From NCBI GenBank assembly GCA_001769505.1, contig MEOF01000051.1, positions 8,737 to 72,736 of the forward strand: a stretch of 64,000 nt of DNA. The letters run 5' to 3'. This DNA is from Bacteroidetes bacterium GWF2_33_38. GTDB lineage: Bacteria; Bacteroidota; Bacteroidia; Bacteroidales; GWF2-33-38. A model generated the notes under the pieces. It saw only the letters and a list, made by a program, of their open reading frames with translations. It ran no database searches and was not told the origin of the DNA. Made by a program: the position numbers and the translations under genes. This document shows positions 1 through 64,000 of the stretch, in pieces; within the stretch, counting starts at the first letter, position 1, and each line of letters starts with the position of its first letter.

Positions 1-269
1 AAAGTTATGTATTTTTGAAAGAAGGAGACGTTTTGTCTGAAGAATACATCAAGAAGTTAGCAACAGTTGAAGAGCAAGAAGTGGCTCACCAAATTAATCG
101 ACGTACCGAGTTCCAAGTTTTACGTACCGATTACAAAGTTGCTGCTAATCCTCAAACTGAAGAAACTCCAAAATCAGATGTTCAAGAAAGAGAGGCAACT
201 CCAGACGTTAAAACTGAAACAACTGAACCTACACCATCGGAAACAGAAGGAAAAGTAGAAGAACAGTAA
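1..269 (+). CDS. OmpA-family protein, C-terminal fragment (5' end outside window)
   Basis: The frame of the listed 15..269 ORF stays open back to nt 3. It carries the OmpA C-terminal-type motif NRRTEFQVL, then a T/E/P-rich tail. Stop at 267-269. Confidence 0.6.
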   Translation, partial: SYVFLKEGDVLSEEYIKKLATVEEQEVAHQINRRTEFQVLRTDYKVAANPQTEETPKSDVQEREATPDVKTETTEPTPSETEGKVEEQ

Positions 270-289
270 GTTTGACAATATAAATTAAG

Positions 290-320
290 ACGTTTCGAAT
301 TACCTTCGAAACGTTTTTTT
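290..320 (+). terminator. Intrinsic terminator after the OmpA-like gene
   Basis: acgtttcgaa / ttcgaaacgt form a perfect 10-bp stem with a 5-nt loop, followed by a T-run. Confidence 0.8.
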
Positions 321-361
321 ATTATTAATAAATATAAAATAACCATCAGAAAAAATTACTG

Positions 362-1534
362 ATGAAAAAGGAAGACGCAAAATACAATCAACGAGGAGTT
401 TCGGCATCAAAAGAAGACGTACACAATGCAATTAAAAACATTGATAAAGGTCTTTTTCCAAAAGCTTTTTGTAAAATAATTCCTGATTATTTGACCGGAA
501 GCGAAGATTATTGCATTGTAATGCACGCCGATGGAGCAGGGACAAAATCGTCTCTTGCCTATACATATTGGAAAGAAACCGGAGACATTTCGGTTTGGAA
601 AGGAATTGCTCAAGATGCGATAGTAATGAATCTTGACGATTTGATTTGCGTTGGAGCAACCGATAATATTGTGTTGTCGTCAACTATCGGTCGAAACAAA
701 AATTTAGTTCCTGGCGATGTTATTTCAGCAATCATTAACGGAACCGAAGAAATATTATCCGATTTAAGAAAATATGGAATTAATATACATTCTTCGGGTG
801 GCGAGACTGCTGACGTGGGCGATTTAGTGCGAACAATTATTGTTGACTCAACGGTAGTATGCCGAATGAAAAAACAAGATGTTATTTCGAACGATAAAAT
901 TTCAAAAGGAGATGTTATTATTGGTATTGCTTCGTTTGGACAATCAAGCTACGAAACGTCTTATAATGGAGGAATGGGCAGTAACGGACTAACTTCAGCC
1001 CGCCACGATGTGTTTAATAAGTATCTGGCTCAAAAATATCCCGAAAGCTACGACAATAGTATAAACGAAAAACTAGTTTATTCGGGGAAATATAAGTTAA
1101 CCGATAAGGTTCAAGGAGTTGATATTGATGCAGGAAAATTAGTCTTGTCGCCAACTCGAACCTATGCACCTATAGTAAAAGAAATTTTGGCAAAATATCG
1201 TAATGATATTCACGGAATGGTTCATTGTTCGGGAGGAGCACAAACTAAAGTTTTGCATTTTATCGATAATATTCACATAATAAAAAACAACTTATTTCCA
1301 GTTCCTCCTTTGTTCAAAATGATAAAAGAAGAATCAGAAACCGATTGGAAAGAGATGTATCAAGTGTTTAATATGGGACATCGATTTGAAATTTATGTTA
1401 ACGAAAAAATCGCAAACGATATAATTGAAATAATAAAATCATTTAAGGTAGATGCCCGAATTGTTGGGCGATGTGAGGCTTATGATGGTAAAAAATTAAC
1501 AATAGAAAGTGAATTTGGGAAATTTGAATATTAA
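362..1534 (+). CDS. purM: AIR synthase (PurM)-family protein, probable phosphoribosylformylglycinamidine cyclo-ligase
   Basis: 390 aa with PurM-like motifs MHADGAGTKS and SSGGETADVGD. The N-terminus RGVSASKEDVHNAIKN is typical of the Bacteroidota long PurM form, as I remember it. Confidence 0.65.
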   Translation: MKKEDAKYNQRGVSASKEDVHNAIKNIDKGLFPKAFCKIIPDYLTGSEDYCIVMHADGAGTKSSLAYTYWKETGDISVWKGIAQDAIVMNLDDLICVGATDNIVLSSTIGRNKNLVPGDVISAIINGTEEILSDLRKYGINIHSSGGETADVGDLVRTIIVDSTVVCRMKKQDVISNDKISKGDVIIGIASFGQSSYETSYNGGMGSNGLTSARHDVFNKYLAQKYPESYDNSINEKLVYSGKYKLTDKVQGVDIDAGKLVLSPTRTYAPIVKEILAKYRNDIHGMVHCSGGAQTKVLHFIDNIHIIKNNLFPVPPLFKMIKEESETDWKEMYQVFNMGHRFEIYVNEKIANDIIEIIKSFKVDARIVGRCEAYDGKKLTIESEFGKFEY

Positions 1535-1547
1535 TAAATAAAGCCTT

Positions 1548-1601
1548 AAACTTTACTAACTTGATGGACTTTACAAACTTTACGAACTTTACGAACTTTT
1601 A
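1548..1601 (+). repeat. Six tandem 9-bp units (aaactttac taacttgat ggactttac aaactttac gaactttac gaactttta)
   Basis: Read directly. The period is exactly 9 nt and the array ends 14 nt before the prfA ATG. Confidence 0.9.
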
Positions 1602-1614
1602 ACTAATAATATAT

Positions 1615-2700
1615 ATGGCTAATAATTTAATTCTAGAAAAACTGGTCGGTGTAAAAAGACGATTCGAAGAAGTTGGTCAGCTTATTACTCAGCCCGATAT
1701 TCTATCCGACATGAAGAGGTATGTGAAGCTTAATAAAGAATTTAAAGAGCTTGAGCCCATTATTCATAAATACGATGAATATTTAAATGTATTGAGCAAT
1801 ATTGATACCGCTAAAGAAATTCTTGCCACAGAAAAAGATGAAGAAATGAGAGAAATGGCAAAAATGGAATTGGATGAACTAAATGGACGAGTTGACCCGA
1901 TTGAAGAAGAAATAAAACTGCTACTTATTCCATCTGATCCTGAAGATGATAAAAACGCAGTTCTTGAAATTAGAGCCGGCTCAGGTGGTGATGAAGCCAG
2001 TATTTTTGCCGGAGACTTACTGCGTTTATATACAAAATTCGTTGAGTCTAAAGGCTGGAGTATGGAAATTACATCTTTTACTGAAGGAACCCAAGGCGGA
2101 TTTAAAGAAATTGTTGCAAACGTAAAAGGCAATGGTGTTTATGGTATTATGAAATATGAATCTGGAGTACATCGCGTTCAGCGAGTTCCACAAACAGAAA
2201 CGCAAGGTCGTGTTCACACATCGGCAGCTTCAATTGCTATACTTCCCGAAGCCGATGAATTTGACGTTGACCTTAGAAACGAGGATATTCGACGAGACGA
2301 ATACTGCTCATCAGGTCCGGGTGGACAATCGGTTAATACAACCTACTCAGCAATTCGATTGACGCACATTCCAACAGGAATTGTAGTAACTTGTCAAGAC
2401 CAAAAATCGAAATTAAAAAATCTTGATAAGGCAATGATTGAGCTTCGTACTAGGCTTTATAATCTTGAGTATCAGAAATATTTGGATAAAATTTCGGCAA
2501 AACGAAAAACAATGATTTCAACTGGAGACCGTTCTGCGAAAATTCGCACTTACAATTATCCTCAGGGGCGAATTACAGATCATAGAGTTGGAGTAACAAT
2601 TTATAATTTGCCATCGTTTATGGACGGAAATATTCAGGAGCTGATTAACCAGCTTCAAATGGCTGAAAACGCTGAAAGATTGAAAGAAAGTATCATTTAA
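1615..2700 (+). CDS. prfA: Peptide chain release factor 1
   Basis: 361 aa with the GGQ motif (SGPGGQSVNTT) and an RF1-type PxT tripeptide context (RVPQTETQGRVHTS). Confidence 0.95.
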   Translation: MANNLILEKLVGVKRRFEEVGQLITQPDILSDMKRYVKLNKEFKELEPIIHKYDEYLNVLSNIDTAKEILATEKDEEMREMAKMELDELNGRVDPIEEEIKLLLIPSDPEDDKNAVLEIRAGSGGDEASIFAGDLLRLYTKFVESKGWSMEITSFTEGTQGGFKEIVANVKGNGVYGIMKYESGVHRVQRVPQTETQGRVHTSAASIAILPEADEFDVDLRNEDIRRDEYCSSGPGGQSVNTTYSAIRLTHIPTGIVVTCQDQKSKLKNLDKAMIELRTRLYNLEYQKYLDKISAKRKTMISTGDRSAKIRTYNYPQGRITDHRVGVTIYNLPSFMDGNIQELINQLQMAENAERLKESII

Positions 2701-2740
2701 AAGTTAGTAAAGTTGAAAGTTCATAACGTTTAAAGTAAAA
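2701..2740 (-). repeat. Degenerate inverted copy of the ACTTTAC-type short tandem repeat
   Basis: aagttagtaaagttgaaagttcataacgtttaaagtaaaa reads as GTAAAGT-type units, the reverse complement of ACTTTAC. It lies between prfA and pyrF. Confidence 0.5.
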
Positions 2741-2746
2741 AAAGAA

Positions 2747-3574
2747 ATGACAAGAACCGAATTATTTGAAAATATTAAGAAAAAGGGTAGCTTTTTATGT
2801 GTAGGTTTAGACTCTAGTTTGGATAAAATTCCTGCATTTTTGAAAAAATACGATGACCCTATTTTTGAATTTAACAAAGCAATTGTTGATGCTACATACG
2901 ATTTAACGATTTCGTATAAGCCAAATTTAGCTTTTTATGAGTCGATGGGGATTAAAGGAATGATAAGTTTAGAAAAAACAGCGAATTATATAAAGAAAAC
3001 ATATCCCGAATTATTTTTAATTGCTGACGCAAAACGTGGTGATATTGGAAATACTTCGAGCATGTATGCAAAAGCGGTGTTCGAACACATGTGTTTTGAT
3101 GCAGTTACCGTTGCTCCATACATGGGAGAAGACTCGGTAAGCCCGTTTTTACAATACAAAGATAAGTGGGTAATTTTATTAGCTTTAACATCAAATAATG
3201 GAGCTTTCGATTTTCAATTTATGGAAGATAAATCAGGAGAAAAACTATTTGAAAAGGTAATTAAAACTTCACAAAAGTGGGCAAATCAAGAAAATATGAT
3301 GTATGTAGTTGGAGCCACAAAGAGTGAAATGCTTACAGATATTCGAAAACTTATTCCAAATCATTTTTTGCTAGTTCCTGGAGTTGGAGCACAGGGAGGA
3401 AGCTTAGAAGAATCAGCAAAGTTTGGAATGAACGATACTTGTGGACTTATTGTAAACTCTTCACGAGGAATTATTTATGCTGATAACACCGAAAAATTTG
3501 CCGAAGTTGCTCGTGAAAAGGCAATTGAAGTTCAATTGGAGATGAAAGATTTGTTGAAAGGGAAAGGTGTTTAG
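2747..3574 (+). CDS. pyrF: Orotidine 5'-phosphate decarboxylase (type 2)
   Basis: 275 aa with the catalytic [10 protein letters not shown] motif. Length is typical of the long ODCase class. Confidence 0.9.
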
Positions 3575-3579
3575 ATACC

Positions 3580-3613
3580 AAACCTCCAAGGCTTAGGAAA
3601 ACCTTGGAGGTTT
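3580..3613. terminator. Long perfect hairpin after pyrF (probable terminator, no T-run)
   Basis: aaacctccaagg / ccttggaggttt form a 12-bp stem with a 10-nt loop (cttaggaaaa). Confidence 0.55.
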
Positions 3614-3618
3614 AAAGA

Positions 3619-3662
3619 ATGAAACTTTAACCTTTTATATGACCGAAAAATTTCTGCAATTT
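3619..3662 (+). repeat. Direct-repeat copy A: duplicate of the DUF2851 gene start region (decoy ATG at 3639)
   Basis: atgaccgaaaaatttctgcaattt (3639-3662) matches 4465-4488 at 21/24 nt. Upstream, atgaaactttaac matches 4439-4451 at 11/13 nt. The decoy ORF 3639-3695 encodes only MTEKFLQFLPLCGVFTAQ. Confidence 0.8.
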
Positions 3663-3664
3663 TT

Positions 3665-3730
3665 GCCTTTGTGTGGTGTTTTCACCGCACAATAAATCTG
3701 TCAAGTGAAAACACATGACAAATGTGAGGC
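3665..3730 (+). repeat. Twin-hairpin element, copy 1
   Basis: GCCT, then hairpin tgtgtggtg-tttt-caccgcaca, then hairpin tgtcaagtg-aaaa-cacatgaca, then AGGC. It is collinear with copy 2 at 10278-10338. Confidence 0.8.
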
Positions 3731-3917
3731 ATATTGCGTTAGATTTAAATTTAAGCGATTTTTTTGATTTTTATTATCTATATAAAATATATTGTGACTT
3801 ATCGTGTATACTTATTCTATTGATTAACAAATCATTGTGCGATTAAAGTTGTTTATCATGTACATGTGAAATTTAAATTAGTATAATAAAATAACTATTT
3901 TTACAGCAAATATTAAT

Positions 3918-4235
3918 ATGAGTAAGATGGAAAAAATATTTAAAAAAAATGAGATTGATTTTTATAAGAATAAGATAAGTATTCAATTTAATGAAGAATC
4001 TGGTTATAATATTTGCAATAAAGATTTGAATAAAAAAGTTATTGTAGAATGTTATTATGATAATAATAGATTTAAAGGAGAAACTGTTCAGCGATTAATG
4101 AAAGGTAATAATCCAAATAGCAAAAGTATTGCTATTTCTTTTGAGCATTCAAAAATTACAGAATTATTAAAAGTTCGTGTAACAATAAAGGAGAAAGAAG
4201 ATTTAGAACGCTTTTTAGAAATAGTACTTTTTTAG
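3918..4235 (+). CDS. Hypothetical protein (orphan, very AT-rich, K/N/E-rich)
   Basis: 105-aa ORF with no motif I recognise. It lies inside the repeat-flanked insertion 3663-4464 and is followed by a hairpin. Confidence 0.45.
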   Translation: MSKMEKIFKKNEIDFYKNKISIQFNEESGYNICNKDLNKKVIVECYYDNNRFKGETVQRLMKGNNPNSKSIAISFEHSKITELLKVRVTIKEKEDLERFLEIVLF

Positions 4236-4262
4236 AATCAATAATAAATTCAAGCTTCCCAA

Positions 4263-4280
4263 CCTCCTTTTCAAAGGAGG
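4263..4280 (+). terminator. Hairpin after the 105-aa ORF
   Basis: cctccttt / aaaggagg are perfect inverted repeats with a minimal loop. Confidence 0.4.
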
Positions 4281-4289
4281 AACTGTAAA

Positions 4290-4306
4290 GTGAAAACACA
4301 AGGCAG
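4290..4306 (+). repeat. Truncated third copy of the twin-hairpin element (3' part only)
   Basis: gtgaaaacac-a-aggcag retains the GTGAAAACAC core and the closing AGGCA of copies 1 and 2. Confidence 0.5.
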
Positions 4307-4412
4307 AAAAAGAAACTTTTGCTTTAGAATGGGAGATGTATACGATAGAGACAAGGAATAATTAACTTTTTATATTTCTATTCCTTTCTAATTACTATTT
4401 GCTAGTAACTAA

Positions 4413-4460
4413 TAACTTTATTTACTTTACAAAACTTTATGAACTTTTAACTTTAAACTT
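4413..4460 (+). repeat. Degenerate ACTTTAC-type short tandem repeat array
   Basis: taactttat ttactttac aaaactttat gaactttta actttaaac. ACTTT cores are spaced 9, 10, 9, 7 and 7 nt. The array ends 5 nt before the ATG at 4465. Confidence 0.7.
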
Positions 4461-4488
4461 CCCTATGACCGAAGATTTTTTGCAATTT
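4439..4488 (+). repeat. Direct-repeat copy B (authentic DUF2851 start region)
   Basis: See copy A. The two repeats bound an 826-bp interval (3639 to 4465). Confidence 0.8.
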
Positions 4489-5733
4489 ATCTGGAAAAAT
4501 AAGCTGTTCAGTCTTGAAAATACAGTTGCAGAAACAGGTGAGAAAATTCAGATAATTTCAGTTGGAGAGCAAAACTTAGATTCTGGTCCCGATTTTTTTA
4601 ATGCCAAAATTAAAATTGACGACACTATTTGGGCAGGAAATGTTGAAGTTCACGTAAATTCATCGGATTGGAATCTTCACAAGCACTCACAAGACAAAGC
4701 ATATGGAAATGTTGTTTTGCATGTTGTTTACAATTATGACAAAGAAATACTGCAATTTAATAACGAAAAGCTAACTACATTTAAGCTCAAATTTGATGAT
4801 ATTTTCTATGAAAAATACGACGAATTTAAAAATGATAAAAGCAGCATACATTGTCGCGACGATTTCAAAAAGGTAGATTCGTTTATTCTCGAAAATTGGA
4901 TTACTCGACTTGTTGTTGAAAGGCTCGAACGTAAAACTGCAGACATAAATTTATTGCTCGAAAAGAGTAAAAACAATTGGGAAGAAATATTTTATCAAGT
5001 TATTGGAAGAAGTTTCGGATTTAAAATCAATAGTTTTCCATTTGAACAATTGACTTCCTCGATTCCGATAAATATATTGGCGAAACACAAAAATAATTTA
5101 TTCCAAATCGAAGCCTTACTTTTTGGTCAAGCTGGCTTTTTAGATGAAGAAATATTGGACGAATATTACTTTAAATTGAAAAAGGAATACCTTTTTTTGA
5201 AAAGCAAGTACAAGTTAACGCCTATTCAGAAGCATTTGTGGCGATTTATGCGAACCCGCCCTGCAAATTTTCCAACCATTAGAATTGCACAATTTGCAAA
5301 ACTAATTTTTCAATCTTCGAAAATATTATCAAAAATAATTGAAACAAATACAACCGATGAATTAAAAACATTTTTCGATGTTGATACTTCCGATTATTGG
5401 AAAACGCATTTTAATTTCGGAAAAGAATCATACGCAAAAGACAAAGCAATTGGCGAATCTTCGGTTAATTCAATAATAATAAATACTATTGTACCTTTTA
5501 TGTTTATTTATGGTAAACATAAAGACGATGAAAGTATTCAACAACGAGCATTATCAATATTAACTGAAATTTTACCCGAAAAAAACGCAATAATTACCGA
5601 ATGGAAACAATCAGGTGCTAAAGTAAAAAATGCATTTTATTCGCAAGCATATATACAATTATCAAACGAATATTGTAGATTTAATAAATGTTTAAACTGT
5701 CAAATAGGAAATAGTATAATTCGAAATGTTTAA
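4465..5733 (+). CDS. DUF2851 family protein
   Basis: The N-terminus MTEDFLQFIWKNKLF matches my memory of the DUF2851 start. I prefer ATG 4465 to the listed TTG 4399, whose extra residues are translated 9-mer repeat. Confidence 0.7.
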   Translation: MTEDFLQFIWKNKLFSLENTVAETGEKIQIISVGEQNLDSGPDFFNAKIKIDDTIWAGNVEVHVNSSDWNLHKHSQDKAYGNVVLHVVYNYDKEILQFNNEKLTTFKLKFDDIFYEKYDEFKNDKSSIHCRDDFKKVDSFILENWITRLVVERLERKTADINLLLEKSKNNWEEIFYQVIGRSFGFKINSFPFEQLTSSIPINILAKHKNNLFQIEALLFGQAGFLDEEILDEYYFKLKKEYLFLKSKYKLTPIQKHLWRFMRTRPANFPTIRIAQFAKLIFQSSKILSKIIETNTTDELKTFFDVDTSDYWKTHFNFGKESYAKDKAIGESSVNSIIINTIVPFMFIYGKHKDDESIQQRALSILTEILPEKNAIITEWKQSGAKVKNAFYSQAYIQLSNEYCRFNKCLNCQIGNSIIRNV

Positions 5734-6757
5734 TCCAAAATCGAAATATAATAACATTACATCGGCTTATTTAGCGATGGCATTCCTTATCATGATGATT
5801 ATTATTGGTGTTTCGGGCTATGTTTTTATTGAAGGATATTCGTTTAGCGATGCCCTGTTTATGACAATTATTACAATTTCTACGGTCGGTTTTCGCGAAG
5901 TTCAACCCTTGACCGAACCTGGAAAGATTTTTACCATTTTTTTAATTATATTTAGTTTTGGTATTTTCGCTTATGCAGTATCAACCTTTACTCGATATGT
6001 TGTTGATGGTGTTTTTCATAACTTTTTTAAAATAAATAAAGTGAGAAGAAAAATTGATAAAGTAAAAGACCATGTTGTAATTTGCGGATATGGTCGAAAT
6101 GGAAAGCAAGCAGCGATGGAATTGCTCGACCATAATGTTCCGGTTGTAATTATTGAGAACAAAGACGAAGAAATTGAAAAAATTATCGAAGACAATCGGC
6201 TTCTTTTTATACAAGGCGATGCAACACGAGACGAAGTTTTATTATCAGCTCATATTGATAAAGCAAAAGCGTTGATTACAACATTGCCTAATGATGCTGA
6301 CAATTTGTTTGTTGTGTTAAGTACAAAAGAAGTTAATCCAAATCTTAAAATCATAAGTCGTGCATCTGACGATAATTCAGATATAAAATTAAAACGAGCT
6401 GGAGCGACAAATGTAATTATGCCTGATAAAATAGGAGGTCAGCGAATGGCTAAGCTAGTTGCTCGACCAAATATCATTGAGTTTGTTGAATTTATTGTTC
6501 TTCAACGAAGTAAAGATGTGTATTTGGAGGAAATTTCATGCGAAAAAATGGCCGATTGTTTTGTCAATAAATCAATTCGAGAATTAGACGTAAGAAATGT
6601 ATCGGGAGCGAATATTGTCGGACTTCGAAATAAAATAGGAGAGTACATCATAAACCCGTCTCCCGAGGTTGTGGTAACACCAAAAGACACATTATTTGTG
6701 CTAGGAAACAGCGATCAAATAACAAAATTGAGCGAAACCCTTAAAAAAAACAAATAG
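5726..6757 (+). CDS. Two-TM K+-channel homolog with RCK (TrkA-N/TrkA-C) domains and a non-canonical filter
   Basis: Pore region FMTIITISTVGFREV, Rossmann motif VVICGYGRNGKQ, and a C-terminal TrkA-C-like region. It overlaps the upstream stop by 8 nt. Confidence 0.8.
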   Translation: MFNPKSKYNNITSAYLAMAFLIMMIIIGVSGYVFIEGYSFSDALFMTIITISTVGFREVQPLTEPGKIFTIFLIIFSFGIFAYAVSTFTRYVVDGVFHNFFKINKVRRKIDKVKDHVVICGYGRNGKQAAMELLDHNVPVVIIENKDEEIEKIIEDNRLLFIQGDATRDEVLLSAHIDKAKALITTLPNDADNLFVVLSTKEVNPNLKIISRASDDNSDIKLKRAGATNVIMPDKIGGQRMAKLVARPNIIEFVEFIVLQRSKDVYLEEISCEKMADCFVNKSIRELDVRNVSGANIVGLRNKIGEYIINPSPEVVVTPKDTLFVLGNSDQITKLSETLKKNK

Positions 6758-6760
6758 AAA

Positions 6761-7678
6761 ATGCAGTCGGTACTCGTTCTCGGAAGCAATAGCTTAATTG
6801 GGCAAAAGTTAATTAAATTGCTTGCGTTGAACGACGATTTTTATGTCATCGCAACCTCTAAAACAAGAAATAAAATTTCGGAGGAATGTAATTGTATTTT
6901 CGAATTTGTCGATGTTACACGTTCTATTGAATTGGTGATGTTGTTCGAAAAATATAATCCTGATATAGTTGTAAATTTAGTAGCAAAAGCTTCGCCCGAT
7001 TGGTGTGAAGAAAATAAGGTTGAATGTTGGGATACCAATGTAAATGCTGTCGAAAACATTGTTCAACTAGCCAATCAATTCGAGTCGCATTTAATACATT
7101 ATTCTACTGATTTTATTTTTGATGGAATTATGGGAAATTACTTTGAGGAAGATATTCCAAATCCGCAAAATTATTATGGATTGTCAAAAATGGAATCGGA
7201 AAATATTCTTATTCGAAATTCAAAAAAATGGACAATAATTAGAACGGCTTTGGTTTATGGATATGAGCCTGAAATTTCACGAACAAATATTGTTTTATCG
7301 GTAAAAAAGAATTTAGAAGAAGGGAAAAAAATACATTTCGCTCAAGACCAATTTCGTACTCCAACGTTTGCCGATGATATTGCCCAGGCTTGTGTGCAGA
7401 TTATTAAAAATCAGAAGCTGGGGATTTATCATATTTCGGGAAACGAGTATATGAGTGTGTACGAAATGACAAAAATAGTAGCTGAATATTTCGCATTGGA
7501 TTCGAGACTAATAATTCCTATAAACACAGTCGATTTGAATGAAAAAGCAAAACGTCCATTTCGTACAGGCATGAAAACTGACAAGGCATACAATGAAATT
7601 GGCTTTTCTCCCATTCCAATTACAGAAGCACTCAAAATAATTAAAAATCAAATGAATCGTTATGGAAAACAGGATTAA
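6761..7678 (+). CDS. SDR-family NAD(P)-dependent reductase, RmlD (dTDP-4-dehydrorhamnose reductase)-like
   Basis: 305 aa with an N-terminal VLGSNSLIGQ nucleotide-binding loop and a YGLSK catalytic YxxxK. No other rml genes are nearby. Confidence 0.6.
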   Translation: MQSVLVLGSNSLIGQKLIKLLALNDDFYVIATSKTRNKISEECNCIFEFVDVTRSIELVMLFEKYNPDIVVNLVAKASPDWCEENKVECWDTNVNAVENIVQLANQFESHLIHYSTDFIFDGIMGNYFEEDIPNPQNYYGLSKMESENILIRNSKKWTIIRTALVYGYEPEISRTNIVLSVKKNLEEGKKIHFAQDQFRTPTFADDIAQACVQIIKNQKLGIYHISGNEYMSVYEMTKIVAEYFALDSRLIIPINTVDLNEKAKRPFRTGMKTDKAYNEIGFSPIPITEALKIIKNQMNRYGKQD

Positions 7679-8165
7679 AAATTTTCTTTTAAAAAAAATT
7701 ACAAGACTATTATTTCTTTTTTTGATAGCTACAATGTTTTTCTTTTCATCGTGTACCGTTCAAGATGTTGAGGTTGGCGAAATACAAGGAATTAAAGTTA
7801 ATGAACTTACAACAAAATCGGTTGAATTAGATTTGCAGATTCCAATTAATAACAAAAATAATTTTAGTTTTAAAATTAAAAAAGTGAATCTTGAAATTGA
7901 ATTAAATGGAAGCGTATTAGGAACTATAACTGAAGCTAGAAATGTTAAAATTCCTGCAAATTCAAACGAAACACATCACTTTTATTTGAATGTAGATATG
8001 TCGAAAGTTGTTTCGGGCTCTATAAATGTTCTTGCATCATTAATGAGTAAACAAAAAACAGGAGTTAAGATAAAAGGCTACATCAAGGCAAAAGCTTTTA
8101 TGGTTAGTGAAAAAATATATATAGAAGAAAATAGACCGATTAATATATTTAAGGGCATGAAGTAA
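7662..8165 (+). CDS. LEA type-2 (NDR1/HIN1-like) family lipoprotein
   Basis: Lipobox FFSSC and an alternating beta pattern (VELDLQIPINNKNNFSFKIKKVNLEIELNG). Confidence 0.5.
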   Translation: MENRIKNFLLKKITRLLFLFLIATMFFFSSCTVQDVEVGEIQGIKVNELTTKSVELDLQIPINNKNNFSFKIKKVNLEIELNGSVLGTITEARNVKIPANSNETHHFYLNVDMSKVVSGSINVLASLMSKQKTGVKIKGYIKAKAFMVSEKIYIEENRPINIFKGMK

Positions 8166-8228
8166 ATTTATACTTTGAAAGTTTGAAATTATTTTATTAA
8201 ATTTGAAAAAAGATAAAAAAACAAAATC

Positions 8229-9062
8229 ATGAAATCACCGAAATTAATAATAGTACCAATCGATTTTTCCAACGACTCGATTAATGCACTTGAACATGCA
8301 ATTTACATGGCTAACAAAATTGATGGCGATGTTAGAATGATTAATGTTAGAAAGGCTAAAACCCAAGATATTCCAAGTTATTTCAAAGATTTTAATTTAG
8401 TTTTTGGAAATACCGTTGAAGGTTATTTCGAAATTATTTTTGAAAAATATAAAGACAGAGTAAAAGGACGATTTGACTATAAAGTTAGAGATGGCAAAGT
8501 TTATCAAGAAATAATTAACCAAGCAAAATACGACGATGCTTACATGATTGTAATGGGAACTCATGGTTTGTCGGGTTTTGAAGAATTTTGGATTGGAAGC
8601 AATGCCTATAAAGTTGTCAGCAATGCCCCTTGTCCTGTTATCACAATTAGAAACGGATTTTTGAGAACTGGATTATCGAAAATTATTCTTCCGATTGATA
8701 TGTCAAGCGAATCGCGAAAAAAAGTCCCTGTTGTTGCCGATTTAGCTTTGATGTTCGATGCTGAAATTCACACAATTGCTGTTCGTGAAACAAATGCTCA
8801 AGATATTGTTGATAAATTAGAATTATATACAACACAGGTTTGCGAATATTTTACAAATAAAAAAGTGCGTTGTCATACTGAGTCTTTGTATGGCGACAAT
8901 ATCACAAATATTACCATTGAATATGCAAAAGGAGTCGATGCTGATTTAATAGCAATTATGACTGAGCAAGATGAGGATATGTACAATCTTTGGTTGGGAG
9001 CTTATGCTCAACAAATGGTAAATCATTCGCCTATTCCAGTGTTGAGTGTTCGAGCAATTTAA
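8229..9062 (+). CDS. Universal stress protein (tandem Usp domains)
   Basis: 277 aa with two Usp halves, including MGTHGLSGFEEFWIGSNAYKVVSNAPCPVITI. Confidence 0.8.
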   Translation: MKSPKLIIVPIDFSNDSINALEHAIYMANKIDGDVRMINVRKAKTQDIPSYFKDFNLVFGNTVEGYFEIIFEKYKDRVKGRFDYKVRDGKVYQEIINQAKYDDAYMIVMGTHGLSGFEEFWIGSNAYKVVSNAPCPVITIRNGFLRTGLSKIILPIDMSSESRKKVPVVADLALMFDAEIHTIAVRETNAQDIVDKLELYTTQVCEYFTNKKVRCHTESLYGDNITNITIEYAKGVDADLIAIMTEQDEDMYNLWLGAYAQQMVNHSPIPVLSVRAI

Positions 9063-9065
9063 CGT

Positions 9066-9530
9066 ATGATTCGAGTTGTTGTTTTTAGCATTTTACTTTT
9101 AGTTGGTTTGGCTTCGTCTGCCCAAACTGTAGCTGTTTCGGACTCTACCAAAAAAGAAGATTATTTCTCGTACTTATCAAATCCTTTTTTGTATCCAGGA
9201 AAGATTTTGATTAAGCAAGATGCTGATATTGAAAAATTGGTAAATATCCATATCGAATATGGCGAAAAAAGAGAAGGTTTTCCTGGCTATCGAATCCGAA
9301 TATTTTCGGATTTAGGTTACGAAGCCCGAAAAAATGCAGAAAATACTCGTTCGTTTTTTATGAAACAACATCCCGATATTCCGAATTATTTGCTTTATGA
9401 CGACCCTAATTTTAAAGTTGTAGTTGGCGATTTTCGAACAAAAAGCGAGGCACTTAAGTTTTTAAAACTGATTGAAATTGAATATCCTAATGCATTTATT
9501 ATCAAGGATTTGATAAAGTGTCCGCGATAA
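9066..9530 (+). CDS. SPOR domain-containing protein
   Basis: Signal peptide followed by SPOR-like GYRIRIFSD...FKVVVGDFRTKSEALKFLKLIE. Confidence 0.7.
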   Translation: MIRVVVFSILLLVGLASSAQTVAVSDSTKKEDYFSYLSNPFLYPGKILIKQDADIEKLVNIHIEYGEKREGFPGYRIRIFSDLGYEARKNAENTRSFFMKQHPDIPNYLLYDDPNFKVVVGDFRTKSEALKFLKLIEIEYPNAFIIKDLIKCPR

Positions 9531-9556
9531 AATTCCATTAGGTTCTCTTCCTTCCC

Positions 9557-9627
9557 TCGTCCCTAGTTTGCAACGAGGATGTAAAGAAATAAGAAGTAGA
9601 ATGTAAGCATTTGAAATGCTGTACAAT
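9557..9627 (+). repeat. Direct repeat, left copy (flanks the 127-aa ORF)
   Basis: cgtccctag, then the 41-nt core aataagaagtagaatgtaagcatttgaaatgctgtacaatt. The core matches 10172-10212 at 39/41 nt. Confidence 0.85.
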
Positions 9628-9749
9628 TACAAACAAGTTTGATAACAATAAATAAAATACGAGAAGACTGAAAAGAAATTCAGCTAATTGACGATGAATG
9701 CTTGTTGGTGATAACTCCAATAGGGGAGAAATGAATAATAATTATAGAC

Positions 9750-10133
9750 ATGAGAAAAACAATTAAATATGTTGTAGTATATATCTTGGGCTTATTAACA
9801 TTCTTTATCGTTTATCACTTCTTTTATGACTTTAATTGTTTTGAAAAGGAGAATAAGGGAGGTGTAAAATTGTCATACAGTAATCATGACATTATATCTG
9901 CTGCAATGAGAAATCGTTTAATCTTAAATAAACCCATCTTAAAAGATGATTTAGATTCTATTCTAAATAATATGTCTCAGGAATTCTCAGGTTTCATTGA
10001 TACATTTATAGTGTTTAAATATTCACCTGACAACCTGTGCTTATGGTTGATCCCCACCGAAAAAGCGGGGATATATGAATTGAAAAATGGAGAAATTAAT
10101 AAATACGTATTGAATGGGGTGGGCTCCCCCTAA
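9750..10133 (+). CDS. Hypothetical membrane-anchored protein (orphan)
   Basis: 127 aa with an N-terminal TM helix (YVVVYILGLLTFFIVYHFF). No motif recognised. The right direct repeat starts right after its stop codon. Confidence 0.45.
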   Translation: MRKTIKYVVVYILGLLTFFIVYHFFYDFNCFEKENKGGVKLSYSNHDIISAAMRNRLILNKPILKDDLDSILNNMSQEFSGFIDTFIVFKYSPDNLCLWLIPTEKAGIYELKNGEINKYVLNGVGSP

Positions 10134-10134
10134 T

Positions 10135-10212
10135 CGTCCCTAGCTCATCATCGTTGACGATGATGAAAAGGAATAAGAAGTAGAATGTAAGCATTTGTAA
10201 TGCTGAACAATT
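10135..10212 (+). repeat. Direct repeat, right copy
   Basis: cgtccctag, an internal 10-bp-stem palindrome (tcatcatcgt-tg-acgatgatga), then the 41-nt core. Confidence 0.85.
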
Positions 10213-10277
10213 TGGAGAAAATTAAAGTGAAGAGTATAAAAAATTAGAGCGTGTAATCCTATATAAATTTTTCCCTT

Positions 10278-10338
10278 GCCTTTGTGAGGTGTTTTCACCT
10301 CACAATTTTAAAATCAGGTGAAAACACCTGATTTAGGC
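10278..10338. repeat. Twin-hairpin element, copy 2 (probably also terminates kdpE)
   Basis: GCCT, then tgtgaggtg-tttt-cacctcaca, then atcaggtg-aaaa-cacctgat, then AGGC. Both stems are perfect. It lies 26 nt beyond the kdpE stop. Confidence 0.8.
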
Positions 10339-10363
10339 ACAGAAATGTTGCTCTGAAGTTGTA

Positions 10364-11056
10364 TTAGACGCTTTTCTCAGCAAATCTATAACCAATTCCA
10401 CTTTCGGTTAAAATGAGTGTTGGTTTGTTGTGATTTGTTTCAATTTTTTTGCGTAATTGCCCAACAAAAACTCTTAAATATTGCGATTGTTCGGCATAAC
10501 CTGGTCCCCAAATTGTTTTCAAAATGAATTGATGTGTAAGAACTTTTCCTTCGTTTTTTGCTAATAAAGTTAGAAGCGAATATTCGGTTGCGGTGAGTTT
10601 CAAAACTTCGTTATTTTGCTTAACAGTTCTGCTTGTTAAATCAATTGTAAGATTTTCAAATTCAAGAATTTGTTGCGAATTTGTGTTTTGTGCGTGGCGT
10701 AATAATGAACGAATTCTTGCCAACAATTCGCCTGTGCGGAAAGGTTTTGTTAAATAATCGTTTGCTCCGCTATCTAAAGCCGAAATTATATCTTCTTCGG
10801 AATTTCGAACTGAAAGAATAATGATTGCATCTAAATACCATTCACGTAATTTTTGCAAAACTTCTTGTCCATCAATGTCGGGCAAACCTAAATCGAGAAT
10901 AATTAAATGTGGTGGATGCATTGCCGCCATTGTAATTCCTTCTTTTCCAGTTGTTGCGGACATTGTTTGAAAACCGTTTGTTTCGAGTGTAATTTCGAGC
11001 AGTTTTCGAATTTGAGCTTCGTCGTCGATTATTAAAATGTTGGTTTTATTGCTCAT
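10364..11056 (-). CDS. kdpE: OmpR-family response regulator, KdpE-like
   Basis: Receiver domain (ILIIDDE...DLGLPDIDG...TKPF) and a winged helix closely resembling KdpE (LTATEYSLLTLLAKNEGKVLTHQFILKTIWGP...ESGIGYRF). I prefer the start MSNKTN at 11056 to the listed 11098. Confidence 0.85.
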   Translation of the reverse strand: MSNKTNILIIDDEAQIRKLLEITLETNGFQTMSATTGKEGITMAAMHPPHLIILDLGLPDIDGQEVLQKLREWYLDAIIILSVRNSEEDIISALDSGANDYLTKPFRTGELLARIRSLLRHAQNTNSQQILEFENLTIDLTSRTVKQNNEVLKLTATEYSLLTLLAKNEGKVLTHQFILKTIWGPGYAEQSQYLRVFVGQLRKKIETNHNKPTLILTESGIGYRFAEKSV

Positions 11057-12212
11057 TTTTCTCTTTTTTAGTAAAATCCGAAAAATCAAAATTATCATTA
11101 ATTACGAAAAATTCGATTGGAATATTAATCGTAAATTTTGCTCCGCTATTTGCTTGATTTTCTACCGAAATTTTGCCTTTATGTGCTTCAATAAATCCTT
11201 TCGAAATTGAAAGCCCAAGACCAATTCCGCCACTTTTCGCTTTTTTCGAATAAAAATATTTTGTAAAAACATTCATAATTTCTTCGCTTGCAAAACCTTG
11301 TCCATTGTCCGAAATTGTGATTAATAAATTGTTGTTTTCTAAATGAATTTTAATATTAATTTCTGAATTTTGTGGTGTATAAACCGTTGCATTGTAAACA
11401 ATGTTGTGAATTGCTTGTTCAATTAATCCTGCATCTAATTTCATTAAAGGTAAATCGTTTTCAATTTCAATTTTTACTGAATGTGATTTTAGTTCGTTTT
11501 CTAATCTATTTTGCACATTTTCAATAACTTCGTTAATATCGCACCAATCTAATTTTGGTTTTAGAAATCCCGATTCGAGGCGTTGCATATTCAATAAATT
11601 ATCGATTAATCGGTTTAACCGAAAAGCGGCAATTGAAATTTCATTTACTAAATTTTCTTTGTTTTTTTCGGTTAATTGTGGCGATGTTTGCGACAAAATA
11701 TTGTCGGAAGCTCCAACTATGGTTGCAATTGGAGTTCGCAACTCGTGTGAAATGGAGTCGAACAAAGTTTTGTATAGTTTTATTGTGTTTTGGCGTTCTT
11801 CTTTTTGATATTCTTCTTTTTCGTATTGACGAATTTTCGATGTTAAAACTCCATTCAATAATGCAACCAAAAAATACATCGAAAGCATTAAAACGTCTTC
11901 GGTTTTGTCCACGTGAAGCGTGAAATGTGGCGGAATAAAAAAGAAATCCCAAATTAATGCACTCAAAGTTGCCGAAACCAAAATCGGGTAAACCGAAAAG
12001 AAAAATGCCAAAAGTGAAACCGAAGCTAACAAAAGCAACGCTACGGTTCTATATCCAATAATGTCAGAAATAGAAAAACAAATAGCTGAAATGCTAACTG
12101 TTACTAGAATTGATATTATATATTGTTTTAGATTGTTTTGCTTAAAATATTTTGTACGCATATAGGAATATTTACGAATCCAACTTAAAATTACTGATTT
12201 TTTCGTACTCAA
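11046..12212 (-). CDS. kdpD: Sensor histidine kinase, KdpD C-terminal core type (DUF4118-like membrane domain + HisKA + HATPase), without the KdpD N-terminal/Usp sensor domains
   Basis: Membrane domain signature LIWDFFFIPPHFTLHV, H-box SHELRTPI and G-box GGIGLGLSISK. An alternative start at 12161 (MRTKYF) would remove the overlap with the upstream small ORF. Confidence 0.75.
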   Translation of the reverse strand: MSTKKSVILSWIRKYSYMRTKYFKQNNLKQYIISILVTVSISAICFSISDIIGYRTVALLLLASVSLLAFFFSVYPILVSATLSALIWDFFFIPPHFTLHVDKTEDVLMLSMYFLVALLNGVLTSKIRQYEKEEYQKEERQNTIKLYKTLFDSISHELRTPIATIVGASDNILSQTSPQLTEKNKENLVNEISIAAFRLNRLIDNLLNMQRLESGFLKPKLDWCDINEVIENVQNRLENELKSHSVKIEIENDLPLMKLDAGLIEQAIHNIVYNATVYTPQNSEINIKIHLENNNLLITISDNGQGFASEEIMNVFTKYFYSKKAKSGGIGLGLSISKGFIEAHKGKISVENQANSGAKFTINIPIEFFVINDNFDFSDFTKKEKNEQ

Positions 12213-12378
12213 CCATGCGTTTTAATTCATTTATGCAAAAATCGTATGCAATTATTTGTCCAGCTGAGATTAGAAGCTGTGAGTTCTCTTTTTGTTCTCC
12301 AATTTCATCGACAAAATTTTCGATTTTCAATTTCTTTTGTTCGAAACGCACAATGACATCTTCTATTAGTTTTTTCAT
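12172..12378 (-). CDS. Hypothetical small helical protein (68 aa)
   Basis: The ORF sits 12 nt after the transporter gene and directly upstream of the kinase. No motif recognised. Confidence 0.35.
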   Translation of the reverse strand: MKKLIEDVIVRFEQKKLKIENFVDEIGEQKENSQLLISAGQIIAYDFCINELKRMVEYEKISNFKLDS

Positions 12379-12390
12379 AAGTTTTTCGAT

Positions 12391-14415
12391 TTAATTGTGA
12401 TGTAAATTCAATGCTTTTTCTAACGAAATTGGAATAATTATGGTTGTTAAACCGTGTTTATACAATCGTCGTTGAATTGAAAAAATGGTATAATTGTGCA
12501 ATATTTTTGAAACTCTGTACATTCCTTCAAAAATTAATTGACCGCCAATAAATGTTGAATTTGGATATTTTTTGATGATTTCGGGTGTCATTTTTTCAAC
12601 TTCTTCGGCAACATCAGTTCCTAACGAAAAACGGAATTCGGCATTGTAGCCCAATTGTTTAATCAAATAAACATATTTATTCAAATCTTGTTCAATATCT
12701 TGTTTTTGTTTTTCGAGATGGTCGGCACCGTGAAAACAATCGCTATCAACAATTCCAACTTGAATGAAAACGAAATTTTTGTACGCTCCGTGAAATGAAT
12801 TCAAAATATTGAAAAGTGAAAAAAGTCCAATTCCAGAATATCCATTTACTAAAATCACGGCTGTTGCATCGGTATTTTTAATTTCGGTTTGAGTGTTTTT
12901 TAATTCATTTTTCGATTTCAAAATATCAACCCATTCGGCAATTTTTGAATTCATTTCGGTTTGAATTTTCTTAATTTCTTTTGCAATTTTTAAATAATGT
13001 CGTTTAATTGAAATGGCAATTGCAACAATTGAACCTGTGATTATTATTGTAATCCAACCACCTTCGTCGAATTTAATTACGATAACTGTTATCAAAATGA
13101 ACGTTGTGAGCAAAAATCCAATTCCATTAATAAATAATTTTCGGAACCATTTTTTGTCGGTTTTTCGAACTTGAAACCAATGTTTTACCATTCCATATTG
13201 CGAAAGCGAAAATGTGATAAAAACATTAATACTGTAAAGCACAACCAAAAATGCAACCGAACCGCCAGAAAGCCAAATCACAAAAAATGCAGCAATGCCC
13301 ATCAATAAAATTCCATTTTGCGAAACCAAACGATCGCTTAAAAGAGTAAAACGACGTGGAAACCACGAATCTTGAGCCATATTTGCCATAACTCTTGGTC
13401 CATCTAAAAATCCGGTTTGAGCAGCAACAAATAAAATTGCTGCTTCAGAAAATAATGTAATAAAAATAAAAATGTAACCAAAATATTTGTTCCAACCCAT
13501 TGCAACTTGTTGAATTAGAACTGCATTTAAAGTTTTGCCCGCTTCCATTTTCACGTCCATTAAAAAATACGAAACAATTAAACCAAGAACTGCAATTGAC
13601 AACGAAATTGTGAGTAAACGCATCGTTTTTATTGCAGTTGGAACTCGTGGTTCACGCAAATTTGGCAAACCATTGCTCACAGCTTCAATTCCGGTATAAG
13701 TTCCCGCTCCCATACTGTAAGCTCGCATAATTAGAAAAAGTGTTCCGAAAATTCCAAGTTCAGAAACCGAATTTGAAAATTCCGAACCTGTTTTGCTAAC
13801 AACAGTTGAAACTTCACTTGCGTGAGATGTGAAAACATAAGCAATTAGAAATATGTGAGTTAGAACAAAAATCACAAAAATTGGAGTTAGTGCGTACACC
13901 GATTCTTTAACTCCTCGAAGATTTAAAACAATTAAAATTCCTAAAACAAGAAATGTGAAACTGAGTTTAAATCCTAGAAAATTAATTGGCAAAAAGCTAA
14001 ACAAAGCATCGGCTCCGCTCGATAACGAAATTGAAATTGTTAACACATAATCAATCAACAATGCACTTCCCGAAACCATTCCAACGGTTGGCGAAATTAA
14101 TCGGCTTGCAACCAAATATCCGCCGCCACCGTTTGGGAAAAGTTTTATAATTTGCATATAACTTGTTGAAATTATAAAAATAGTTGCAACGGTTAAAAGC
14201 GAAACAATTAAAGCTAAATTTGTATGACCCGATAAATGTCTGTAAATTTCTTCCGGCCCATAACACGACGATGAAAGCGGATCGGAACCCAAGCCAACCC
14301 AAGCAAAAAATGCGACCAATGAAATTTTACTAAATGTTGATTTGTCGTTCAAATCTCGAGCTTTACCAATTACTGCTTTTTTTATGCTTTTTGAGTAATC
14401 TTTACTTTGTGGCAT
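12391..14415 (-). CDS. APC-superfamily permease with a ~200-aa cytoplasmic C-terminal domain, KimA (YdaO)-like putative K+ transporter
   Basis: About 12 TM helices. The blocks FPNGGGGYLVASR...GSALLIDYVLTISISLSSGADA, LNLRGVKES and GTYTGIEAVSNGLPNLREP resemble my memory of B. subtilis KimA. I prefer ATG 14415 to the listed TTG 14427. Confidence 0.6.
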   Translation of the reverse strand: MPQSKDYSKSIKKAVIGKARDLNDKSTFSKISLVAFFAWVGLGSDPLSSSCYGPEEIYRHLSGHTNLALIVSLLTVATIFIISTSYMQIIKLFPNGGGGYLVASRLISPTVGMVSGSALLIDYVLTISISLSSGADALFSFLPINFLGFKLSFTFLVLGILIVLNLRGVKESVYALTPIFVIFVLTHIFLIAYVFTSHASEVSTVVSKTGSEFSNSVSELGIFGTLFLIMRAYSMGAGTYTGIEAVSNGLPNLREPRVPTAIKTMRLLTISLSIAVLGLIVSYFLMDVKMEAGKTLNAVLIQQVAMGWNKYFGYIFIFITLFSEAAILFVAAQTGFLDGPRVMANMAQDSWFPRRFTLLSDRLVSQNGILLMGIAAFFVIWLSGGSVAFLVVLYSINVFITFSLSQYGMVKHWFQVRKTDKKWFRKLFINGIGFLLTTFILITVIVIKFDEGGWITIIITGSIVAIAISIKRHYLKIAKEIKKIQTEMNSKIAEWVDILKSKNELKNTQTEIKNTDATAVILVNGYSGIGLFSLFNILNSFHGAYKNFVFIQVGIVDSDCFHGADHLEKQKQDIEQDLNKYVYLIKQLGYNAEFRFSLGTDVAEEVEKMTPEIIKKYPNSTFIGGQLIFEGMYRVSKILHNYTIFSIQRRLYKHGLTTIIIPISLEKALNLHHN

Positions 14416-14566
14416 TATAATTTTCAATTGAATATATTACAATGCAAAGGTAAAGCGAGGCTTATAAGGAAAATATCAAATTATTGAATTGAAGTATAAA
14501 GATTTTATAAAGATTGTCATTAGGAATAGTGCTTATAAAATGGTATTCCGAATCTATAATTTAATA

Positions 14567-15319
14567 CTATTCCCATTTTTTCAATTCCATTTTTTCGCCG
14601 TCAAAAACACAATACGTGAAATTTGTGAGCCAGTCGCCCAAATTAAAAAAAGTTGATTTTTCTTGTAGTTTGATTTCAATCGGAATATGTCGATGTCCAA
14701 AAACGAAATAGTCGAAATGAGTTGTTTTGAGTTTTTCGTTGGCAAACAATACCAACCATTCTTTGTCTTCGCCTCTGAATTTAAGGTCTTCTTCGGTTTC
14801 TGTGTAACGACTGTGAGACGACCATTTTTGTCCTGCCCAAATTCCAAAATTTGGGTGAATTCGTGCAAAGCCCCATTGTGCTAATTTGCAGGTAAAAACT
14901 TTTTTTAATCGTTTGAATCCTTTGTCATAAGGTCCAAGTCCATCGCCATGTGCGAGAAAGAATTTTTTATTGCCAGACACAATTTCCAGTGGTTTGCGGT
15001 GAAGAATAACACCAATTTCTTGCGGCAAATAGTCGTAAGCCCAAATATCGTGATTTCCTGTAAAAAAATGTATGGGAATACCGCTATCGGTAATTTCAGC
15101 AACTTTTCCGAAAAATCTTGTATATCCACGAGGAACGACTTTTTTGTATTCGTGCCAAAAGTCGAAAACATCTCCCAATAAATATATTTCCTTGGCATCA
15201 AGTTTTATTTCGTCGAGCCAAGCCACGAGTTTCTTTTCTCGGATTAAACTCTCGTGGTGATTTGGGAAACCGAGATGAACATCGGAAGCGAAATATATTT
15301 TTTTATTTTCTGTTAACAT
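14567..15319 (-). CDS. lpxH: UDP-2,3-diacylglucosamine diphosphatase
   Basis: Calcineurin-like metallophosphoesterase motifs SDVHLG, GDVFDFW, GNHD and GHRH. 250 aa. Confidence 0.8.
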   Translation of the reverse strand: MLTENKKIYFASDVHLGFPNHHESLIREKKLVAWLDEIKLDAKEIYLLGDVFDFWHEYKKVVPRGYTRFFGKVAEITDSGIPIHFFTGNHDIWAYDYLPQEIGVILHRKPLEIVSGNKKFFLAHGDGLGPYDKGFKRLKKVFTCKLAQWGFARIHPNFGIWAGQKWSSHSRYTETEEDLKFRGEDKEWLVLFANEKLKTTHFDYFVFGHRHIPIEIKLQEKSTFFNLGDWLTNFTYCVFDGEKMELKKWE

Positions 15320-18286
15320 CTACAAAATGAAGTCTTTAGCGTATTTAAACGGATTTAATTTATTAATATTGAGTGTAAATCTAACTTTTTCAATATACGT
15401 TTTTGTAATCGGTGCATTTTCTTGTCTAATGTCTTTCGACATACTTACCGGAAAATATACTGCAAATATATCAGGAATAATGTAAAGTTCAATACCTGTT
15501 TCAAATGCGACGATTTGGCTGGAAGTTGAGGAGCCTGCTCCGGCAAAAGTTCCTGCATTTGCATATAGTTTTATCGGTAATTTACCTGGAATATTTGTTT
15601 TTACTCCGATTGTTGCTATCCAATTGTTAGTTTGCCCCACATATGTGTACGTTGTAAAACCACCATCGTTTTTCATAAATTGTTGCGACAAAATATGTTC
15701 ACCGTTGGTAGTGCTAATATTTTCCATTCGCCCTAAAAACGGATTGTCGTAAGTATAATCTTGCCAACCGGTGTTTCCGCTTAATCGAAAATTATAATTT
15801 CCGTAATAGGTTTCGGAGTTGTAAAGAAACTTTCCTGCAAAAACTCTTATTTCAAATCCTTTTTTATAATTTTCGTATGTAAACTTATATTTTCCTTCAA
15901 ATGAGCTTTTTACAAATCCTTTTCCTGCATCTATATTTAAATTTATCTCGAATGGATTAAATTTTCTAAAATTCGAATATGTGTAATGTACATTGTGATA
16001 AAAGCTGTAAGAAACCGAGTCGAATAGCAAATTCTCGAGATTTGTAAGATAATAGTTGCGAATCACAATTCTATTTTCAATTGATTTATTGATTGACTGA
16101 TTTTTGAATTTTGCATCGATTTCAAATTTTAATTTATGGAACGAATTTTCGTAAATCGAATATTTTGCTCCAGCCAAACTTATGGCAATGTACTGAAAAG
16201 GAGTTTTAACGGGAAATATATTATAATTAATTTTTGCTTCGCCCGATAGAGTTGTATTTCCGGAACTGAATAGCGGCATAATAAAATATTCAATCTTTTT
16301 TGTCGGAAAAACGCTGTTGTAAAATAAAAATCCCGGCATAATTTTGTCGTAATAATTAAATCCGATAATGGGAGCAAAGTATATTTTCGATTTTTCGGGA
16401 TTTTCGGCTGAACCAAGGAATTTTAATCCGATTTGTTTTCGTTTTTTGAAAAGTCCGGTTGAGTAAATGTAATTGTTTTTTTTGTTTACATCGGGCATGG
16501 CTTCTTCTAGATCAATTACAGCCTTTGTAAAATTTACATTCGGTAGATTAATACAATCTTTTTTTGAAATTGCTTTGTTCCAAAACGAATAAACAATACT
16601 ATCGTTGTTTAAAAGCGAAACCCTGAATGGACTTACTATCTGCCCAATATTCTTAACTGTTAATTCATTTTGTCGAAGCGACGATATCTTATAATCAACT
16701 CGTTTACGAGTTTGTAGTAAATCGTCGAAAAACCAATTCAAATCTTCCTTTGCATTATCTTTAAAAAGCTGAATAAAATCATCGGGCATAGGGTGTTTAA
16801 ATTTCCATTTCTCGAAATATATTTTCATAATTCTGTCAAATTCTTCGTTACCAAGATAATGTTTTAAGTAATTGAAAACGAAGGCATTCTTCCAATAGGT
16901 AATTACACCATAATTCATGGCATAAAATTCTTCTGATGCTAATGTACATTCTTGGTCAAGATTTCTGCGAGCATTGAATTGATAACCGATTTCGTACATT
17001 TTTCGTTGTGGGTACTGATAAATATCTAAAAATTGGCTTAATTTTCCTCCTACCGATTGGTAAAGCATTCGATTTGGATATTTATTTTCGAGATAACGCA
17101 ATTCGTAAAAAGAGTTTATTCCTTCGTCCATCCAAGGGTAATCGCGTTCGTTGCTCCCTAAAATTCCGTAAAACCAATTGTGTCCAACTTCATGCATAAT
17201 AACTTGCTCGAGTGAGTGTGCATCACTTGTAAAACCAATAATGGTAATGGTTGGATATTCCATGCCTCCTCCGGCACTCAAAGCTCCTTCAACTGCCGAA
17301 CAATTTTTGTATGGATAATCGCCAATCCAAAGCGAGTAATAATAAACAGCATCGTTGATATATTCTAATGCGTTTTTCCATAGCCGAGCTTGATAGTTTG
17401 TGAAAAATGCCCAAGTTGTAACAGTATCTTTTGAATGCGGAAGAACCACGTTTCCTTTTAAAACATTAAATCGTTTGTCGGCAAACCATGCAAAATCGTG
17501 AATTTTTTTTTCTGTATATCGAATTGTTTTAACCTTTTCTGATGATTTTGGAAATTCAATGTCTTTTGTAAAGCTTTGCATTTCATCTGTTTTTTTTGCT
17601 AATGAGTCGAGTATTGCGATTTCCGATTTGGTTTCCAAATTTCCTGTTGCTCCAACGATATAGTTTTCGGGTAAGGTGATTGAAACATCGTAATTTCCGT
17701 ATTCAGAATAAAATTCGCCCATATCTAGATATGGCATATGATGCCAGCCTTTTGAATCATAAACTGCCGGTTTTGGATACCATTGCGATAGTTGATAAGA
17801 TTCCTTGTAGTGTCCTAAACGTGAAATTTTTCCGCTTGGAATTTTGACATAAAAAGGAGTGGCAATTTTAATTTTTTCGCCGCTTAACAAAGGTTCATTC
17901 AAATATATTTTACAGATATCGATATTGTTTTTGTCGTATTCCCAATGAACACTATCTCCGTTAATTTTGAAATCTAATCCATCAATATATCCTTTGTCTT
18001 CGCTTGACGAACTGTAAAGCTTTTTGTTCATCATATTAATTTGCTGTTTAGCTAAGGCAGTATTATTATTTTTGTATCCATTGGGCCAAAGATGAAAATA
18101 TAGAAATGTAAGAGTATCTGGGGAATTATTTGTGTATTCAATAATTTCGTCGGCATAAATCATATGATTTGAGTCATCGAGTCGTACATTTATCTTGTAA
18201 TTTACCTCCTGCTGAAAATAGTTTTGCGAATATAAAGAAGACATGAAAAATATAAGCATTAAAACAAATGAAATGAATCGTCTCAT
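15320..18286 (-). CDS. M1-family zinc metallopeptidase with a long C-terminal extension
   Basis: GGMEYP (GxMEN-like) and HEVGHNWF...WMDEG (HExxH-x18-E). Signal peptide starts at MRRFISFVLMLIFFMSSLYSQ (start 18286, not 18373). Its stop abuts the lpxH start with no gap. Confidence 0.8.
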   Translation of the reverse strand: MRRFISFVLMLIFFMSSLYSQNYFQQEVNYKINVRLDDSNHMIYADEIIEYTNNSPDTLTFLYFHLWPNGYKNNNTALAKQQINMMNKKLYSSSSEDKGYIDGLDFKINGDSVHWEYDKNNIDICKIYLNEPLLSGEKIKIATPFYVKIPSGKISRLGHYKESYQLSQWYPKPAVYDSKGWHHMPYLDMGEFYSEYGNYDVSITLPENYIVGATGNLETKSEIAILDSLAKKTDEMQSFTKDIEFPKSSEKVKTIRYTEKKIHDFAWFADKRFNVLKGNVVLPHSKDTVTTWAFFTNYQARLWKNALEYINDAVYYYSLWIGDYPYKNCSAVEGALSAGGGMEYPTITIIGFTSDAHSLEQVIMHEVGHNWFYGILGSNERDYPWMDEGINSFYELRYLENKYPNRMLYQSVGGKLSQFLDIYQYPQRKMYEIGYQFNARRNLDQECTLASEEFYAMNYGVITYWKNAFVFNYLKHYLGNEEFDRIMKIYFEKWKFKHPMPDDFIQLFKDNAKEDLNWFFDDLLQTRKRVDYKISSLRQNELTVKNIGQIVSPFRVSLLNNDSIVYSFWNKAISKKDCINLPNVNFTKAVIDLEEAMPDVNKKNNYIYSTGLFKKRKQIGLKFLGSAENPEKSKIYFAPIIGFNYYDKIMPGFLFYNSVFPTKKIEYFIMPLFSSGNTTLSGEAKINYNIFPVKTPFQYIAISLAGAKYSIYENSFHKLKFEIDAKFKNQSINKSIENRIVIRNYYLTNLENLLFDSVSYSFYHNVHYTYSNFRKFNPFEINLNIDAGKGFVKSSFEGKYKFTYENYKKGFEIRVFAGKFLYNSETYYGNYNFRLSGNTGWQDYTYDNPFLGRMENISTTNGEHILSQQFMKNDGGFTTYTYVGQTNNWIATIGVKTNIPGKLPIKLYANAGTFAGAGSSTSSQIVAFETGIELYIIPDIFAVYFPVSMSKDIRQENAPITKTYIEKVRFTLNINKLNPFKYAKDFIL

Positions 18287-18429
18287 TTTTGAAATATTAA
18301 TATCCGAAAGTATGAAAAATATCGCAACAAAATAAGGTTTGGGTAAAAATGTGTATCGAAACATAAAATACAACAGAATTATATAAAATTTTTACAAAAT
18401 TTTATGATAAATTTTTGTTTATCTGATAT

Positions 18430-18437
18430 CATCTTTG
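18430..18437 (+). promoter_or_regulatory. Possible Bacteroidota -7 box (cAtcTTTG, near-match to TAnnTTTG)
   Basis: It lies 31 nt upstream of ATG 18468, the same spacing as the box upstream of nqrA. Confidence 0.3.
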
Positions 18438-18467
18438 TAGAGTAAAAAAATATAAAAATCATACATT

Positions 18468-18716
18468 ATGAATATTAATCGAAATATTGCTATAAGCGAC
18501 ACTGGATTTGTTTTTGACCCTTCGTCTGGCGACTCATACTCCTTGAATCCGGTTGGAACCGAAATTATTCAGCTTCTGAAAAAACAAAAAACAATCGAAG
18601 AAATTCAAGTTGAAATAGTGAGTAAGTACGAAGTAGATGATGTTCAGCTCGAAAAAGATATTATTGATTTTATTCTAACGCTTGAACAATACAATTTAAT
18701 CGAAAACAATGAGTAA
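18468..18716 (+). CDS. PqqD-family small protein (82 aa)
   Basis: FVFDPSSGDSYSLNPVGTEIIQLLKKQKTIEEI...DVQLEKDIIDFILTLEQYNLI fits the PqqD/RRE-like pattern. The C-terminus is ...ENNE. Confidence 0.75.
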   Translation: MNINRNIAISDTGFVFDPSSGDSYSLNPVGTEIIQLLKKQKTIEEIQVEIVSKYEVDDVQLEKDIIDFILTLEQYNLIENNE

Positions 18717-19755
18717 GCGGAAATTAACCATTGCAGTTACCGGCTTAAACAATACCGATAATCCGGGGCCAGGAATCCCCGTTATTAGAGGATTGAGAGA
18801 TTCCGAAGAATTTGAAGTTCGTATTATTGGTTTAGCATACGAAAACCTTGAGCCGGGAATATACATGCACGATATTGTTGATAAAACATATCAAATTCCC
18901 TATCCGTCAGCTGGAACAGAAGTTTTATTAGCTCGTCTTGAATACATTAATTCGATCGAAAAAATCGATGTTTTAATTCCAAATTTTGATGCTGAATTGA
19001 ATACATTTATGCGTTCGGCTGATAAACTTAAAAAGATGGGAATCAGGACTTTTTTGCCAACTCTCGAGCAATATGAAGAACGACATAAATCGGTTTTACC
19101 TGAATATGGCGAAAAATATGATGTTAGAGTTCCAAAAAGTAAAGCAATTTTTAATGCATCTGACATCTATTCGTTAAACGATGACTTTACTTATCCTGTA
19201 ATGGTAAAAGGAAAATTTTACGATGCATTTATTGCATACAATACTGAGCAGGTAAAAATGCATTTTAATAAAATAAGTTCGAAGTGGGGCTTGCCTGTAA
19301 TTATTCAAGAATTCGTGAAAGGAGTTGAGGTAAATGTTGTTGCATTAGGCGATGGAAAAGGAAATGTGGTGGGAGCAGTTCCAATGCGAAAACAGTTTAT
19401 TACTGACAAAGGAAAAGCGTGGGCTGGAATAACGTTGAAGGATGATAAAATGTTGGAACAAACTCAAAAAATATTTTCTGCAACTAAATGGCGTGGCGGA
19501 ATGGAGTTAGAATTGATTAAAACCAACGACGGGAAATATTATTTAATTGAAATCAATCCTCGACTTCCTGCATGGGTTTATTTAGCAGTGGGAGCGGGGC
19601 AAAATCTTCCTGAAGCTCTTGTAAAACTTGCATTGGGAGAAGACGTTAAGCCTTATGAAAATTATCAAGTAGGTAAATTATTTATTCGATATTCATACGA
19701 TTTAATCTGCGATATTGCTGAATTTGAACAGCTTTCGACTTTTGGAGAATTATAA
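18709..19755 (+). CDS. ATP-grasp domain ligase
   Basis: 348 aa with YPVMVKGKFY, VIIQEFVKGVEVNV and YYLIEINPRLPAWVYL. Its start overlaps the upstream stop (ATGAGTAA). Confidence 0.8.
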   Translation: MSKRKLTIAVTGLNNTDNPGPGIPVIRGLRDSEEFEVRIIGLAYENLEPGIYMHDIVDKTYQIPYPSAGTEVLLARLEYINSIEKIDVLIPNFDAELNTFMRSADKLKKMGIRTFLPTLEQYEERHKSVLPEYGEKYDVRVPKSKAIFNASDIYSLNDDFTYPVMVKGKFYDAFIAYNTEQVKMHFNKISSKWGLPVIIQEFVKGVEVNVVALGDGKGNVVGAVPMRKQFITDKGKAWAGITLKDDKMLEQTQKIFSATKWRGGMELELIKTNDGKYYLIEINPRLPAWVYLAVGAGQNLPEALVKLALGEDVKPYENYQVGKLFIRYSYDLICDIAEFEQLSTFGEL

Positions 19756-19772
19756 AAATAGCAACAAAATAT

Positions 19773-21125
19773 ATGGAAAAATTAATATACGAAAGACCGC
19801 TAATTAAAAAATTAGTTACCGGCATGCCCAATAAATTTGGGATGAAAACAGTTAATGAGCCGATTAGCCATATCGAAAATATTTCGGTAAAAGAATTACT
19901 CGAAAAATATGGCTCGCCACTTTATGTAATATCCGAAAAAACAATTCGAAAAGTATTTAAAACTGCCAAAAGAGCTTTTGAAACCCGATATCCAAAAGTT
20001 CAATTTGCGTGGTCGTATAAAACAAATTATCTCAATTCGGTTTGCAATGTTTATCATCAAGAAGGCTCGTGGGCAGAAGTTGTTTCGGGTTTTGAATACG
20101 ATAAAGCCATCGGGAATGGAGTTGATGGAAATCATATTTTGTTTAACGGACCTGATAAAAGTGAGGCTGATTTAACAAAGGCAATTAAGAATGGTTCATA
20201 CATTCACATCGATAATTTCGATGAACTTTACACTATAGTTAAACTTGTTGACGAGATTAAAGAAAAGCCTAAATTGGCAATTCGAGTAAATATGGATACT
20301 GGAATATTTCCGCAGTGGGATCGCTTTGGGTTTAATTATGAAAATGGTGAAGCATGGAAGGCGTTGAATCAGATTTTGATGAACGAAAAGCTCGAATTAG
20401 TTGGATTACATTGCCACATTGGAACTTACATTATGAAAACGGATGCTTATGCTGTTGCGGCTTCGAAATTAGCCGAATTGGCGGTTAGGATTAAAAATAA
20501 ATTTAATAAAAACATAAAATATATTGATTTAGGTGGCGGATTTGCTTCGAAAAATACGCTTAAAGGAGCATATCTTCCAGCATCTGATACTGTTCCGTCG
20601 TTTGACGAATACGCTGAGGCGATAAGCAATGCATTGTTAACATCAGAGCTTGAGCCTCAGCATATGCCAACCTTAATTTTGGAAACAGGACGAGCTTTAA
20701 TCGACGATTCTGCATATCTTTTAGGAACCGTGCAAGCAATTAAACGCCTTGCCGATGGACGACGTTCAATGATTATTGATGTTGGCGTAAATTTATTGTT
20801 TACCGCTTTTTGGTATGAGCATACAATTACTCCAGCTCAACCATTTTCGCAATACACCGAAGATACAGTTATATATGGTCCATTGTGTATGAATATTGAT
20901 GTGATCCGCGAAAACATTAACTTCCCCTTATTGAAAAAAGGAGATAACTTCGTGATTAATAGAATTGGAGCATACAATATGACTCAATGGTTACAATTTA
21001 TTACTTTACGACCAAATATTGTTATGATTGATTTAGAAGGTAAAGTTCATATTGTGAGAGAGCGAGAAACCAACGAGAATATCACAAATTCAGAAAGATT
21101 ACCGATGCATTTACAAAAGAAATAA
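19773..21125 (+). CDS. Fold-III PLP-dependent decarboxylase (Orn/DAP/Arg decarboxylase family, LysA-like)
   Basis: YGSPLYV, SYKTN (PLP lysine context), HCHIGT, DLGGGF, ETGRAL, GPLCMNID and IGAYN. It has a ~40-aa N-terminal extension. Confidence 0.85.
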   Translation: MEKLIYERPLIKKLVTGMPNKFGMKTVNEPISHIENISVKELLEKYGSPLYVISEKTIRKVFKTAKRAFETRYPKVQFAWSYKTNYLNSVCNVYHQEGSWAEVVSGFEYDKAIGNGVDGNHILFNGPDKSEADLTKAIKNGSYIHIDNFDELYTIVKLVDEIKEKPKLAIRVNMDTGIFPQWDRFGFNYENGEAWKALNQILMNEKLELVGLHCHIGTYIMKTDAYAVAASKLAELAVRIKNKFNKNIKYIDLGGGFASKNTLKGAYLPASDTVPSFDEYAEAISNALLTSELEPQHMPTLILETGRALIDDSAYLLGTVQAIKRLADGRRSMIIDVGVNLLFTAFWYEHTITPAQPFSQYTEDTVIYGPLCMNIDVIRENINFPLLKKGDNFVINRIGAYNMTQWLQFITLRPNIVMIDLEGKVHIVRERETNENITNSERLPMHLQKK

Positions 21126-21139
21126 ATTTCAGAATAAAA

Positions 21140-21170
21140 TACCATCAAGGTTTCAAAAACCTTGATGGTA
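21140..21170. other. 14-bp perfect hairpin between the decarboxylase and UT/M23 genes
   Basis: taccatcaaggttt-caa-aaaccttgatggta with no T-run. It could be an intra-operon attenuator or processing site. Confidence 0.6.
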
Positions 21171-21187
21171 TAAAATCCGACTGAAAA

Positions 21188-23377
21188 ATGAAAGAAAAAA
21201 TAACATCTGTTTTAAACAGCATTTTAAATAGTTATTCGCAAATATTTTTTTCAAACAATAAAATATTTGCAGGCTTAATAATGCTCGTTTCTTTTTTCGA
21301 TGTTTTCGCCGGAATTGCAGGACTATTATCTATTGTAATTGCAAACTTAGTTGCTTATTTCTTGGGCTTCGATAGAATTAAAATAACGAAAGGGATATAC
21401 GGTTTTAATGCCTTACTCGTCGGAATAGGGATTGGAATTTATTATCAACCTAGTTATTTGCTGTTTTTAATTCTAGCGATTTCGGCTATTTTAACATTTT
21501 TGATAACGATTGTTATTGAAGGGATTTTAAGTAAATATAGATTGCCATTTTTAAGTATTCCTTTCCTTTTGGCTTTTTGGGCAATTACGTTGGCAACATC
21601 TCAGTTTACAGCATTGGGAATAAGCCAACGATGGATTTACGCTTTAAACGACTTGTATTTGCTTGGAGGTCAAGATTTAGTCGATTTATATCTTTGGTGG
21701 AACGAAATACCTATTTTTTTATCTTTAAAAGCTTATTTTATTTCGCTGGGAGCGATATTCTTTCAATATAGCGTTTTGGCAGGAATTTTAATTTCGCTTG
21801 GAATATTAATTTATTCGAGAATTGCTTTTACACTTTCGCTGATAGGTTTTTATGCAGCCTATCTTTTTTACAATTTAATAGGAGCAGAAATAACCGAAAT
21901 TACGTACACATATATAGGATTTAATTACATTCTTTCGTCGATTGCAATAGGTGGGTTTTTTCTCATCCCATCGTACAAATCTTATGTGTGGACAATCGTG
22001 CTAGTGCCTATTGTCGCAGTTTTGACAATAAGTTCAAGCATTATATTTTACACTTTTGGATTGTCGGTTTTTTCTTTGCCTTTCAATATTATTGTTCTTT
22101 CGTTTTTGTATGTTTTAAAGTTGAGATTAAGTTACGGAAAAGGCTTGAATGAAGTTGTTGTTCAGCACAATAGTCCTGAAAAGAATTTATCTAGTCATAA
22201 AATTGCAAATGTCCGTTTTGGAAAAAGTTTAGTGTATATTCCCATTAAATTACCGTTTTGGGGCGAGTGGACCATTTCTCAAGGGCACGATGGTGATTAT
22301 ACGCACAAAAAAGAATGGCGTCATGCTTGGGATTTTTTAATTAACGATGAAGATGGAAAACAATATCAGGGAGATGGGAAAAATATTGACGATTATTATG
22401 TTTACAACAAGAATGTGCTGGCTACAGCTGATGGCTACATTAACGATATTTTGGACGATGTAAAAGATAATAATCTTGGGGAAATAAATTTAGAACAAAA
22501 TTGGGGAAATACCATTGTGATTAAACATCACGAATATTTATATTCAAAATTATCGCATTTAAAAGCTGGCTCGTTAAAAATAAAAAAAGGAGAATTTGTA
22601 AAACAAGGTCAGGTAATTGCACAGTGCGGAAACTCTGGGCGTTCGCCATATCCGCATTTGCATTTTCAACTGCAAGTAACTCCATATATCGGTTCAAAAA
22701 CAATTTCATATCCAATCAGTCATTTTATCACAAAAGAAAAAAATAAATATAAATTTCATTATTACGAAATTCCTAGCGAGAATGAAGTTGTATCGAATAT
22801 TCAAACGAATGAATTACTTAAAAATGCATTTAATTTTATCGTTGGAAAAAAACTTTCGTTCACAATTTCTGATGGATTGCAGGAGCGAGACGTAAACTGG
22901 GAAATTAAACAAGATTTTTATGGAAATTCTTACGTTGAGTGCGAAACTTCAAAATCAAAAGCATTTTTCATAAACGATGGTGTTCTTTTTTCGTTCAAAC
23001 ATTTCGAGGGCGATAAGAAATCATTTTTGTATCAATTTATGCTAAGTTTATACAATGTTCAATTGGGATTTTATGTAAATATGAAAATTTCAGACCTTAT
23101 TTCGGCAGATTTGATTTTTAAAAATTATCAACGACTACCACAAGATTTTGTGTCGCCTTTTTTCACATATCTGAAAGGAAACTATTCGTTGAATTATGTT
23201 TCTAACGACGATGCTTTTTCTTCTACCGAAATAGTTTTGGGTTCTCAGATTGAAAAAAAGATTTTTAATGCATCAACTCTATTTAGTCAATCAACAATTA
23301 CGATTACTTCGAAAGGAATTGACAAAATTTATGTTGAAAGTAAAAATCAAAAAGTAACCGCAAAACGAAATGAGTAA
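21188..23377 (+). CDS. Fusion protein: urea-transporter-like polytopic domain + M23 metallopeptidase domain + unassigned ~230-aa C-terminal region
   Basis: The N-terminus LNSYSQIFFSNNKIFAGLIML is followed by 10-11 hydrophobic helices. M23 block: HAWDF...GNTIVIKHH...SHL...GQVIAQCGNSGRSPYPHLHFQ. Confidence 0.75.
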   Translation: MKEKITSVLNSILNSYSQIFFSNNKIFAGLIMLVSFFDVFAGIAGLLSIVIANLVAYFLGFDRIKITKGIYGFNALLVGIGIGIYYQPSYLLFLILAISAILTFLITIVIEGILSKYRLPFLSIPFLLAFWAITLATSQFTALGISQRWIYALNDLYLLGGQDLVDLYLWWNEIPIFLSLKAYFISLGAIFFQYSVLAGILISLGILIYSRIAFTLSLIGFYAAYLFYNLIGAEITEITYTYIGFNYILSSIAIGGFFLIPSYKSYVWTIVLVPIVAVLTISSSIIFYTFGLSVFSLPFNIIVLSFLYVLKLRLSYGKGLNEVVVQHNSPEKNLSSHKIANVRFGKSLVYIPIKLPFWGEWTISQGHDGDYTHKKEWRHAWDFLINDEDGKQYQGDGKNIDDYYVYNKNVLATADGYINDILDDVKDNNLGEINLEQNWGNTIVIKHHEYLYSKLSHLKAGSLKIKKGEFVKQGQVIAQCGNSGRSPYPHLHFQLQVTPYIGSKTISYPISHFITKEKNKYKFHYYEIPSENEVVSNIQTNELLKNAFNFIVGKKLSFTISDGLQERDVNWEIKQDFYGNSYVECETSKSKAFFINDGVLFSFKHFEGDKKSFLYQFMLSLYNVQLGFYVNMKISDLISADLIFKNYQRLPQDFVSPFFTYLKGNYSLNYVSNDDAFSSTEIVLGSQIEKKIFNASTLFSQSTITITSKGIDKIYVESKNQKVTAKRNE

Positions 23378-24749
23378 AGTCTTAAAAATAACGCTTATAG
23401 TAATTTTTCTCTTTATGAACCTTTTGTCAATCGGACAAGAAAAATTTTCATTTCTTGAAGTTGATAAACTGACGTATCAAAACTATCTCGAAAAAAAATG
23501 GGATTCGATTATCGAAACAGGAAATAAGGCAATATCACAAAATATTGATTATTATTATTTGCGAATTCGTTTGGGAATTGCGTATTACGAAACTCAGCAG
23601 TACGAAAAAGCGATTGTAAATTTCGAGAAATCATTAGAGTTTAATTCAAACGATGCCTTGGCTAACGAATATATTTGGTATTCGTATTTGTTTTTAGGGC
23701 AATATGAAGAAGCTCAGTTGTTTGCAGATGGTTTTTCGCAAGAACTCAAAAATAAGTTAAAAATTAGCAAATCGGGGTTTATAAAAAACATTGCATTTGA
23801 TTCGGGTTACGCCTTTAATTCCGATTTCGAGGATTTGAAAAATTCAATTATCGACAATGTAGATGCTATTGCCTACGAAAAAAAAATATTTAAGTCCCAA
23901 TTTCATAACAGTTTGTTGCTCAACTTTAATTTATCGAAACGTATTTCGTTAACTACGGCTTATACAAATTTGAATGTGAATTCCTATCATTGGACAAAAT
24001 TGAGCGATACCGAAATACACGATGGAATATTTAATACTCGCCAACATCAGCTTTATGCAAAATTGAATTTATACAATCGCAAAAAATCAAATTTATATGT
24101 AGCATTTAATTATTCGCCTGCGGTCGCCAATGAGCAAGTGTTGATATTCGACGACAGTTCGCTGCCTCCTACAGTTAGCGTTGAAACTCGTGATACAAAA
24201 ATGAATAGTTTTGCATTTGTGCTCGGAAATCGAAAAACGAAACGACTTATTAGCAGAAATCTTTTTTTAAGTTATTCCTCAATCAATTTTTTCAAACAGT
24301 TGCAAATAGGATATTCGTTGTTAGCTTACGCTAATAGCCGAAAAAATACATACTTTTCGACTCAGGTAGTTTTGTGGAACGAACCCAATCCCGAAAAAAG
24401 ACAGGGCAAAGGAGGTGGGATAAAACCTATAAGTCGATTTATGTTTGAGCCTTCATTTGGATTTAAAATTAGTAGCGTTTGGATTAATGGTTTCGCAACT
24501 ATCGGAGATGTTAAAAATTATGTCGAAGCCGATGGTTTGATTATAAATAACAACAGCGATTTAATATCGTTTCGTACCGGAATTTCGTTGTATGTGCCCA
24601 TAACTACAAAAATTTCATTTCTAGCAAAAACACTAATGAGTGTAGGCGAAAGCGAATATATATTTACTAAAACGCCAGCAAGTATGAGTGAAACGCCCTT
24701 CTCATACACATTTTATTATGGAATAGGAAGTATTCAATATAAATTTTAA
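23370..24749 (+). CDS. Exported TPR protein fused to a putative outer-membrane beta-barrel
   Basis: Signal peptide, TPR-like helices (aa ~30-130), then amphipathic beta-strand patterning ending ...YYGIGSIQYKF. Its start overlaps the upstream stop (ATGAGTAA). Confidence 0.6.
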   Translation: MSKVLKITLIVIFLFMNLLSIGQEKFSFLEVDKLTYQNYLEKKWDSIIETGNKAISQNIDYYYLRIRLGIAYYETQQYEKAIVNFEKSLEFNSNDALANEYIWYSYLFLGQYEEAQLFADGFSQELKNKLKISKSGFIKNIAFDSGYAFNSDFEDLKNSIIDNVDAIAYEKKIFKSQFHNSLLLNFNLSKRISLTTAYTNLNVNSYHWTKLSDTEIHDGIFNTRQHQLYAKLNLYNRKKSNLYVAFNYSPAVANEQVLIFDDSSLPPTVSVETRDTKMNSFAFVLGNRKTKRLISRNLFLSYSSINFFKQLQIGYSLLAYANSRKNTYFSTQVVLWNEPNPEKRQGKGGGIKPISRFMFEPSFGFKISSVWINGFATIGDVKNYVEADGLIINNNSDLISFRTGISLYVPITTKISFLAKTLMSVGESEYIFTKTPASMSETPFSYTFYYGIGSIQYKF

Positions 24750-24760
24750 AAATATACATA

Positions 24761-25372
24761 ATGAAAAAACTATCGTTAATTTTAGTTGTGATTTTATTTA
24801 GCATTAAGCTAAATGCACAAGATTTTGAAAGTATAAAAACAGCATTTTCGAAAAGCTACGAATACGAAAAAACGGCAGAATATGCCAACGCTATTGAAGA
24901 GCTAAAAAAAGTTTACGACGAGCAATCGTACGAATTAAACATTCGTATTGCTTGGCTTTCGTACATGTCGGGATTATTTACCGAATCAATTGCATTTTAT
25001 CAAAAGGCTATTGCATTAATGCCATATTCTATCGAAGCTCGATTAGGAGTTGTGTATCCGATGTCGGCTCTTGGAAATTGGAATCAAGTGATTACTCAAT
25101 ATGATAAAATTTTGGAACTCGATCCCGCAAATGCAACGGCAAATTATCGCTTGGGTATGATTTATTACGGAAAAGCAGAGTACGAAAAATCGTTAAATTA
25201 TTTTCAGAAAAACGTGAACTTTTATCCATTTACATACGATTCGTTAATTATGCTTGCTTGGTGTAATTTCAAACTTGGAAAAACTCGTGAGGCGAAAATA
25301 TTGTTTAACAAATCGCTCATGTATAACCCCGACGACTCTTCAGCTAAAGAGGGATTAAGTTTGATAAAATAA
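24761..25372 (+). CDS. Exported TPR-repeat protein
   Basis: Signal peptide MKKLSLILVVILFSIKLNAQ and 3-4 TPR motifs (e.g. ANYRLGMIYYGKAEYEKSLNYFQK). Confidence 0.7.
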   Translation: MKKLSLILVVILFSIKLNAQDFESIKTAFSKSYEYEKTAEYANAIEELKKVYDEQSYELNIRIAWLSYMSGLFTESIAFYQKAIALMPYSIEARLGVVYPMSALGNWNQVITQYDKILELDPANATANYRLGMIYYGKAEYEKSLNYFQKNVNFYPFTYDSLIMLAWCNFKLGKTREAKILFNKSLMYNPDDSSAKEGLSLIK

Positions 25373-25373
25373 C

Positions 25374-25396
25374 AAATCCATAACACTGGATTTTTT
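25374..25396 (+). terminator. Terminator of the six-gene module
   Basis: aaatcca-taacac-tggattt followed by a T-run, immediately after the stop codon. Confidence 0.65.
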
Positions 25397-25439
25397 GAAT
25401 GAATGTTCATTGTTTAGTATCTCAGACATTTTTGTACGC

Positions 25440-25549
25440 CTACAAAAAACCTCGAAGGTTTTCGAAAACCGAAGAGGTTTCGGTGCGTAAAGGTTCTACT
25501 ATAATTTTGGCAGTTTCCGTAACTCGGACAAGAATGTCCGAGTTTTTTT
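25440..25549 (+). ncRNA. Candidate small RNA (~110 nt), function unknown
   Basis: Near-consensus -7 box cATTTTTG at 25427-25434, an internal long hairpin at 25447-25480, and a strong intrinsic terminator actcggaca-agaa-tgtccgagt plus a T-run at 25522-25549. Confidence 0.35.
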
Positions 25550-25676
25550 ACAAACACGCTATTCAATTAATTGTTGGAAAGGATTCCAACAATGGCGGGG
25601 AAATAAAAAGCTATTGACTTTTTATAAATAATATTATACATTTGAATAAAAAAATAAAATCTAAAATCAATCCATT

Positions 25677-26489
25677 ATGAAATCTCTAAACCTAATTTTA
25701 ATTTTAGTGATATTATCATTATCTTCAAAAAGTCAAATTGTATATGAACACTCGTACAATGCTATTCACGGAAATTTACAGGGACCTATTTTGCTTTCAC
25801 ATTCAGGTCATAAATATCAATTTTATGATAATAATACGTACCAATTAATTCTTTATAATTTAAATCATTCTATTTTTAGAACTATTAATGTGCCTTTTAA
25901 TCCATCTTATAATTATAACGGAAGCATTTTTTATGTTTCAGAAACTATATTTGATACAGATTCCTCGAATATTGAATATGTTAGATTAGGTGCTGACAGT
26001 GTTGCTGGGATATACAGAACGGAGATAATTAATGAAGACGGTTCTTTTTTAATGACTCTTGATTCCGGTGCAGTACAAATTGCTCAAACTGATAGTGGTG
26101 CAAAAATGATTTTTCAGGCTACTGATTACTCAACATTCCATAGATATGACATCTATAGCTTACCTGGCTATATTCCCACTCCATGTTGTAACAATAATTC
26201 AATAAATACCACATTAACTAAAAAAGAAACACAAAATAATAACTTCTTTGGCTACCCAAATCCGACAAACGATTTTGTGAAAATTGATTATAAATTGCCA
26301 GAAAATATAACAAATGGCAAAATAGTTTTTTATAATCTCGCTGGTCAGTTTATTAAGCAATTTAATATTGATAATAATTTTGACCATTTATTAATTTCAA
26401 CACAAGATTTATCTGCTGGTTCTTATTATTATAGTTTACAAACAAAAAATGAAATTATTGGAACAAAAAAATTGATTGTAATTAAATAA
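25677..26489 (+). CDS. T9SS C-terminal sorting domain (Por_Secre_tail) secreted protein
   Basis: Signal peptide plus a C-terminal YPNPTNDFVKIDYKLP...FYNLAGQFIKQF...LSAGSYYYSLQTKNEIIGTKKLIVIK. Confidence 0.8.
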   Translation: MKSLNLILILVILSLSSKSQIVYEHSYNAIHGNLQGPILLSHSGHKYQFYDNNTYQLILYNLNHSIFRTINVPFNPSYNYNGSIFYVSETIFDTDSSNIEYVRLGADSVAGIYRTEIINEDGSFLMTLDSGAVQIAQTDSGAKMIFQATDYSTFHRYDIYSLPGYIPTPCCNNNSINTTLTKKETQNNNFFGYPNPTNDFVKIDYKLPENITNGKIVFYNLAGQFIKQFNIDNNFDHLLISTQDLSAGSYYYSLQTKNEIIGTKKLIVIK

Positions 26490-26539
26490 TTTTAAACAGA
26501 ACCCCAGCTCCCCAGTTCTTCGTAGTTTGTCCTCTGCAA

Positions 26540-26569
26540 GTTTGGCGAAGCGTTTGCTTCGTCTTTTTT
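26540..26569 (+). terminator. Hairpin terminator, left arm of a 24-nt inverted repeat
   Basis: gtttggcgaagcgtttgcttcgtc plus a T-run. Its reverse complement recurs at 26729-26752 (22/24 nt). Confidence 0.6.
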
Positions 26570-26728
26570 AATTTTTATAGCATCCGCTAATTTACAGTTT
26601 TCCATCTTAAACTTGCTAATGAAATATATAATATTCTGGTTTTGAAACAATTCCTGCTTTAGCAGTGTCATATATTACAAATATAATTTTTATTATTAAG
26701 TGTAGCAAATGCTCCAATAATAAAAATT

Positions 26729-26752
26729 GACGAAGCAGATGCTTCGCCAAAC
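26729..26752 (-). terminator. Inverted copy of the same hairpin
   Basis: gacgaagcagatgcttcgccaaac. On the minus strand it is followed by T-rich sequence. Confidence 0.5.
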
Positions 26753-26773
26753 TGTGAACATTCTTGTCCGTAG

Positions 26774-26815
26774 AAAAAAACTTCCCGAAAGTTTAAAACT
26801 TTCGGGAAGTTTTTA
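26774..26815. terminator. Bidirectional terminator abutting the receptor gene stop
   Basis: An A-run, the near-perfect palindrome acttcccgaaagttt-a-aaactttcgggaagt, then a T-run. Confidence 0.75.
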
Positions 26816-29029
26816 TTAAAATTGAGCCTTAAGCGATAAAATAAAATTTCGTCCGGCAGCAACAATACCCGAACTGTAAGGTCGGTATCGCTGGTCGGTA
26901 ATATTTTCTAAGCCTGCACTAATCGTAAAAGCTTCGTTTAGTTGATACATTGCTTTAAAATTTAAGGTGTACCAGCTAGGAGAGTAAGGATTGCCATTTT
27001 CGTCAATAGCATATATCTCTGTTTTTCCTTGTTCTTCAAAAGGTAGTTCCTCAAACTCTTTTTTGTCGCTATACACTGCATAAAATTGAATATTCAATTT
27101 TTTTGTTTGATATGTAAGTCGAGAAACTCCATAGCAAGGAGGTGCGTGTCGTGAAGGACTTGTTGTTCCGTCGTCCATCTCTTCTTCGCCTTTTTGATAA
27201 TTAAAGTCAGATGAAAATCCAAAACCTGAAGGCAATTTTATGTTAATTCCAGCTTGAATTCCATAAACTGTTGCAACAGCAGCATTTTGAATTGCTTGCA
27301 CTTGGCTCAATGTTCCATCATACATAATGCTATCCTCGCCGTTTAACGTAAAATCACGTCGAACTAAAGCATTATCCAAAATGGTGTAATAAGCCGATAA
27401 ATCGAGTTTTAAATATTTACCAACTAGTTTTGCAATATCAATTTCTGCATTATATGCATATTCGGCTTCTAAATCAGGATTTGGAACAATAACAGAACCA
27501 GGCTCTGAATCAAAAACTTTTCCCATATCGTCAACATTAGGCGAGCGAAATCCGGTAGATACATTGGCACGCATTGTCCATTTCTCGGTTGGGTGATACA
27601 CTACTCCAATACTTCCGGTCAATGCCCCGCTATTCATATTTGCGGTTGTGTACGGAAAATGATAAAAAGTTGTATCAAAAGTTGCGTCAAGTTTATACCG
27701 ATTATATCTTAAGCCTGTTTGAAGTATGACTTTTTCGGAAAACGAGTGATGATTGCTCAAATATGCGGCATACGAAGCCCATGTAGATTGTGGATATCGA
27801 GCAGGGCCATCGGTTTTTTCACCCGTTTCGATGTTTTCATCAATCCCGATTGAATTTACATCGTTTTGAACAGCTTCAATTCCATAATACATGGTATTTT
27901 TTTCGGAGATTGATTTTTTAAAATCAACATTTATTGAATATGCATCAACTTTTTCTATTCTGGTTTCTCGGTTCGACTTATTAATATCTCTGCTGATTCG
28001 ACTTTCTTCAAAAAATTGCTGTGCTAGATGAATGCTCATTTCATCGTAAAGTAAATTTTGCCCTTTGTGAGAAATACTCAAATTATTCATCATCCATTTT
28101 TGCGGACCATAATTCCATTCTCCATATCGCGGTAATCCATTTTTATAACGAATATGACGGTCGTAACGAGAGTATTCCGACGTTTCGGAATAATGGAATC
28201 CATATTGAAAATCCCATTTATCGTTTGGTCTGAATCGTAGTTTTTCCATCATATTTATTTGTGAATAACCTGTTGGACGTTGTACTCTTGGGTCGCTGTT
28301 GGTTACAATAACATCAACACTGTCTTGCCGTTGTACATAAAATGGTCGCAAATACTCATCTGGTCCTTTGCTTCCCATTCGCAAATCGCCAAAATCACTT
28401 GATGTGAAACTAGTAAGCGAAGCCCACTTTTTCCAACCCACATTTACATCAAAATGAGCTGTATTTTCGTTATTTGCTGAAGAATATCGAGTTAGGGCTT
28501 TTCCTGTAACATTTGCTTTGTCGCAAGTCGATAATTTTGGTGTCAGTGTTTGAAAATTCATGACCCCTCCAATGGCATCGCTTCCGTAAATCACCGAATT
28601 TGGACCAAATAAAATTTCAGTACTTTCGGTTGCAAAAGGATCGAGCGAAATAACATTTTGTAAGTTTCCGCTACGAAAAATTGCCGTATTCATCCGAACT
28701 CCATCGACGATGTATAAAAGTCGATTGGTCGAAAAACCTCGAATCATTGGACTTCCGCCACCTTGTTGACTTTTTTGAATAAAAACCTCACCTGATGCTC
28801 CAAGTAAATCGGCAGCAGTTTGTGGATTTTGAAGACTAACTTCTTTTGCCGAAATTTTGCTTACTTTATTCGAAATATTAAACTTTGATTGCGACCACTT
28901 GTTCGCAGAAATAACTACCTCGTCAAGAGTTATATCGCTCTCCGAAGTACTGTCAGGCTCTATTAAAACCTGAGCCCTTGTGCTAAAACTATATACAAGT
29001 ATTAGCAGTAAAAATAATGTGTTTTTCAT
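26816..29029 (-). CDS. TonB-dependent receptor, HmuR/heme-receptor-like
   Basis: Signal peptide, plug region QKSQQGGGSPMIRGF...NRLLYIVDGVRMNTAIFRSGNLQN, FRSP...NPDL (compare FRAP/NPNL), and a terminal ...LSLKAQF. Confidence 0.8.
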   Translation of the reverse strand: MKNTLFLLLILVYSFSTRAQVLIEPDSTSESDITLDEVVISANKWSQSKFNISNKVSKISAKEVSLQNPQTAADLLGASGEVFIQKSQQGGGSPMIRGFSTNRLLYIVDGVRMNTAIFRSGNLQNVISLDPFATESTEILFGPNSVIYGSDAIGGVMNFQTLTPKLSTCDKANVTGKALTRYSSANNENTAHFDVNVGWKKWASLTSFTSSDFGDLRMGSKGPDEYLRPFYVQRQDSVDVIVTNSDPRVQRPTGYSQINMMEKLRFRPNDKWDFQYGFHYSETSEYSRYDRHIRYKNGLPRYGEWNYGPQKWMMNNLSISHKGQNLLYDEMSIHLAQQFFEESRISRDINKSNRETRIEKVDAYSINVDFKKSISEKNTMYYGIEAVQNDVNSIGIDENIETGEKTDGPARYPQSTWASYAAYLSNHHSFSEKVILQTGLRYNRYKLDATFDTTFYHFPYTTANMNSGALTGSIGVVYHPTEKWTMRANVSTGFRSPNVDDMGKVFDSEPGSVIVPNPDLEAEYAYNAEIDIAKLVGKYLKLDLSAYYTILDNALVRRDFTLNGEDSIMYDGTLSQVQAIQNAAVATVYGIQAGINIKLPSGFGFSSDFNYQKGEEEMDDGTTSPSRHAPPCYGVSRLTYQTKKLNIQFYAVYSDKKEFEELPFEEQGKTEIYAIDENGNPYSPSWYTLNFKAMYQLNEAFTISAGLENITDQRYRPYSSGIVAAGRNFILSLKAQF

Positions 29030-29089
29030 TACTCATAAATTAAATTTTATTCACTCAAAAAAAGTGAATGATTAAACAATGTGAAAATT

Positions 29090-29638
29090 TTAAACTGAGA
29101 ATGAAAACTGTTTTGGTGGTGGTGTAATTTGCTTTGCGAAAATATCATCTAAAAAAGCGATTGAGTGAATATTTATTTCATCGCTAATGTTAAATAAGGT
29201 ATTTGTATCGTGTAAACCAACAATAGCAACAATTTTAAGCAACTTTAAGGTTCTTTGTTTGCTTTGCTTTTGTGGAACATTTGTATTTGCTAAATCGTCA
29301 GAATATTTTAAAAAATTATCGACAAGCATTTCTTCGTCAGTATCGTTTATACAATATAACTTAACTTGATTTTGTGTTTTTTCGGTTTTTAAAATATCGT
29401 AAAGCTTTCCTTTGTATCTAAATTCCTTTACTTTAACCCACCTAAAATCATTATCTGGATTATCTAAATATGATTGTTCAAATTCAAAGCATTCCAATGA
29501 ATTTACATCTACATGTTGACGAGTAAGTAGTTTAATTTCTTTTCGGATAGAATACTGAATTGACTTAAAGACAATGAAATAACCGAATGAATAGAATAAT
29601 AATATGAAAACGAATAATATTGGAATAATTTTTTTCAA
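29090..29638 (-). CDS. Hypothetical N-terminally anchored protein (182 aa)
   Basis: One TM helix (IIPILFVFILLFYSFGYFIVF). The FRWVKVKEFRYKGKLYDI block is not assignable to a named family. Confidence 0.5.
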   Translation of the reverse strand: MKKIIPILFVFILLFYSFGYFIVFKSIQYSIRKEIKLLTRQHVDVNSLECFEFEQSYLDNPDNDFRWVKVKEFRYKGKLYDILKTEKTQNQVKLYCINDTDEEMLVDNFLKYSDDLANTNVPQKQSKQRTLKLLKIVAIVGLHDTNTLFNISDEINIHSIAFLDDIFAKQITPPPKQFSFSV

Positions 29639-29698
29639 ATCTTACTTTCTTTATTGCAAAAGTAGGATTTAAGTACGAAAAAAAATATTTTTTTAAAA

Positions 29699-31726
29699 TT
29701 ATTTGATGATTTCTTCTAAAACGTTTTTCTTTTTATAGGTTTCAACTGTTTTTTTTGTTTTGGGCATATTGATTATTGCAATCATTGAAAGAGCTCCTTC
29801 GCTTGATGAAAAATAAGATTCGGGAGAAAATATTACCCAATCGACTTTTGAAAGACTTGCGATTGAAACTTTTAGTTGATTGTTTTTGTCGAAAATTTCG
29901 ATAATTCCGTCTTGATTCGCCGAAAACAAAAAATTAGCAGTATTTTCAATCAGAATTGTTTTTTCAAACTCGTTGGTCTCAACTATATTAAAGTCGGCAA
30001 CATTAAGTACAAACCGTTGTTTTGTGATGTCGTCGATAATTATGAGATTGTTATTCGAAATAGTGTTCACATATGAAATATGTTGAATTTTTGTTTCAAA
30101 TTTTTTGATTAATGTTAGCGTTTTTGATTCGTATACGATGACTTTTCCATATTCGGTAAAAGCAAATATCAATTTATTATCGTCGGAAAAAACGAGCGAA
30201 ACAATTTCTTCGGCGATTTCAGTAACAATAGTTTGCTCCGAAATTACATCAACAAGAGTTAAGGAGTTTAAATTTGCGAAAACTACCTGTTTTCTATCTT
30301 TAGAAATTGCTGAAGCCAATACCTTGTTTTCACTCAAAAGCTGATTGTCGATTGTAATTTTTTTTGATACATCGTAGCTTTTAATATTGCTGTTTTTGCT
30401 TACAATTATTATGTCGGAATTTTCAGAGAAATAGCCTGAGAACACGGACTCGTTTTTCACAATTAATTCAGTTGTGTCATTATTCAAATTATGTAAATAT
30501 AAGCGAATATGCTCGGTTGTTTCAAACGTGTTTTCGTCGTAACTGTTTTCCTTGCTTGTTATCAATAACATGGTTGAATCGGGACTAAACAAAAGATTTG
30601 TTATTACACCTTCGAAATTATCTAAAATTTTAAAATCCAATGTTTTGGTGTTCCATATTCGCACGTTGTTGTCGTTGTTTGAAGTTGCGATATACGATAA
30701 ATTCTCGTTTAACGCTAGACTTTTAATTTCATTGGCTGTTCCACAAGTTTTTATAATTCTGAATTTATGCATTTGAGCCATGTCGAGAATACTGATAATT
30801 CCATTTTTTGAAGCAAAAATTATTTCTTTGTTGTCTTCTGAAAATTTTACATCGATAATTTCTGAATTCCCTCCTTCTTTCGAAAGAATTACGTGTGTGC
30901 TATCAATGTCCCAGACTCTAACTTCATTTTCTGCAGAGCCTGTAAGCAAATATTTTCCATCGCTTGAAATTCCAATTGAATTTATTGCGGTTGAGTAAAT
31001 ATCGCTGAAATTTTTAATGAGTTTTTTACTTGTCATTGAATGCAAGCTCGTTTTTCCCGATTTTCCGGTCATTAAAATATGTTGTTTGTCAAGAAACTCA
31101 ATATTGCCCACAATTTGTGATACATTTTCAAAAGCCGAGCTTATACTTTCGGGATTGTTAATGTTAACTATTTTTATTGCATCAAGTTCGTTCAAGCTAT
31201 AAATAAATTCGTTATCCGATTCGGGAATAAATTTTACCGACAAAACATCTTTTTGTAAATCGTTTAGTTGGAACGATATTTTTGACGAATCAATATCCCA
31301 AATAATTATCGAGCCTTCGTATCCGGCAATAATTTTTTTATCGTTCGCCGAAATATCAAGCGACTTAACATCTTTGAGAATATCAGTATTTAACGTAGAA
31401 ATTAATTTTTTGGAGTTAATATCAAATATGCAAACCTCTCCAGTAATCAATCCTGCTAAAAACCTTGTGTTGCTTGAATTAAACAAAAGTGTATTTGCAT
31501 TCGATTTGATTCCTGAAAAAGTAAAAATTTCTTTTCCTGTTTTTATATCCCACAATTTAATTGTTTTATCGGAACCAGCACTAGCAGCGAGTTTCCCATT
31601 GTTAGAAATTTCGATTGTAGTAATTTGTTTGGTGTGTCCAAAAGAAAAATTCAATTCTTGGTTTTGTGCTTTTGACATAAAAGCTGTAGAAATTATGGCA
31701 ATGAAAATAAATATATAGTGCTTCAT
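29699..31726 (-). CDS. Exported WD40-repeat beta-propeller protein
   Basis: Signal peptide MKHYIFIFIAIISTAFMSKAQ. Canonical repeats include GHTKQITTIEISNNGKLAASAGSDKTIKLWDIKTGKE and SAENEVRVWD. 675 aa is enough for two propellers. Confidence 0.8.
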   Translation of the reverse strand: MKHYIFIFIAIISTAFMSKAQNQELNFSFGHTKQITTIEISNNGKLAASAGSDKTIKLWDIKTGKEIFTFSGIKSNANTLLFNSSNTRFLAGLITGEVCIFDINSKKLISTLNTDILKDVKSLDISANDKKIIAGYEGSIIIWDIDSSKISFQLNDLQKDVLSVKFIPESDNEFIYSLNELDAIKIVNINNPESISSAFENVSQIVGNIEFLDKQHILMTGKSGKTSLHSMTSKKLIKNFSDIYSTAINSIGISSDGKYLLTGSAENEVRVWDIDSTHVILSKEGGNSEIIDVKFSEDNKEIIFASKNGIISILDMAQMHKFRIIKTCGTANEIKSLALNENLSYIATSNNDNNVRIWNTKTLDFKILDNFEGVITNLLFSPDSTMLLITSKENSYDENTFETTEHIRLYLHNLNNDTTELIVKNESVFSGYFSENSDIIIVSKNSNIKSYDVSKKITIDNQLLSENKVLASAISKDRKQVVFANLNSLTLVDVISEQTIVTEIAEEIVSLVFSDDNKLIFAFTEYGKVIVYESKTLTLIKKFETKIQHISYVNTISNNNLIIIDDITKQRFVLNVADFNIVETNEFEKTILIENTANFLFSANQDGIIEIFDKNNQLKVSIASLSKVDWVIFSPESYFSSSEGALSMIAIINMPKTKKTVETYKKKNVLEEIIK

Positions 31727-31767
31727 ATTTTTGTGTTTCTTTTCCTGAAGTCAAATATTATGCAATT

Positions 31768-32805
31768 TTATTTTGCCTTGTCGAGCGTAAAAGTAAACGT
31801 TGTTAATTTTTCGGGCAGACTTTTAACATTAATGGTTTGCTTGTGAGCTTCGATAATATGTTTAACAATTGATAATCCGAGTCCGGTTCCGCCTTGATCT
31901 CTTGAACGGCTTTTATCAACTCGGTAAAATCGTTCAAAGATTCGATTGATGTGTTTTTCGGGAATTCCTATTCCGTTGTCGGTAATTTCGAATAAAATTT
32001 TATCGCCTAAATTATACAAATCAATTTTGGTTTCGCCGCCGATATTTCCGTATTTTATAGAGTTGTTAATCAAATTGTTGAATAAAATAAAAACATGACT
32101 TTTATCGGCATTTACAAAAGTTGTTTTGGTATTTAATAATCGAACATTAATGTTTTTTTCCGATGCAAATATTTCGTGATTTTCGATAACATCTTCGATT
32201 AGTTTTGTGATGTCGAAGTTTTCTCTTTCAAGTGCCAAAACATTCGATTCAAGTTTCGTTATAGACTCTAAATCGTTAATAATCGAAATCATTCGATTTA
32301 TGCTTTTTTCGGCACGTAATAAATATTTTTTATTAATGGTTTCATCTTCTAATCCTCCGTCGATAAGAGTCGAAATATAGCCTAACATACTGAATATTGG
32401 TGTTTTAAGCTCGTGCGAAATATTTCCGATATATTCTTTTCGAAAAGCTTCCATTTCTTTAAGTTTTTCAATTTCCGACGATTTGTTGCGATTCCACACC
32501 ATAACATCGTGTTCGACTTTTGAAAAAACATTGATATCTTCAAACGAAGTATCGAAATTCTCGATTTTTGAACCAACAGAGTAAATTGTTTTGTAAATAG
32601 GCAAAATTCGGGAAATGATAAATTTTTTGAAAATATAGTAAATTAGCAAATAAATAATGGCAATAAAACTAAGTCCGAATATCAAAAAGTATTTCCAAAA
32701 ATCAGGCTGATTATAATCGCATATAAAAAATATAATGCTTGCGAATAGCGATGTCACAAATAACGAAATGAAAAAAGCCAATTGCTGAGGAGATAGTTTT
32801 TTCAT
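31768..32805 (-). CDS. Sensor histidine kinase (two TM helices, HisKA, HATPase); no cognate regulator adjacent
   Basis: SHELKTPI, DNGIGIP and GGTGLGLSIVKHIIEAH. I prefer the start MKKLSPQQ at 32805. Confidence 0.8.
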   Translation of the reverse strand: MKKLSPQQLAFFISLFVTSLFASIIFFICDYNQPDFWKYFLIFGLSFIAIIYLLIYYIFKKFIISRILPIYKTIYSVGSKIENFDTSFEDINVFSKVEHDVMVWNRNKSSEIEKLKEMEAFRKEYIGNISHELKTPIFSMLGYISTLIDGGLEDETINKKYLLRAEKSINRMISIINDLESITKLESNVLALERENFDITKLIEDVIENHEIFASEKNINVRLLNTKTTFVNADKSHVFILFNNLINNSIKYGNIGGETKIDLYNLGDKILFEITDNGIGIPEKHINRIFERFYRVDKSRSRDQGGTGLGLSIVKHIIEAHKQTINVKSLPEKLTTFTFTLDKAK

Positions 32806-32903
32806 ACACAATTTTTTTACAAATAAACAAAATTTATTGGGCAAAAAAGAAATTGTTACACAATTTGAAAAAGAAGTGAGTACGAAAATGATTTATGCTA
32901 TAC

Positions 32904-32934
32904 AAAAAAGGCTGTCGAATTTCGGCAGCCTTTT
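32904..32934. terminator. Terminator after the EF-G paralog (minus strand)
   Basis: An A-run, ggctgtcgaa-t-ttcggcagcc (one G.U pair), then a T-run. Confidence 0.75.
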
Positions 32935-32948
32935 CATTATTATAAGAT

Positions 32949-35105
32949 TTATTCTTCTTTTTCTTCTGCTTCGTAAGTTTTAAGCAATTGTTCTTGAACA
33001 TCTCCAGGAACTGGAGCGTACTCAGAATAAGTCATCGAATACATTGCTCTACCAGCTGTAATTGAACTCAAAACGGTTGAATATTTATTCATCTCAGCCA
33101 ATGGAACTCTAGCGGTAATTTTTCCATACATACCTTCGCTACTCATGCCTTGAACAATTCCTCTTCTACCAGTAAGATCGCTCATTACGTCTCCCATATA
33201 ATCAGACGGAACGATAACTTCTACATCATAGATAGGCTCAAGAATTTTTGGTCCTGCAATTTTAAAGGCTTCTCTGAAAGCATTTCTTCCTGCAAGTCTA
33301 AACGAAATTTCGTTTGAATCAACAGGGTGCATTTTTCCATCATAAACAAAAACTTTAATATCTCGCGCATATGATCCAGTAAGCGGACCTTCTTCCATTT
33401 TTTCCATAATTCCTTTTAGAATTGCAGGTAAAAATCGAGCGTCAATCGAACCTCCAACGATGCAGTTGTAATAAACTAATTTACCACCCCACGACAAAAT
33501 ATGCTCTTCTTTATCTCTAATCGAAATTTTGTATTCTTTACCATTTATTTTATGCATTGTAGGGTCTGGAGCTCCTTCAATGAATGGTTCAATAATCATA
33601 TGGACTTCGCCAAATTGTCCAGCTCCACCTGATTGTTTTTTATGTCGATAATCGGCTTGTGCAACTTTTGTAATGGTTTCACGATAAGGAATTTTAGGAG
33701 CTATAAATTCAGTTGTAAGTTTAAACTTATTAACCAAATGCCATTTTAACATATTCAAATGGAATTCGCCTTGTCCGAACACTAGAATTTGTTTCAATTC
33801 TTTTGAATATTCTACCGAAATAGTTGGATCTTCAACATGCATTCTGTTTAATGCTTCTCCTAATTTTTCTTCGTCCCCTTCGCTTAATGTTTTTATTGCT
33901 GTTCTGAATTTTGGTTCAGGGAATTTGATTGCATCAAATTTGAATGAATTATTTGAAGCTGTTAACGTATGATTTAGCTTTGTGTTTTTAAGTTTTACGC
34001 TGGCACAAATATCTCCGGCAGAAACTTCTGTAACTTTATTTCTTATTTTTCCGGCAGATACATAAAGTTGAGAAAGTCTTTCTTTTGTTGATGTATTATA
34101 ATTTACCAAATCAATGCTCTCAGTAAGTTTACCAGAAATTACTTTAAAATAGTTAATCTCTCCAATATGTTCTTCGATAGATGTTTTGAAAACGAAAATC
34201 GCAGGACTTCCTTTGGAATCAACTTTTACTTCTGCACCTTCAGAATTTTTAATTGCAGGCATTTGCGAAGGGTTGGGGCCCGATGTTGTGATAAAATCCA
34301 TAATTCGAGAAATACCCATATTTTTCTTAGCGGATGCACAAAAAGCAGGATAAATATCTCCTTGTAGTAGTCCTTTTGCTAAGCCTTTAGCCATTTCCTC
34401 TTCGGTTAACGTTCCGTTTTCGAAAAAAAGTTCCATCAAAGTTTCGTCACTTTCTGCAGCTTTTTCAACAAGTTCGTTTAATAATTCGTCGGCTTTATCT
34501 TTTTCGCTGGCAGGAATTTCTGAAATTACTGGTTTTCCTCCATCAGCAGAATATGTGTACATTTTCATTGAAATTAAGTCAATAATTGACTTAAATCCCA
34601 AACCTGTTTCAACAGGATATTGTGCTAATACAAATTTACCTCCGATTCGTTCTTTTGCTTGTTCAACTGTTTTATCAAAATTTGCTTTGTCGCTATCTAA
34701 TTGATTTAAAGCAAAAAACAATGGGCGAGGACTGTTTTTCAAATATCTCATTTGAATTTCTGTACCAACCTCAATACCATTTTGGCAGTTTAATAACATT
34801 AAGCCCAAATCAGTAACATGTAATGCTGTAACAACACCTCCAATAAAATCATCAGCACCAGGAGGATCTATGATGTTAATTTTACAATTATTGTGTTCTG
34901 CACATAAAACAGAAGTAAAAACAGAGTTTCCATTCTCGTGTTCAATATCGTTATAATCTGAAACGGTATTTTTTGCCTCGACTTGACCTCTTCTGTCAAT
35001 AACTCCACCTTCAAACAACATAGCTTCGGAGAATGTTGTCTTTCCTGAGCGAGAATTCCCTAAAATAGCTATATTTCTAATCTGTTCCGTTGAGTAAGTT
35101 TTCAT
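32949..35105 (-). CDS. Elongation factor G paralog with divergent G domain
   Basis: 718 aa with EF-G domain order. G1 is GNSRSGKTT, G3 is DPPGADDF (no His after DxxG), and G4 is NQLD. Confidence 0.8.
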   Translation of the reverse strand: MKTYSTEQIRNIAILGNSRSGKTTFSEAMLFEGGVIDRRGQVEAKNTVSDYNDIEHENGNSVFTSVLCAEHNNCKINIIDPPGADDFIGGVVTALHVTDLGLMLLNCQNGIEVGTEIQMRYLKNSPRPLFFALNQLDSDKANFDKTVEQAKERIGGKFVLAQYPVETGLGFKSIIDLISMKMYTYSADGGKPVISEIPASEKDKADELLNELVEKAAESDETLMELFFENGTLTEEEMAKGLAKGLLQGDIYPAFCASAKKNMGISRIMDFITTSGPNPSQMPAIKNSEGAEVKVDSKGSPAIFVFKTSIEEHIGEINYFKVISGKLTESIDLVNYNTSTKERLSQLYVSAGKIRNKVTEVSAGDICASVKLKNTKLNHTLTASNNSFKFDAIKFPEPKFRTAIKTLSEGDEEKLGEALNRMHVEDPTISVEYSKELKQILVFGQGEFHLNMLKWHLVNKFKLTTEFIAPKIPYRETITKVAQADYRHKKQSGGAGQFGEVHMIIEPFIEGAPDPTMHKINGKEYKISIRDKEEHILSWGGKLVYYNCIVGGSIDARFLPAILKGIMEKMEEGPLTGSYARDIKVFVYDGKMHPVDSNEISFRLAGRNAFREAFKIAGPKILEPIYDVEVIVPSDYMGDVMSDLTGRRGIVQGMSSEGMYGKITARVPLAEMNKYSTVLSSITAGRAMYSMTYSEYAPVPGDVQEQLLKTYEAEEKEE

Positions 35106-35249
35106 ATTCGTTTTCTATGTTATTTATTGTTATTAATTTGCTTATAGTGATATATATAAAAGTGTGCAAAGGAAGTAATATTTTTTAAAAATATCAATTT
35201 TTGCGTGATAAATATGCAACCAAAACGTCTTTCTTATGTCTAAGTTTTG

Positions 35250-35257
35250 TAATTTTG
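35250..35257 (+). promoter_or_regulatory. Bacteroidota -7 box TAATTTTG (TAnnTTTG)
   Basis: Exact consensus match 27 nt upstream of ATG 35284. Confidence 0.4.
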
Positions 35258-35283
35258 AATTTATTAACTAAAAATAGATAATT

Positions 35284-36105
35284 ATGCTTAAAAAAATCGC
35301 TAAAATTGGAATCGTGTTGTTGGCATTATCAGTAATAATACCAACAGGTTGTAAAGATAAAGACCAACTACCTCCAGATTTACCACCAGATGGCTCTTTT
35401 GTTATGGATTTTTCTGACTTTGCAAGCAGCAATAAAAGCGCATTAAACATTACAGATTCAACAGACACAACTTATGGTAATTTTGCTTATTCGGTTATTA
35501 ATGTTGGTGTTTGGAATGCAATTATTACGGTAGGACTAGCTGTTCCGGTTGCTGCATTTGTTGAATCGTTTAATCACGAACCTGAGTTAAATGATGACGA
35601 TTGGTGGGTTTGGTCGTATAGTTTCGATGTTTGGGCTGCCACTTACACTGCAGAACTTCACGGGAAAGTAGAAAACAATAAAGTTAATTGGGAGATGTAT
35701 ATCTCAAAAACTGGATTTGGTGCATTTACCGATTTCTTGTGGTTTAAAGGAGAGTCTGATGTTGATAACACTTCAGGAGAATGGACTCTTTACAACAAAC
35801 CAACCGATGCATCTGAATTGTTAGAAATAACTTGGGAGGCTGCTAGTGATGGTTCTGCAGCAAACATAAAATATATGAATATTGTTCCCGATGGACCTGA
35901 AAATGGAGGATACATTCAGTATGGTAAAACAACTGATGTTAATTACGACGCTTTCTACGATATTTACAACAAAGGATTAGAGAATTACACAAAAATTACT
36001 TGGAACAGAAACACTAAAGCTGGAAAAGTTCAAGATAGTAATTTCTTTGCTGACGAAGATTGGCATTGTTGGGATACCGCATTTATTGATGTTGAATGTG
36101 AATAA
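35284..36105 (+). CDS. Hypothetical lipoprotein
   Basis: Lipobox IIPTGC. Acidic, Trp-rich mature part with no motif recognised. Confidence 0.6.
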   Translation: MLKKIAKIGIVLLALSVIIPTGCKDKDQLPPDLPPDGSFVMDFSDFASSNKSALNITDSTDTTYGNFAYSVINVGVWNAIITVGLAVPVAAFVESFNHEPELNDDDWWVWSYSFDVWAATYTAELHGKVENNKVNWEMYISKTGFGAFTDFLWFKGESDVDNTSGEWTLYNKPTDASELLEITWEAASDGSAANIKYMNIVPDGPENGGYIQYGKTTDVNYDAFYDIYNKGLENYTKITWNRNTKAGKVQDSNFFADEDWHCWDTAFIDVECE

Positions 36106-36120
36106 TAGCAACTTAATTAT

Positions 36121-36147
36121 AAAAAAAGGAACTTCGGTTCCTTTTTT
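36121..36147. terminator. Bidirectional terminator between convergent genes
   Basis: aaaaaaaggaac-ttcg-gttcctttttt. It overlaps the stop codon of the minus-strand gene. Confidence 0.8.
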
Positions 36148-38401
36148 ATTTTTGCACTGCATTATGATTTGAATTTCCTCCCCACATATTCCATCCTGTA
36201 TTATTCTTGTCTTTGGTATCAATTTTAATCATCTTTCCGTTTTTGCTTCCTGAATAAATAGCTCCATTATAAACAGTTGGCGAAATCCAAAGTTCATTTC
36301 CTGTATCATATTCTTTATGAATTTTCCCCGTTTGAGAATCAAAAAGTTTAATTTTACCATCTGAAGTACAGATGATTATTTTCCCATTTACAACAACCGG
36401 AGTACTTGCATTAAATTTGTTGTTTTCAGAATTGGTAATATTGCTCGACCAAACAATTTCACCTGTTTCAGCATCTGAGCAAATTAGCCTTTTTCCCAAA
36501 GTCAGATAATTGAATCCATGATAATGAACAATTCTATTCTCATCATAATTCATTTTTGAAGCCGCAGAAAGACTTTTAATATTTGTATTCCACAACTTAC
36601 TTATAGAAGGTATTTTCTTTTCTATTTCTAATGTTTTTGCATCAATAATATTTAACATCGTTTTATTATCTTGATTAAACGTGTTGATGTAAATTCGATT
36701 ATCAACGATAGTTGGAGTAGATATTGCATGAATATTTTTGTGCGAAATATCACTTCCATTTGTAGCGTCGAAACTATACAACGCACCTGAATAAGTTGTT
36801 AAGTAAACAATATTTTCAGAAATAACTGGAGCTCCAAGAACCTCATAATCAATCCAATTCTGCCAAAGAATATCTCCTGTTTTCAACGAAAAACATACCA
36901 ACACAAAGTTATTTGTCTCTTTACTGGAATCATAATCTAATTGAGCGGGATAAACGGAATAAACCTTTCCTTCAAAAACTGAGGGAGTAGAATAAATTAC
37001 TGGTCCAAGCCATTTCGACCATAACAACTCTCCATTAGATGCTTTTATAGCATATAAAGTGCACGAGTAGGTATTTACAAATAACACATCGCTATCGTAC
37101 ACAACTGATGAAATGCCACTTTCTTGCAGGCTAACACCCCACGAAAATTGACCTGTATTTGCATCGAAACACATTAATTCCGGATTATAAAAACTGCTTC
37201 CGATATATATTTTGTCGTTAACAACAGCTGGTGAAAAAACTTCTGAACTATCCGACATTGCAAGGTTAAAACCATTTTCTGTTTTTTCGAGATAATCGTA
37301 ATCTATACTGTATGGTTTTATTCCAATATGCATAAATTCTGTGAAAAATCCATTTTTATCTCTTTTGCTTTGATCGTAATAATCTTCAATTTGTTTCGAG
37401 CCACGATAAGCAAAATTTCCTTCAACTTGAATCATGCCTCTTAAATTTCTATTGTCAAATAACTTAACCCCTCTTTCGTATTTGAAGTTTAAAATATATC
37501 GATAACCTTTTGGGAGTAATAATTTTGCTGTGCCTTTTTCATTGGTTACGGTCGCAAAAACTAATGATGAATCCTCAATTTGATAAAACACATCTTCGTT
37601 TTCCAACGGATTCCCCGAGAAATCTCTTACATTAACTGTAACGAATGCCCTATCACTAGTAGGAGCGTAAATTTCTTTTGAATCTTGTCGAATTGTATCG
37701 GGAGACACTTTTTCAACTATTTCAGTTGGGATAAACTCAACTGTTTTTCTCAAAACCATACTTCTTTCAGAGTCTAATTTAATATAATCGTACGCTATGT
37801 GATTTGACACATCTACCTCATAATTTCTGTTATTAGGAACTAAAAAACGAGCTTCTCCATACAAGTCGGTTTTTGAAACATACTGTTTTTTATCTTTTAT
37901 GCAAGTTAAAGCGACATCGTATTTAATTAATGGTTTATCGTTTAAGGATATTAGCTTGAGTCGAATGACAGATTTTCCGTTTTCGGGCAATTTACTTGGC
38001 GACACGTTTGAATTAATAATTTCAAAACTTAAATTCGTTCTATCCTCAATAATTTTTTCTATATTTTTCTCATCAGGAACATAAACTAAGGATAATTTGT
38101 GATTCGAACCCCCGTTTTCAGGAACTGTAAATGTTGTATGATTTCTGATTTCTTTATAATTAAGGCTCCAAGTTTTTCCTTTATCAAGTTTAAACAATAC
38201 ACTTCCTAAGAGGTCGGTTTTATATGATAAACTATCGTGAGTTGAATTTTCAATTAACCAGATATCTGTGAACGATAATGGACTTCCGTCGATATTTTTC
38301 AAGCTTAAATCCACGTTAAGAAATCCTTGAGAAAAAGAATATGACGTAGTTATTATAAGATAAAGCAATAGTGATAAAATTTGCAGTTTCATATTAATCA
38401 A
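36146..38401 (-). CDS. Exported protein with N-terminal Ig/carboxypeptidase-regulatory-like repeats and a C-terminal PQQ-like (BamB-type) beta-propeller
   Basis: Signal peptide plus repeated motifs LYAIKASNGELLWSKW, FSLKTGDILWQNW, ICSDAETGEIVWSS and KLFDSQTGKIHKEY. Confidence 0.65.
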   Translation of the reverse strand: MINMKLQILSLLLYLIITTSYSFSQGFLNVDLSLKNIDGSPLSFTDIWLIENSTHDSLSYKTDLLGSVLFKLDKGKTWSLNYKEIRNHTTFTVPENGGSNHKLSLVYVPDEKNIEKIIEDRTNLSFEIINSNVSPSKLPENGKSVIRLKLISLNDKPLIKYDVALTCIKDKKQYVSKTDLYGEARFLVPNNRNYEVDVSNHIAYDYIKLDSERSMVLRKTVEFIPTEIVEKVSPDTIRQDSKEIYAPTSDRAFVTVNVRDFSGNPLENEDVFYQIEDSSLVFATVTNEKGTAKLLLPKGYRYILNFKYERGVKLFDNRNLRGMIQVEGNFAYRGSKQIEDYYDQSKRDKNGFFTEFMHIGIKPYSIDYDYLEKTENGFNLAMSDSSEVFSPAVVNDKIYIGSSFYNPELMCFDANTGQFSWGVSLQESGISSVVYDSDVLFVNTYSCTLYAIKASNGELLWSKWLGPVIYSTPSVFEGKVYSVYPAQLDYDSSKETNNFVLVCFSLKTGDILWQNWIDYEVLGAPVISENIVYLTTYSGALYSFDATNGSDISHKNIHAISTPTIVDNRIYINTFNQDNKTMLNIIDAKTLEIEKKIPSISKLWNTNIKSLSAASKMNYDENRIVHYHGFNYLTLGKRLICSDAETGEIVWSSNITNSENNKFNASTPVVVNGKIIICTSDGKIKLFDSQTGKIHKEYDTGNELWISPTVYNGAIYSGSKNGKMIKIDTKDKNNTGWNMWGGNSNHNAVQK

Positions 38402-38433
38402 TTTTTAATAGAACGAAAAAAGAAACCGTTAAA

Positions 38434-39735
38434 TTATCTTATATTCGAATTTACGATTTGAAAGCCAATAAGCCTCTCGTACCTATCAGAAATATCTTTA
38501 TAGTAAACAAGAATATGATATTCATTTTCGGTTTCATAATGGCTACCTTCAATCAGAGATAAGTCAGCAAAGTCTGTCCCGTTTTCGAGATATGCATATG
38601 CATAATTGTAGTAGCCTTGCTTCAATAACAACGATATTTCGTACGCATGACTTTCGAAATTATATTGCATTCGATTTTTTGCATTCATTTGCCAATCGGT
38701 CAACGCTCCGTACAAATATATATTTCCAGTTACGAAGGGGATTTCATAAGGTAATCTAAAATGTACCATAACATAATCTGCTTCGACTTCGCTATCGTCG
38801 CCTTCGGTTATTTTCACCAAGTATTTCCCATTGATATCGTTCTCGAAAAAATATTGTGCATGAGTTTTTGCTAAATCTTCTTTTATTCCAACATGGTAAA
38901 GAGGTTCAATAAATTGAATTCCTCCAATATTTTCAGATTGGTAACGAATGCTTTTCATATCAAAATTTCTGAATTCGTTGTTTGCACTAAATAAATTCCC
39001 CTCATCGTATTCGTAAATCAATTCGTTTGTATTTACAAATTGTGGTTTGAGGTTTGTAATCAAGCCATCTGGACGACCATTCTGACTAATCGTAACTTTT
39101 ATATCGTTGTACGGATTATTAATATTTAAAGAACCTGTTTCTATCTTAAAATCAATTTCGTGACTTGTATTTCGTTCGTTAATATCAGTAGCTTGTTTGC
39201 AAATAGCATTGACATGAACCTTGTTTTCGACACAATAAAATCGGCGAGTAAAAACAATATTTTCGGGATTATTGTCTTCGTAAACTTGTATAATGTAATT
39301 GCCAGATTTTAAAATCTGAACTTGTTCATTCGGAATAAAAAGATTGTAATGAACATAAGCGATCAACGTGTTTATTGAGAATTTATAATCATTTACCTCG
39401 TTTTCTTCAAACCCGCTCATGTAATCAGAATAAAACAAATTTGAAGATTCCCATTCGGAATTGCAATGAATTATTTTGTAATAATAATTCTTAACATTAT
39501 TATTGATATCATCGAAGCTAAGTTTTAATGTATCGTTATTATCTATAACCATTAAAGGACGAGAAAGCTCCCATTGTTTATTATATAATAATACTGATTG
39601 TATCGACTCCTTAAAAGTTTCATCTTTATATACCATGCTTGAGGAATTGATATTCTGAGCATCTGCAAATAGCGTTTTTAGCATAAATACAAGACAAAAA
39701 TATATTTTAGTACTATTAACTATTAAACTCTGCAT
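38434..39735 (-). CDS. DUF5103-like protein (family linked to the T9SS plug protein, from memory)
   Basis: 433 aa with a signal peptide. The YYYKIIHCNSEWESSNLFYSDYMSGF block resembles the DUF5103 signature as I recall it. Confidence 0.5.
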   Translation of the reverse strand: MQSLIVNSTKIYFCLVFMLKTLFADAQNINSSSMVYKDETFKESIQSVLLYNKQWELSRPLMVIDNNDTLKLSFDDINNNVKNYYYKIIHCNSEWESSNLFYSDYMSGFEENEVNDYKFSINTLIAYVHYNLFIPNEQVQILKSGNYIIQVYEDNNPENIVFTRRFYCVENKVHVNAICKQATDINERNTSHEIDFKIETGSLNINNPYNDIKVTISQNGRPDGLITNLKPQFVNTNELIYEYDEGNLFSANNEFRNFDMKSIRYQSENIGGIQFIEPLYHVGIKEDLAKTHAQYFFENDINGKYLVKITEGDDSEVEADYVMVHFRLPYEIPFVTGNIYLYGALTDWQMNAKNRMQYNFESHAYEISLLLKQGYYNYAYAYLENGTDFADLSLIEGSHYETENEYHILVYYKDISDRYERLIGFQIVNSNIR

Positions 39736-39797
39736 TTATTTATATATATAAATGTATATTTTTTTATAAAACATTATTAAAACGAAATAAAATTACA

Positions 39798-39805
39798 TAA
39801 ATTTG
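39798..39805 (+). promoter_or_regulatory. Bacteroidota -7 box TAAATTTG upstream of nqrA
   Basis: Exact TAnnTTTG match 31 nt upstream of ATG 39836. Confidence 0.4.
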
Positions 39806-39835
39806 CCGTAAAAATAACAAATATATACTTGTCTG

Positions 39836-41188
39836 ATGTCGAAAGTAATAAAATTACGTAAAGGATTAAATATCAGAATCGCAGGGGGCGCAGAGAAAAT
39901 ATTTATTAAACCTAATCAAGCTGAATATTTTGCAATAAAACCAACTGATTTTCATGGTTTAACTCCTAAAATGCTTGTGAAAGAAGGCGAATTAGTTAAA
40001 GCAGGGACAGCTTTGTTTCACGATAAAAACACGCCAGAAATATTATTCACATCTCCTGTCAGCGGAACAGTAAAAGAAATTATAAGAGGAGAGCGAAGAC
40101 AAATTCTTGAAGTAATAATAAAAGCTGATATTGAGCATGAATATGAGCTTTTTACACATGGAGACCCCAAAAATTTGTCAAAAGATCAAGTTATTGAAAA
40201 TCTATTAAAAAGTGGACTTTGGCCTTTAATCATTCAACGCCCTTATGGGATTGTTGCAAATCCTAACGACACTCCAAAATCTATTTTTATATCAGCCTTT
40301 GATTCTGCTCCCTTAGCCCCCGACTTAGATTTTACGATTCAAGACGATGCAAAAGAATTTCAAATTGGAATTAATGCATTGTCTAAACTTACATCGGGAA
40401 AAATACATTTAAACATTAATGCAGAATTTAATCCTTCAAAAGTTTTTATTAACACCGAAGGCGTTCAACTAAATAGCATAATCGGACCACATCCTGCTGG
40501 AAACGTTGGCGTTCAAATACATCATATCGACCCAATTAACAAGGGCGATGTTGTTTGGACGCTAAACCCCCAAGATGTTGTTGCTATAGGACGATTATTT
40601 TCAAAAGGAATTTACGATGCATCTAGAATTGTTGCCTTAACCGGCTCAGAAGTTAAAGAAAGACGGTACTATAAAGTAATGATTGGATCTCAAGTTACAG
40701 AATTAATTAAAAACAATTTAGAACAAGAAAATGTTCGAATTATTTCGGGAAATGTTTTAACCGGAACTCAAATTTCGGAAAAAGGATTTTTAGGATTTCA
40801 CGACACACAATTAACTGTAATTCCGGAAGGAAATCATTACGAATTTTTAGGTTGGGCTTTGCCCGGAATGAATAAATTTTCGGCATCGAAAACATTTTTT
40901 TCGTCATTATTTCCAAAAAAAGAATACAAATTAGATACAAATTACAATGGTGCCGAACGTGCTTTTGTAATGACAGGTCAATACGAAAAAGTAGTTCCAA
41001 TGGACATTTTGCCACAACATTTGGTAAAAGCAATTATGGTTGAAGATATTGATAAAATGGAACAACTTGGAATTTACGAAGTTATTGAAGAAGATTTAGC
41101 TTTGTGCGAATATGTTTGCACATCAAAAATTGAAGTTCAAAAAATTCTTCGCAACGGATTAAATTTAATGAAAAAAGAAATGAGTTAA
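39836..41188 (+). CDS. nqrA: Na+-translocating NADH:quinone oxidoreductase subunit A
   Basis: 450 aa with N-terminus IKLRKGLNIRIAGGAEK. First gene of a collinear nqrA-F set. Confidence 0.9.
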   Translation: MSKVIKLRKGLNIRIAGGAEKIFIKPNQAEYFAIKPTDFHGLTPKMLVKEGELVKAGTALFHDKNTPEILFTSPVSGTVKEIIRGERRQILEVIIKADIEHEYELFTHGDPKNLSKDQVIENLLKSGLWPLIIQRPYGIVANPNDTPKSIFISAFDSAPLAPDLDFTIQDDAKEFQIGINALSKLTSGKIHLNINAEFNPSKVFINTEGVQLNSIIGPHPAGNVGVQIHHIDPINKGDVVWTLNPQDVVAIGRLFSKGIYDASRIVALTGSEVKERRYYKVMIGSQVTELIKNNLEQENVRIISGNVLTGTQISEKGFLGFHDTQLTVIPEGNHYEFLGWALPGMNKFSASKTFFSSLFPKKEYKLDTNYNGAERAFVMTGQYEKVVPMDILPQHLVKAIMVEDIDKMEQLGIYEVIEEDLALCEYVCTSKIEVQKILRNGLNLMKKEMS

Positions 41189-41194
41189 TTAATG

Positions 41195-41365
41195 TGATAA
41201 TTTGGTAATGTGCTAATTTGGTAATTTGAAGAAAGAATTCAGAAGAGAAAATTTGGTAATTAGATAATATGCTAATGTGCTAATTGATTTTAGATTGAAG
41301 ATTACAAATTGATTTATTTATTGGGCTGTTTATTGCTAATTACTAATTGAAAATTACTAATTGCA
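41195..41365. repeat. Low-complexity repeat tract (aatttggtaat x3, gtgctaatt x2, ctaatt x4)
   Basis: Read directly in the nqrA-nqrB spacer. Confidence 0.7.
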
Positions 41366-41368
41366 ATT

Positions 41369-41431
41369 GAACTTTATAAACTTTACGGACTTTACAAACT
41401 TTAAAAACTTGATAAACTTTACGAACTTACA
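41369..41431 (+). repeat. Seven tandem 9-bp units (gaactttat aaactttac ggactttac aaactttaa aaacttgat aaactttac gaacttaca)
   Basis: Exact 9-nt period. The array ends 5 nt before the nqrB ATG and belongs to the same family as 1548-1601. Confidence 0.9.
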
Positions 41432-41436
41432 AAAAG

Positions 41437-42594
41437 ATGGATTTTTTAAGAAAATATTTAGATAAAATAAAGCCAAACTTCGAAGAAGGAGGCAAATTTT
41501 CAAAACTTCGTTCAACTTTCGATGCTTTTGAAACATTTTTATTTGTTCCAAACAAAGTAACCAATCGTGGAGCACACGTGCGTGATAGCATTGATTTGAA
41601 ACGAACAATGTCTATTGTTGTAATTTCATTAATTCCAGCACTTTTGTTTGGAATTTGGAATGTTGGATTTCAACATTTTCGTGCAATTGGCGAAACTGTC
41701 GGATTTTGGGAAATGTCGTGGTTTGGATTTTTAAAAGTATTTCCAATCATTGTAGTTTCCTATGTTTCGGGTTTGGGCGTAGAATTTATTTTTGCACAAA
41801 TTCGCAAACACGAAGTAAACGAAGGATTTTTGGTTTCGGGAATGTTAATTCCTATGATTATGCCAGTTGATGTTCCACTTTGGATGGTTGCAGTTGCAAC
41901 AATTTTTGCAGTAATTATTGGAAAAGAAGTTTTTGGCGGAACAGGAATGAACATTTTTAATCCAGCATTGTTGGCAAGAGCGTTTATATTTTTCGCATAT
42001 CCATCAAAAATGTCGGGAGATTTTGTTTGGATTTCAGGCTTAAGCGATACATCAACCAAAGTAGTTGACGGTTTTTCGGGAGCAACACCATTGGCACTTG
42101 CAGCTCAAAATCAATTCGAAAAAATTCCATCGTTAATGGAAATGTTTATTGGAACAATTCCCGGTTCAATTGGCGAAACTTCAAAATTGGCAATTTTAAT
42201 TGGAGCCGCAATTCTAATCATTACAGGAATTGCAAGTTTACGCATAATGCTTTCGGCAATTGTTGGAGCAGTTTTAATGATTTTGACATTTAATTTAGTT
42301 GGAGCAAATCAATATATGATGGTTTCGCCATTGCAACAATTAATGATGGGCGGATTTTTATTTGGCGTTGTTTTTATGGCAACCGACCCAGTTTCATCAA
42401 CACAAACAGCAACCGGAAAAATAATTTATGGATTTTTGATTGGCGTTATGTCGATGTTAATTCGTGTTGTAAATCCAGCATATCCCGAAGGAATGATGTT
42501 AGCAATTTTACTTTTAAATTCATTTGCTCCATTAATCGATTATTATGTAGTTCAAGCAAACGTAAATCGAAGATTAAAAAGAACTGCAAAATAA
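41437..42594 (+). CDS. nqrB: Na+-translocating NADH:quinone oxidoreductase subunit B
   Basis: 385 aa, polytopic, with the FMN-attachment context FSGATPL. Confidence 0.9.
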   Translation: MDFLRKYLDKIKPNFEEGGKFSKLRSTFDAFETFLFVPNKVTNRGAHVRDSIDLKRTMSIVVISLIPALLFGIWNVGFQHFRAIGETVGFWEMSWFGFLKVFPIIVVSYVSGLGVEFIFAQIRKHEVNEGFLVSGMLIPMIMPVDVPLWMVAVATIFAVIIGKEVFGGTGMNIFNPALLARAFIFFAYPSKMSGDFVWISGLSDTSTKVVDGFSGATPLALAAQNQFEKIPSLMEMFIGTIPGSIGETSKLAILIGAAILIITGIASLRIMLSAIVGAVLMILTFNLVGANQYMMVSPLQQLMMGGFLFGVVFMATDPVSSTQTATGKIIYGFLIGVMSMLIRVVNPAYPEGMMLAILLLNSFAPLIDYYVVQANVNRRLKRTAK

Positions 42595-42654
42595 ATGTAA
42601 CAACAATGGGATTAATCCCATTGTCAAAAATTGATTTTATAAAAACATAAAAAT

Positions 42655-43377
42655 ATGAATACCGAAAAAAACTCATACATATTTATTTACTCAACAATAA
42701 TGGTTGTTGTAATTGCAGCAGCATTAACGTATGTATCGCAAAGTTTGAAAGAACCGCAAGAAAACAATATCCGTATTGAGAAAATGCAAAACATTTTGGC
42801 ATCAGTAAATATTGTTTCAACACCAAAAAATGCTGAAGAAATATACAAAAAATTCATCACATCGTCGTTGGTTGTGAATAGCAAAGGTGAAAAAATCGAA
42901 AACGCAATTGCTTTCGATATAAATTTAGCCGACGAACTTAAAAAAGAAAAAATTGAAGAACGATTATTTCCAGTTTACATTTGCACACCAAACGAAGGCG
43001 ATAGTTTACAACTTTACATAGTTCCATTGCGTGGAAAAGGACTTTGGGGACCAATTTGGGGATATATGTCGTTTCAACCAGATTTTAACACCATTGCAGG
43101 TTGCGTGTTCGACCACAAAGGAGAAACCCCCGGTTTAGGAGCAGAAATAAACACTGCAGTATTTCAAAAGCAATTTTTCGGAAAACAAATTTTCGACACC
43201 GTAAATAAATTCACATCCGTTGGAATAATGAAAGGCGGAGCAAAAGATGATGATATTCACGCAGTTGATGCAATTTCGGGCGGAACCATCACAAGCAAAG
43301 GTTTAGAAGCAATGGTGAAAGATTGTTTATCATCATATCAAGAATATTTTAGTAAAAACAAAGCACAAAAATTATAA
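42655..43377 (+). CDS. nqrC: Na+-translocating NADH:quinone oxidoreductase subunit C
   Basis: 240 aa with one N-terminal TM helix and FMN-attachment context DAISGGTITS. Confidence 0.9.
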   Translation: MNTEKNSYIFIYSTIMVVVIAAALTYVSQSLKEPQENNIRIEKMQNILASVNIVSTPKNAEEIYKKFITSSLVVNSKGEKIENAIAFDINLADELKKEKIEERLFPVYICTPNEGDSLQLYIVPLRGKGLWGPIWGYMSFQPDFNTIAGCVFDHKGETPGLGAEINTAVFQKQFFGKQIFDTVNKFTSVGIMKGGAKDDDIHAVDAISGGTITSKGLEAMVKDCLSSYQEYFSKNKAQKL

Positions 43378-43380
43378 AAT

Positions 43381-44001
43381 ATGGCAAATAAATATACAAG
43401 TTTGTTAACAAAACCTATTAATCTTGAAAATCCAATTACGGTTCAAGTTTTAGGAATTTGTTCATCGTTGGCAGTAACCGTACAAATGAAGCCAGCATTG
43501 GTTATGGGAGTTTCTGTAATGATTGTAACTGCGTTTTCAAATGCAATAATTTCATCGTTACGAAACACAATTCCAAACCGAATTAGAATTATTGTACAAT
43601 TGGTTGTGGTTGCGGCTTTGGTAATTATTGTTGACCAAATTCTAAAAGCTTATGTTTATGATGTGAGCAAACAACTTTCGGTTTTTGTGGGATTAATTAT
43701 CACAAATTGTATTTTGATGGGACGCTTAGAAGCTTTTGCAATGAGCAACAAACCATGGCCATCGTTTATTGATGGAATTGGAAACGGTTTGGGTTACACG
43801 TTGATTTTAGCAATTATTTCGTTTACACGAGAACTTTTAGGTTCAGGAACCATATGGGGTTACAAAGTTATTCCTCCAGTTTTTTATCAATTAGGTTACG
43901 AAAACAATGGTTTAATGATACTTCCTCCAATGGCTTTGATAATTATTGGTATTATTATTTGGATACAACGAAGCAGAAACAAACAATTAATCGAAAATTA
44001 A
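43381..44001 (+). CDS. nqrD: Na+-translocating NADH:quinone oxidoreductase subunit D
   Basis: 206 aa, NqrD/RnfE-type polytopic protein in the operon position. Confidence 0.9.
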   Translation: MANKYTSLLTKPINLENPITVQVLGICSSLAVTVQMKPALVMGVSVMIVTAFSNAIISSLRNTIPNRIRIIVQLVVVAALVIIVDQILKAYVYDVSKQLSVFVGLIITNCILMGRLEAFAMSNKPWPSFIDGIGNGLGYTLILAIISFTRELLGSGTIWGYKVIPPVFYQLGYENNGLMILPPMALIIIGIIIWIQRSRNKQLIEN

Positions 44002-44019
44002 TTTTGAAAAATATTTATT

Positions 44020-44649
44020 ATGGAATTATTTAATCTTTTTGTAAAGTCGATTTTTATCGACAATATGGTGTTCGCATATTTCTTGGGAATGTGCTCTTAC
44101 CTTGCTGTATCAAAAAAGGTAACAACAGCCATAGGACTTGGAATTGCCGTGGTTTTTGTTTTGTTAATTACAGCTCCATTCAATTGGTTATTATATCATT
44201 ATATGCTAAAACCAGGAGCTTTGGTTTGGATTAACGAAAGTTTTAAAGATGTTGATTTGAGCTTTTTAAGTTTCTTGATTTTTATTGCGAGCATTGCTGC
44301 GATAGTTCAATTAGTTGAAATGGCAGTCGAAAAATTTTCACCAGCATTGTACAGTTCATTAGGAATATTTTTACCACTCATTGCAGTGAATTGTGTGATT
44401 TTAGCCGTAGCACTTTTTGTACAAGAAAAAGAAGACCAATCATTGATGGGACTTGGAATTAGTGAAGTTACAATTTATGCTGTTGGATCAGGAATTGGTT
44501 GGTTTTTAGCCATCATAAGTATGGCTGCAATTAGAGAGAAAATTACGTACTCAAATATTCCAAAACCCTTACGTGGATTAGGAATTACTTTCATAATTAC
44601 AGGTTTAATGGCCTTTGCATTTATGGGATTTATGGGAATTAAAATTTAA
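44020..44649 (+). CDS. nqrE: Na+-translocating NADH:quinone oxidoreductase subunit E
   Basis: 209 aa, NqrE/RnfA-type polytopic protein in the operon position. Confidence 0.9.
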   Translation: MELFNLFVKSIFIDNMVFAYFLGMCSYLAVSKKVTTAIGLGIAVVFVLLITAPFNWLLYHYMLKPGALVWINESFKDVDLSFLSFLIFIASIAAIVQLVEMAVEKFSPALYSSLGIFLPLIAVNCVILAVALFVQEKEDQSLMGLGISEVTIYAVGSGIGWFLAIISMAAIREKITYSNIPKPLRGLGITFIITGLMAFAFMGFMGIKI

Positions 44650-44660
44650 TTTGAATTAAA

Positions 44661-45908
44661 ATGAGTTTTATAAATTTACTTTTAATAGGAACAGGAATAT
44701 TTTTAGGAACTATTCTACTTTTGGTTGTGATGTTGCTTATCGCTAAAGCAAAACTTTCACCATCGGGCAAAGTTAAAATCAAAATTAACGGAGACAGCGA
44801 AATTGATGTTGAACGCGGTTCATCGCTTTTGAATACATTGGCTGTGAATAAAATTTTATTACCATCGGCTTGCGGAGGCGGAGGAACTTGCGGAATGTGT
44901 AAATGTCAAGTTGAATCAGGCGGCGGTACAATACTTCCTACTGAAGTTGGATTTTTTAACCGTAAACAAATTAAAGAAAATTGGCGTTTGGGATGTCAGG
45001 TAAAAGTTCGCGAAGAAATGGAGATTCTTATTCCTCACGAAATAATGGGAATCAAGAAGTGGGAATGCGAAGTTGTTTCGAATCGGAATGTTGCAACATT
45101 TATTAAAGAATTTGTAGTAAAACTGCCTGAAGGCGAAACTCTAGATTTTAAATCGGGCGGATATATACAAATAGATGTTCCAAAACTTGAGGTTGATTTC
45201 AGAAAAGATATTGAAGTTGAAGAGCAATATAGAGACGAATGGGATAATTTAAAATTGTGGGACTTGAAAATGAAAAATACCGAAGAAACGTATCGTGCTT
45301 ATTCAATGGCAAGTCACCCAGCAGAAAATAACATTGTAATGTTAAATATTCGTATTGCAACACCTCCTTGGGATAAAGCAAAAGGCGGTTTTATGAATGT
45401 AAATCCAGGTATTTGTTCTTCGTTTATTTTTTCACGCAAGCCTAGCGATAAGGTTATGATTTCTGGTCCTTACGGAGAGTTTCACATTAAGCCAACCGAA
45501 AAAGAAATGATGTTTATTGGCGGTGGTGCAGGAATGGCTCCAATGCGTTCGCATATTTTTCACTTATTCCATACGGTTAAAACTGGAAGGAAAGCTACTT
45601 TTTGGTATGGAGCTCGTTCAAAACGAGAAGTATTTTACGAAGAACATTTTAGAGCCATTGAAAAAGAGTTCCCTAATTTCACTTTTCATATCGCACTTTC
45701 TGAACCAAAAGAAGAAGATAATTGGAATGGCTTAAAAGGTTTTATACATCAGGTAATTAAAGATGAATATTTAAGCAAACACGAAGAGCCAGAAGATATT
45801 GAATACTACCTTTGTGGACCTCCTATGATGAACGATGCTGTGAATAAAATGCTTTACGATATGGGAGTTCCCAATGAAATGATTGCATTTGACGATTTTG
45901 GAGGTTAA
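44661..45908 (+). CDS. nqrF: Na+-translocating NADH:quinone oxidoreductase subunit F
   Basis: N-terminal TM helix, 2Fe-2S cluster cysteines CGGGGTCGMCKC, FAD motif RAYSMAS, and NAD-binding GGGAGMAP. Confidence 0.95.
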   Translation: MSFINLLLIGTGIFLGTILLLVVMLLIAKAKLSPSGKVKIKINGDSEIDVERGSSLLNTLAVNKILLPSACGGGGTCGMCKCQVESGGGTILPTEVGFFNRKQIKENWRLGCQVKVREEMEILIPHEIMGIKKWECEVVSNRNVATFIKEFVVKLPEGETLDFKSGGYIQIDVPKLEVDFRKDIEVEEQYRDEWDNLKLWDLKMKNTEETYRAYSMASHPAENNIVMLNIRIATPPWDKAKGGFMNVNPGICSSFIFSRKPSDKVMISGPYGEFHIKPTEKEMMFIGGGAGMAPMRSHIFHLFHTVKTGRKATFWYGARSKREVFYEEHFRAIEKEFPNFTFHIALSEPKEEDNWNGLKGFIHQVIKDEYLSKHEEPEDIEYYLCGPPMMNDAVNKMLYDMGVPNEMIAFDDFGG

Positions 45909-45917
45909 AAACTCTAT

Positions 45918-45955
45918 CAAACACTCGATTTTCAAAATTGGGTGTTTGTTTTTTT
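45918..45955 (+). terminator. Terminator after nqrF
   Basis: caaacac...gtgtttg stem with an inner cgatttt/aaaattg extension, followed by a T-run. Confidence 0.55.
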
Positions 45956-46026
45956 AAGACAAATCAAAACATCTCATTTGCAGATTCATATATTTCGTGT
46001 AGGTTTGCAAATAATTTAAAATTAGA

Positions 46027-46920
46027 ATGGAATTATCTATCATAATTTGCTCATACAATAGAGATAAATATTTACCCGAAGCTCTTGAAAGCCTAACAAA
46101 ACAGACTCTTGATAACAGCAAGGTCGAATACATTGTCATCAATAATAATTCTACCGATAAAACCGAAGAAATTAGTCTGAATTTCGGAAAAAACAATCCG
46201 GAATTAAATTTCAAATATGCCATAGAATCTAATCAAGGCTTATCTTATGCTCGTAACAAAGGAATTGAAATAGCGAGCGGAAAAATCATTGCATTTATCG
46301 ACGACGATGCAATTGCTGAACCCGATTATGCCGAAAATTTACTACAAGCATTTCAAAATAATCCTAAATTTGATTCACTCGGCGGAAAGGTTCTTCCAAT
46401 TTATTTTGCAGGAAAAGAACCAAAATGGATGTCGAAATACCTCGAAGGTTTTGTTTCAAAAGTCGATTACGGAGATACTACAACGGCATTTGTTTCAACA
46501 AAATATCCAGTTGGGTGCAACATGGCTTTTAGGAAAGAAGTATTTGAAGAATTAGGCGGATTTAATGTTGACTTAGGTATTCGAAACGATGATAAATATA
46601 TGTTTCTTAAGCTTCGACGAAATGGAAAAACGATACTATACGCTGCAGATGTAATTGTTCATCACTACATGGATGCTTTTAGGGTTGAAGATTGGTATAT
46701 CAAAAAGCAAAGTTTTCAGGTTGGAGCTACTGAGAGAATCAGATTAAAACAAGAGCCATTTATTCAAACACTTGCAAAACCTTTTGAATATTTATTTAAG
46801 TTTGCAGCTGCAGTAATTTTGGGAACTGTTTTTTTGTTAAAAGGGCAAACAGCCAAAGCAACGTACTTAGTATGGATTCGGTGGTTGGTTTTTATCGGTT
46901 TTTTTAAACGAAAATACTAA
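46027..46920 (+). CDS. Family 2 glycosyltransferase
   Basis: LSIIICSYNRDKYLPEALESL and the IAFIDDDA DxD region. Confidence 0.8.
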   Translation: MELSIIICSYNRDKYLPEALESLTKQTLDNSKVEYIVINNNSTDKTEEISLNFGKNNPELNFKYAIESNQGLSYARNKGIEIASGKIIAFIDDDAIAEPDYAENLLQAFQNNPKFDSLGGKVLPIYFAGKEPKWMSKYLEGFVSKVDYGDTTTAFVSTKYPVGCNMAFRKEVFEELGGFNVDLGIRNDDKYMFLKLRRNGKTILYAADVIVHHYMDAFRVEDWYIKKQSFQVGATERIRLKQEPFIQTLAKPFEYLFKFAAAVILGTVFLLKGQTAKATYLVWIRWLVFIGFFKRKY

Positions 46921-46935
46921 AATCATCAAACGAAA

Positions 46936-48102
46936 TTATTGAAAAATCTGCTCAATATTTCCAAATAAAGGATTAAATCTTATTTGTACGTTTTTATTTT
47001 TAAGAATAGTTTCGGGTAATGTGGTCAATGTTCCAAACTGAGCAACAAGAAGTTTTTTCCGAGCAATGACGTCTTCACCTAGTAAAACTTGAACCGAAGC
47101 AAGATCTGGAATTCGATATACAAGACCTTTTATTTCTTTTGTCTTTTCTTCCTCTTTTTTTGCTAAATAACTATCAATAACCTTTGTTTTTCCATCATTT
47201 ATAACTTTTACGATAACCTGCTGCGAGCTTTGATCTTCTTTACTTACAATTCCGTTTTCTTTTGATAAATTAAATAAAATGCTCACATTCAAATCTTTGC
47301 TTTTATTAGGAGTATAAGTAAAGTTTTTGATGATTGTTTCTTCGTATTTTTTCCCGATAAACAAGGATAAATATTCTTCTTCCAATTTATCAAGTTCTGC
47401 AATCATCGATTGCACACTGCCAGTTCCCGAAATTTGAGTTTCAGTTTGTGCTGTAAGCACTTTAAACCTTCGCTTTCTAAGCTTAATAATAAAGTTAGCC
47501 GCTTCTTCTGCTTTTTCGTTTATCGATTTTTTCTCTAATTGTTTTCGTATTATAGGAACTCGAACAAAAGAAGTGTCTTGTTTTACCTTTTTGTAAACCG
47601 TATCTTGTAATTCGTTAATATTCCGTTTTATCGACAAATCGGTAAACTGAGCTTCTATCTCGGGTTTTGCAATATCAATTATCAGGTTGTCTGATTCAAC
47701 AGACTTTGGAGATTTTGAAACCAGGTTTATTGACTCTATAACTCCTTTTTCGTTAAGAGTAAGCCCGTTCATTATAGTCTTATTGTTCGATTTTAAAACG
47801 AAATAATTATTATAATCAGGTTCAGCAATACTATTAATGTCAACATTTATAATTTCCCATTCCGTGTGATTTTTTTTAATCACATTGTTGATATTTAAAT
47901 ATTTTTCGGCGTATTCGAAAAAAGGACCTCTTATGTAAGTTGTCTTTTTTAATTCAACATCAATTTGCAAAACCGTTTCGGGTAACGAATATATAATTCC
48001 TCCATCGTAATATTTTTCGGCTTCGTTAACATTAACAACTTTTACACTTGTGCAAGCACTAATCGCAAAAATCAAAAGAACAACAGAAATTATTTTTATC
48101 AT
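46936..48102 (-). CDS. Hypothetical lipoprotein (DUF4831-like)
   Basis: Lipobox LLIFAISAC after MIKIISVV. I prefer the start at 48102, which avoids overlap with nnr. The family call is from memory only. Confidence 0.5.
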   Translation of the reverse strand: MIKIISVVLLIFAISACTSVKVVNVNEAEKYYDGGIIYSLPETVLQIDVELKKTTYIRGPFFEYAEKYLNINNVIKKNHTEWEIINVDINSIAEPDYNNYFVLKSNNKTIMNGLTLNEKGVIESINLVSKSPKSVESDNLIIDIAKPEIEAQFTDLSIKRNINELQDTVYKKVKQDTSFVRVPIIRKQLEKKSINEKAEEAANFIIKLRKRRFKVLTAQTETQISGTGSVQSMIAELDKLEEEYLSLFIGKKYEETIIKNFTYTPNKSKDLNVSILFNLSKENGIVSKEDQSSQQVIVKVINDGKTKVIDSYLAKKEEEKTKEIKGLVYRIPDLASVQVLLGEDVIARKKLLVAQFGTLTTLPETILKNKNVQIRFNPLFGNIEQIFQ

Positions 48103-48109
48103 CGTAAAA

Positions 48110-49612
48110 TTATTTTTTAACAAAATTAAAAGCATTTCCCAAATTTTCAACAATGTCGCCGGCAATTAACGATTCGTGGCTTTGATTTTTTAACGAAAAA
48201 TCTCCAGCAAGTCCATGAATATACACACCAATTTTAGCAGCGTCTTCGCTATTGTAATTTTGAGCCAGCAAAGATAGAATTATTCCTGTTAAAACATCTC
48301 CACTTCCGGCGGTTGCCATCCCATTATTTCCGGTTGAGTTAAACCAAGTTTCTCCATCAGGCAATGAAATTGATGTATTTGACCCTTTTAGAACAATAAT
48401 AATTTTATATTTTTTCGACATTTCTTTTTGAAGAATATGCCTATTCATATCCGATTTGCTTTGTCCAAAAAGCCTCTCAAATTCTTTTTTATGGGGTGTA
48501 AGAATTGTGTTTTGTGGCAATAGCTTATATAGTGTTTGATCTTTCGACAAAAGATTTAAACCATCGGCGTCAATTACCAAGGGTTTGTTGCAAGTTGAAA
48601 TTAGTTTTTTAAATGCCAAAAAAGTATCTTTTTCCTGCGATAAGCCTGGACCAATTGCGATTGCTGAAAATTTTTCAAAACTTGGAATATCAGAAATATA
48701 ATTTTCGTTTGTATCACAAATCGCCATTGCTTCATGAACCGACGATTGAATTATAGACAATCCATTTTTCGGGATATAACTCGTAAGTAAGCCTATTCCA
48801 CTTCTTAAACAAGCTTTTGATGCCAACACAGCCGAACCCATTTTTCCAATACTTCCTGCAATAAGCAATCCGTGACCAAAACTTCCTTTGTGTGCAAATT
48901 TATCACGAGGTTTTAAGTTTATGTCTTGGCGTTCAAGATAAAAATTTTCTGTATCAGCATAAGAAATAAAATCATTATGCAAACCTATATCTAAAACTAT
49001 CCAATCGCCAACAAATTCATGATTTTCAGCCAATAGAAATGGAAGTTTAGGAAATTGAAATGTAAGCGTAACATCTGCTTTCACAATTGAATCTCGGAGA
49101 TTGTTGCTATTATCATCAACAAATAAACCTGAAGGAATATCAATTGCAATTTTTTGATTGTTTTGACTATTTATGAAAGATATTGTTTGTTCCGCAATTC
49201 CCGAAATCGTATGCGACAATCCGGAACCGAAAATTGCATCGATTATAATTGCATTTTGGCTAAGTTTAGGCAATTCATTTTTCGATTCAATTTCTTTAAC
49301 ATCTACTGTTGTTTTCACTAAACGTTCGTAGTTAGTCTTAAAATCGTCAGAGCTTAAATTCGAAATTTTCAATACATAAACACGAACCTTTTTTTTATTT
49401 TCAGCTAGCATTCGGGCTATTGCCAGTCCATCACCACCATTATTTCCTTGTCCTGCAAAAACTACAAATTCCTCGCTATTTTTACAGCGATTGAGAATCC
49501 ATTTAACACATTGAAATGCTGCTCTTTCCATCAAGTCAATCGACTTTATGGGTTCATTTTCAATTGTGTACAAATCGGCTTCCCGAATTTTAGCAAGAGA
49601 GAGAATCTTCAT
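48110..49612 (-). CDS. nnr: Bifunctional NAD(P)H-hydrate repair enzyme (epimerase/dehydratase)
   Basis: N-terminal YjeF_N motif GQGNNGGDGLAIAR. C-terminal kinase-like region with GPGL and AGSGDVLTGII. Confidence 0.9.
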   Translation of the reverse strand: MKILSLAKIREADLYTIENEPIKSIDLMERAAFQCVKWILNRCKNSEEFVVFAGQGNNGGDGLAIARMLAENKKKVRVYVLKISNLSSDDFKTNYERLVKTTVDVKEIESKNELPKLSQNAIIIDAIFGSGLSHTISGIAEQTISFINSQNNQKIAIDIPSGLFVDDNSNNLRDSIVKADVTLTFQFPKLPFLLAENHEFVGDWIVLDIGLHNDFISYADTENFYLERQDINLKPRDKFAHKGSFGHGLLIAGSIGKMGSAVLASKACLRSGIGLLTSYIPKNGLSIIQSSVHEAMAICDTNENYISDIPSFEKFSAIAIGPGLSQEKDTFLAFKKLISTCNKPLVIDADGLNLLSKDQTLYKLLPQNTILTPHKKEFERLFGQSKSDMNRHILQKEMSKKYKIIIVLKGSNTSISLPDGETWFNSTGNNGMATAGSGDVLTGIILSLLAQNYNSEDAAKIGVYIHGLAGDFSLKNQSHESLIAGDIVENLGNAFNFVKK

Positions 49613-49676
49613 TTTTTTAAATGTAAATTTGGAGTTAAAACCTTTGTGATTTAGAACTCCAAATTTTTATACATTT

Positions 49677-49856
49677 TTACTTTTTTACATCGTAAAAGCA
49701 CATTTTCGGAGAAATTATTTTCTCTTCAGTTTTAAGTTTTTTTAATACTTTATCGACTTCTTTTTTATCGATTCCAGTTGCATCTGCAATTTCTGCACTT
49801 TTCATAGCTTTTCCAGCTTTTTTAATTGCTTGAATAATTTTTTCTGAGGTTTCCAT
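49677..49856 (-). CDS. Small winged-helix DNA-binding-like protein (59 aa; below the ORF-track cutoff)
   Basis: My translation: METSEKIIQAIKKAGKAMKSAEIADATGIDKKEVDKVLKKLKTEEKIISPKMCFYDVKK. ATG at 49856 and TAA at 49679-49677, followed by hairpin tttggagtt...aactccaaa. Confidence 0.6.
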   Translation of the reverse strand: METSEKIIQAIKKAGKAMKSAEIADATGIDKKEVDKVLKKLKTEEKIISPKMCFYDVKK

Positions 49857-49942
49857 AAAATATTTTTTTCGTTAATAGTATAAAGATAGTAAAACTTACT
49901 TTAATTTTGTTTTTTGATAACAAAAACTTTATTCGTTCAATT

Positions 49943-50965
49943 ATGGATTACAACCCGAATGATATTGGTATTCCGAATGGAAATTATTTCGCTTTTCCTT
50001 ACACAGTTGAAGAATCGGAAATTGTGCTTCTTTCTGTTCCTTGGGACGCAACAACCTCTTACGGAAAGGGAACGGCGTCAGGTCCTGAGGCAATTATAAA
50101 CGCTTCGACTCAAGTCGATTTATACGATTTTGATGTAAAAGATGCTTGGAAAATAAAAACCGGAACAATCCCTATTGAAAAAGCGATTTTAACGAAAAAT
50201 AAAGTTTTTGGAAAATATTCCGATGATATTATTTCGTTGCTCGAAAAAGGAATTAGTGTTGAAGATAAAAATGTTTCGTCTTTACTTGAAAAAGTGAACA
50301 AAGCTTCTGACGAAATTAACCAATGGGTTTATAACGAGTCGCTTGATTGGCTTAATAAAGGAAAAATTGTTGGAGTAATTGGAGGCGAACATAGTGTTCC
50401 TTACGGATTAATCAAAGCTCTTTGCTCAAAACATGAATCGTTTGGGATATTGCATATTGATGCTCATGCCGACTTACGAAATGCCTACGAAGGATTTACT
50501 CATTCTCATGCTTCGATTATGTTTAATTCCATGAAATTTAAAAACATTACAAAGCTTGTTCAAGTTGCTGTACGAGATGTTTGCGAAGACGAAATTGAAT
50601 TTGCAAACAACGACGACAGAGTTATCATGTACCACGATTTTCAGATAAAGCAAGACACGTACAAAGGAGTTTTGTGGGATAAACAATGCGACGAAATTAT
50701 GACCTATTTACCCGAAAATGTTTACATAAGTTTCGATATCGACGGGCTCACTCCAGAGCATTGTCCAAATACTGGAACTCCTGTACCAGGTGGATTGCGA
50801 TTTTACGAAGCTGTTTACTTGATTAAAAAGTTATCGGACTACAAAAAAAGAATCATCGGATTTGATTTATGCGAGGTTTCACCGGGAGATACCGAATGGG
50901 ACGCAAATGTAGGAGCAAGAATACTACAAAAACTGATTAATTACACGCATTTGTGTAACGAATAA
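49943..50965 (+). CDS. Ureohydrolase-family enzyme (arginase/agmatinase/formimidoylglutamase family)
   Basis: Mn-binding motifs GGEHS, HIDAHADL and SFDIDGL. I prefer the start MDYNPND at 49943. Confidence 0.75.
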   Translation: MDYNPNDIGIPNGNYFAFPYTVEESEIVLLSVPWDATTSYGKGTASGPEAIINASTQVDLYDFDVKDAWKIKTGTIPIEKAILTKNKVFGKYSDDIISLLEKGISVEDKNVSSLLEKVNKASDEINQWVYNESLDWLNKGKIVGVIGGEHSVPYGLIKALCSKHESFGILHIDAHADLRNAYEGFTHSHASIMFNSMKFKNITKLVQVAVRDVCEDEIEFANNDDRVIMYHDFQIKQDTYKGVLWDKQCDEIMTYLPENVYISFDIDGLTPEHCPNTGTPVPGGLRFYEAVYLIKKLSDYKKRIIGFDLCEVSPGDTEWDANVGARILQKLINYTHLCNE

Positions 50966-51057
50966 TAATCTTAAAACATCACGCAATTCGTTTGTTTTTT
51001 TCTATCGGTATAATTTATACTTTTGTAAACAACAAAAAAACAGACACACATATTGTT

Positions 51058-51942
51058 ATGAAGCTTAAACTATTTTTATTAATTCTTTCAAGCATACTGC
51101 TGAGTTCATATTTGCTTTCGAAAAAAATCGATTATCGTGATGCTCGAAACATGAATGTATGCAAAACGCTGAAAGGAGAAGTATTGGTTTACTGCGTATT
51201 TGTTGATACAAAATCGACATTGCCATGGACAGAGTTTGATATACAATCGACTATTGATTCCTTAAATACAGCCGTAAACTGGCTCAATACAAAAGCTAGA
51301 GAAGAAAAAATAAATTTAAAGGTAAGAAGCGATTATTACATTGGACAAGAATTTTCGACCATAAACAAAGAACTTCCTGAAGGCTCGGTAGAAAAAACAA
51401 TCACAACGCCAAATTTACATACTGGAATTATCAGTTTAAACAAATGGGCCGACTACATTGCCAAAAAAGCAGGATTATCGTTTAACTTATCAGAAAAAGA
51501 CGGAATTCCCGAAATCAAAAATCCGAAAAATAAAGAACGGTTTGTTGCCTATTTACGCGACGAATACAAAGCCGAGAGCGTAGCACTTTTGTTTATGGTA
51601 AACAATTATTATAAAACCGACATTTCCTTGCATGTAAATACCATGACAACCAGCGATGTTGAATTTGCTATCGTAAGTTACAAATATCCTTCGGCAATTG
51701 CTCACAGTGTTTTAAACTTATTTGGTGCAGCCGATTTATGCAGTTCTCCCTATCGAAAAAGTCAAAAAAATATTGATTTTGCCACAAAAAATTTCCCGAA
51801 TGAAATTATGCAAGATCCGTATGCAAAAAGCATTAAAACTATGGAAATGAGCAATTTTACAAAATATTTAATCGGCTGGACCGATACGCTTGACGAAAAA
51901 TATTCAGACTTATTAATCGACAATAGAATAAAAATTGATTAA
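51058..51942 (+). CDS. Hypothetical exported protein
   Basis: Signal peptide MKLKLFLLILSSILLSSYLLS. No confident family. I prefer the start at 51058. Confidence 0.55.
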   Translation: MKLKLFLLILSSILLSSYLLSKKIDYRDARNMNVCKTLKGEVLVYCVFVDTKSTLPWTEFDIQSTIDSLNTAVNWLNTKAREEKINLKVRSDYYIGQEFSTINKELPEGSVEKTITTPNLHTGIISLNKWADYIAKKAGLSFNLSEKDGIPEIKNPKNKERFVAYLRDEYKAESVALLFMVNNYYKTDISLHVNTMTTSDVEFAIVSYKYPSAIAHSVLNLFGAADLCSSPYRKSQKNIDFATKNFPNEIMQDPYAKSIKTMEMSNFTKYLIGWTDTLDEKYSDLLIDNRIKID

Positions 51943-51993
51943 GTTTTTTTTAGATTCCTGCAAAAAACATTGTTATATTTTAAATAATCTCAC

Positions 51994-53322
51994 ATGAAAA
52001 ATCTTTGGATTCGAATAATCTGTTTATCATTTATTGTGATGGCTTCAGATTTGGCAAATGCTCAAACAAAAAATGTAGTTTCGACGGTTTCGCCAAAAGA
52101 ATATTATGTTTCGGTTGATAAAGGAAAAGGGAATCTCGGCACAAAAAAGAAACCTGTTAAAGATTTAGGAGATATAATTTCACTTCTAGCTCCAGGCGAT
52201 ATTGTTCATATTGCACAAGGGGAATATCTGGGAACAAATGGAATTGGAGCCTATAGCACAAATGTTCCGTGTACAATAATCGGAGGATACAGCAACGATT
52301 TTAGTCAACGAGATCCATGGGGAGAATACAAAACCATTTTTTCAGGGTCTAATCGTCTAAATGAAACCTCGACCGAAGCGAGATTGAAAATCGAAACACA
52401 TTTAAAATATCCCGAATATAAAGGAGAAATTGTTGTTGATGGAATAATTATCGACAATGGCGATAGAAATTTATATGCCGACGAAAAAAAATTACAAATT
52501 TTGAGAACCGATAATTCTGAGCAAAGTAAGCATGCTACACCAAATACTGAAGGAATAAAAATCACAACTGGAAAATATTGCAATGCAACCGTTAAAAATT
52601 GCATCGTGTTGAATACTGCCAGCCTCGAAGGAGCTATTTACACAGCAGGAAACAAGTCGAGCATGATAAAAATCGACAATAATCTGATAATAAATAATAC
52701 CGGAGAAGGTATCCATGCAACTTCGCTTTGGAAGCCCGCCGACGGAAATAACCCAACCATGTACGAAATTACAAATAATACAATTTTATTTACATGGAGA
52801 TACGATGAACTTGCCAAAAATTACAGCGGAAACGCACTTAAAATGGATAAAGAAGTTCAACTAATGTGCTTGGGAAATATTTTTGGATTCAGCGATGTTG
52901 GAGGAATCAACAATGTAAAAGCAGCTAAAAACATAATCTTAATTGATAATTTGTTTATGGCTAATCGCGAATACGACTACAGAGAATCAGAAAGTAAAAT
53001 GAGAGTCGGCAAAATTGGTCTAGAATCAAAGCTAGTAGCTCCCGAAAGTTCTGAAAATTTGAGCGAAGTCACAAATTTACAAGTTGATAGCTTGTGGGCA
53101 GAAATTTACGCAAGTCGAAAAATTATTGCTCAAGCAAAAACCGAGAACAATACAACAGCCGAAAATTCAGATAACAATTCTGTTAGAACCATACTTAATT
53201 TGGAGCTAAAAAACGATGAAATTATAGAAACCAAAATTTGCTTACATCACATGGATTTAGAAAAGACTATAAAAATAGGAATCGAAAAATATCTCGGAAA
53301 ATTTGGTTGTGTTAAACCATAA
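51994..53322 (+). CDS. Hypothetical exported protein, probable right-handed parallel beta-helix fold
   Basis: Signal peptide. The N-terminal KKKPVKDLGDIISLLAPGDIVHIAQGEY is pectate-lyase-fold-like, followed by repetitive N/G/I-rich turns. Confidence 0.5.
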   Translation: MKNLWIRIICLSFIVMASDLANAQTKNVVSTVSPKEYYVSVDKGKGNLGTKKKPVKDLGDIISLLAPGDIVHIAQGEYLGTNGIGAYSTNVPCTIIGGYSNDFSQRDPWGEYKTIFSGSNRLNETSTEARLKIETHLKYPEYKGEIVVDGIIIDNGDRNLYADEKKLQILRTDNSEQSKHATPNTEGIKITTGKYCNATVKNCIVLNTASLEGAIYTAGNKSSMIKIDNNLIINNTGEGIHATSLWKPADGNNPTMYEITNNTILFTWRYDELAKNYSGNALKMDKEVQLMCLGNIFGFSDVGGINNVKAAKNIILIDNLFMANREYDYRESESKMRVGKIGLESKLVAPESSENLSEVTNLQVDSLWAEIYASRKIIAQAKTENNTTAENSDNNSVRTILNLELKNDEIIETKICLHHMDLEKTIKIGIEKYLGKFGCVKP

Positions 53323-53420
53323 TTCAAAATAGGTATAACAAGTTTTTAAAATCCATCTAGAGTTTTTGTAAATTCAACTTTTTATTATAAGTTTGTAGCA
53401 GATTTGTGGGAAAAGAAATG

Positions 53421-53447
53421 AAATAGGGGGCAAAAGTCCCCTATTTT
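53421..53447 (+). terminator. Hairpin 15 nt upstream of rimP (terminator or leader structure)
   Basis: aaatagggg-gcaaaagt-cccctattt followed by T residues. Confidence 0.4.
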
Positions 53448-53461
53448 ATTACACCAAAATT

Positions 53462-53926
53462 ATGATAGAAAAAGCGAAAATACTGACTTTAATCGACGAA
53501 TTTGTTAAGGAAAATAATGTTTTTCTGGTCGATGCTACAATAAGTGCAAAAAATGCAATTATTGTTACTATCGACAGTTTCGAAGGAGTTCCAATCAGCA
53601 CCTGTGTCGCATTAAGTAGGCACATCGAGGCAAATATAGACCGCGAAATAGAAGATTACGAACTTATGGTTGCATCTGCTGGAATTGGACAACCCTTTAA
53701 GGTTCACAAACAATATCTTAAAAATATTGGCAAAGACGTCGAAATCGTTCTAATTGATGGTGTAAAAAACAAAGGCATTATCACTAAGGTTAATGACGAC
53801 AGTATAGAATTCGAATACGCTGAAAAAGTAAAAGTCGAAGGAAAAAAGAAAAAAGAAACCGTAGTAAGAAATAAGATTATTGAATTTAATAATATAAAAT
53901 CAACTATTAATTTAATTACTTTTTAA
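53462..53926 (+). CDS. rimP: Ribosome maturation factor RimP
   Basis: 154 aa, directly upstream of nusA-infB, with a conserved VASAGIGQPFKV-type core. Confidence 0.85.
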   Translation: MIEKAKILTLIDEFVKENNVFLVDATISAKNAIIVTIDSFEGVPISTCVALSRHIEANIDREIEDYELMVASAGIGQPFKVHKQYLKNIGKDVEIVLIDGVKNKGIITKVNDDSIEFEYAEKVKVEGKKKKETVVRNKIIEFNNIKSTINLITF

Positions 53927-53943
53927 ACAAAAAGTTAAAATAA

Positions 53944-55188
53944 TTGAAAATGGACTTAAACATTAATTTAATTGACACATTTTCGGAATTCAAAGAGCTA
54001 AAAAACATTGACCGAGAAACAATGATGAGAATTCTTGAAGAAGTTTTCAGAAGTACTCTTGATAAACTATTTGGCTCTAGTGAAAATTTTGACATCATTA
54101 TCAACATTGACAAAGGAGACTTTGAAATATGGAGAAATCGTGAAGTCGTTGAAGATGATGAGTTAGAAGATGCAAACCTTCAAATAACACTGTCAAACGC
54201 TAAAAAAATTGACGAAGATTACGAAGTCGGCGAAGACGTTACCGACGAAGTTAAACTTATTGACTTTGGACGAAGAGCAATTCTTGCTTTACGTCAAAAT
54301 CTTTCGTCAAGAATACTTGACCTTGAAAAAGATTCAATATTTAGCAAATATAAAGACAGAATAGGCGAAATAATTACTGGCGAAGTTTATCAAGTTTGGA
54401 AAAAAGAAATTTTGATAATCGACGACGAAGGAAACGAATTGATTCTTCCGAGAAATGAACAGATTCCTTCTGACCATTTCCGAAAAGGCGACAGCTTAAG
54501 AGCCGTTGTTATCCGAGTTGACATGAAAAATAATAGCCCTCTAATTATATTATCTCGTACTTCTCCGGTTTTCCTTGAAAGACTTTTTGAACTTGAAGTA
54601 CCTGAAATTTTCGATGGACTTATTACCATCAAAAACATTGTTCGTGTACCAGGTGAAAGAGCTAAAGTTGCTGTAGAATCATACGACGAAAGAGTTGATC
54701 CAGTTGGAGCTTGTGTTGGAATGAAAGGTTCGAGAATTCACGGAATAGTGAGAGAACTTCGCAACGAAAACATCGATGTAATTAATTTTACAAACAATCT
54801 TCAATTATACATTTCTAGAGCCTTGAGTCCTGCAAAAATATCGAATATTAAAATCGATGAAGAGGACAAGAAAGCTGAAGTATATTTGAAACCCGACCAA
54901 GTTTCATTGGCAATCGGAAAGGGTGGTTTAAATATTAAATTGGCAGGAATGCTTACTGGATTCGAAATTGATGTTTACCGAGAAACCGACAATAGCGAAG
55001 AAGACGTTGATTTAGAAGAATTTGCAGACGAAATCGAAAGCTGGGTGCTCGACGAACTTAAAGCAGTTGGTTGCGACACAGCAAAAAGTGTATTAGAACT
55101 TTCTATTGATGACCTTGTTAAGAGAACTGACTTAGAAGAAGAAACGGTTAAGGAAGTTATTAAAGTTTTAAAATCAGAATTTGAATAA
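53944..55188 (+). CDS. nusA: Transcription termination/antitermination factor NusA
   Basis: N-terminal LIDTFSEFKELKNIDRETMMRILEEVF, an S1 domain and KH domains (GACVGMKGSRIHGIVREL; AIGKGGLNIKLA). Confidence 0.95.
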   Translation: MKMDLNINLIDTFSEFKELKNIDRETMMRILEEVFRSTLDKLFGSSENFDIIINIDKGDFEIWRNREVVEDDELEDANLQITLSNAKKIDEDYEVGEDVTDEVKLIDFGRRAILALRQNLSSRILDLEKDSIFSKYKDRIGEIITGEVYQVWKKEILIIDDEGNELILPRNEQIPSDHFRKGDSLRAVVIRVDMKNNSPLIILSRTSPVFLERLFELEVPEIFDGLITIKNIVRVPGERAKVAVESYDERVDPVGACVGMKGSRIHGIVRELRNENIDVINFTNNLQLYISRALSPAKISNIKIDEEDKKAEVYLKPDQVSLAIGKGGLNIKLAGMLTGFEIDVYRETDNSEEDVDLEEFADEIESWVLDELKAVGCDTAKSVLELSIDDLVKRTDLEEETVKEVIKVLKSEFE

Positions 55189-55244
55189 ATTTTAGATACA
55201 CTAAAATGTGTCTTTTCTTTTTTTATTAAATTTATTATTAGGAT

Positions 55245-58154
55245 ATGGAAAAAGTCGAAAAATCTAAAAGACTAAGTAAAGTTGCGAAGGAGTTTAATGT
55301 TGGGATTACAACAATAACAGACTTCTTACAAAAGAAGGGAATTGAAATCGACTCGAATCCAAATACAAAGATTTCAGAAGATATTTTTAAAGTTCTTGAA
55401 AAAGAATATAGTACTGATATTCATGTAAAACGAGAATCGGAAAAAATAACATTCAAATCGCATAAAAATGCAGAGGCTGTTACTCTTGATGATATTACTG
55501 TTGATGACGAAAAAGCGGAACCAATTGTAGAAGATGAAGTATTTATTAAAAATATCACGAATGACAAACCTCATAAATCGGAAGTAAAAGTTGTAGGAAA
55601 AATTGATTTAGATTCTTTCAATAAAAAGAAAGTCGAAAAAGTCGTTGTTAAAGAACCTGCTAAAGTTGAAGTTGTAAAAGAAATTGCTGAACCTAAACCA
55701 AAAGAAGTAATTAAAGAACCGGTTACAGTTGTCGTGAAAGAAGAAAAACCTGAAATAGAAAATATTAAAACGGTTGTTCCTGAAAGCGAAGTAAAGGTTG
55801 TTGGTCGAATAGATTTAGATGCGCTAAACCAAAAAACTCGCCCTGATAAAAAGACCAAAGAAGAAAAAGATAAAGAACGTCGCGATAAGGTTATAAAAAA
55901 CAGAAGACCTATAAGAGAAGAAGTAAAACAAGTTGAGGATAAAAGAGAGCAACGTCGCGAGAATATTATTCCTGATGAACTTGAAGAAAAGGATGAATTC
56001 TTAAAAACTCAAGTTGAAAAACTATCAGGCCCTGTTGTTGTTGGACGTATTGATTTACCATCTAGGGTAATAAAGAGAGATGTGAAATCAACAAATTCTG
56101 ACGACGACTTTAAGAAAAAGAAACGAAAACGCATCAAAAAAGAAAAAGAAAAGGTTGATGTAGCAAAAACTCCAAAAGAGGTTTCCGAAAAGGCAAAACC
56201 AATCAAAAAAGAGTGGAAAAAATCGAAAACAAAACGACACTCAAGACCAGAGGTTGACCAAGAAGGCGTTGATAAGCAAGTAAAAGACACGATGTCTTTG
56301 ATGGGGAAAAGCTCAAAAACTAAAAGCTCAAAATATAGAAGAGATAAAAGAGAAGCTGTTAGTCAACGGATGCAGGAGGAAATGGAACGACAAGAAGGCG
56401 AAAAGAATATTCTTAAAGTTACCGAGTTTGTTTCCGTTAACGAGATGTCTTCGCTTATGAATGTGCCGATTAATGAGGTAATTTCAACTTGCATGAGTTT
56501 AGGATTATTCGTTTCGATTAATCAACGACTCGATGCCGATACCATGTCGATTGTTGCTGAAGAATTTGGTTTCAAAGTAGAATTTGTAACCGTTGACGGT
56601 CAGCAAGATGTTGTTGAAGATGTTGACGATGAAACAAACCTTATTCCTCGCCCTCCAATTATTACAGTAATGGGACACGTTGACCATGGAAAAACAAAAT
56701 TGCTTGACCACATTAGAAATACAAACGTAATTGCAGGTGAAGCTGGTGGAATTACACAGCACATTGGTGCATACAGCGTTACGCTGGACGATGGACGTCA
56801 GTTGACATTTCTCGATACTCCTGGACATGAAGCATTTACAGCCATGAGAGCACGTGGAGCCCAGGTTACCGATATTGCAATTATCGTGATAGCCGCTGAC
56901 GATGGAATTATGCCTCAAACAAAAGAGGCAATTAACCATGCACAAGCTGCTGGTGTTCCTTTAATTTTTGCAATTAATAAAATTGACAAACCAGGAGCAA
57001 ATCCTGAAAAAATAAAAGAAGAATTAGCCAACTTAAATATTTTGGTTGAAGATTGGGGTGGAAAATATCAGAGCCAAGAAATCGCAGCTAAATTTGGGAA
57101 TAATGTAGATTTATTGCTCGAAAAAGTTCTTCTAGAAGCTGAAATGCTTGATTTAAAAGCAAATCCTAACAAAAATGCAGTCGGAAGTGTTATCGAATCA
57201 GCACTCGACAAAGGACGAGGTTATATTACAACCGTTCTTGTAAGTTCAGGAACCCTGAAAATTGGCGACGTTGTATTAGCTGGTTCGTACTACGGAAAAG
57301 TTAAAGCAATGTATAATGAAAGGAATTTGAAAATTACTGAGGCTGGACCGTCTTTTCCTGCATTAATTCTTGGTATAAACGGAGCCCCTCAAGCTGGAGA
57401 TAAATTTAATGTTCTCTCATCTGAAAAAGAAGCTCGTGAAATTGCAAATAAGCGAGGACAAATTCATCGTGAACAAGGCATGCGAACTAAGAAACACATT
57501 ACTCTTGATGAAATTGGACGACGTCTTGCAATTGGAGACTTCAAAGAATTGAACGTGATTGTTAAAGGAGACGTTGATGGTTCAATCGAAGCATTATCCG
57601 ATTCATTAATCAAACTTTCAACCCCCGAAATTCAAGTTAACATTATTCAAAAAGCAGTTGGTCAAATTTCTGAGTCTGATGTTATGCTCGCATCTGCCTC
57701 GAATGCTATAATTATAGGCTTCCAAGTTCGTCCATCGGTTGGAGCAAGAAGATTAGCTGAAAAAGAAGAAATCGAAATTCGATTGTATTCAATCATCTAT
57801 GATGCTATAGAAGAATTGAAACTTGCTATGGAAGGAATGCTTTCTCCAGTTGTTAAAGAGGATATTATTGGTTCAGCCGAAATTAGAGAAACATTCAAAA
57901 TTACGAAAGTTGGAACTATTGCAGGTTGCTTAGTTACCGATGGAAAAATTACACGAACAGCAAAAATACGCTTGATTAGAGATGGTATTGTAATTTACAC
58001 AGGAAGCCTTGGCTCGCTCAAACGATTTAAAGATGAGGCAAAAGAAGTTATAAATGGACTTGAGTGCGGATTGAATATCGAAAACTTTAACGACATTAAG
58101 GTCGGCGATATTGTTGAGGCATTTGAAGAAACATTAGTAAAGAAAAAATTATAA
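55245..58154 (+). CDS. infB: Translation initiation factor IF-2
   Basis: G domain GHVDHGKT / DTPGHEAF / NKID, with a K/E-rich N-terminal region. Confidence 0.95.
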
Positions 58155-58157
58155 AAT

Positions 58158-58183
58158 AAAGTCCCCATTTGTTGGGGACTTTT
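58158..58183 (+). terminator. Terminator after infB
   Basis: aaagtcccca-tttgt-tggggacttt followed by T residues. Confidence 0.75.
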
Positions 58184-58273
58184 CTGCTTTATAACAATTA
58201 ACTCATTTTAACATAAAGGATTAGAGTATAAAAAAATAATATCTTAATTTCGTCTCAAAATAAAATTAAAACA

Positions 58274-61200
58274 ATGAATTACAAATTAACAAACAACATC
58301 ACAGGCTGGATAGTTTTTATAATAGCAACCGCTGTTTATTTTCTTACTATTGAACCAACCACAAGTTTTTGGGATTGCGGTGAGTTTATTGCAACAGCCT
58401 TTAAATTAGAAGTTGGACACCCTCCAGGAGCTCCTTTATTTATGATTCTTGCTCGTTTTTTCACTTTGTTTGCTGGAAGCGATGTTACACAGGTGGCTAA
58501 AATGGTTAATGTTTTGTCAGCCCTAATGAGTTCTCTTACCATATTATTTTTATTTTGGACGATTACTCATTTTGCAAAAAAAATGGTAATGAGAGATGGT
58601 ACAGCCATGTCAATGGGTAAACTTATTTCTGTAATGGGAGCAGGGGCGGTTGGAGCTTTAGCTTATACTTTTTCCGACTCTTTTTGGTTTTCAGCAGTCG
58701 AAGGAGAAGTTTATGCTATGTCGTCATTTTTTACAGCCATTGTATTTTGGGTAATTTTAAAATGGGAAGATAATTTCGACGAACTTCACTCAAATCGATG
58801 GATAATTCTTATTGCCTATTTAATGGGACTTTCAATAGGAGTTCACTTACTCAATATACTTGCTATTCCTGCTATTGTATTTGTATATTATTTTAAGAAA
58901 TATCCAGTAACCAAAAAAGGAGTAATAATATCTTCCATAATTTCGGTGGTTACCATGTTGACGATATTGTATGGAATTATTCCAGGCATTATTATTTTGG
59001 CCGCAAAGTTCGAATTGTTGTTTGTTAATGTTTTTGGACTTCCATTTAATACAGGGGTGCTTTTTTATGCACTTTTAATTATCGGCTTAGTGGTTTGGGG
59101 ATTATATTATACTCACAAAAAGCAGAAAGCCGTTTTAAATACAATTATTCTAGCATTTACGGTCATAATTATAGGATATTCGTCCTTTACTATGATTGTT
59201 ATCAGATCCTTAGCAAATCCACCGATGGATGAAAATAATCCTGAAAACGTATTTGCTTTGCTTTCGTACTTAAATCGTGAACAATATGGCGATAGACCAT
59301 TAATTTATGGGCAGTATTATAATGCTCCTTTAGATAAAGAAGAACCTTACGTTGAAACAGATGCAATTTATGTTCAAAAAAACGGAAGATATGAAATAGC
59401 AGATTATAAAGAAAAACCAAATTACGATGAGCGTTTTATGACCTTGTTTCCTAGAATGTGGAGCTCGGAAGGAAGTCACGTTGATGTTTACGAAGAATGG
59501 GGAAAAGTTAAAGGAAAAAAAATATCAATCATCGATAATCAAGGCGAAGCTAAAGATGTTTATAGACCAACATTTGTCGAAAACATGAGATTTTTCTTTC
59601 GTTATCAAGTTGGCTTTTTATATTTTAGATATTTTATGTGGAATTTTGCTGGACGTCAGGACGATATTCAAAGTCGTGGTGGAATCTTAAATGGAAATTG
59701 GATTAGTGGAATTCCATTTTTTGATGAGTTAAGACTTGGTTCTCAGCAAAGTTTACCTGAAAGCATGAAATCAAATAAAGGAAGAAATATTTACTACATG
59801 CTACCACTTTTGCTCGGATTAATAGGCTTGTTCTACCAATATAGAAGTGAAGGAAGAGGATTTACAATTGTAATGCTTCTATTTTTCTTAACAGGGCTTG
59901 CCATTATTATTTACCTAAATCAAACTCCGAATCAACCTCGTGAAAGGGATTATGCATTTGCTGGTTCGTTTTATGCCTTTGCTATTTGGATTGGGTTAGG
60001 TGTTTTGGCAGTTAAAGATCTTTTTCGCAAAATTATGCCTTACGCTGCTAGTGCGATACTTGCCAGTTTTTTAACACTCCTTGCAGTTCCTGTTTTAATG
60101 GCAAATGAAAATTGGGATGACCACGATCGTTCTGGTAGATATACTGCTCGTGATTTTGCTCAAAACTATTTGAATTCTTGTGCTCCTAATGCTATTATTT
60201 TTACAAACGGTGATAACGATACATTCCCTCTTTGGTACGCTCAAGAAGTTGAAGGCATCAGAACCGATGTTAGAGTTGTAAATTTAAGCCTTCTGAATAC
60301 CGATTGGTATATTGACCAAATGAAAAGAAAAGCATACGATTCCAATCCGGTTCCTTTCTCACTTACTCCTGAAAAATATGCTCAAGGCACTCGCGACATT
60401 GTGTATTTAATGGATGACCCAAGAATTAAGGACTATACTCCATTGAAACAAATTATGGATTTTATTTCAAGTGACGACCCTCGAACAAAGCTCCCTCAAG
60501 CCGACGATTTGAGTTATTCTCCAACACGAAATTTTAGAATTCCTGTCGATTCTACCAAAACGATTCAACTAGGCGTTGTTAAAGAAAATGATGCAAGCCT
60601 TATACTTCCGAACATAGATTGGAAATTAAATAAAGGATATGTTTTAAAAAGCGAATTAATGGTGCTCGACTTACTTGCTAATAATAATTGGGAACGACCA
60701 ATATATTTTGCCATCACTGTTGGATCTGAAAGTTATATGAAACTTCAAGAATATTTCCAACTCGAAGGCTTGGCATATCGTCTAGTGCCGATAAAAACAA
60801 AAAATACCGATGGTCAAATTGGTAGAATTGACACTGAAATTATGTACGACAACATGATTAATAAGTTCAAGTGGGGTGGAATTAATGATCCAAATGTTTA
60901 TATGGATGAAAATAATTTGAGAATGACCATGAACTTAAGAAACAACTTTGCACGATTAGCCGATGAGCTATTGAAAGAAGGGAAAAAAGATTCTGCGATT
61001 GTTGTTCTTGATAAGTGCTTAGAAGTTATGCCAAATAATACAGTTCCATTTAACTATTTTAACTTAGGTATTGCAGAAGGTTATTATAAGGCAGGAATAA
61101 ATGAAAAAGCAAATGGAATTGTTGAAATTCTAGCCAAAAGTTCACAAGATGATTTGAATTATTATTTTTCATTAGACGGAGATTATGCAACTTCTGTTGA

Positions 61201-61342
61201 ATTTGAAATCAAGAAAGCCATGATGGTTATGCAAGAATTAGTTCGATTAACAAGTGCGTATAAACAAGAAAAAATTAATAAAACATTAAGTGACGATTTC
61301 CAAAAGTTATATACGATTTATTCTAGTTCGATTCAAAATTAA
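58274..61342 (+). CDS. DUF2723 (glycosyltransferase family 117-type) polytopic membrane protein
   Basis: 1022 aa. The N-terminal LTIEPTTSFWDCGEFIATAFKLEVGHPPGAPLFM block is characteristic of the family. Confidence 0.8.
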   Translation: MNYKLTNNITGWIVFIIATAVYFLTIEPTTSFWDCGEFIATAFKLEVGHPPGAPLFMILARFFTLFAGSDVTQVAKMVNVLSALMSSLTILFLFWTITHFAKKMVMRDGTAMSMGKLISVMGAGAVGALAYTFSDSFWFSAVEGEVYAMSSFFTAIVFWVILKWEDNFDELHSNRWIILIAYLMGLSIGVHLLNILAIPAIVFVYYFKKYPVTKKGVIISSIISVVTMLTILYGIIPGIIILAAKFELLFVNVFGLPFNTGVLFYALLIIGLVVWGLYYTHKKQKAVLNTIILAFTVIIIGYSSFTMIVIRSLANPPMDENNPENVFALLSYLNREQYGDRPLIYGQYYNAPLDKEEPYVETDAIYVQKNGRYEIADYKEKPNYDERFMTLFPRMWSSEGSHVDVYEEWGKVKGKKISIIDNQGEAKDVYRPTFVENMRFFFRYQVGFLYFRYFMWNFAGRQDDIQSRGGILNGNWISGIPFFDELRLGSQQSLPESMKSNKGRNIYYMLPLLLGLIGLFYQYRSEGRGFTIVMLLFFLTGLAIIIYLNQTPNQPRERDYAFAGSFYAFAIWIGLGVLAVKDLFRKIMPYAASAILASFLTLLAVPVLMANENWDDHDRSGRYTARDFAQNYLNSCAPNAIIFTNGDNDTFPLWYAQEVEGIRTDVRVVNLSLLNTDWYIDQMKRKAYDSNPVPFSLTPEKYAQGTRDIVYLMDDPRIKDYTPLKQIMDFISSDDPRTKLPQADDLSYSPTRNFRIPVDSTKTIQLGVVKENDASLILPNIDWKLNKGYVLKSELMVLDLLANNNWERPIYFAITVGSESYMKLQEYFQLEGLAYRLVPIKTKNTDGQIGRIDTEIMYDNMINKFKWGGINDPNVYMDENNLRMTMNLRNNFARLADELLKEGKKDSAIVVLDKCLEVMPNNTVPFNYFNLGIAEGYYKAGINEKANGIVEILAKSSQDDLNYYFSLDGDYATSVEFEIKKAMMVMQELVRLTSAYKQEKINKTLSDDFQKLYTIYSSSIQN

Positions 61343-61348
61343 TTTTTA

Positions 61349-61954
61349 ATGAACGTTTTTTTTACTTTCATTTTAGGCTTACGATATCCGAAACTAATCT
61401 TTAGAAAGCGAGAAAACGAAAAAATAGTTTACCTAACATTCGATGACGGGCCAACACCAGAAGTTACTTCTGAAGTGTTGGCTTGTTTGCGTAAATATAA
61501 TGCATTGGCTACTTTTTTTTGTTTAGGCAAAAATGTGCTTGACTATCCGGATATTTTCCATGAAATTATTGCTTCGGGACATTCTGTTGGAAATCACACG
61601 TATAATCATTTAAAAGGATGGAAAACAAACTGTGAAGAGTATGTTAATGATGTTTACAATGCAAATAAGCTTATTCAATCAACGCTTTTCCGTCCTCCCT
61701 ACGGAAGAGTAAAATCCTGTCAAATTACACCATTATTGAAAGACTTCGATATTATTATGTGGGATGTTCTGAGCAAAGATTATGACCCAGAACAAAGCGC
61801 AGAATCGTGTTTACGCAGAGTTCAGAAACAAATAAGACCTGGGTCAATTGTTGTTTTTCACGATAGCATAAAAGCCAAAAAAAATGTACTTTCTGCATTG
61901 CCAAACCTATTGCAATGGTTAACAGAAAATAATTATAAATGTTTACCTTTGTAA
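61349..61954 (+). CDS. Polysaccharide deacetylase (NodB homology) family protein
   Basis: YLTFDDGP and GNHTYNH metal/catalytic motifs. Confidence 0.8.
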   Translation: MNVFFTFILGLRYPKLIFRKRENEKIVYLTFDDGPTPEVTSEVLACLRKYNALATFFCLGKNVLDYPDIFHEIIASGHSVGNHTYNHLKGWKTNCEEYVNDVYNANKLIQSTLFRPPYGRVKSCQITPLLKDFDIIMWDVLSKDYDPEQSAESCLRRVQKQIRPGSIVVFHDSIKAKKNVLSALPNLLQWLTENNYKCLPL

Positions 61955-61994
61955 CATTAGTCTATTGTTTATAAGTTTAACAAAAAATATACAC

Positions 61995-64000
61995 ATGAAA
62001 AATTTATTATTAGCCACTATTTTTATGATTGCATTTTTTACTTCAAATGCACAAGTTACTATTTACGATATTCAGTACACTGCTGATGTATCTGGAGCAT
62101 CACCTTTAGTTGGAACGAATGTAACTACAACTGGAACAATTTCAGCCATTTATGGAACACGTTTTTACATTCAAGACAACACAGCTGCTTGGAGTGGGGT
62201 TTATGTTTACGATGCTACTCAAGTACCTGTTCTTGGCGACAATGTTACAATTTCTGCTACCGTTGCAGAATATAATGGACTAACCGAGCTTACTTCAATA
62301 ACAAGTTATGCCGTAAATTCATCAGGGAATACGATTGTTCCAGTAGATGTAACAACAGCAGATGCTGCTACCGAAGCCTATGAAGGAGTTTTGGTAAAAG
62401 TTTCAAATGCAACTTGTACGTCTCCTTATACTACCGGAACTTGGGTTGTGAACGATGGAACAGGAGCATTAACTGTTTACAAAACATTGTACGACTTTGC
62501 AACTCCTACCTTAGGAGCAAATTACGATATTACCGGAGTGATGACATGGTTTAATTCGGGAGGAATATATGAAATTCTTCCTCGAAGTATCGACGATATT
62601 ACTGAAATCGTTTTAGGCTCAGAAGCAAATATTACAAGTTTCGTTTTTACCGAACAAACCGGAGATGCAGTTATTGATGTACTTGGAGCAACTGTTGATA
62701 TCGAAGTGCAAAATGGAACAATTTTAACTACATTATCTCCTACAATTGAAATTTCTAGTGGAGCAATCATTAATCCGGCATCAGGCGTTGCAAGAGATTT
62801 TAGTAGTTCGGTTACTTATACTGTTACTGCACAAGATTTAACCGAAAAAATATGGACTGTAAATGTTACCGAAAAACCCCTTGCCACTATTGTATCAATT
62901 TATGATATTCAATACACAACGACAGATGCCTCTCCATTGGTTGGAGCAGAAGTTATTACCACAGGAACAATTACGGCAGTGAGCGGTACAAATTTTTATA
63001 TTCAAGAAGCTGAAACTGCGTGGAGTGGGATTTACGTTTACGACAACACTCAATCGCCAGTTTTAGGTGATAATGTAACTATTACAGCAACCGTAACTGA
63101 ATATAACGGATTAACCGAATTAACAGGAATAACCAGCTATGTAGTAAACTCATCAGGAAATACAATTTCTCCAATAACACTTACCACAGCAGAAGTTAAC
63201 GATGAACAATATGAAAGCGTACTTGTTTCGGTTGAAAACGTCGAATGTTTAACTACTCCCGATGGATTTGGAGTTTGGTCGGTTGACGATGGTTCTGGAG
63301 CCACAAATATTGACGATATATTGTATGTTGCAAGTCCTGTAGTTGGAACATTTTACAACATCATAGGAATAGGCTACGAACGCTTAACAGACTATAGAAT
63401 TTTACCAAGAAGTGCCGATGACATTGTTAGCTTAACCCCAATTAGCGAAGTCTCGATATACGAAATTCAATATACAAGTGATATTTCAGGAGACTCTCCA
63501 TTAGTAGGAACTGAAATTACAACAACAGGAACTGTAACAGCTGTTATAGGTACAAATTTTTATATTCAAGATGCTGAGGCTGCATGGAGTGGAATATATG
63601 TTTACGATAATTCACAAAATCCAATTGTTGGAGATAATGTAACTCTTACTGCAACAGTGAGCGAATATAATGGCTTAACAGAATTAACCGGAATAACAAG
63701 CTTTATTATAAATTCATCTTCAAACACTGTTAATCCAATGACATTATCAACCCTTGAGGTAAATAACGAACAATATGAAAGCGTACTCGTTTCGGTTGAA
63801 AATGTTGAGTGCTTATCGCTTCCCGATACGTTCGGCGTTTGGACAATCGATGATGGATCTGGACTTACCAATGTGGATGATATTATGTACACATTAACTC
63901 CTGAAATAGGAACATTCTATAACATTATGGGTGTTGCTTATGAGAGATTAGCCGATTACAGAATTCTTCCTCGCAGTGTTGCTGATGTTAGCATTGTGCT
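61995..64000 (+). CDS. Secreted multi-repeat protein, 3'-truncated by the window end (absent from the ORF track)
   Basis: ATG at 61995 and signal peptide MKNLLLATIFMIAFFTSNAQ. The frame is open to nt 64000 by my translation. It has three IYDIQYT...SPLVG...FYIQD...WSGIYVYD...EYNGLTEL...ILPRS modules and one Ig-like module. Confidence 0.8.
   Translation, partial: MKNLLLATIFMIAFFTSNAQVTIYDIQYTADVSGASPLVGTNVTTTGTISAIYGTRFYIQDNTAAWSGVYVYDATQVPVLGDNVTISATVAEYNGLTELTSITSYAVNSSGNTIVPVDVTTADAATEAYEGVLVKVSNATCTSPYTTGTWVVNDGTGALTVYKTLYDFATPTLGANYDITGVMTWFNSGGIYEILPRSIDDITEIVLGSEANITSFVFTEQTGDAVIDVLGATVDIEVQNGTILTTLSPTIEISSGAIINPASGVARDFSSSVTYTVTAQDLTEKIWTVNVTEKPLATIVSIYDIQYTTTDASPLVGAEVITTGTITAVSGTNFYIQEAETAWSGIYVYDNTQSPVLGDNVTITATVTEYNGLTELTGITSYVVNSSGNTISPITLTTAEVNDEQYESVLVSVENVECLTTPDGFGVWSVDDGSGATNIDDILYVASPVVGTFYNIIGIGYERLTDYRILPRSADDIVSLTPISEVSIYEIQYTSDISGDSPLVGTEITTTGTVTAVIGTNFYIQDAEAAWSGIYVYDNSQNPIVGDNVTLTATVSEYNGLTELTGITSFIINSSSNTVNPMTLSTLEVNNEQYESVLVSVENVECLSLPDTFGVWTIDDGSGLTNVDDIMYTLTPEIGTFYNIMGVAYERLADYRILPRSVADVSIV
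62058..62606 (+). repeat. Module 1 (diverged copy) of the intragenic repeat
   Basis: TIYDIQYTADVSGASPLVGTNVTTTGTISAIYGTRFYIQDNTAAWSGVYVYD...ILPRSIDDI. Confidence 0.7.
62895..63452 (+). repeat. Module 2 of a 558-bp (186-aa) tandem intragenic repeat
   Basis: SIYDIQYTTTDASPLVG...ILPRSADDIVSLTPISEV. Long near-identical nucleotide runs are shared with module 3, e.g. gaacaatatgaaagcgtact.gtttcggttgaaaa. Confidence 0.85.
63453..64000 (+). repeat. Module 3 of the tandem intragenic repeat (reaches the window end)
   Basis: SIYEIQYTSDISGDSPLVG...ILPRSVADVSIV. Confidence 0.85.

Follow-up and report, generated by a model that had tools for sequence, protein, structure and literature searches.

Why does an unusually long interval separate pyrF from the DUF2851 gene at this locus, and why does the start of the DUF2851 gene occur in it twice? 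The locus lies in a 64-kb stretch of DNA, here called the window.

The pyrF-DUF2851 junction

In the gene order purM-prfA-pyrF-DUF2851-trkA, the pyrF-DUF2851 spacer measures ~115 nt in Marinifilum and Labilibaculum, 64 nt in a further relative (L073), and 890 nt in the window; subtraction of the 826 nt that separate the two gene starts leaves 64 nt, as in L073. The short spacers of these relatives indicate that the interval in the window is an insertion, as an earlier note on this DNA had supposed. The features discussed here are as follows, with strands given where one is assigned:

2747-3574, + strand: pyrF (orotidine-5'-phosphate decarboxylase; Pfam OMPdecase, E 5e-25), the left native flank
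3580-3613: strong hairpin right after the pyrF stop, AAACCTCCAAGG...CCTTGGAGGTTT, with 15-nt arms that are 93% complementary
3619-3662, + strand: left (relic) copy of the DUF2851 leader and first 8 codons (repeat finding, simulations, comparison of 48 loci)
3639-3692, stop 3693-3695, + strand: 18-codon "decoy" ORF, MTEKFLQFLPLCGVFTAQ, read from the sequence; it runs into the twin hairpin
3662-3733: twin-hairpin copy 1, ~70 nt (covariance model R1, folding)
3734-3917: featureless AT-rich spacer (~20% GC) 5' of ORF105 (composition profile)
3918-4235, + strand: ORF105, an orphan ORF of 105 aa with 22% GC and 15% GC3 (window, 33% GC), from ORF reading
4263-4280: hairpin CCTCCTT-TTCA-AAGGAGG 3' of ORF105 (folding)
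4283-4312: degenerate twin-hairpin half-copy, 87% identical to 3698-3720 (R1 19.8 bits, E 0.003)
4412-4460, + strand: DUF2851 leader, a degenerate array of about six 9-nt AACTTTAnn units (Tandem Repeats Finder)
4439-4488, + strand: right (functional, native) copy of the leader and first 8 codons, orthologous to L069
4465-5733, + strand: intact DUF2851 gene (Pfam PF11013, E 5e-147, profile positions 1-374 of 375)
10275-10341: twin-hairpin copy 2, between convergent genes for a 127-aa ORF and a response regulator

The site is empty in distant relatives, and the nearest relative (L069, 76% identity) is without the interval and carries other cargo instead. Alignment with L069 runs to ~3555 and resumes at 4431, at position -34 and near the start of the repeat, with nothing between; window positions 4431-4700 are orthologous to L069 1071-1338 at 80%. 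At the same junction L069 holds a different AT-rich ORF of 169 aa, and locus L070 has yet other small ORFs 5' of DUF2851. The ORFs inserted in the window, in L069 and in L070 were compared, and kinship among them was rejected; those of the relatives matched nothing in Pfam, NCBIfam or PADLOC, and a covariance-model search of the relatives' loci found no twin-hairpin copies. No relative in the databases falls between 76% and 100% identity, and empty sites were seen in distant relatives only. Within the population the locus is uniform, with 16 contigs from independent assemblies (ENA, NCBI, JGI, Logan) 100% identical over each one's share of positions 3500-4600.

The hairpin behind pyrF (DNA fold -12.4 kcal/mol, z -5.6) is terminator-like but without a T-tail, and since it has no T run, the terminator scan does not call it. 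On the other side, the near-complete PF11013 match agrees with the earlier view that the insertion left an intact DUF2851 gene.

The duplicated DUF2851 start

The 24-mers ATGACCGAAAAATTTCTGCAATTT (3639-3662) and ATGACCGAAGATTTTTTGCAATTT (4465-4488, the start of the DUF2851 gene) are identical at 21 of 24 positions, exactly as the earlier note had read them. Repeat finding returned an ungapped direct repeat of 40 nt (3623-3662 and 4449-4488) at a spacing of 826 nt, and when one 5-nt indel is allowed, the similarity extends upstream to 3619 and 4439. The copies have diverged, as had also been observed, with 83% identity over the 40 nt and exact shared blocks of only 8-9 nt. A copy of the 24-mer with at most three mismatches is expected 0.01 times per whole window, both strands included, and appeared in 0 of 20,000 simulated 1-kb upstream regions; 158 kb of sequence 5' of 48 other DUF2851 genes contained no duplicate of the gene start with four or fewer mismatches. 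The 24-mer is not a common motif, an objection that the earlier note had raised against itself, and the duplication is confirmed as real and beyond chance.

Translated, the left copy gives M-T-E-x-F-L-Q-F, the conserved DUF2851 N-terminus as established by comparison of the 48 loci, and the first 24 nt of the gene are nearly invariant across Bacteroidota. In codon 4 the left copy has AAA for GAT (D to K), where 45 of the 48 other loci encode D, and both changes private to the left copy fall within this codon. At the third mismatch the left copy holds C, the same state as L069 and Marinifilum, which indicates that both copies were altered after the duplication. We judge the left copy to be a decaying relic of the DUF2851 start. 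The 18-codon ORF that opens from it does read into the twin hairpin, as had been described, and is presumably non-functional, a relic produced as a by-product of the insertion.

Similarity 5' of the ATG (atgaaactttaac and atgaacttttaac), which the earlier note had added to the case, is present but is weak evidence, as it falls within phased 9-nt AACTTTAnn arrays. Comparable arrays lie upstream of other genes in the window (1549-1599 and 41370-41433). Because this recurrent leader motif makes up most of the duplication 5' of the ATG, only the coding 24-mer counts as specific evidence. The duplicated block ends in CAATTTA, which is similar to an array unit.

ORF105 and the twin-hairpin repeat

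The sole substantial ORF of the insert is ORF105, which does not encode an integrase; both this AT-rich orphan and its own hairpin had been recorded earlier and were found again. An ORF of its length arose in 5 of 5000 composition-matched simulations (p about 0.001), it has a strong G>C skew, and a variant (P0002) carries an in-frame deletion of 8 aa, for which reasons ORF105 is probably coding. No family in Pfam, NCBIfam or PADLOC matched it, a search among 5.8 billion proteins returned same-population matches only, and none were found in viral contigs, phages or plasmids. Exhaustive HMMER searching gave weak matches (28% identity over 46 aa) to repeats within two large, secreted, repeat-containing proteins, and the AlphaFold model from the single sequence has a pLDDT of 45. 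An Rfam scan of positions 3300-4800 (E<=10) returned noise only; a sigma-70 promoter scan, with Bacteroidota promoters outside the tool's coverage, stayed at chance level, and no intrinsic terminators were called. We also considered the interval as a decayed tandem duplicate of the 5' half of DUF2851 and rejected this, since tblastn showed no similarity (best E 8) and the GC content is very different.

The left edge of twin-hairpin copy 1 is the exact breakpoint of the insertion. This copy is predicted to form a Y-shaped three-way junction with an outer stem (TGCCT/AGGCA) and two hairpins (GTG-TTTT-CAC and GTG-AAAA-CAC); it scores 74 bits with covariance model R1 on the + strand (E 2e-18) and 56 bits on the - strand, and it folds on both (z -3.6 and -3.4). 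A copy in another Rifle contig (L155) matches it at 98% identity, in a different context 3' of unrelated genes. Copy 2 (R1 82 bits, E 1e-20; fold z -6.4 and -7.7) differs from copy 1 by a compensatory T.G to A-T change. The truncated second copy reported in the insert was verified as the half-copy at 4283-4312, a three-mismatch match to the twin hairpin (GTGAAAACAC at 4290-4299) which, compared with the copy in L151, keeps the 5' arm and loop of the second hairpin and the terminal AGGCAGA, with the 3' arm deleted. By R1, the 64 kb contain two full copies and one degenerate copy, with housekeeping genes between the three.

Related twin-hairpin families are multi-copy in unrelated metagenomes, where they sit beside diverse housekeeping genes (at least 25 copies in one). 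Two hairpins with 10-bp stems and an outer stem are found on both strands, and in the stem alignment pairing holds for 92% of cells, with changes on both sides at 17 of 24 pairs, in sequences that were pre-selected for pairing. The loop-proximal GGTG-TTTT-CACC and GGTG-AAAA-CACC occur in families from many unrelated metagenomes, all found with a search pattern that required this motif. The units end in GCCT-TTG...CAA/CAG-AGGC, and no copy contains the AAC/GTT triplets. Among the 79 ORFs that neighbor 53 twin-hairpins, the 25 families listed of 101 matched include no recombinase, no transposase and no RAYT, the Y1 HUH transposase cognate to REP elements, and none has more than two members. The pattern had 0 matches in 2.9 million viral contigs, and a literature search for the hairpin sequence strings returned primers only. 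GTGTTTTCAC...GTGAAAACAC may resemble the two parS halves (TGTTTCAC-GTGAAACA), a likeness to which we gave no weight.

The closest described elements are REP, BIME and REPIN sequences, which are palindromic units that form inverted dimers, are multi-copy and carry a GTAG or CGTC tag (Di Nocera et al., 2013; PMC3733652). The twin-hairpins share with them palindromic units of ~24-26 nt, inverted dimers with 5-40-nt spacers, folding as two hairpins or one long stem-loop, heterodimers with different stems, what looks like a multi-copy state with a location 3' of ORFs or between convergent ORFs, and an occasional position inside longer palindromes or MITEs. They differ in their unpaired tag, which is (T)GCC...GGC(A) and not the GTAG or CGTC of the described REP super-families. 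As far as sequence and predicted fold can tell, the twin-hairpin is a member of a dispersed REP-dimer-like repeat and not a cassette-specific end.

Origin of the insertion

On balance, we think it somewhat probable that the interval is an old, fixed insertion with a target duplication, a patchwork insert and the topology of a single crossover. The ancestor would have had pyrF, a short spacer, then the DUF2851 gene. On the line leading to this groundwater Bacteroidales population, ~0.8 kb would have lodged at this junction and duplicated ~45-50 nt of target, comprising the end of the leader and the first 8 DUF2851 codons, with the copy at 4439-4488 still heading the intact gene and the copy at 3619-3662 left beside the pyrF hairpin to decay. 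The insert would be a patchwork of the REP-dimer-like twin-hairpin, ORF105 with its hairpin, the half-repeat and ~100 nt of AT-rich spacer.

In Campbell-type insertion-duplication, a single crossover of a circle duplicates the homologous segment directly around the inserted DNA. Direct target repeats on either side of an insert, one of them heading a restored gene, as found here, bear the signature of such a crossover, and the nearly invariant first 24 nt of DUF2851 could supply the homology. Going by this topology, a single reciprocal crossover may have joined a circular DNA to the 5' end of DUF2851, either by RecA acting on the conserved 24 nt or by a recombinase acting in trans. Unlike the standard case, the homology tract is very short (~25-50 nt), no donor circle is known, and the leader of the right copy is native. 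This last point argues against a simple Campbell event: positions 4431-4464, 5' of the right copy, are orthologous to the native leader where circle-derived DNA would be expected, which would require either a donor from a close relative or some other route, for example fill-in at a staggered break or a history in two steps. Since the repeats are only 83% identical, yet the 16 contigs show 0% polymorphism over the parts that they cover, the insertion is apparently old, fixed and immobile, and not an active cassette.

Integrative remnants flanked by attL and attR, for example tRNA-gene islands and cis-mobilisable CIME-type elements without an integrase, target the end of a gene and restore the gene. 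We regard as doubtful the related explanation that a small site-specific integrative cassette left the interval as its remnant, with a tyrosine or serine recombinase encoded elsewhere, an attP similar to the DUF2851 start, and the two repeats as attL and attR. As in such remnants, direct repeats of a gene terminus bracket compositionally deviant DNA, the gene is intact and relatives have an empty site; the junction is also hotspot-like, in that L069 (with its 169-aa ORF and homology resuming at -34) and L070 differ in cargo. However, the insert is only 0.8 kb, its repeats are 83% identical with exact blocks of just 8-9 nt, and the ORFs checked across the 64-kb window include no integrase and no other recombinase or transposase domain, in agreement with the earlier note. 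A second copy of the cargo was absent from the protein, viral, phage and plasmid collections searched, and none of the 48 other DUF2851 loci has an upstream duplicate. Moreover, the supposedly incoming right copy, together with its 34-nt leader, is orthologous to native L069 sequence, from which it follows that a foreign replacement start was not simply delivered by the element and that this leader was not element-borne. Transposons, IS elements and MITEs have terminal inverted repeats and target-site duplications of 2-15 bp; here, no inverted repeat pairs the insert ends (3663... and ...4448), and the duplication is ~40-50 nt. Of the cassette or site-specific integration proposed in the earlier note, the insertion and the duplicated gene start stand, while an origin as a single mobile unit and site-specific mobility find no firm support; the lack of an integrase, of other cargo copies and of like duplications elsewhere speaks against a coherent mobile cassette.

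It is unlikely that the locus arose in two steps, with a tandem duplication by slippage or unequal exchange on the AACTTTAnn array followed by later arrival of the REP-like element and the ORF105 unit between the copies. Tandem 9-mer arrays do occur precisely at the repeat (4412-4460) and also elsewhere, the array-like CAATTTA ends the duplicated block, the insert mixes a dispersed repeat with unrelated AT-rich DNA, and the flanks of both copies look native. Nevertheless, this history requires several independent events at one junction, the left copy directly adjoins the REP-like element, where a tandem junction would be expected but has left no trace, and the intermediate state is found in no assembly.

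A bolder and very improbable proposal is that the twin-hairpin is recognized by an undescribed hairpin-directed, trans-acting, single-stranded-DNA recombination system that would insert small accessory gene units beside existing sites, with long target duplications; the pyrF/DUF2851 junction would then be a single fossil of such events, with further ones at the Fic, toxin-antitoxin and LRR genes between paired sites in the metagenome loci. Its attC-like form, in which twin-hairpins are the sites of an undescribed hairpin-directed cassette system and positions 3698-4283 (585 nt) are one cassette, we hold to be highly improbable. A full site and a half site do lie in direct orientation around a single small ORF, in metagenome loci same-orientation pairs or triplets flank Fic/DOC (L151), RelE/ParE with HigB (L094) and LRR with orphan ORFs (L144), and the strand-symmetric, co-varying structure is what a single-stranded DNA substrate would be expected to have; these flanked-gene examples are few and were chosen by eye. 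Integron cassettes likewise pair a single small ORF with an imperfect palindromic attC site with G-C-C...G-G-C outer bases, and some of the metagenome sites flank toxin-antitoxin or Fic genes. Unlike attC, the twin-hairpins are without RYYYAAC/GTTRRRY cores, their ends (GCCT-TTG...CAA/CAG-AGGC) being devoid of the defining AAC/GTT triplets, and no IntI was found in the ORFs checked and no contiguous array in the window. Most copies are single and dispersed among housekeeping genes, no recombinase is enriched among the neighbors listed, the motif is absent from the 2.9 million viral contigs, and the dimer architecture and position 3' of genes fit ordinary REP elements (PMC3733652). Chance resemblance or misassembly has a negligible probability: the repeat 5' of the ATG consists of a motif that is common in the genome, but the simulations (0 of 20,000) and the expectation of 0.01 per window, the conserved DUF2851 N-terminus encoded by the left copy and the identity of 16 contigs from independent assemblies all oppose it.

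An old, fixed insertion at this junction leaves the understanding of DUF2851 and pyrF unaffected; a literature search for "DUF2851" returned one unrelated paper. The locus offers a small, clean case of an ORFan gene lodged between two conserved housekeeping genes with the scar still legible, and the eight-codon scar together with the different cargo at the L069 junction makes it useful for the study of intergenic insertion hotspots. The twin-hairpin repeat, with co-varying stems and multiple copies in several unrelated metagenomic genomes, is probably of wider interest.

Insertion between pyrF and the DUF2851 gene

The window originates from an uncultured Bacteroidales population of aquifer and groundwater metagenomes (PRJNA268031), which is also represented by the MAGs GCA_001769695.1, GCA_001769435.1 and GCA_036849775.1. 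In this population, the 0.8-kb interval between pyrF and the DUF2851 gene is a lineage-specific insertion. Marinifilum and Labilibaculum keep the gene order purM-prfA-pyrF-DUF2851-trkA with a pyrF-DUF2851 spacer of ~115 nt, and the spacer is 64 nt in L073, a relative with a 58% identical DUF2851; in the window it measures 890 nt, or 64 nt once one repeat unit (826 nt) is subtracted. The comparison of this junction among relatives, proposed in the earlier note, thus recovered short spacers, and the interval is not shared by L073, Marinifilum, Labilibaculum or the nearest relative, L069. Over positions 3500-4600, 16 contigs (ENA, NCBI, JGI, Logan) are 100% identical, each over whatever part it covers, which excludes misassembly and shows that the arrangement is fixed in the population. 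A record from the same population (L004 6739-7547; ERZ28563708 scaffold_3260) has pyrF split into two called ORFs (177 and 92 aa), suggesting a frameshift or assembly error in that record.

Features in and around the insertion, and related elements of the window
362-1534: purM
1549-1599: AACTTTAnn array upstream of prfA
1615-2700: prfA
2700-2744: AACTTTAnn array, inverted form
2747-3574: pyrF
3662-3733: Y-shaped twin-hairpin, copy 1; outer stem TGCCT/AGGCA and two 10-bp hairpins with tips GTG-TTTT-CAC and GTG-AAAA-CAC
3734-4282: ORF105-bearing DNA, 23% GC
3918-4235: orphan ORF (ORF105)
4263-4280: hairpin 3' of ORF105, predicted by folding
4283-4312: degenerate twin-hairpin right half; relative to the L151 copy (a metagenome contig), the second hairpin's 3' arm and the entire first hairpin are lost
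Between 4312 and the degenerate array: AT-rich spacer, ~100 nt
4412-4460: degenerate AACTTTAnn array, DUF2851 leader
4465-5733: DUF2851 gene
Downstream of the DUF2851 gene: TrkA-type channel, then RmlD-like reductase
10275-10341: twin-hairpin, copy 2, full, flanked by convergent genes; carries a compensatory T.G to A-T change
41370-41433: AACTTTAnn array upstream of an NQR-subunit gene

L069, the closest database relative (76% protein identity; Logan SRR22387824), aligns with the window to ~3555 (86.5% nucleotide identity) and resumes from 4431 (80%), with no homology between, and its gap holds a different AT-rich ORF of 169 aa (L069 556-1102). Another relative, L070 (61%), has yet other small ORFs upstream of DUF2851. 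The differing cargo in L069, L070 and the window makes the junction variable among relatives, and suggests a hotspot where insertion or replacement has recurred. The 169-aa ORF has a signal-peptide-like N-terminus, and the final pyrF codons of L069 are unlike those of the window.

The duplicated gene start and the origin of the insert

The insertion carries a target duplication of ~45-50 nt, with a decaying relic copy on the left and a native copy on the right, heading the intact DUF2851 gene. The earlier note's sequence statements on this interval all proved correct on re-reading, including the 21/24 matches in the coding part of the duplication. A repeat search delimits an ungapped direct repeat of 40 nt (3623-3662 and 4449-4488; 83% identity, spacing 826 nt), which reaches 3619 and 4439 once one 5-nt indel is allowed. 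The left copy translates as M-T-E-K-F-L-Q-F. Across Bacteroidota the DUF2851 N-terminus, M-x-E-D-F-L-Q-F, hardly varies, nucleotide level included, and the left copy can therefore be recognised without doubt as part of a DUF2851 start. The possibility, raised in the earlier note, that the coding 24-mer is a common motif does not hold: chance predicts 0.01 such matches in the window, 0 of 20,000 composition-matched simulated 1-kb upstream regions contained one, and a scan of 158 kb at ≤4 mismatches detected none upstream of 48 other DUF2851 genes. In the leader, 5' of the ATG, the similarity falls in the recurrent 9-nt AACTTTAnn motif, so that only the coding part is specific evidence of duplication. 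Codons 1-8 of DUF2851 (4465-4488; loci L017-L073) show almost no variation, synonymous sites included (ATGACCGAAGATTTTCTGCAATTT in both Marinifilum and L035, for example), which suggests that the 5' end of the gene is under nucleotide- or RNA-level constraint.

Orthology to L069 covers the right copy together with 34 nt of its leader. Two of the three 24-mer differences are private to the left copy, both in codon 4 (GAT to AAA, D to K), where nearly all homologues have D; at the third, only the right copy has changed, and the left retains the C found in L069 and Marinifilum. These private changes indicate that both copies have altered since the duplication and that the left copy is evolving without constraint. 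The insertion is old compared with the population's zero diversity, and younger than, or about the same age as, the split from L069.

From this topology we infer a single reciprocal crossover in which a circular DNA, through a homologous or att-like segment of its own, recombined with the chromosomal DUF2851 start; RecA, acting on the exceptionally conserved 24 nt, or a recombinase in trans could have been the agent. A weakness of this model is the native leader of the right copy, for which a simple foreign circle does not account. An alternative is the remnant of a classical site-specific integration, as the earlier note had proposed alongside a small inserted cassette; insertion with a duplicated target agrees with it, while against it no recombinase occurs in the ORFs checked across the 64 kb, as that note had observed, and no other copy of the cargo was present in any collection searched. 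Another alternative is a two-step history, in which slippage on the 9-mer array produced a tandem duplication and insertions came afterwards. A large tandem duplication covering the 5' half of DUF2851 and since decayed was rejected. Of the marks of a transposon, the repeat search detected neither terminal inverted repeats nor a short target-site duplication at the insert. Taken together, these features make up a small genomic islet bearing an att-like scar, of a kind already known.

Composition of the insert and leader arrays

The insert is a patchwork of twin-hairpin, AT-rich ORF105 DNA, degenerate half-repeat and spacer. The length of ORF105 was reached in 5 of 5000 simulations, and its region has strong G>C skew. 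In a population variant (P0002), 8 residues (KGETVQRL; window 4065-4095, codons 50-59) are deleted in frame, the removed stretch being flanked by two AAAGG direct repeats. The only homologues detected were weak matches to a ~100-aa Cys-containing repeat, present in 6-10 copies in large secreted proteins giving a partial DUF5077 match; residues 33-74 (4014-4140) resemble it at 25-34% identity (pairwise E 2e-4; P0123, P0124), and ORF105 could represent one stray unit of that repeat.

Phased 9-nt AACTTTAnn tandem arrays of 5-7 units lie directly 5' of the prfA, DUF2851 and NQR-subunit start codons (11 pattern matches versus 0.5 expected), and may represent a promoter or leader element.

The twin-hairpin repeat

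The relic copy ends at the left edge of the first twin-hairpin (3660-3662), placing a dispersed repeat exactly at the breakpoint. The element folds equally well on both strands. A covariance model detected only two full copies and a degenerate one (4265-4313) in the window, and none in the relatives' loci. A metagenome scan with the two loop motifs returned >118 contigs, ~50 of which have the same architecture with different stems (loci L076-L193): (T)GCC, 7-nt stem, GTGTTTTCAC, stem', spacer, stem, GTGAAAACAC, stem', GGC(A), the loop conservation being partly imposed by the search pattern. The stems co-vary, both sides having changed in 17 of 24 pairs (shuffled mean 9.6), in an input preselected for pairing, which inflates the percentage paired. 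The architecture is widely distributed, and several unrelated metagenomic genomes, high-GC genomes among them, carry it in multiple copies. Viral contigs gave 0 matches.

The repeat resembles the REP dimers described by Di Nocera et al. (PMC3733652) in architecture and placement, but ends in TGCC...GGCA in place of their GTAG/CGTC tag. Given this tag, and with no matching Rfam family and no match in the literature search, it is, as far as the searches reached, a REP-dimer-like repeat that forms a new variant at the family level.

The least likely alternative, and a very improbable one, is a trans-acting system for hairpin-directed insertion of cassettes, with twin-hairpins as recombination sites. 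Same-orientation pairs or triplets do flank accessory-type genes in layouts reminiscent of cassette arrays, in three examples picked by eye:

L151 707-2097: DUF4172-Fic/DOC gene
L094 301-1232: RelE/ParE-type pair, HigB toxin adjoining
L144 187-2645: LRR and orphan lipoprotein-like ORFs

However, the sites lack attC AAC/GTT cores, and most copies are single and beside housekeeping genes. The neighbours are diverse housekeeping genes, and no recombinase or transposase occurs among the 25 neighbour families listed.

Another Rifle contig, L155, carries a 98% identical twin-hairpin just 3' of an unrelated gene; ~350 nt separate this copy from an IS4-type DDE transposase gene (PF01609) containing ambiguous bases (region L155 556-1649). 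Some of the twin-hairpins form multi-copy families inside a single metagenome. In one such metagenome, Ga0316608, at least 25 contigs carry the twin-hairpin, its core forming the centre of a 128-bp MITE whose terminal inverted repeats are ATACTAAAnCGnCATCAA...TTGATGnCGnTTTAGTAT (for example L085 3340-3500, L097, L101 and L117). A few of these MITE copies are cut short and fused to another repeat (CATAGCCATCAGGTTAATTT).

Follow-up and report, generated by a model that had tools for sequence, protein, structure and literature searches.

The window analysed is a stretch of 64,000 nucleotides from Bacteroidetes bacterium GWF2_33_38, and the module discussed here is a run of six genes within it, all on the plus strand and with ORF coordinates that were confirmed exactly (Table 1). 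The domain set is PqqD (gene 1), ATP-grasp (gene 2), fold-III PLP decarboxylase (gene 3), UT plus M23 plus a beta domain (gene 4), TPR plus barrel (gene 5) and a TPR protein (gene 6). These assignments had been made in an earlier note from the sequence alone, and all six hold, as confirmed by profile-HMM searches together with two confident AlphaFold models. The ORFs, junctions and motifs quoted there were also verified in the sequence. The overlap of genes 1 and 2 at 18709-18716 is ATGAGTAA, read directly in the letters, and that of genes 4 and 5 at 23370-23377, again of 8 nt, is ATGAGTAA as derived from coordinates and translations; the proteins upstream of both overlaps end ..NE and those downstream of both start MSK. 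The remaining intergenic gaps are 17, 62 and 11 nt, and the translations contain YYLIEINPRLPAWVYL, SYKTN, HCHIGT, DLGGGF, ETGRAL, GPLCMNID, IGAYN and a terminal GSIQYKF.

Table 1. Genes and other features of the module and its borders
Feature	Position	Strand	Basis or value
AT-rich divergent intergenic region, presumed operon promoter	18374..18467	.	
Gene 1: 82-aa PqqD-family protein, RiPP-recognition-element type	18468..18716	+	Pfam PqqD 5e-14, above gathering
Gene 2: ATP-grasp ligase of 348 aa, its first 8 nt shared with the end of gene 1	18709..19755	+	Pfam
Gene 3: PLP decarboxylase of 450 aa with alanine-racemase fold (fold III), FigC/SbnH/BtrK type	19773..21125	+	Pfam, PDB profile
Hairpin with perfect 15-bp stem, in the gap of 62 nt that separates genes 3 and 4	21139..21171	+	-23.3 kcal/mol, z -6.9
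Gene 4: 729-aa UT channel, M23 and beta-rich C-terminal domain	21188..23377	+	Pfam, AF2
Gene 5: 459-aa exported protein, TPR helices ~28-129, barrel 138-458 ending ..YKF	23370..24749	+	AF2, Foldseek
Gene 6: 203-aa exported all-TPR protein	24761..25372	+	Pfam TPR_2 8.8e-19 and others, signal-peptide-like N-terminus
Weak 7-bp hairpin and U6 directly 3' of gene 6	25374..25396	+	-5.7 kcal/mol, z -1.96
Stronger terminator-like hairpin, 10-bp stem with 5 GC pairs, then T7	25521..25551	+	
Gene 7 (accessory): 270-aa secreted protein, type IX secretion C-terminal sorting domain	25677..26489	+	Por_Secre_tail 2.5e-10

The promoter would lie within the divergent region, upstream of which is an M1-family peptidase gene on the minus strand; the sigma-70-like match at 18404-18432 is of a kind no commoner than in shuffles. 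With regard to the 3' end, a terminator had been proposed directly after gene 6. A hairpin with U6 does exist there, but it is weak, 11 of 200 shuffles were equally good and a consensus scan did not call it. It is a possible leaky terminator, and the stronger hairpin at 25521-25551 is the likely effective end of the operon. Gene 7 follows, and in the window 304 nt with two hairpins lie between it and gene 6; a homologue is found 3-120 nt past gene 6 in 17-20 other loci, and it is a facultative member of the module.

Conservation and neighbourhood of the operon

The neighbourhood comparison across genomes that the earlier note had called for was run on loci from MAGs labelled Bacteroidota, Ignavibacteria or Chlorobiota. 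There are 57 related loci with enough sequence for the module and in 56 of them all six genes are collinear, the sole exception being a scaffold gap, so that the arrangement is far beyond chance. Flanking genes are unrelated among these 56 loci, and the same module is recovered when UT-M23 or barrel homologues serve as probes. The median junctions across loci are -8, 14, 16, -13 and -13 nt, and the start-stop overlap of gene 1 with the ligase gene is near-universal. The six genes are a real single operon, one co-conserved and translationally coupled unit.

The chance that genes 1-3 and genes 4-6 are two unrelated units that happen to be adjacent is next to nil. The 62-nt gap with its very stable hairpin, which is unique in the window, could be taken as a sign of such a division, but the hairpin is specific to this genome. 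Elsewhere the median gap is 16 nt, the two genes sometimes overlapping, and the co-occurrence of the six genes in nearly all loci, whichever gene is the probe, effectively refutes a division into two units. The hairpin was also rejected as a canonical plus-strand terminator, as its T-run is only on the minus strand.

What the earlier note had missed is that in other genomes an AraC-type regulator and metal-associated genes recur around the module. The regulator, which has a conserved Cys-Cys N-terminal domain, is found in 58 of 82 loci, DUF2202 is near the module in 36/82 and CDF in 11/82, DUF4405 is inserted in 5/82, and one locus (L001) has a Metal_resist protein and an ECF sigma factor upstream. 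Within this window metal-associated neighbours are absent around the module; a TonB-dependent receptor is encoded 1.4 kb downstream, and is not among the conserved neighbours of other loci. No urease genes were found in the module or among annotated neighbours. The families of ferrosome clusters, as listed, include DUF2202 and DUF4405.

The decarboxylase, the ligase and the PqqD-like protein

Gene 3 matches Pfam Orn_Arg_deC_N (4.6e-32) and Orn_DAP_Arg_deC (1.2e-10), and its best solved relative is FigC/FslC (7kh2, 2.7e-60, 208 bits), with 142 bits to DAPDC and 80 bits to BtrK. The catalytic loop has Cys-Met as in FigC, where ODC and DAPDC have Cys-Asp/Glu. In a residue comparison read with PMC7857480 the DAPDC arginine is missing. 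Gene 3 is not a DAP decarboxylase; it lacks the DAPDC specificity residues and scores under the lysA cut-off. The FigC clade (FigC, SbnH, AcsE, MccE, BtrK) works on amino acids that are already joined, the substrate of BtrK being protein-tethered glutamate (PMC7857480). By its sequence relationships gene 3 belongs with these enzymes, which decarboxylate amino acids already ligated through the side chain, and this grouping strengthens the suggestion that ligation would precede decarboxylation. The module had been likened to BtrI/BtrJ/BtrK of butirosin side-chain synthesis, and the trio of small protein, ATP-grasp enzyme and fold-III decarboxylase is indeed common to both, with the decarboxylases in the same clade. 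However FigC is much closer than BtrK, there is no aminoglycoside context, and the small proteins differ, gene 1 having a PqqD fold and BtrI being an acyl carrier protein that holds its substrate as a thioester.

The same logic, ATP-dependent amide ligation and then PLP-dependent decarboxylation of the ligated amino acid, is found in FslA/FslC (FigA/FigC) for rhizoferrin, in SbnH and in AcsE. The module could be a metallophore-type small-molecule pathway with no peptide, although we think this unlikely. The ATP-grasp enzyme would stand in for the NIS synthetase and couple the side-chain amine of ornithine, lysine or a similar amino acid with a small carboxylic acid, the FigC-like enzyme would decarboxylate the adduct as for rhizoferrin, staphyloferrin B and achromobactin, and the small amide would exit via the UT-like pore and barrel, the PqqD-like protein being merely a ligase adaptor. 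Siderophore enzymes are the closest characterised relatives of gene 3, metal-associated neighbours are common, no precursor peptide was found, and the window has the TonB-dependent receptor, although this is not conserved as a neighbour. On the other hand the FigC citrate-binding residues H357, R387 and N389 are not conserved in gene 3, which has Ile, Gln and Leu there and an aromatic specificity helix. The NCBIfam FslC model gives 237 bits, where its cut-off is 500. The rhizoferrin ligase is an IucA/IucC NIS synthetase and not an ATP-grasp enzyme, and the module has no MFS exporter and adds the PqqD, UT-M23 and TPR-barrel proteins. Gene 1 in particular is invariably present and coupled, yet its family is known only for peptide binding.

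In the case of gene 2, the Pfam matches are to ATPgrasp_Ter (the best, 6.7e-11), CPSase_L_D2 and ATP-grasp_3, NCBIfam matches of PRK12767 type are far under cut-off, and the profile search of the PDB gave only the CPS large chain (1.8e-9) and 2pn1. No characterised close relative was found, that PDB search included. Median identity is 71% over 86 loci.

The closest relatives of gene 1 are the lasso-peptide leader-binding B1 proteins TbiB1 (2.8e-10 by profile against the PDB) and TfuB1 (2e-7), and the NCBIfam lasso PqqD models give 32-37 bits against cut-offs of 70-80. Among 81 distinct homologues S10, G13, F14, F16, G21, S23 and N27 are invariant and position 22 is acidic in every one compared; the acidic C-terminal tail is variable both in its length and in its final residue. 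Lasso-peptide machinery divides labour much as the module does, with a recognition protein, an ATP-dependent amide former, a peptidase and a membrane component, but the transglutaminase-type B2, the asparagine-synthetase-like C, the ABC exporter and the adjacent precursor are all missing from the module. The earlier statement that the module has no precursor-peptide, radical-SAM, NRPS or glycosyltransferase gene is supported by domain and small-ORF searches. In about 86 loci, taken with ~8 kb to each side, gene 1 itself is the only conserved small ORF and there is no conserved one of precursor type, so that the peptide substrate is one that we purely infer. In pathways with a ribosomal scaffold peptide (3-thiaglutamate, ammosamide, fosfazinomycin) a short peptide held by a recognition element receives an amino acid or other group, which is tailored and in the end released by a peptidase (PMC13622209). 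Such a scheme would explain a peptidase beside a small-solute pore, although those pathways have tRNA-dependent or asparagine-synthetase-like ligases and an in-cluster precursor, neither of which was found in the module.

The earlier note had the chemistry take place on, or guided by, the PqqD-like protein. We favour guided by, because gene 1 resembles the lasso B1 proteins and its C-terminal residue is not conserved; it has no likeness to ACP or LysW that would suit the other role. That gene 1 is itself a covalent carrier, in a pathway of LysW/LysX/LysK or BtrI/BtrJ/BtrK type, we regard as distinctly unlikely. Here the ATP-grasp enzyme would load one of the conserved gene 1 side chains with an amino acid, the decarboxylase would act on the tethered form, and M23 would cleave the link and pass the product to the channel. 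This would account for the missing precursor gene and for the near-universal coupling of genes 1 and 2, and would give M23 a LysK-like role in release; S10 and S23 are invariant and the residue at 22 always acidic, and the tethered substrate of BtrK is a precedent in the clade of gene 3. An ATP-grasp enzyme with a small acidic protein is common to the LysW system and the module, and a metallopeptidase could release the product. However LysW has a zinc-ribbon fold and a conserved C-terminal EDWGE acceptor, neither with a counterpart in gene 1, whose PqqD fold also lacks phosphopantetheine-type features and whose tail is variable, and the LysK-type peptidase is M20 and that of the module M23. 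Plain release after decarboxylation would give a trivial amine only, and we know of no PqqD protein that is a covalent carrier.

The UT-M23 fusion and the outer-membrane proteins

Gene 4 consists of a 10-TM UT-type channel (~1-336; Pfam UT 1.7e-61, residues 10-310), an M23 domain (~345-505; Peptidase_M23 5.2e-15, 406-497) and a beta-rich domain with no assignment (~510-729), in an AF2 model with pLDDT 88.8 and pTM 0.81. Foldseek matches the UT part to dvUT/UT-B (TM 0.77-0.88; dvUT alone 0.82-0.88) and the peptidase part to the M23 domains of DipM, ShyA and Csd. H373, D382, H457, H490 and H492 are invariant in the M23 domain; the first zinc-ligand motif is non-canonical, with no HxxxD and with H379 kept in 88% only, and the domain is predicted to be competent. 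Homologues fall into 606 representative clusters at E<=1e-30, the best 150 of which are mostly ~700-750 aa with a match start near residue 340, and in one 1305-aa homologue the C-terminal domain is followed by a hydrophobic segment and a TPR-barrel. The architecture is that of the UT-M23 fusions listed in a 2026 survey, which gives no operon context or function (PMC12998343); ankyrin and EF-hand domains are other C-terminal fusion partners of UT.

The GFN motifs and pore glutamines of the bacterial urea channels Yut and dvUT are kept in gene 4, but Ser replaces Thr at both constriction positions and Ala replaces the ladder Glu of dvUT; the yut equivalog model gives 133 bits against a cut-off of 275. 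Known UT pores have a constriction 2-3 A wide (PMC10541013), which is too narrow for a peptide, and therefore the conduit must be something other than the UT domain unless the product is very small. A narrow pore with its motifs largely kept, Thr to Ser at the constriction, would suit the small amide of a metallophore-type pathway, in which however the M23 peptidase is left with no role.

The UT fold has 10 TM helices and an intracellular N-terminus (PMC10541013, PMC12998343). The gene 4 model has no additional TM helix between UT and M23, and Lys and Arg are clustered at the N-terminus and at residues 311-318. UT homology and this charge bias suggest that the M23 domain probably faces the cytoplasm, which changes the probable role of the inner-membrane/M23 component as first described. 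The location bears on the possibility, very unlikely in our view, that the module remodels the envelope. M23 would then be an endopeptidase that cuts peptidoglycan in the periplasm, held in place by the UT-like domain and acting together with the TPR proteins at the outer membrane, and the ligase and decarboxylase would modify a cell-wall precursor, for example at the diaminopimelate or lysine position. Most of the solved M23 relatives returned carry annotations as hydrolases of peptidoglycan or regulators of these, DAP decarboxylase is within the family of gene 3, and envelope-stress-type regulators are near some loci. Apart from the predicted cytoplasmic M23 and the lack of DAPDC residues in gene 3, this would leave the PqqD protein with no role, and by Pfam the module has neither a Mur-ligase nor a transpeptidase gene, nor any related to lipid II.

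Gene 5 evolves fast (median identity 28%), its TPR matches in Pfam are under gathering, and its model (pLDDT 88.9) has an outer-membrane beta-barrel of ~14 strands by strand count. Gene 6, presumed to be a periplasmic adaptor, follows it in all complete loci. A periplasmic TPR protein, an outer-membrane barrel and an inner-membrane partner are also the components of AlgK/AlgE, PelB, PgaA and BcsC, but those barrels have 16-18 strands and the module has no glycosyltransferase or synthase. The likeness to BcsC and PgaA conduits proposed earlier is not borne out, as the best fold matches of gene 5 in the PDB are OmpG (2e-10) and FadL (2e-9); PgaA (NF007468, E 0.015) and BcsC (NF008520, E 0.085) give weak matches in gene 6 only, far under cut-off. 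Slam (type XI secretion) proteins have N-terminal TPRs and a 14-strand barrel; the DUF560/Slam barrel model has no match in the module in Pfam or NCBIfam, and TPR_Slam gives only faint matches, in homologues of gene 6.

A proposed pathway and its possible role

We tentatively prefer, with somewhat less than even confidence, a peptide-guided pathway of ligation and then decarboxylation that is coupled to a dedicated envelope route within the one operon. Gene 1 would bind the tail of a peptide or protein encoded elsewhere and present it to the tightly coupled ligase. Gene 2 would attach an amino acid via its side chain, the link being an amide or isopeptide bond and the alpha-amino and alpha-carboxyl groups staying free, and gene 3 would strip off the alpha-carboxylate to give an amine-terminated adduct. 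The M23 domain is predicted to hang from a trimeric urea-channel-like membrane domain on its cytoplasmic side and may trim or release the product at the membrane, and the product may exit through the UT-like inner-membrane protein, the periplasmic gene 6 protein and the outer-membrane TPR-barrel of gene 5.

The earlier note could map the module to no characterised pathway, and this still stands: every NCBIfam match of its proteins falls under the curated cut-off, the PADLOC defence models gave zero matches, none of the Rfam families describes it, and the literature search found no paper describing it. Given these searches of curated libraries and papers the product is presumably an undescribed amino-acid-derived compound, which the module probably makes and exports. 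Many uncultured anaerobic Bacteroidota, and relatives of theirs, have kept the operon intact. Since an AraC-type regulator mostly, and metal-associated genes often, adjoin it, the product probably has a role in metal or envelope stress, the link to metals being one suggested by gene neighbourhood.

Gene order, conservation and distribution

The module is one conserved operon encoding three cytoplasmic and three envelope proteins. The earlier note had read six ORFs here, and all six lie exactly where it had placed them on the + strand. The ATGAGTAA start/stop overlap that it reported at 18709-18716 can be read directly in the DNA, and its recurrence at 23370-23377 follows from the coordinates and the protein ends (..NE) and starts (MSK); the gaps measure 17, 62 and 11 nt as it gave them, and every quoted sequence motif is also present. 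Across the related loci the median junctions are -8, 14, 16, -13 and -13 nt, so that translational coupling is the rule, and the 62-nt gap between genes 3 and 4, with its hairpin, is peculiar to the window's genome. That hairpin pairs without mismatch over 15 bp (-23.3 kcal/mol, z -6.9) and has a T-run on the minus strand; being single copy in the window, it was rejected as a repeat family. In two other genomes an ORF unrelated to the module has been inserted, one of 133 aa between genes 3 and 4 (L012:3603-4004) and one of 138 aa between genes 2 and 3 (L005:1239-1655), so the junctions tolerate occasional insertion.

Features of the module and of the DNA that follows it, in window coordinates
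Feature	Position	Strand	Source
Gene 1, PqqD-like protein	18468-18716	+	ORF coordinates
Gene 2, ATP-grasp ligase	18709-19755	+	ORF coordinates
Gene 3, fold-III PLP decarboxylase	19773-21125	+	ORF coordinates
Gene 4, UT-M23-CTD fusion	21188-23377	+	ORF coordinates
Gene 5, TPR-barrel outer-membrane protein	23370-24749	+	ORF coordinates
Gene 6, exported TPR protein	24761-25372	+	ORF coordinates
Stronger terminator-like site	25521-25551	+	terminator scan
Secreted 270-aa protein, type IX secretion C-terminal sorting domain, ~170-aa N-terminal part without family	25677-26489	+	
TonB-dependent receptor, Plug and barrel	26816-29029	-	
182-aa protein without family	29090-29638	-	
675-aa WD40-repeat protein, signal peptide	29699-31726	-	

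The terminator proposed at 25374-25396 stands in so far as a hairpin and U6 are there, but the hairpin is weak (7 bp, -5.7 kcal/mol). The intergenic stretch 25430-25560 (+) is structured (-36.6 kcal/mol, z -2.6), with the stronger site at its end, and gave no match in an Rfam search. Rfam searches of the leader, hairpin and trailer likewise found no riboswitch or known RNA at E<=1.

When the window proteins were compared by tblastn with all fetched loci, all six genes were found, collinear, in 56 of the 57 loci long enough, the sole exception being a scaffold in which gene 4 contains a stretch of N. The flanks vary from locus to locus, and the same module is reached when the search begins instead with a UT-M23 homologue, or with two distant homologues of the barrel. 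That the genes are merely adjacent here, the outcome against which the earlier note had set its reading, is excluded by this synteny, and the proposal that two units lie together by chance is effectively refuted and keeps next to no probability. An apparent loss of genes 4-6 in the related locus L026 was rejected, as gene 4 is broken there by N. The scaffold of L005 is 5 kb long and also contains N, with a histidine kinase after gene 3 and genes 4-6 apparently missing.

A GTDB scan with one genome per species found relatives in 234 species. The best 80 of these are all MAGs, none from a cultured organism, and are labelled Bacteroidota (Bacteroidales, Marinilabiliaceae, Rikenellaceae, Saprospiraceae) or Chlorobiota; protein look-ups gave as further loci one Ignavibacteria MAG and other metagenome contigs. 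Gene 2 by itself has thousands of relatives. Genes 2, 4 and 5 have 100%-identical entries from a groundwater-type Bacteroidetes/Bacteroidales MAG, and the GC content of the window is about 33%. Median identities to the window proteins are 71% for the ATP-grasp protein, 68% for the decarboxylase, 54% for the TPR protein, 51% for UT-M23, 49% for PqqD and 28% for the barrel. Between the window and the Ignavibacteria locus the six values are 75, 68, 48, 48, 39 and 30%, the two enzymes having 75 and 68% and the other four 30-48%. Recent transfer would leave all six similarly high, and we thus read the unequal identities as old divergence, over which genes 2 and 3 appear to have been under strong constraint.

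With regard to the domain assignments of the earlier note, Pfam agrees for each of the six proteins: PqqD (PF05402; 5e-14, 52.8 bits against a gathering threshold of 23.4) in gene 1; ATPgrasp_Ter (6.7e-11), CPSase_L_D2 and ATP-grasp_3 in gene 2; Orn_Arg_deC_N and Orn_DAP_Arg_deC in gene 3; UT (PF03253; 1.7e-61, residues 10-310) and Peptidase_M23 (PF01551; 5.2e-15, residues 406-497, 55.9 bits against 28.7) in gene 4; and TPR repeats in genes 5 and 6. None of the six reaches the curated cut-off of any NCBIfam model, so the NCBI annotation rules leave the module unnamed. An anti-phage defence system was considered and rejected, there being no PADLOC match for any of the six. No paper describing the module was found in literature searches that combined its domain families, its neighbours and its characterised relatives, and the only mention found of the UT-M23 fusion is in a 2026 domain-architecture survey, without context or function (PMC12998343). 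The module is widespread, strongly conserved and coherent, with no assigned function for any part.

The decarboxylase, the ligase and the PqqD-like protein

The best solved relative of gene 3 is FigC (FslC), the N-citrylornithine decarboxylase of the rhizoferrin pathway (7kh2; 2.7e-60, 208 bits), as against at most 142 bits for true DAP decarboxylases and 80 bits for BtrK. FigC, SbnH, AcsE, MccE and BtrK form one clade with DAPDC, and all five decarboxylate an amino acid already joined to something else (PMC7857480). By match scores rather than a tree, gene 3 can be placed in this DAPDC-derived clade acting on ligated amino acids. The HMMER alignment to 7kh2 was read against the structural analysis in PMC7857480. 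The catalytic loop GPLCMNID keeps the Cys-Met of FigC; in ODC and DAPDC the Cys is followed by an acidic residue. Gene 3 also lacks the DAPDC arginine that binds the distal carboxylate. The specificity helix has T344/W347/Y348 for T327/T330/Y331 of FigC, and where FigC contacts citrate through H357, R387 and N389, gene 3 has Ile, Gln and Leu. From this residue pattern the substrate should be an amino acid ligated through its side chain to a partner other than citrate. Gene 3 as a simple DAP decarboxylase was rejected, as it falls below the cut-off of the lysA equivalog TIGR01048 (230.5 against 297.9) and has altered specificity residues.

Gene 2 is harder to place, as even by family profile it has no characterised close relative: the matches of the profile are limited to the ATP-grasp domain of carbamoyl-phosphate synthetase, PurD and 2pn1, a protein from structural genomics. 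With FigC as the nearest solved relative of gene 3, one might suppose a peptide-free, siderophore-like small-molecule pathway with the ATP-grasp protein in the role of the NIS synthetase. The NIS siderophore system FslA/FslC has an IucA/IucC-type synthetase, which is absent from the module and its annotated neighbours, and gene 3 scores 237 bits against 500 for the FslC equivalog NF041039. We consider the peptide-free pathway unlikely, although worth keeping in mind.

By its sequence gene 1 is a canonical PqqD domain. Its family profile matches the lasso-peptide leader-binding proteins TbiB1 (2.8e-10) and TfuB1 (2e-7), and the N-terminal strands are strongly conserved: S10, G13, F14, F16, G21, S23 and N27 are shared by all of 81 distinct sequences. 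Nonetheless the lasso PqqD models of NCBIfam score below cut-off (37 against 80 and 32 against 70), and the B2 cysteine protease and asparagine-synthetase-like cyclase of lasso clusters are domains that none of the six proteins has. Graspetide clusters of the microviridin type have an adjacent precursor with core motifs, whereas the module has no precursor, and gene 2, by profile search, matches ATPgrasp_Ter and CPSase-type models.

The precursor question was approached in three ways, each more sensitive than the last: all ORFs of at least 25 aa in the 5-kb flanks were clustered, ATG ORFs of at least 15 aa were sought in every internal gap longer than 150 nt, and strict intergenic ATG ORFs of 12-90 aa from about 86 loci were compared by blastp-short. 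No conserved small ORF other than gene 1 was found within about 8 kb on each side in about 86 loci. The other small-ORF "families" were rejected as alternative frames of the regulator, gene 1 or gene 3. In the window a 13-codon ORF at 18404-18445 lies in promoter DNA and is not conserved, and was rejected as a precursor; a 72-codon ORF at 25399-25617, in terminator DNA, likewise lacks conservation and is unlikely to be a real gene. Should the module act on a peptide, the gene for that peptide lies elsewhere; otherwise gene 1 has a different use.

One such use would be that of a covalent carrier, in a pathway like those of LysW or BtrI with the M23 domain as the release enzyme. Gene 3 does match the BtrK decarboxylase clade, although with 80 bits where FigC has 208. 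BtrI, however, is an acyl carrier protein with a phosphopantetheine site, while gene 1 matches PqqD only and no PP-binding model. LysW, the partner of LysX, has a conserved C-terminal acceptor glutamate. The acidic C-terminal tail of gene 1 varies in length and ends among homologues in E, D, N, G, K, V, R or Q, which argues against a C-terminal acceptor of this type, and a LysW-like acceptor was rejected. The carrier pathway as a whole we regard as distinctly unlikely.

The envelope proteins

The AlphaFold2 model of gene 4 (pLDDT 88.8, pTM 0.81) matches dvUT and the mammalian UTs with TM 0.77-0.88 (0.82-0.88 for dvUT alone) and, further along, the M23 domains of DipM, ShyA, Csd and EnvC, and it ends in a beta-rich C-terminal domain without family at about 510-729. 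Compared with dvUT and human UT-A, the UT domain retains both GFN motifs as well as the two pore glutamines, Q18 and Q193. At the constriction the Thr of LPxxTxPF (T177 of HsUT-B) is replaced by Ser123, which is invariant in the gene 4 family, the second-half Thr by Ser296, and the Glu of the dvUT "GEVMFQ" by Ala189. With the GFN and Gln residues kept and the constriction and ladder residues replaced, the pore is probably functional but tuned apart from urea channels. Gene 4 as a simple urea transporter was rejected on its score below the equivalog cut-off (TIGR03441, 132.6 against 274.6) and its changed specificity residues. In known UTs the pore narrows to 2-3 A at its constriction (PMC10541013), so anything that passes must be very small.

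In the M23 domain 69 aligned homologues share five invariant residues: H373, D382 and, for the HxH motif and the catalytic His, H457, H490 and H492. H379 is 88% conserved with the spacing H-x-x-D, no canonical HxxxD spacing being seen, and the N-terminal half of the domain does not align to solved M23 domains. The invariant residues make it probable that the domain is active, with an unusual first zinc-ligand motif.

Several features suggest a cytoplasmic side for the M23 and C-terminal domains. UT proteins cross the membrane ten times from an N-terminus inside the cell (PMC10541013, PMC12998343), and the model has no further TM helix ahead of the M23 domain. Lys/Arg clusters lie at the N-terminus and just past the last TM helix, and the central 140-175 loop is acidic. 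Other C-terminal fusion partners of UT domains are ankyrin and EF-hand modules (PMC12998343). The gene 4 homologue P0364 (1305 aa, from a high-GC source) runs in one ORF from UT-M23-CTD through a hydrophobic segment to a TPR-barrel like gene 5, and is either a true fusion of genes 4 and 5 or a frameshift read-through of genes that normally overlap; a true fusion would be topologically sensible only with a cytoplasmic M23-CTD. We know of no other M23 peptidase placed in the cytoplasm. The rival reading, a system that remodels the cell wall with its M23 domain in the periplasm, runs against this topology, and we judge it improbable.

An exhaustive HMMER search found M23-CTD in 606 representative clusters (50% identity) at E<=1e-30. 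Among the best 150 of these, most proteins are of about 700-750 aa with the match beginning near residue 340, so that M23-CTD is almost always behind a UT domain. The shorter proteins without UT resemble fragments or split gene calls and give no reading of sidedness. In one long-read assembly (L003:12576-14635) the UT-M23 gene is in three ORFs (UT, M23 and CTD), probably through frameshift errors, and short "stand-alone" M23-CTD proteins in the databases may thus be artefacts.

The model of gene 5 (pLDDT 88.9) opens with TPR helices over about 100 residues and continues as a barrel with, by DSSP count, about 14 long strands; its best solved matches are OmpG and FadL. Exopolysaccharide secretion systems (BcsC, PgaA, AlgE/AlgK) combine an inner-membrane glycosyltransferase synthase with a porin of 16-18 strands, whereas the module has no glycosyltransferase and the barrel has about 14; the only matches to PgaA and BcsC models (E 0.015-0.085) are in the TPR protein of gene 6. 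The architecture of TPR plus about 14 strands is like that of Slam (type XI), but Slam has a DUF560 barrel, for which gene 5 has no Pfam match at E<=0.1, and no solved Slam structure is among the gene 5 matches.

Neighbouring genes and proposed function

The type IX-sorted protein that follows gene 6 is a frequent seventh member of the module, with a homologue (263-270 aa over all) 3-120 nt past gene 6 in 17-20 other loci. The TonB-dependent receptor is not a conserved neighbour. Upstream of the module, window positions 10364-14427 (-) carry a response regulator of the OmpR type, a histidine kinase (DUF4118/HisKA) and a 678-aa protein of the amino-acid-permease family with a long C-terminal extension, none of which accompanies the module in other genomes.

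Several neighbours that recur elsewhere are absent from the window. Of 82 loci, 58 have an AraC-type regulator of about 196 aa, which usually lies 50-300 nt upstream of gene 1 and may face either way (for example L004:8896-9507 and L080:7052-7642); its N-terminal domain has a conserved NMV..CC motif that looks like a heavy-metal-associated fold, although Pfam HMA is not matched. A secreted ferritin-like DUF2202 protein is near the module in 36 loci (for example L001:6386-7033 and L027:7018-7653), a CDF cation-efflux protein in 11, and a DUF4405 membrane protein lies between genes 1 and 2 in five (for example L033:7148-8008). DUF2202 and DUF4405 are listed among the conserved members of ferrosome iron-storage clusters (bioRxiv 10.1101/2020.01.10.902569). 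Single loci have nearby Czc-type RND pumps, an ECF sigma factor with Metal_resist (PF13801), a MamS/MamX-like protein or Nramp. By guilt by association only, this points to a link of the module with metal or envelope stress.

We infer the chemistry of the module in its entirety, and the mechanism that we favour, each step of which is inferred, is a tentative one of ligation, decarboxylation, release and export. In it gene 1 would present a peptide or protein tail encoded in trans to the ATP-grasp enzyme, which would attach an amino acid via its side chain, and the FigC-type enzyme would remove the alpha-carboxylate of the attached residue. The cytoplasm-facing M23 domain would then trim or release the product at the membrane, and the product may leave through the UT-like protein, on to the periplasmic TPR protein and out by the TPR-barrel. 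The main weaknesses of this model are the missing precursor and the narrow UT pores. A bolder reading is a trans-envelope machine for making, releasing and exporting, in which an amino-acid-derived unit built on a peptide or carrier bound by the recognition protein is cut by a cytoplasmic M23 domain into the fused, re-tuned UT pore and passes on by the TPR adaptor and TPR-barrel, the product being a small amine or amide for metal or envelope stress in anaerobic Bacteroidota, Ignavibacteria and Chlorobiota; this we put forward as a possibility, and a rather doubtful one.

The FigA/FigC, BtrIJK, LysWX, lasso, scaffold-peptide and TPR-barrel systems share part of their logic with the module, which lacks at least one defining feature of each. 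Under each leading hypothesis it would be a RiPP-like, siderophore-like or carrier-protein pathway joined to an export apparatus for which we found no precedent.

Solving the module would be likely to show that PqqD-type recognition proteins have a new job beyond the classical RiPP clusters, and likewise a first role for the UT-M23 fusion, with a possible cytoplasmic M23 peptidase and a possible UT-pore substrate other than urea. The module also offers a test of whether ATP-grasp ligases can replace NIS synthetases in the ligate-then-decarboxylate logic of siderophores. Its solution is also likely to reveal, among anaerobes that dominate in the environment, a natural product or a modification of the envelope that is new.
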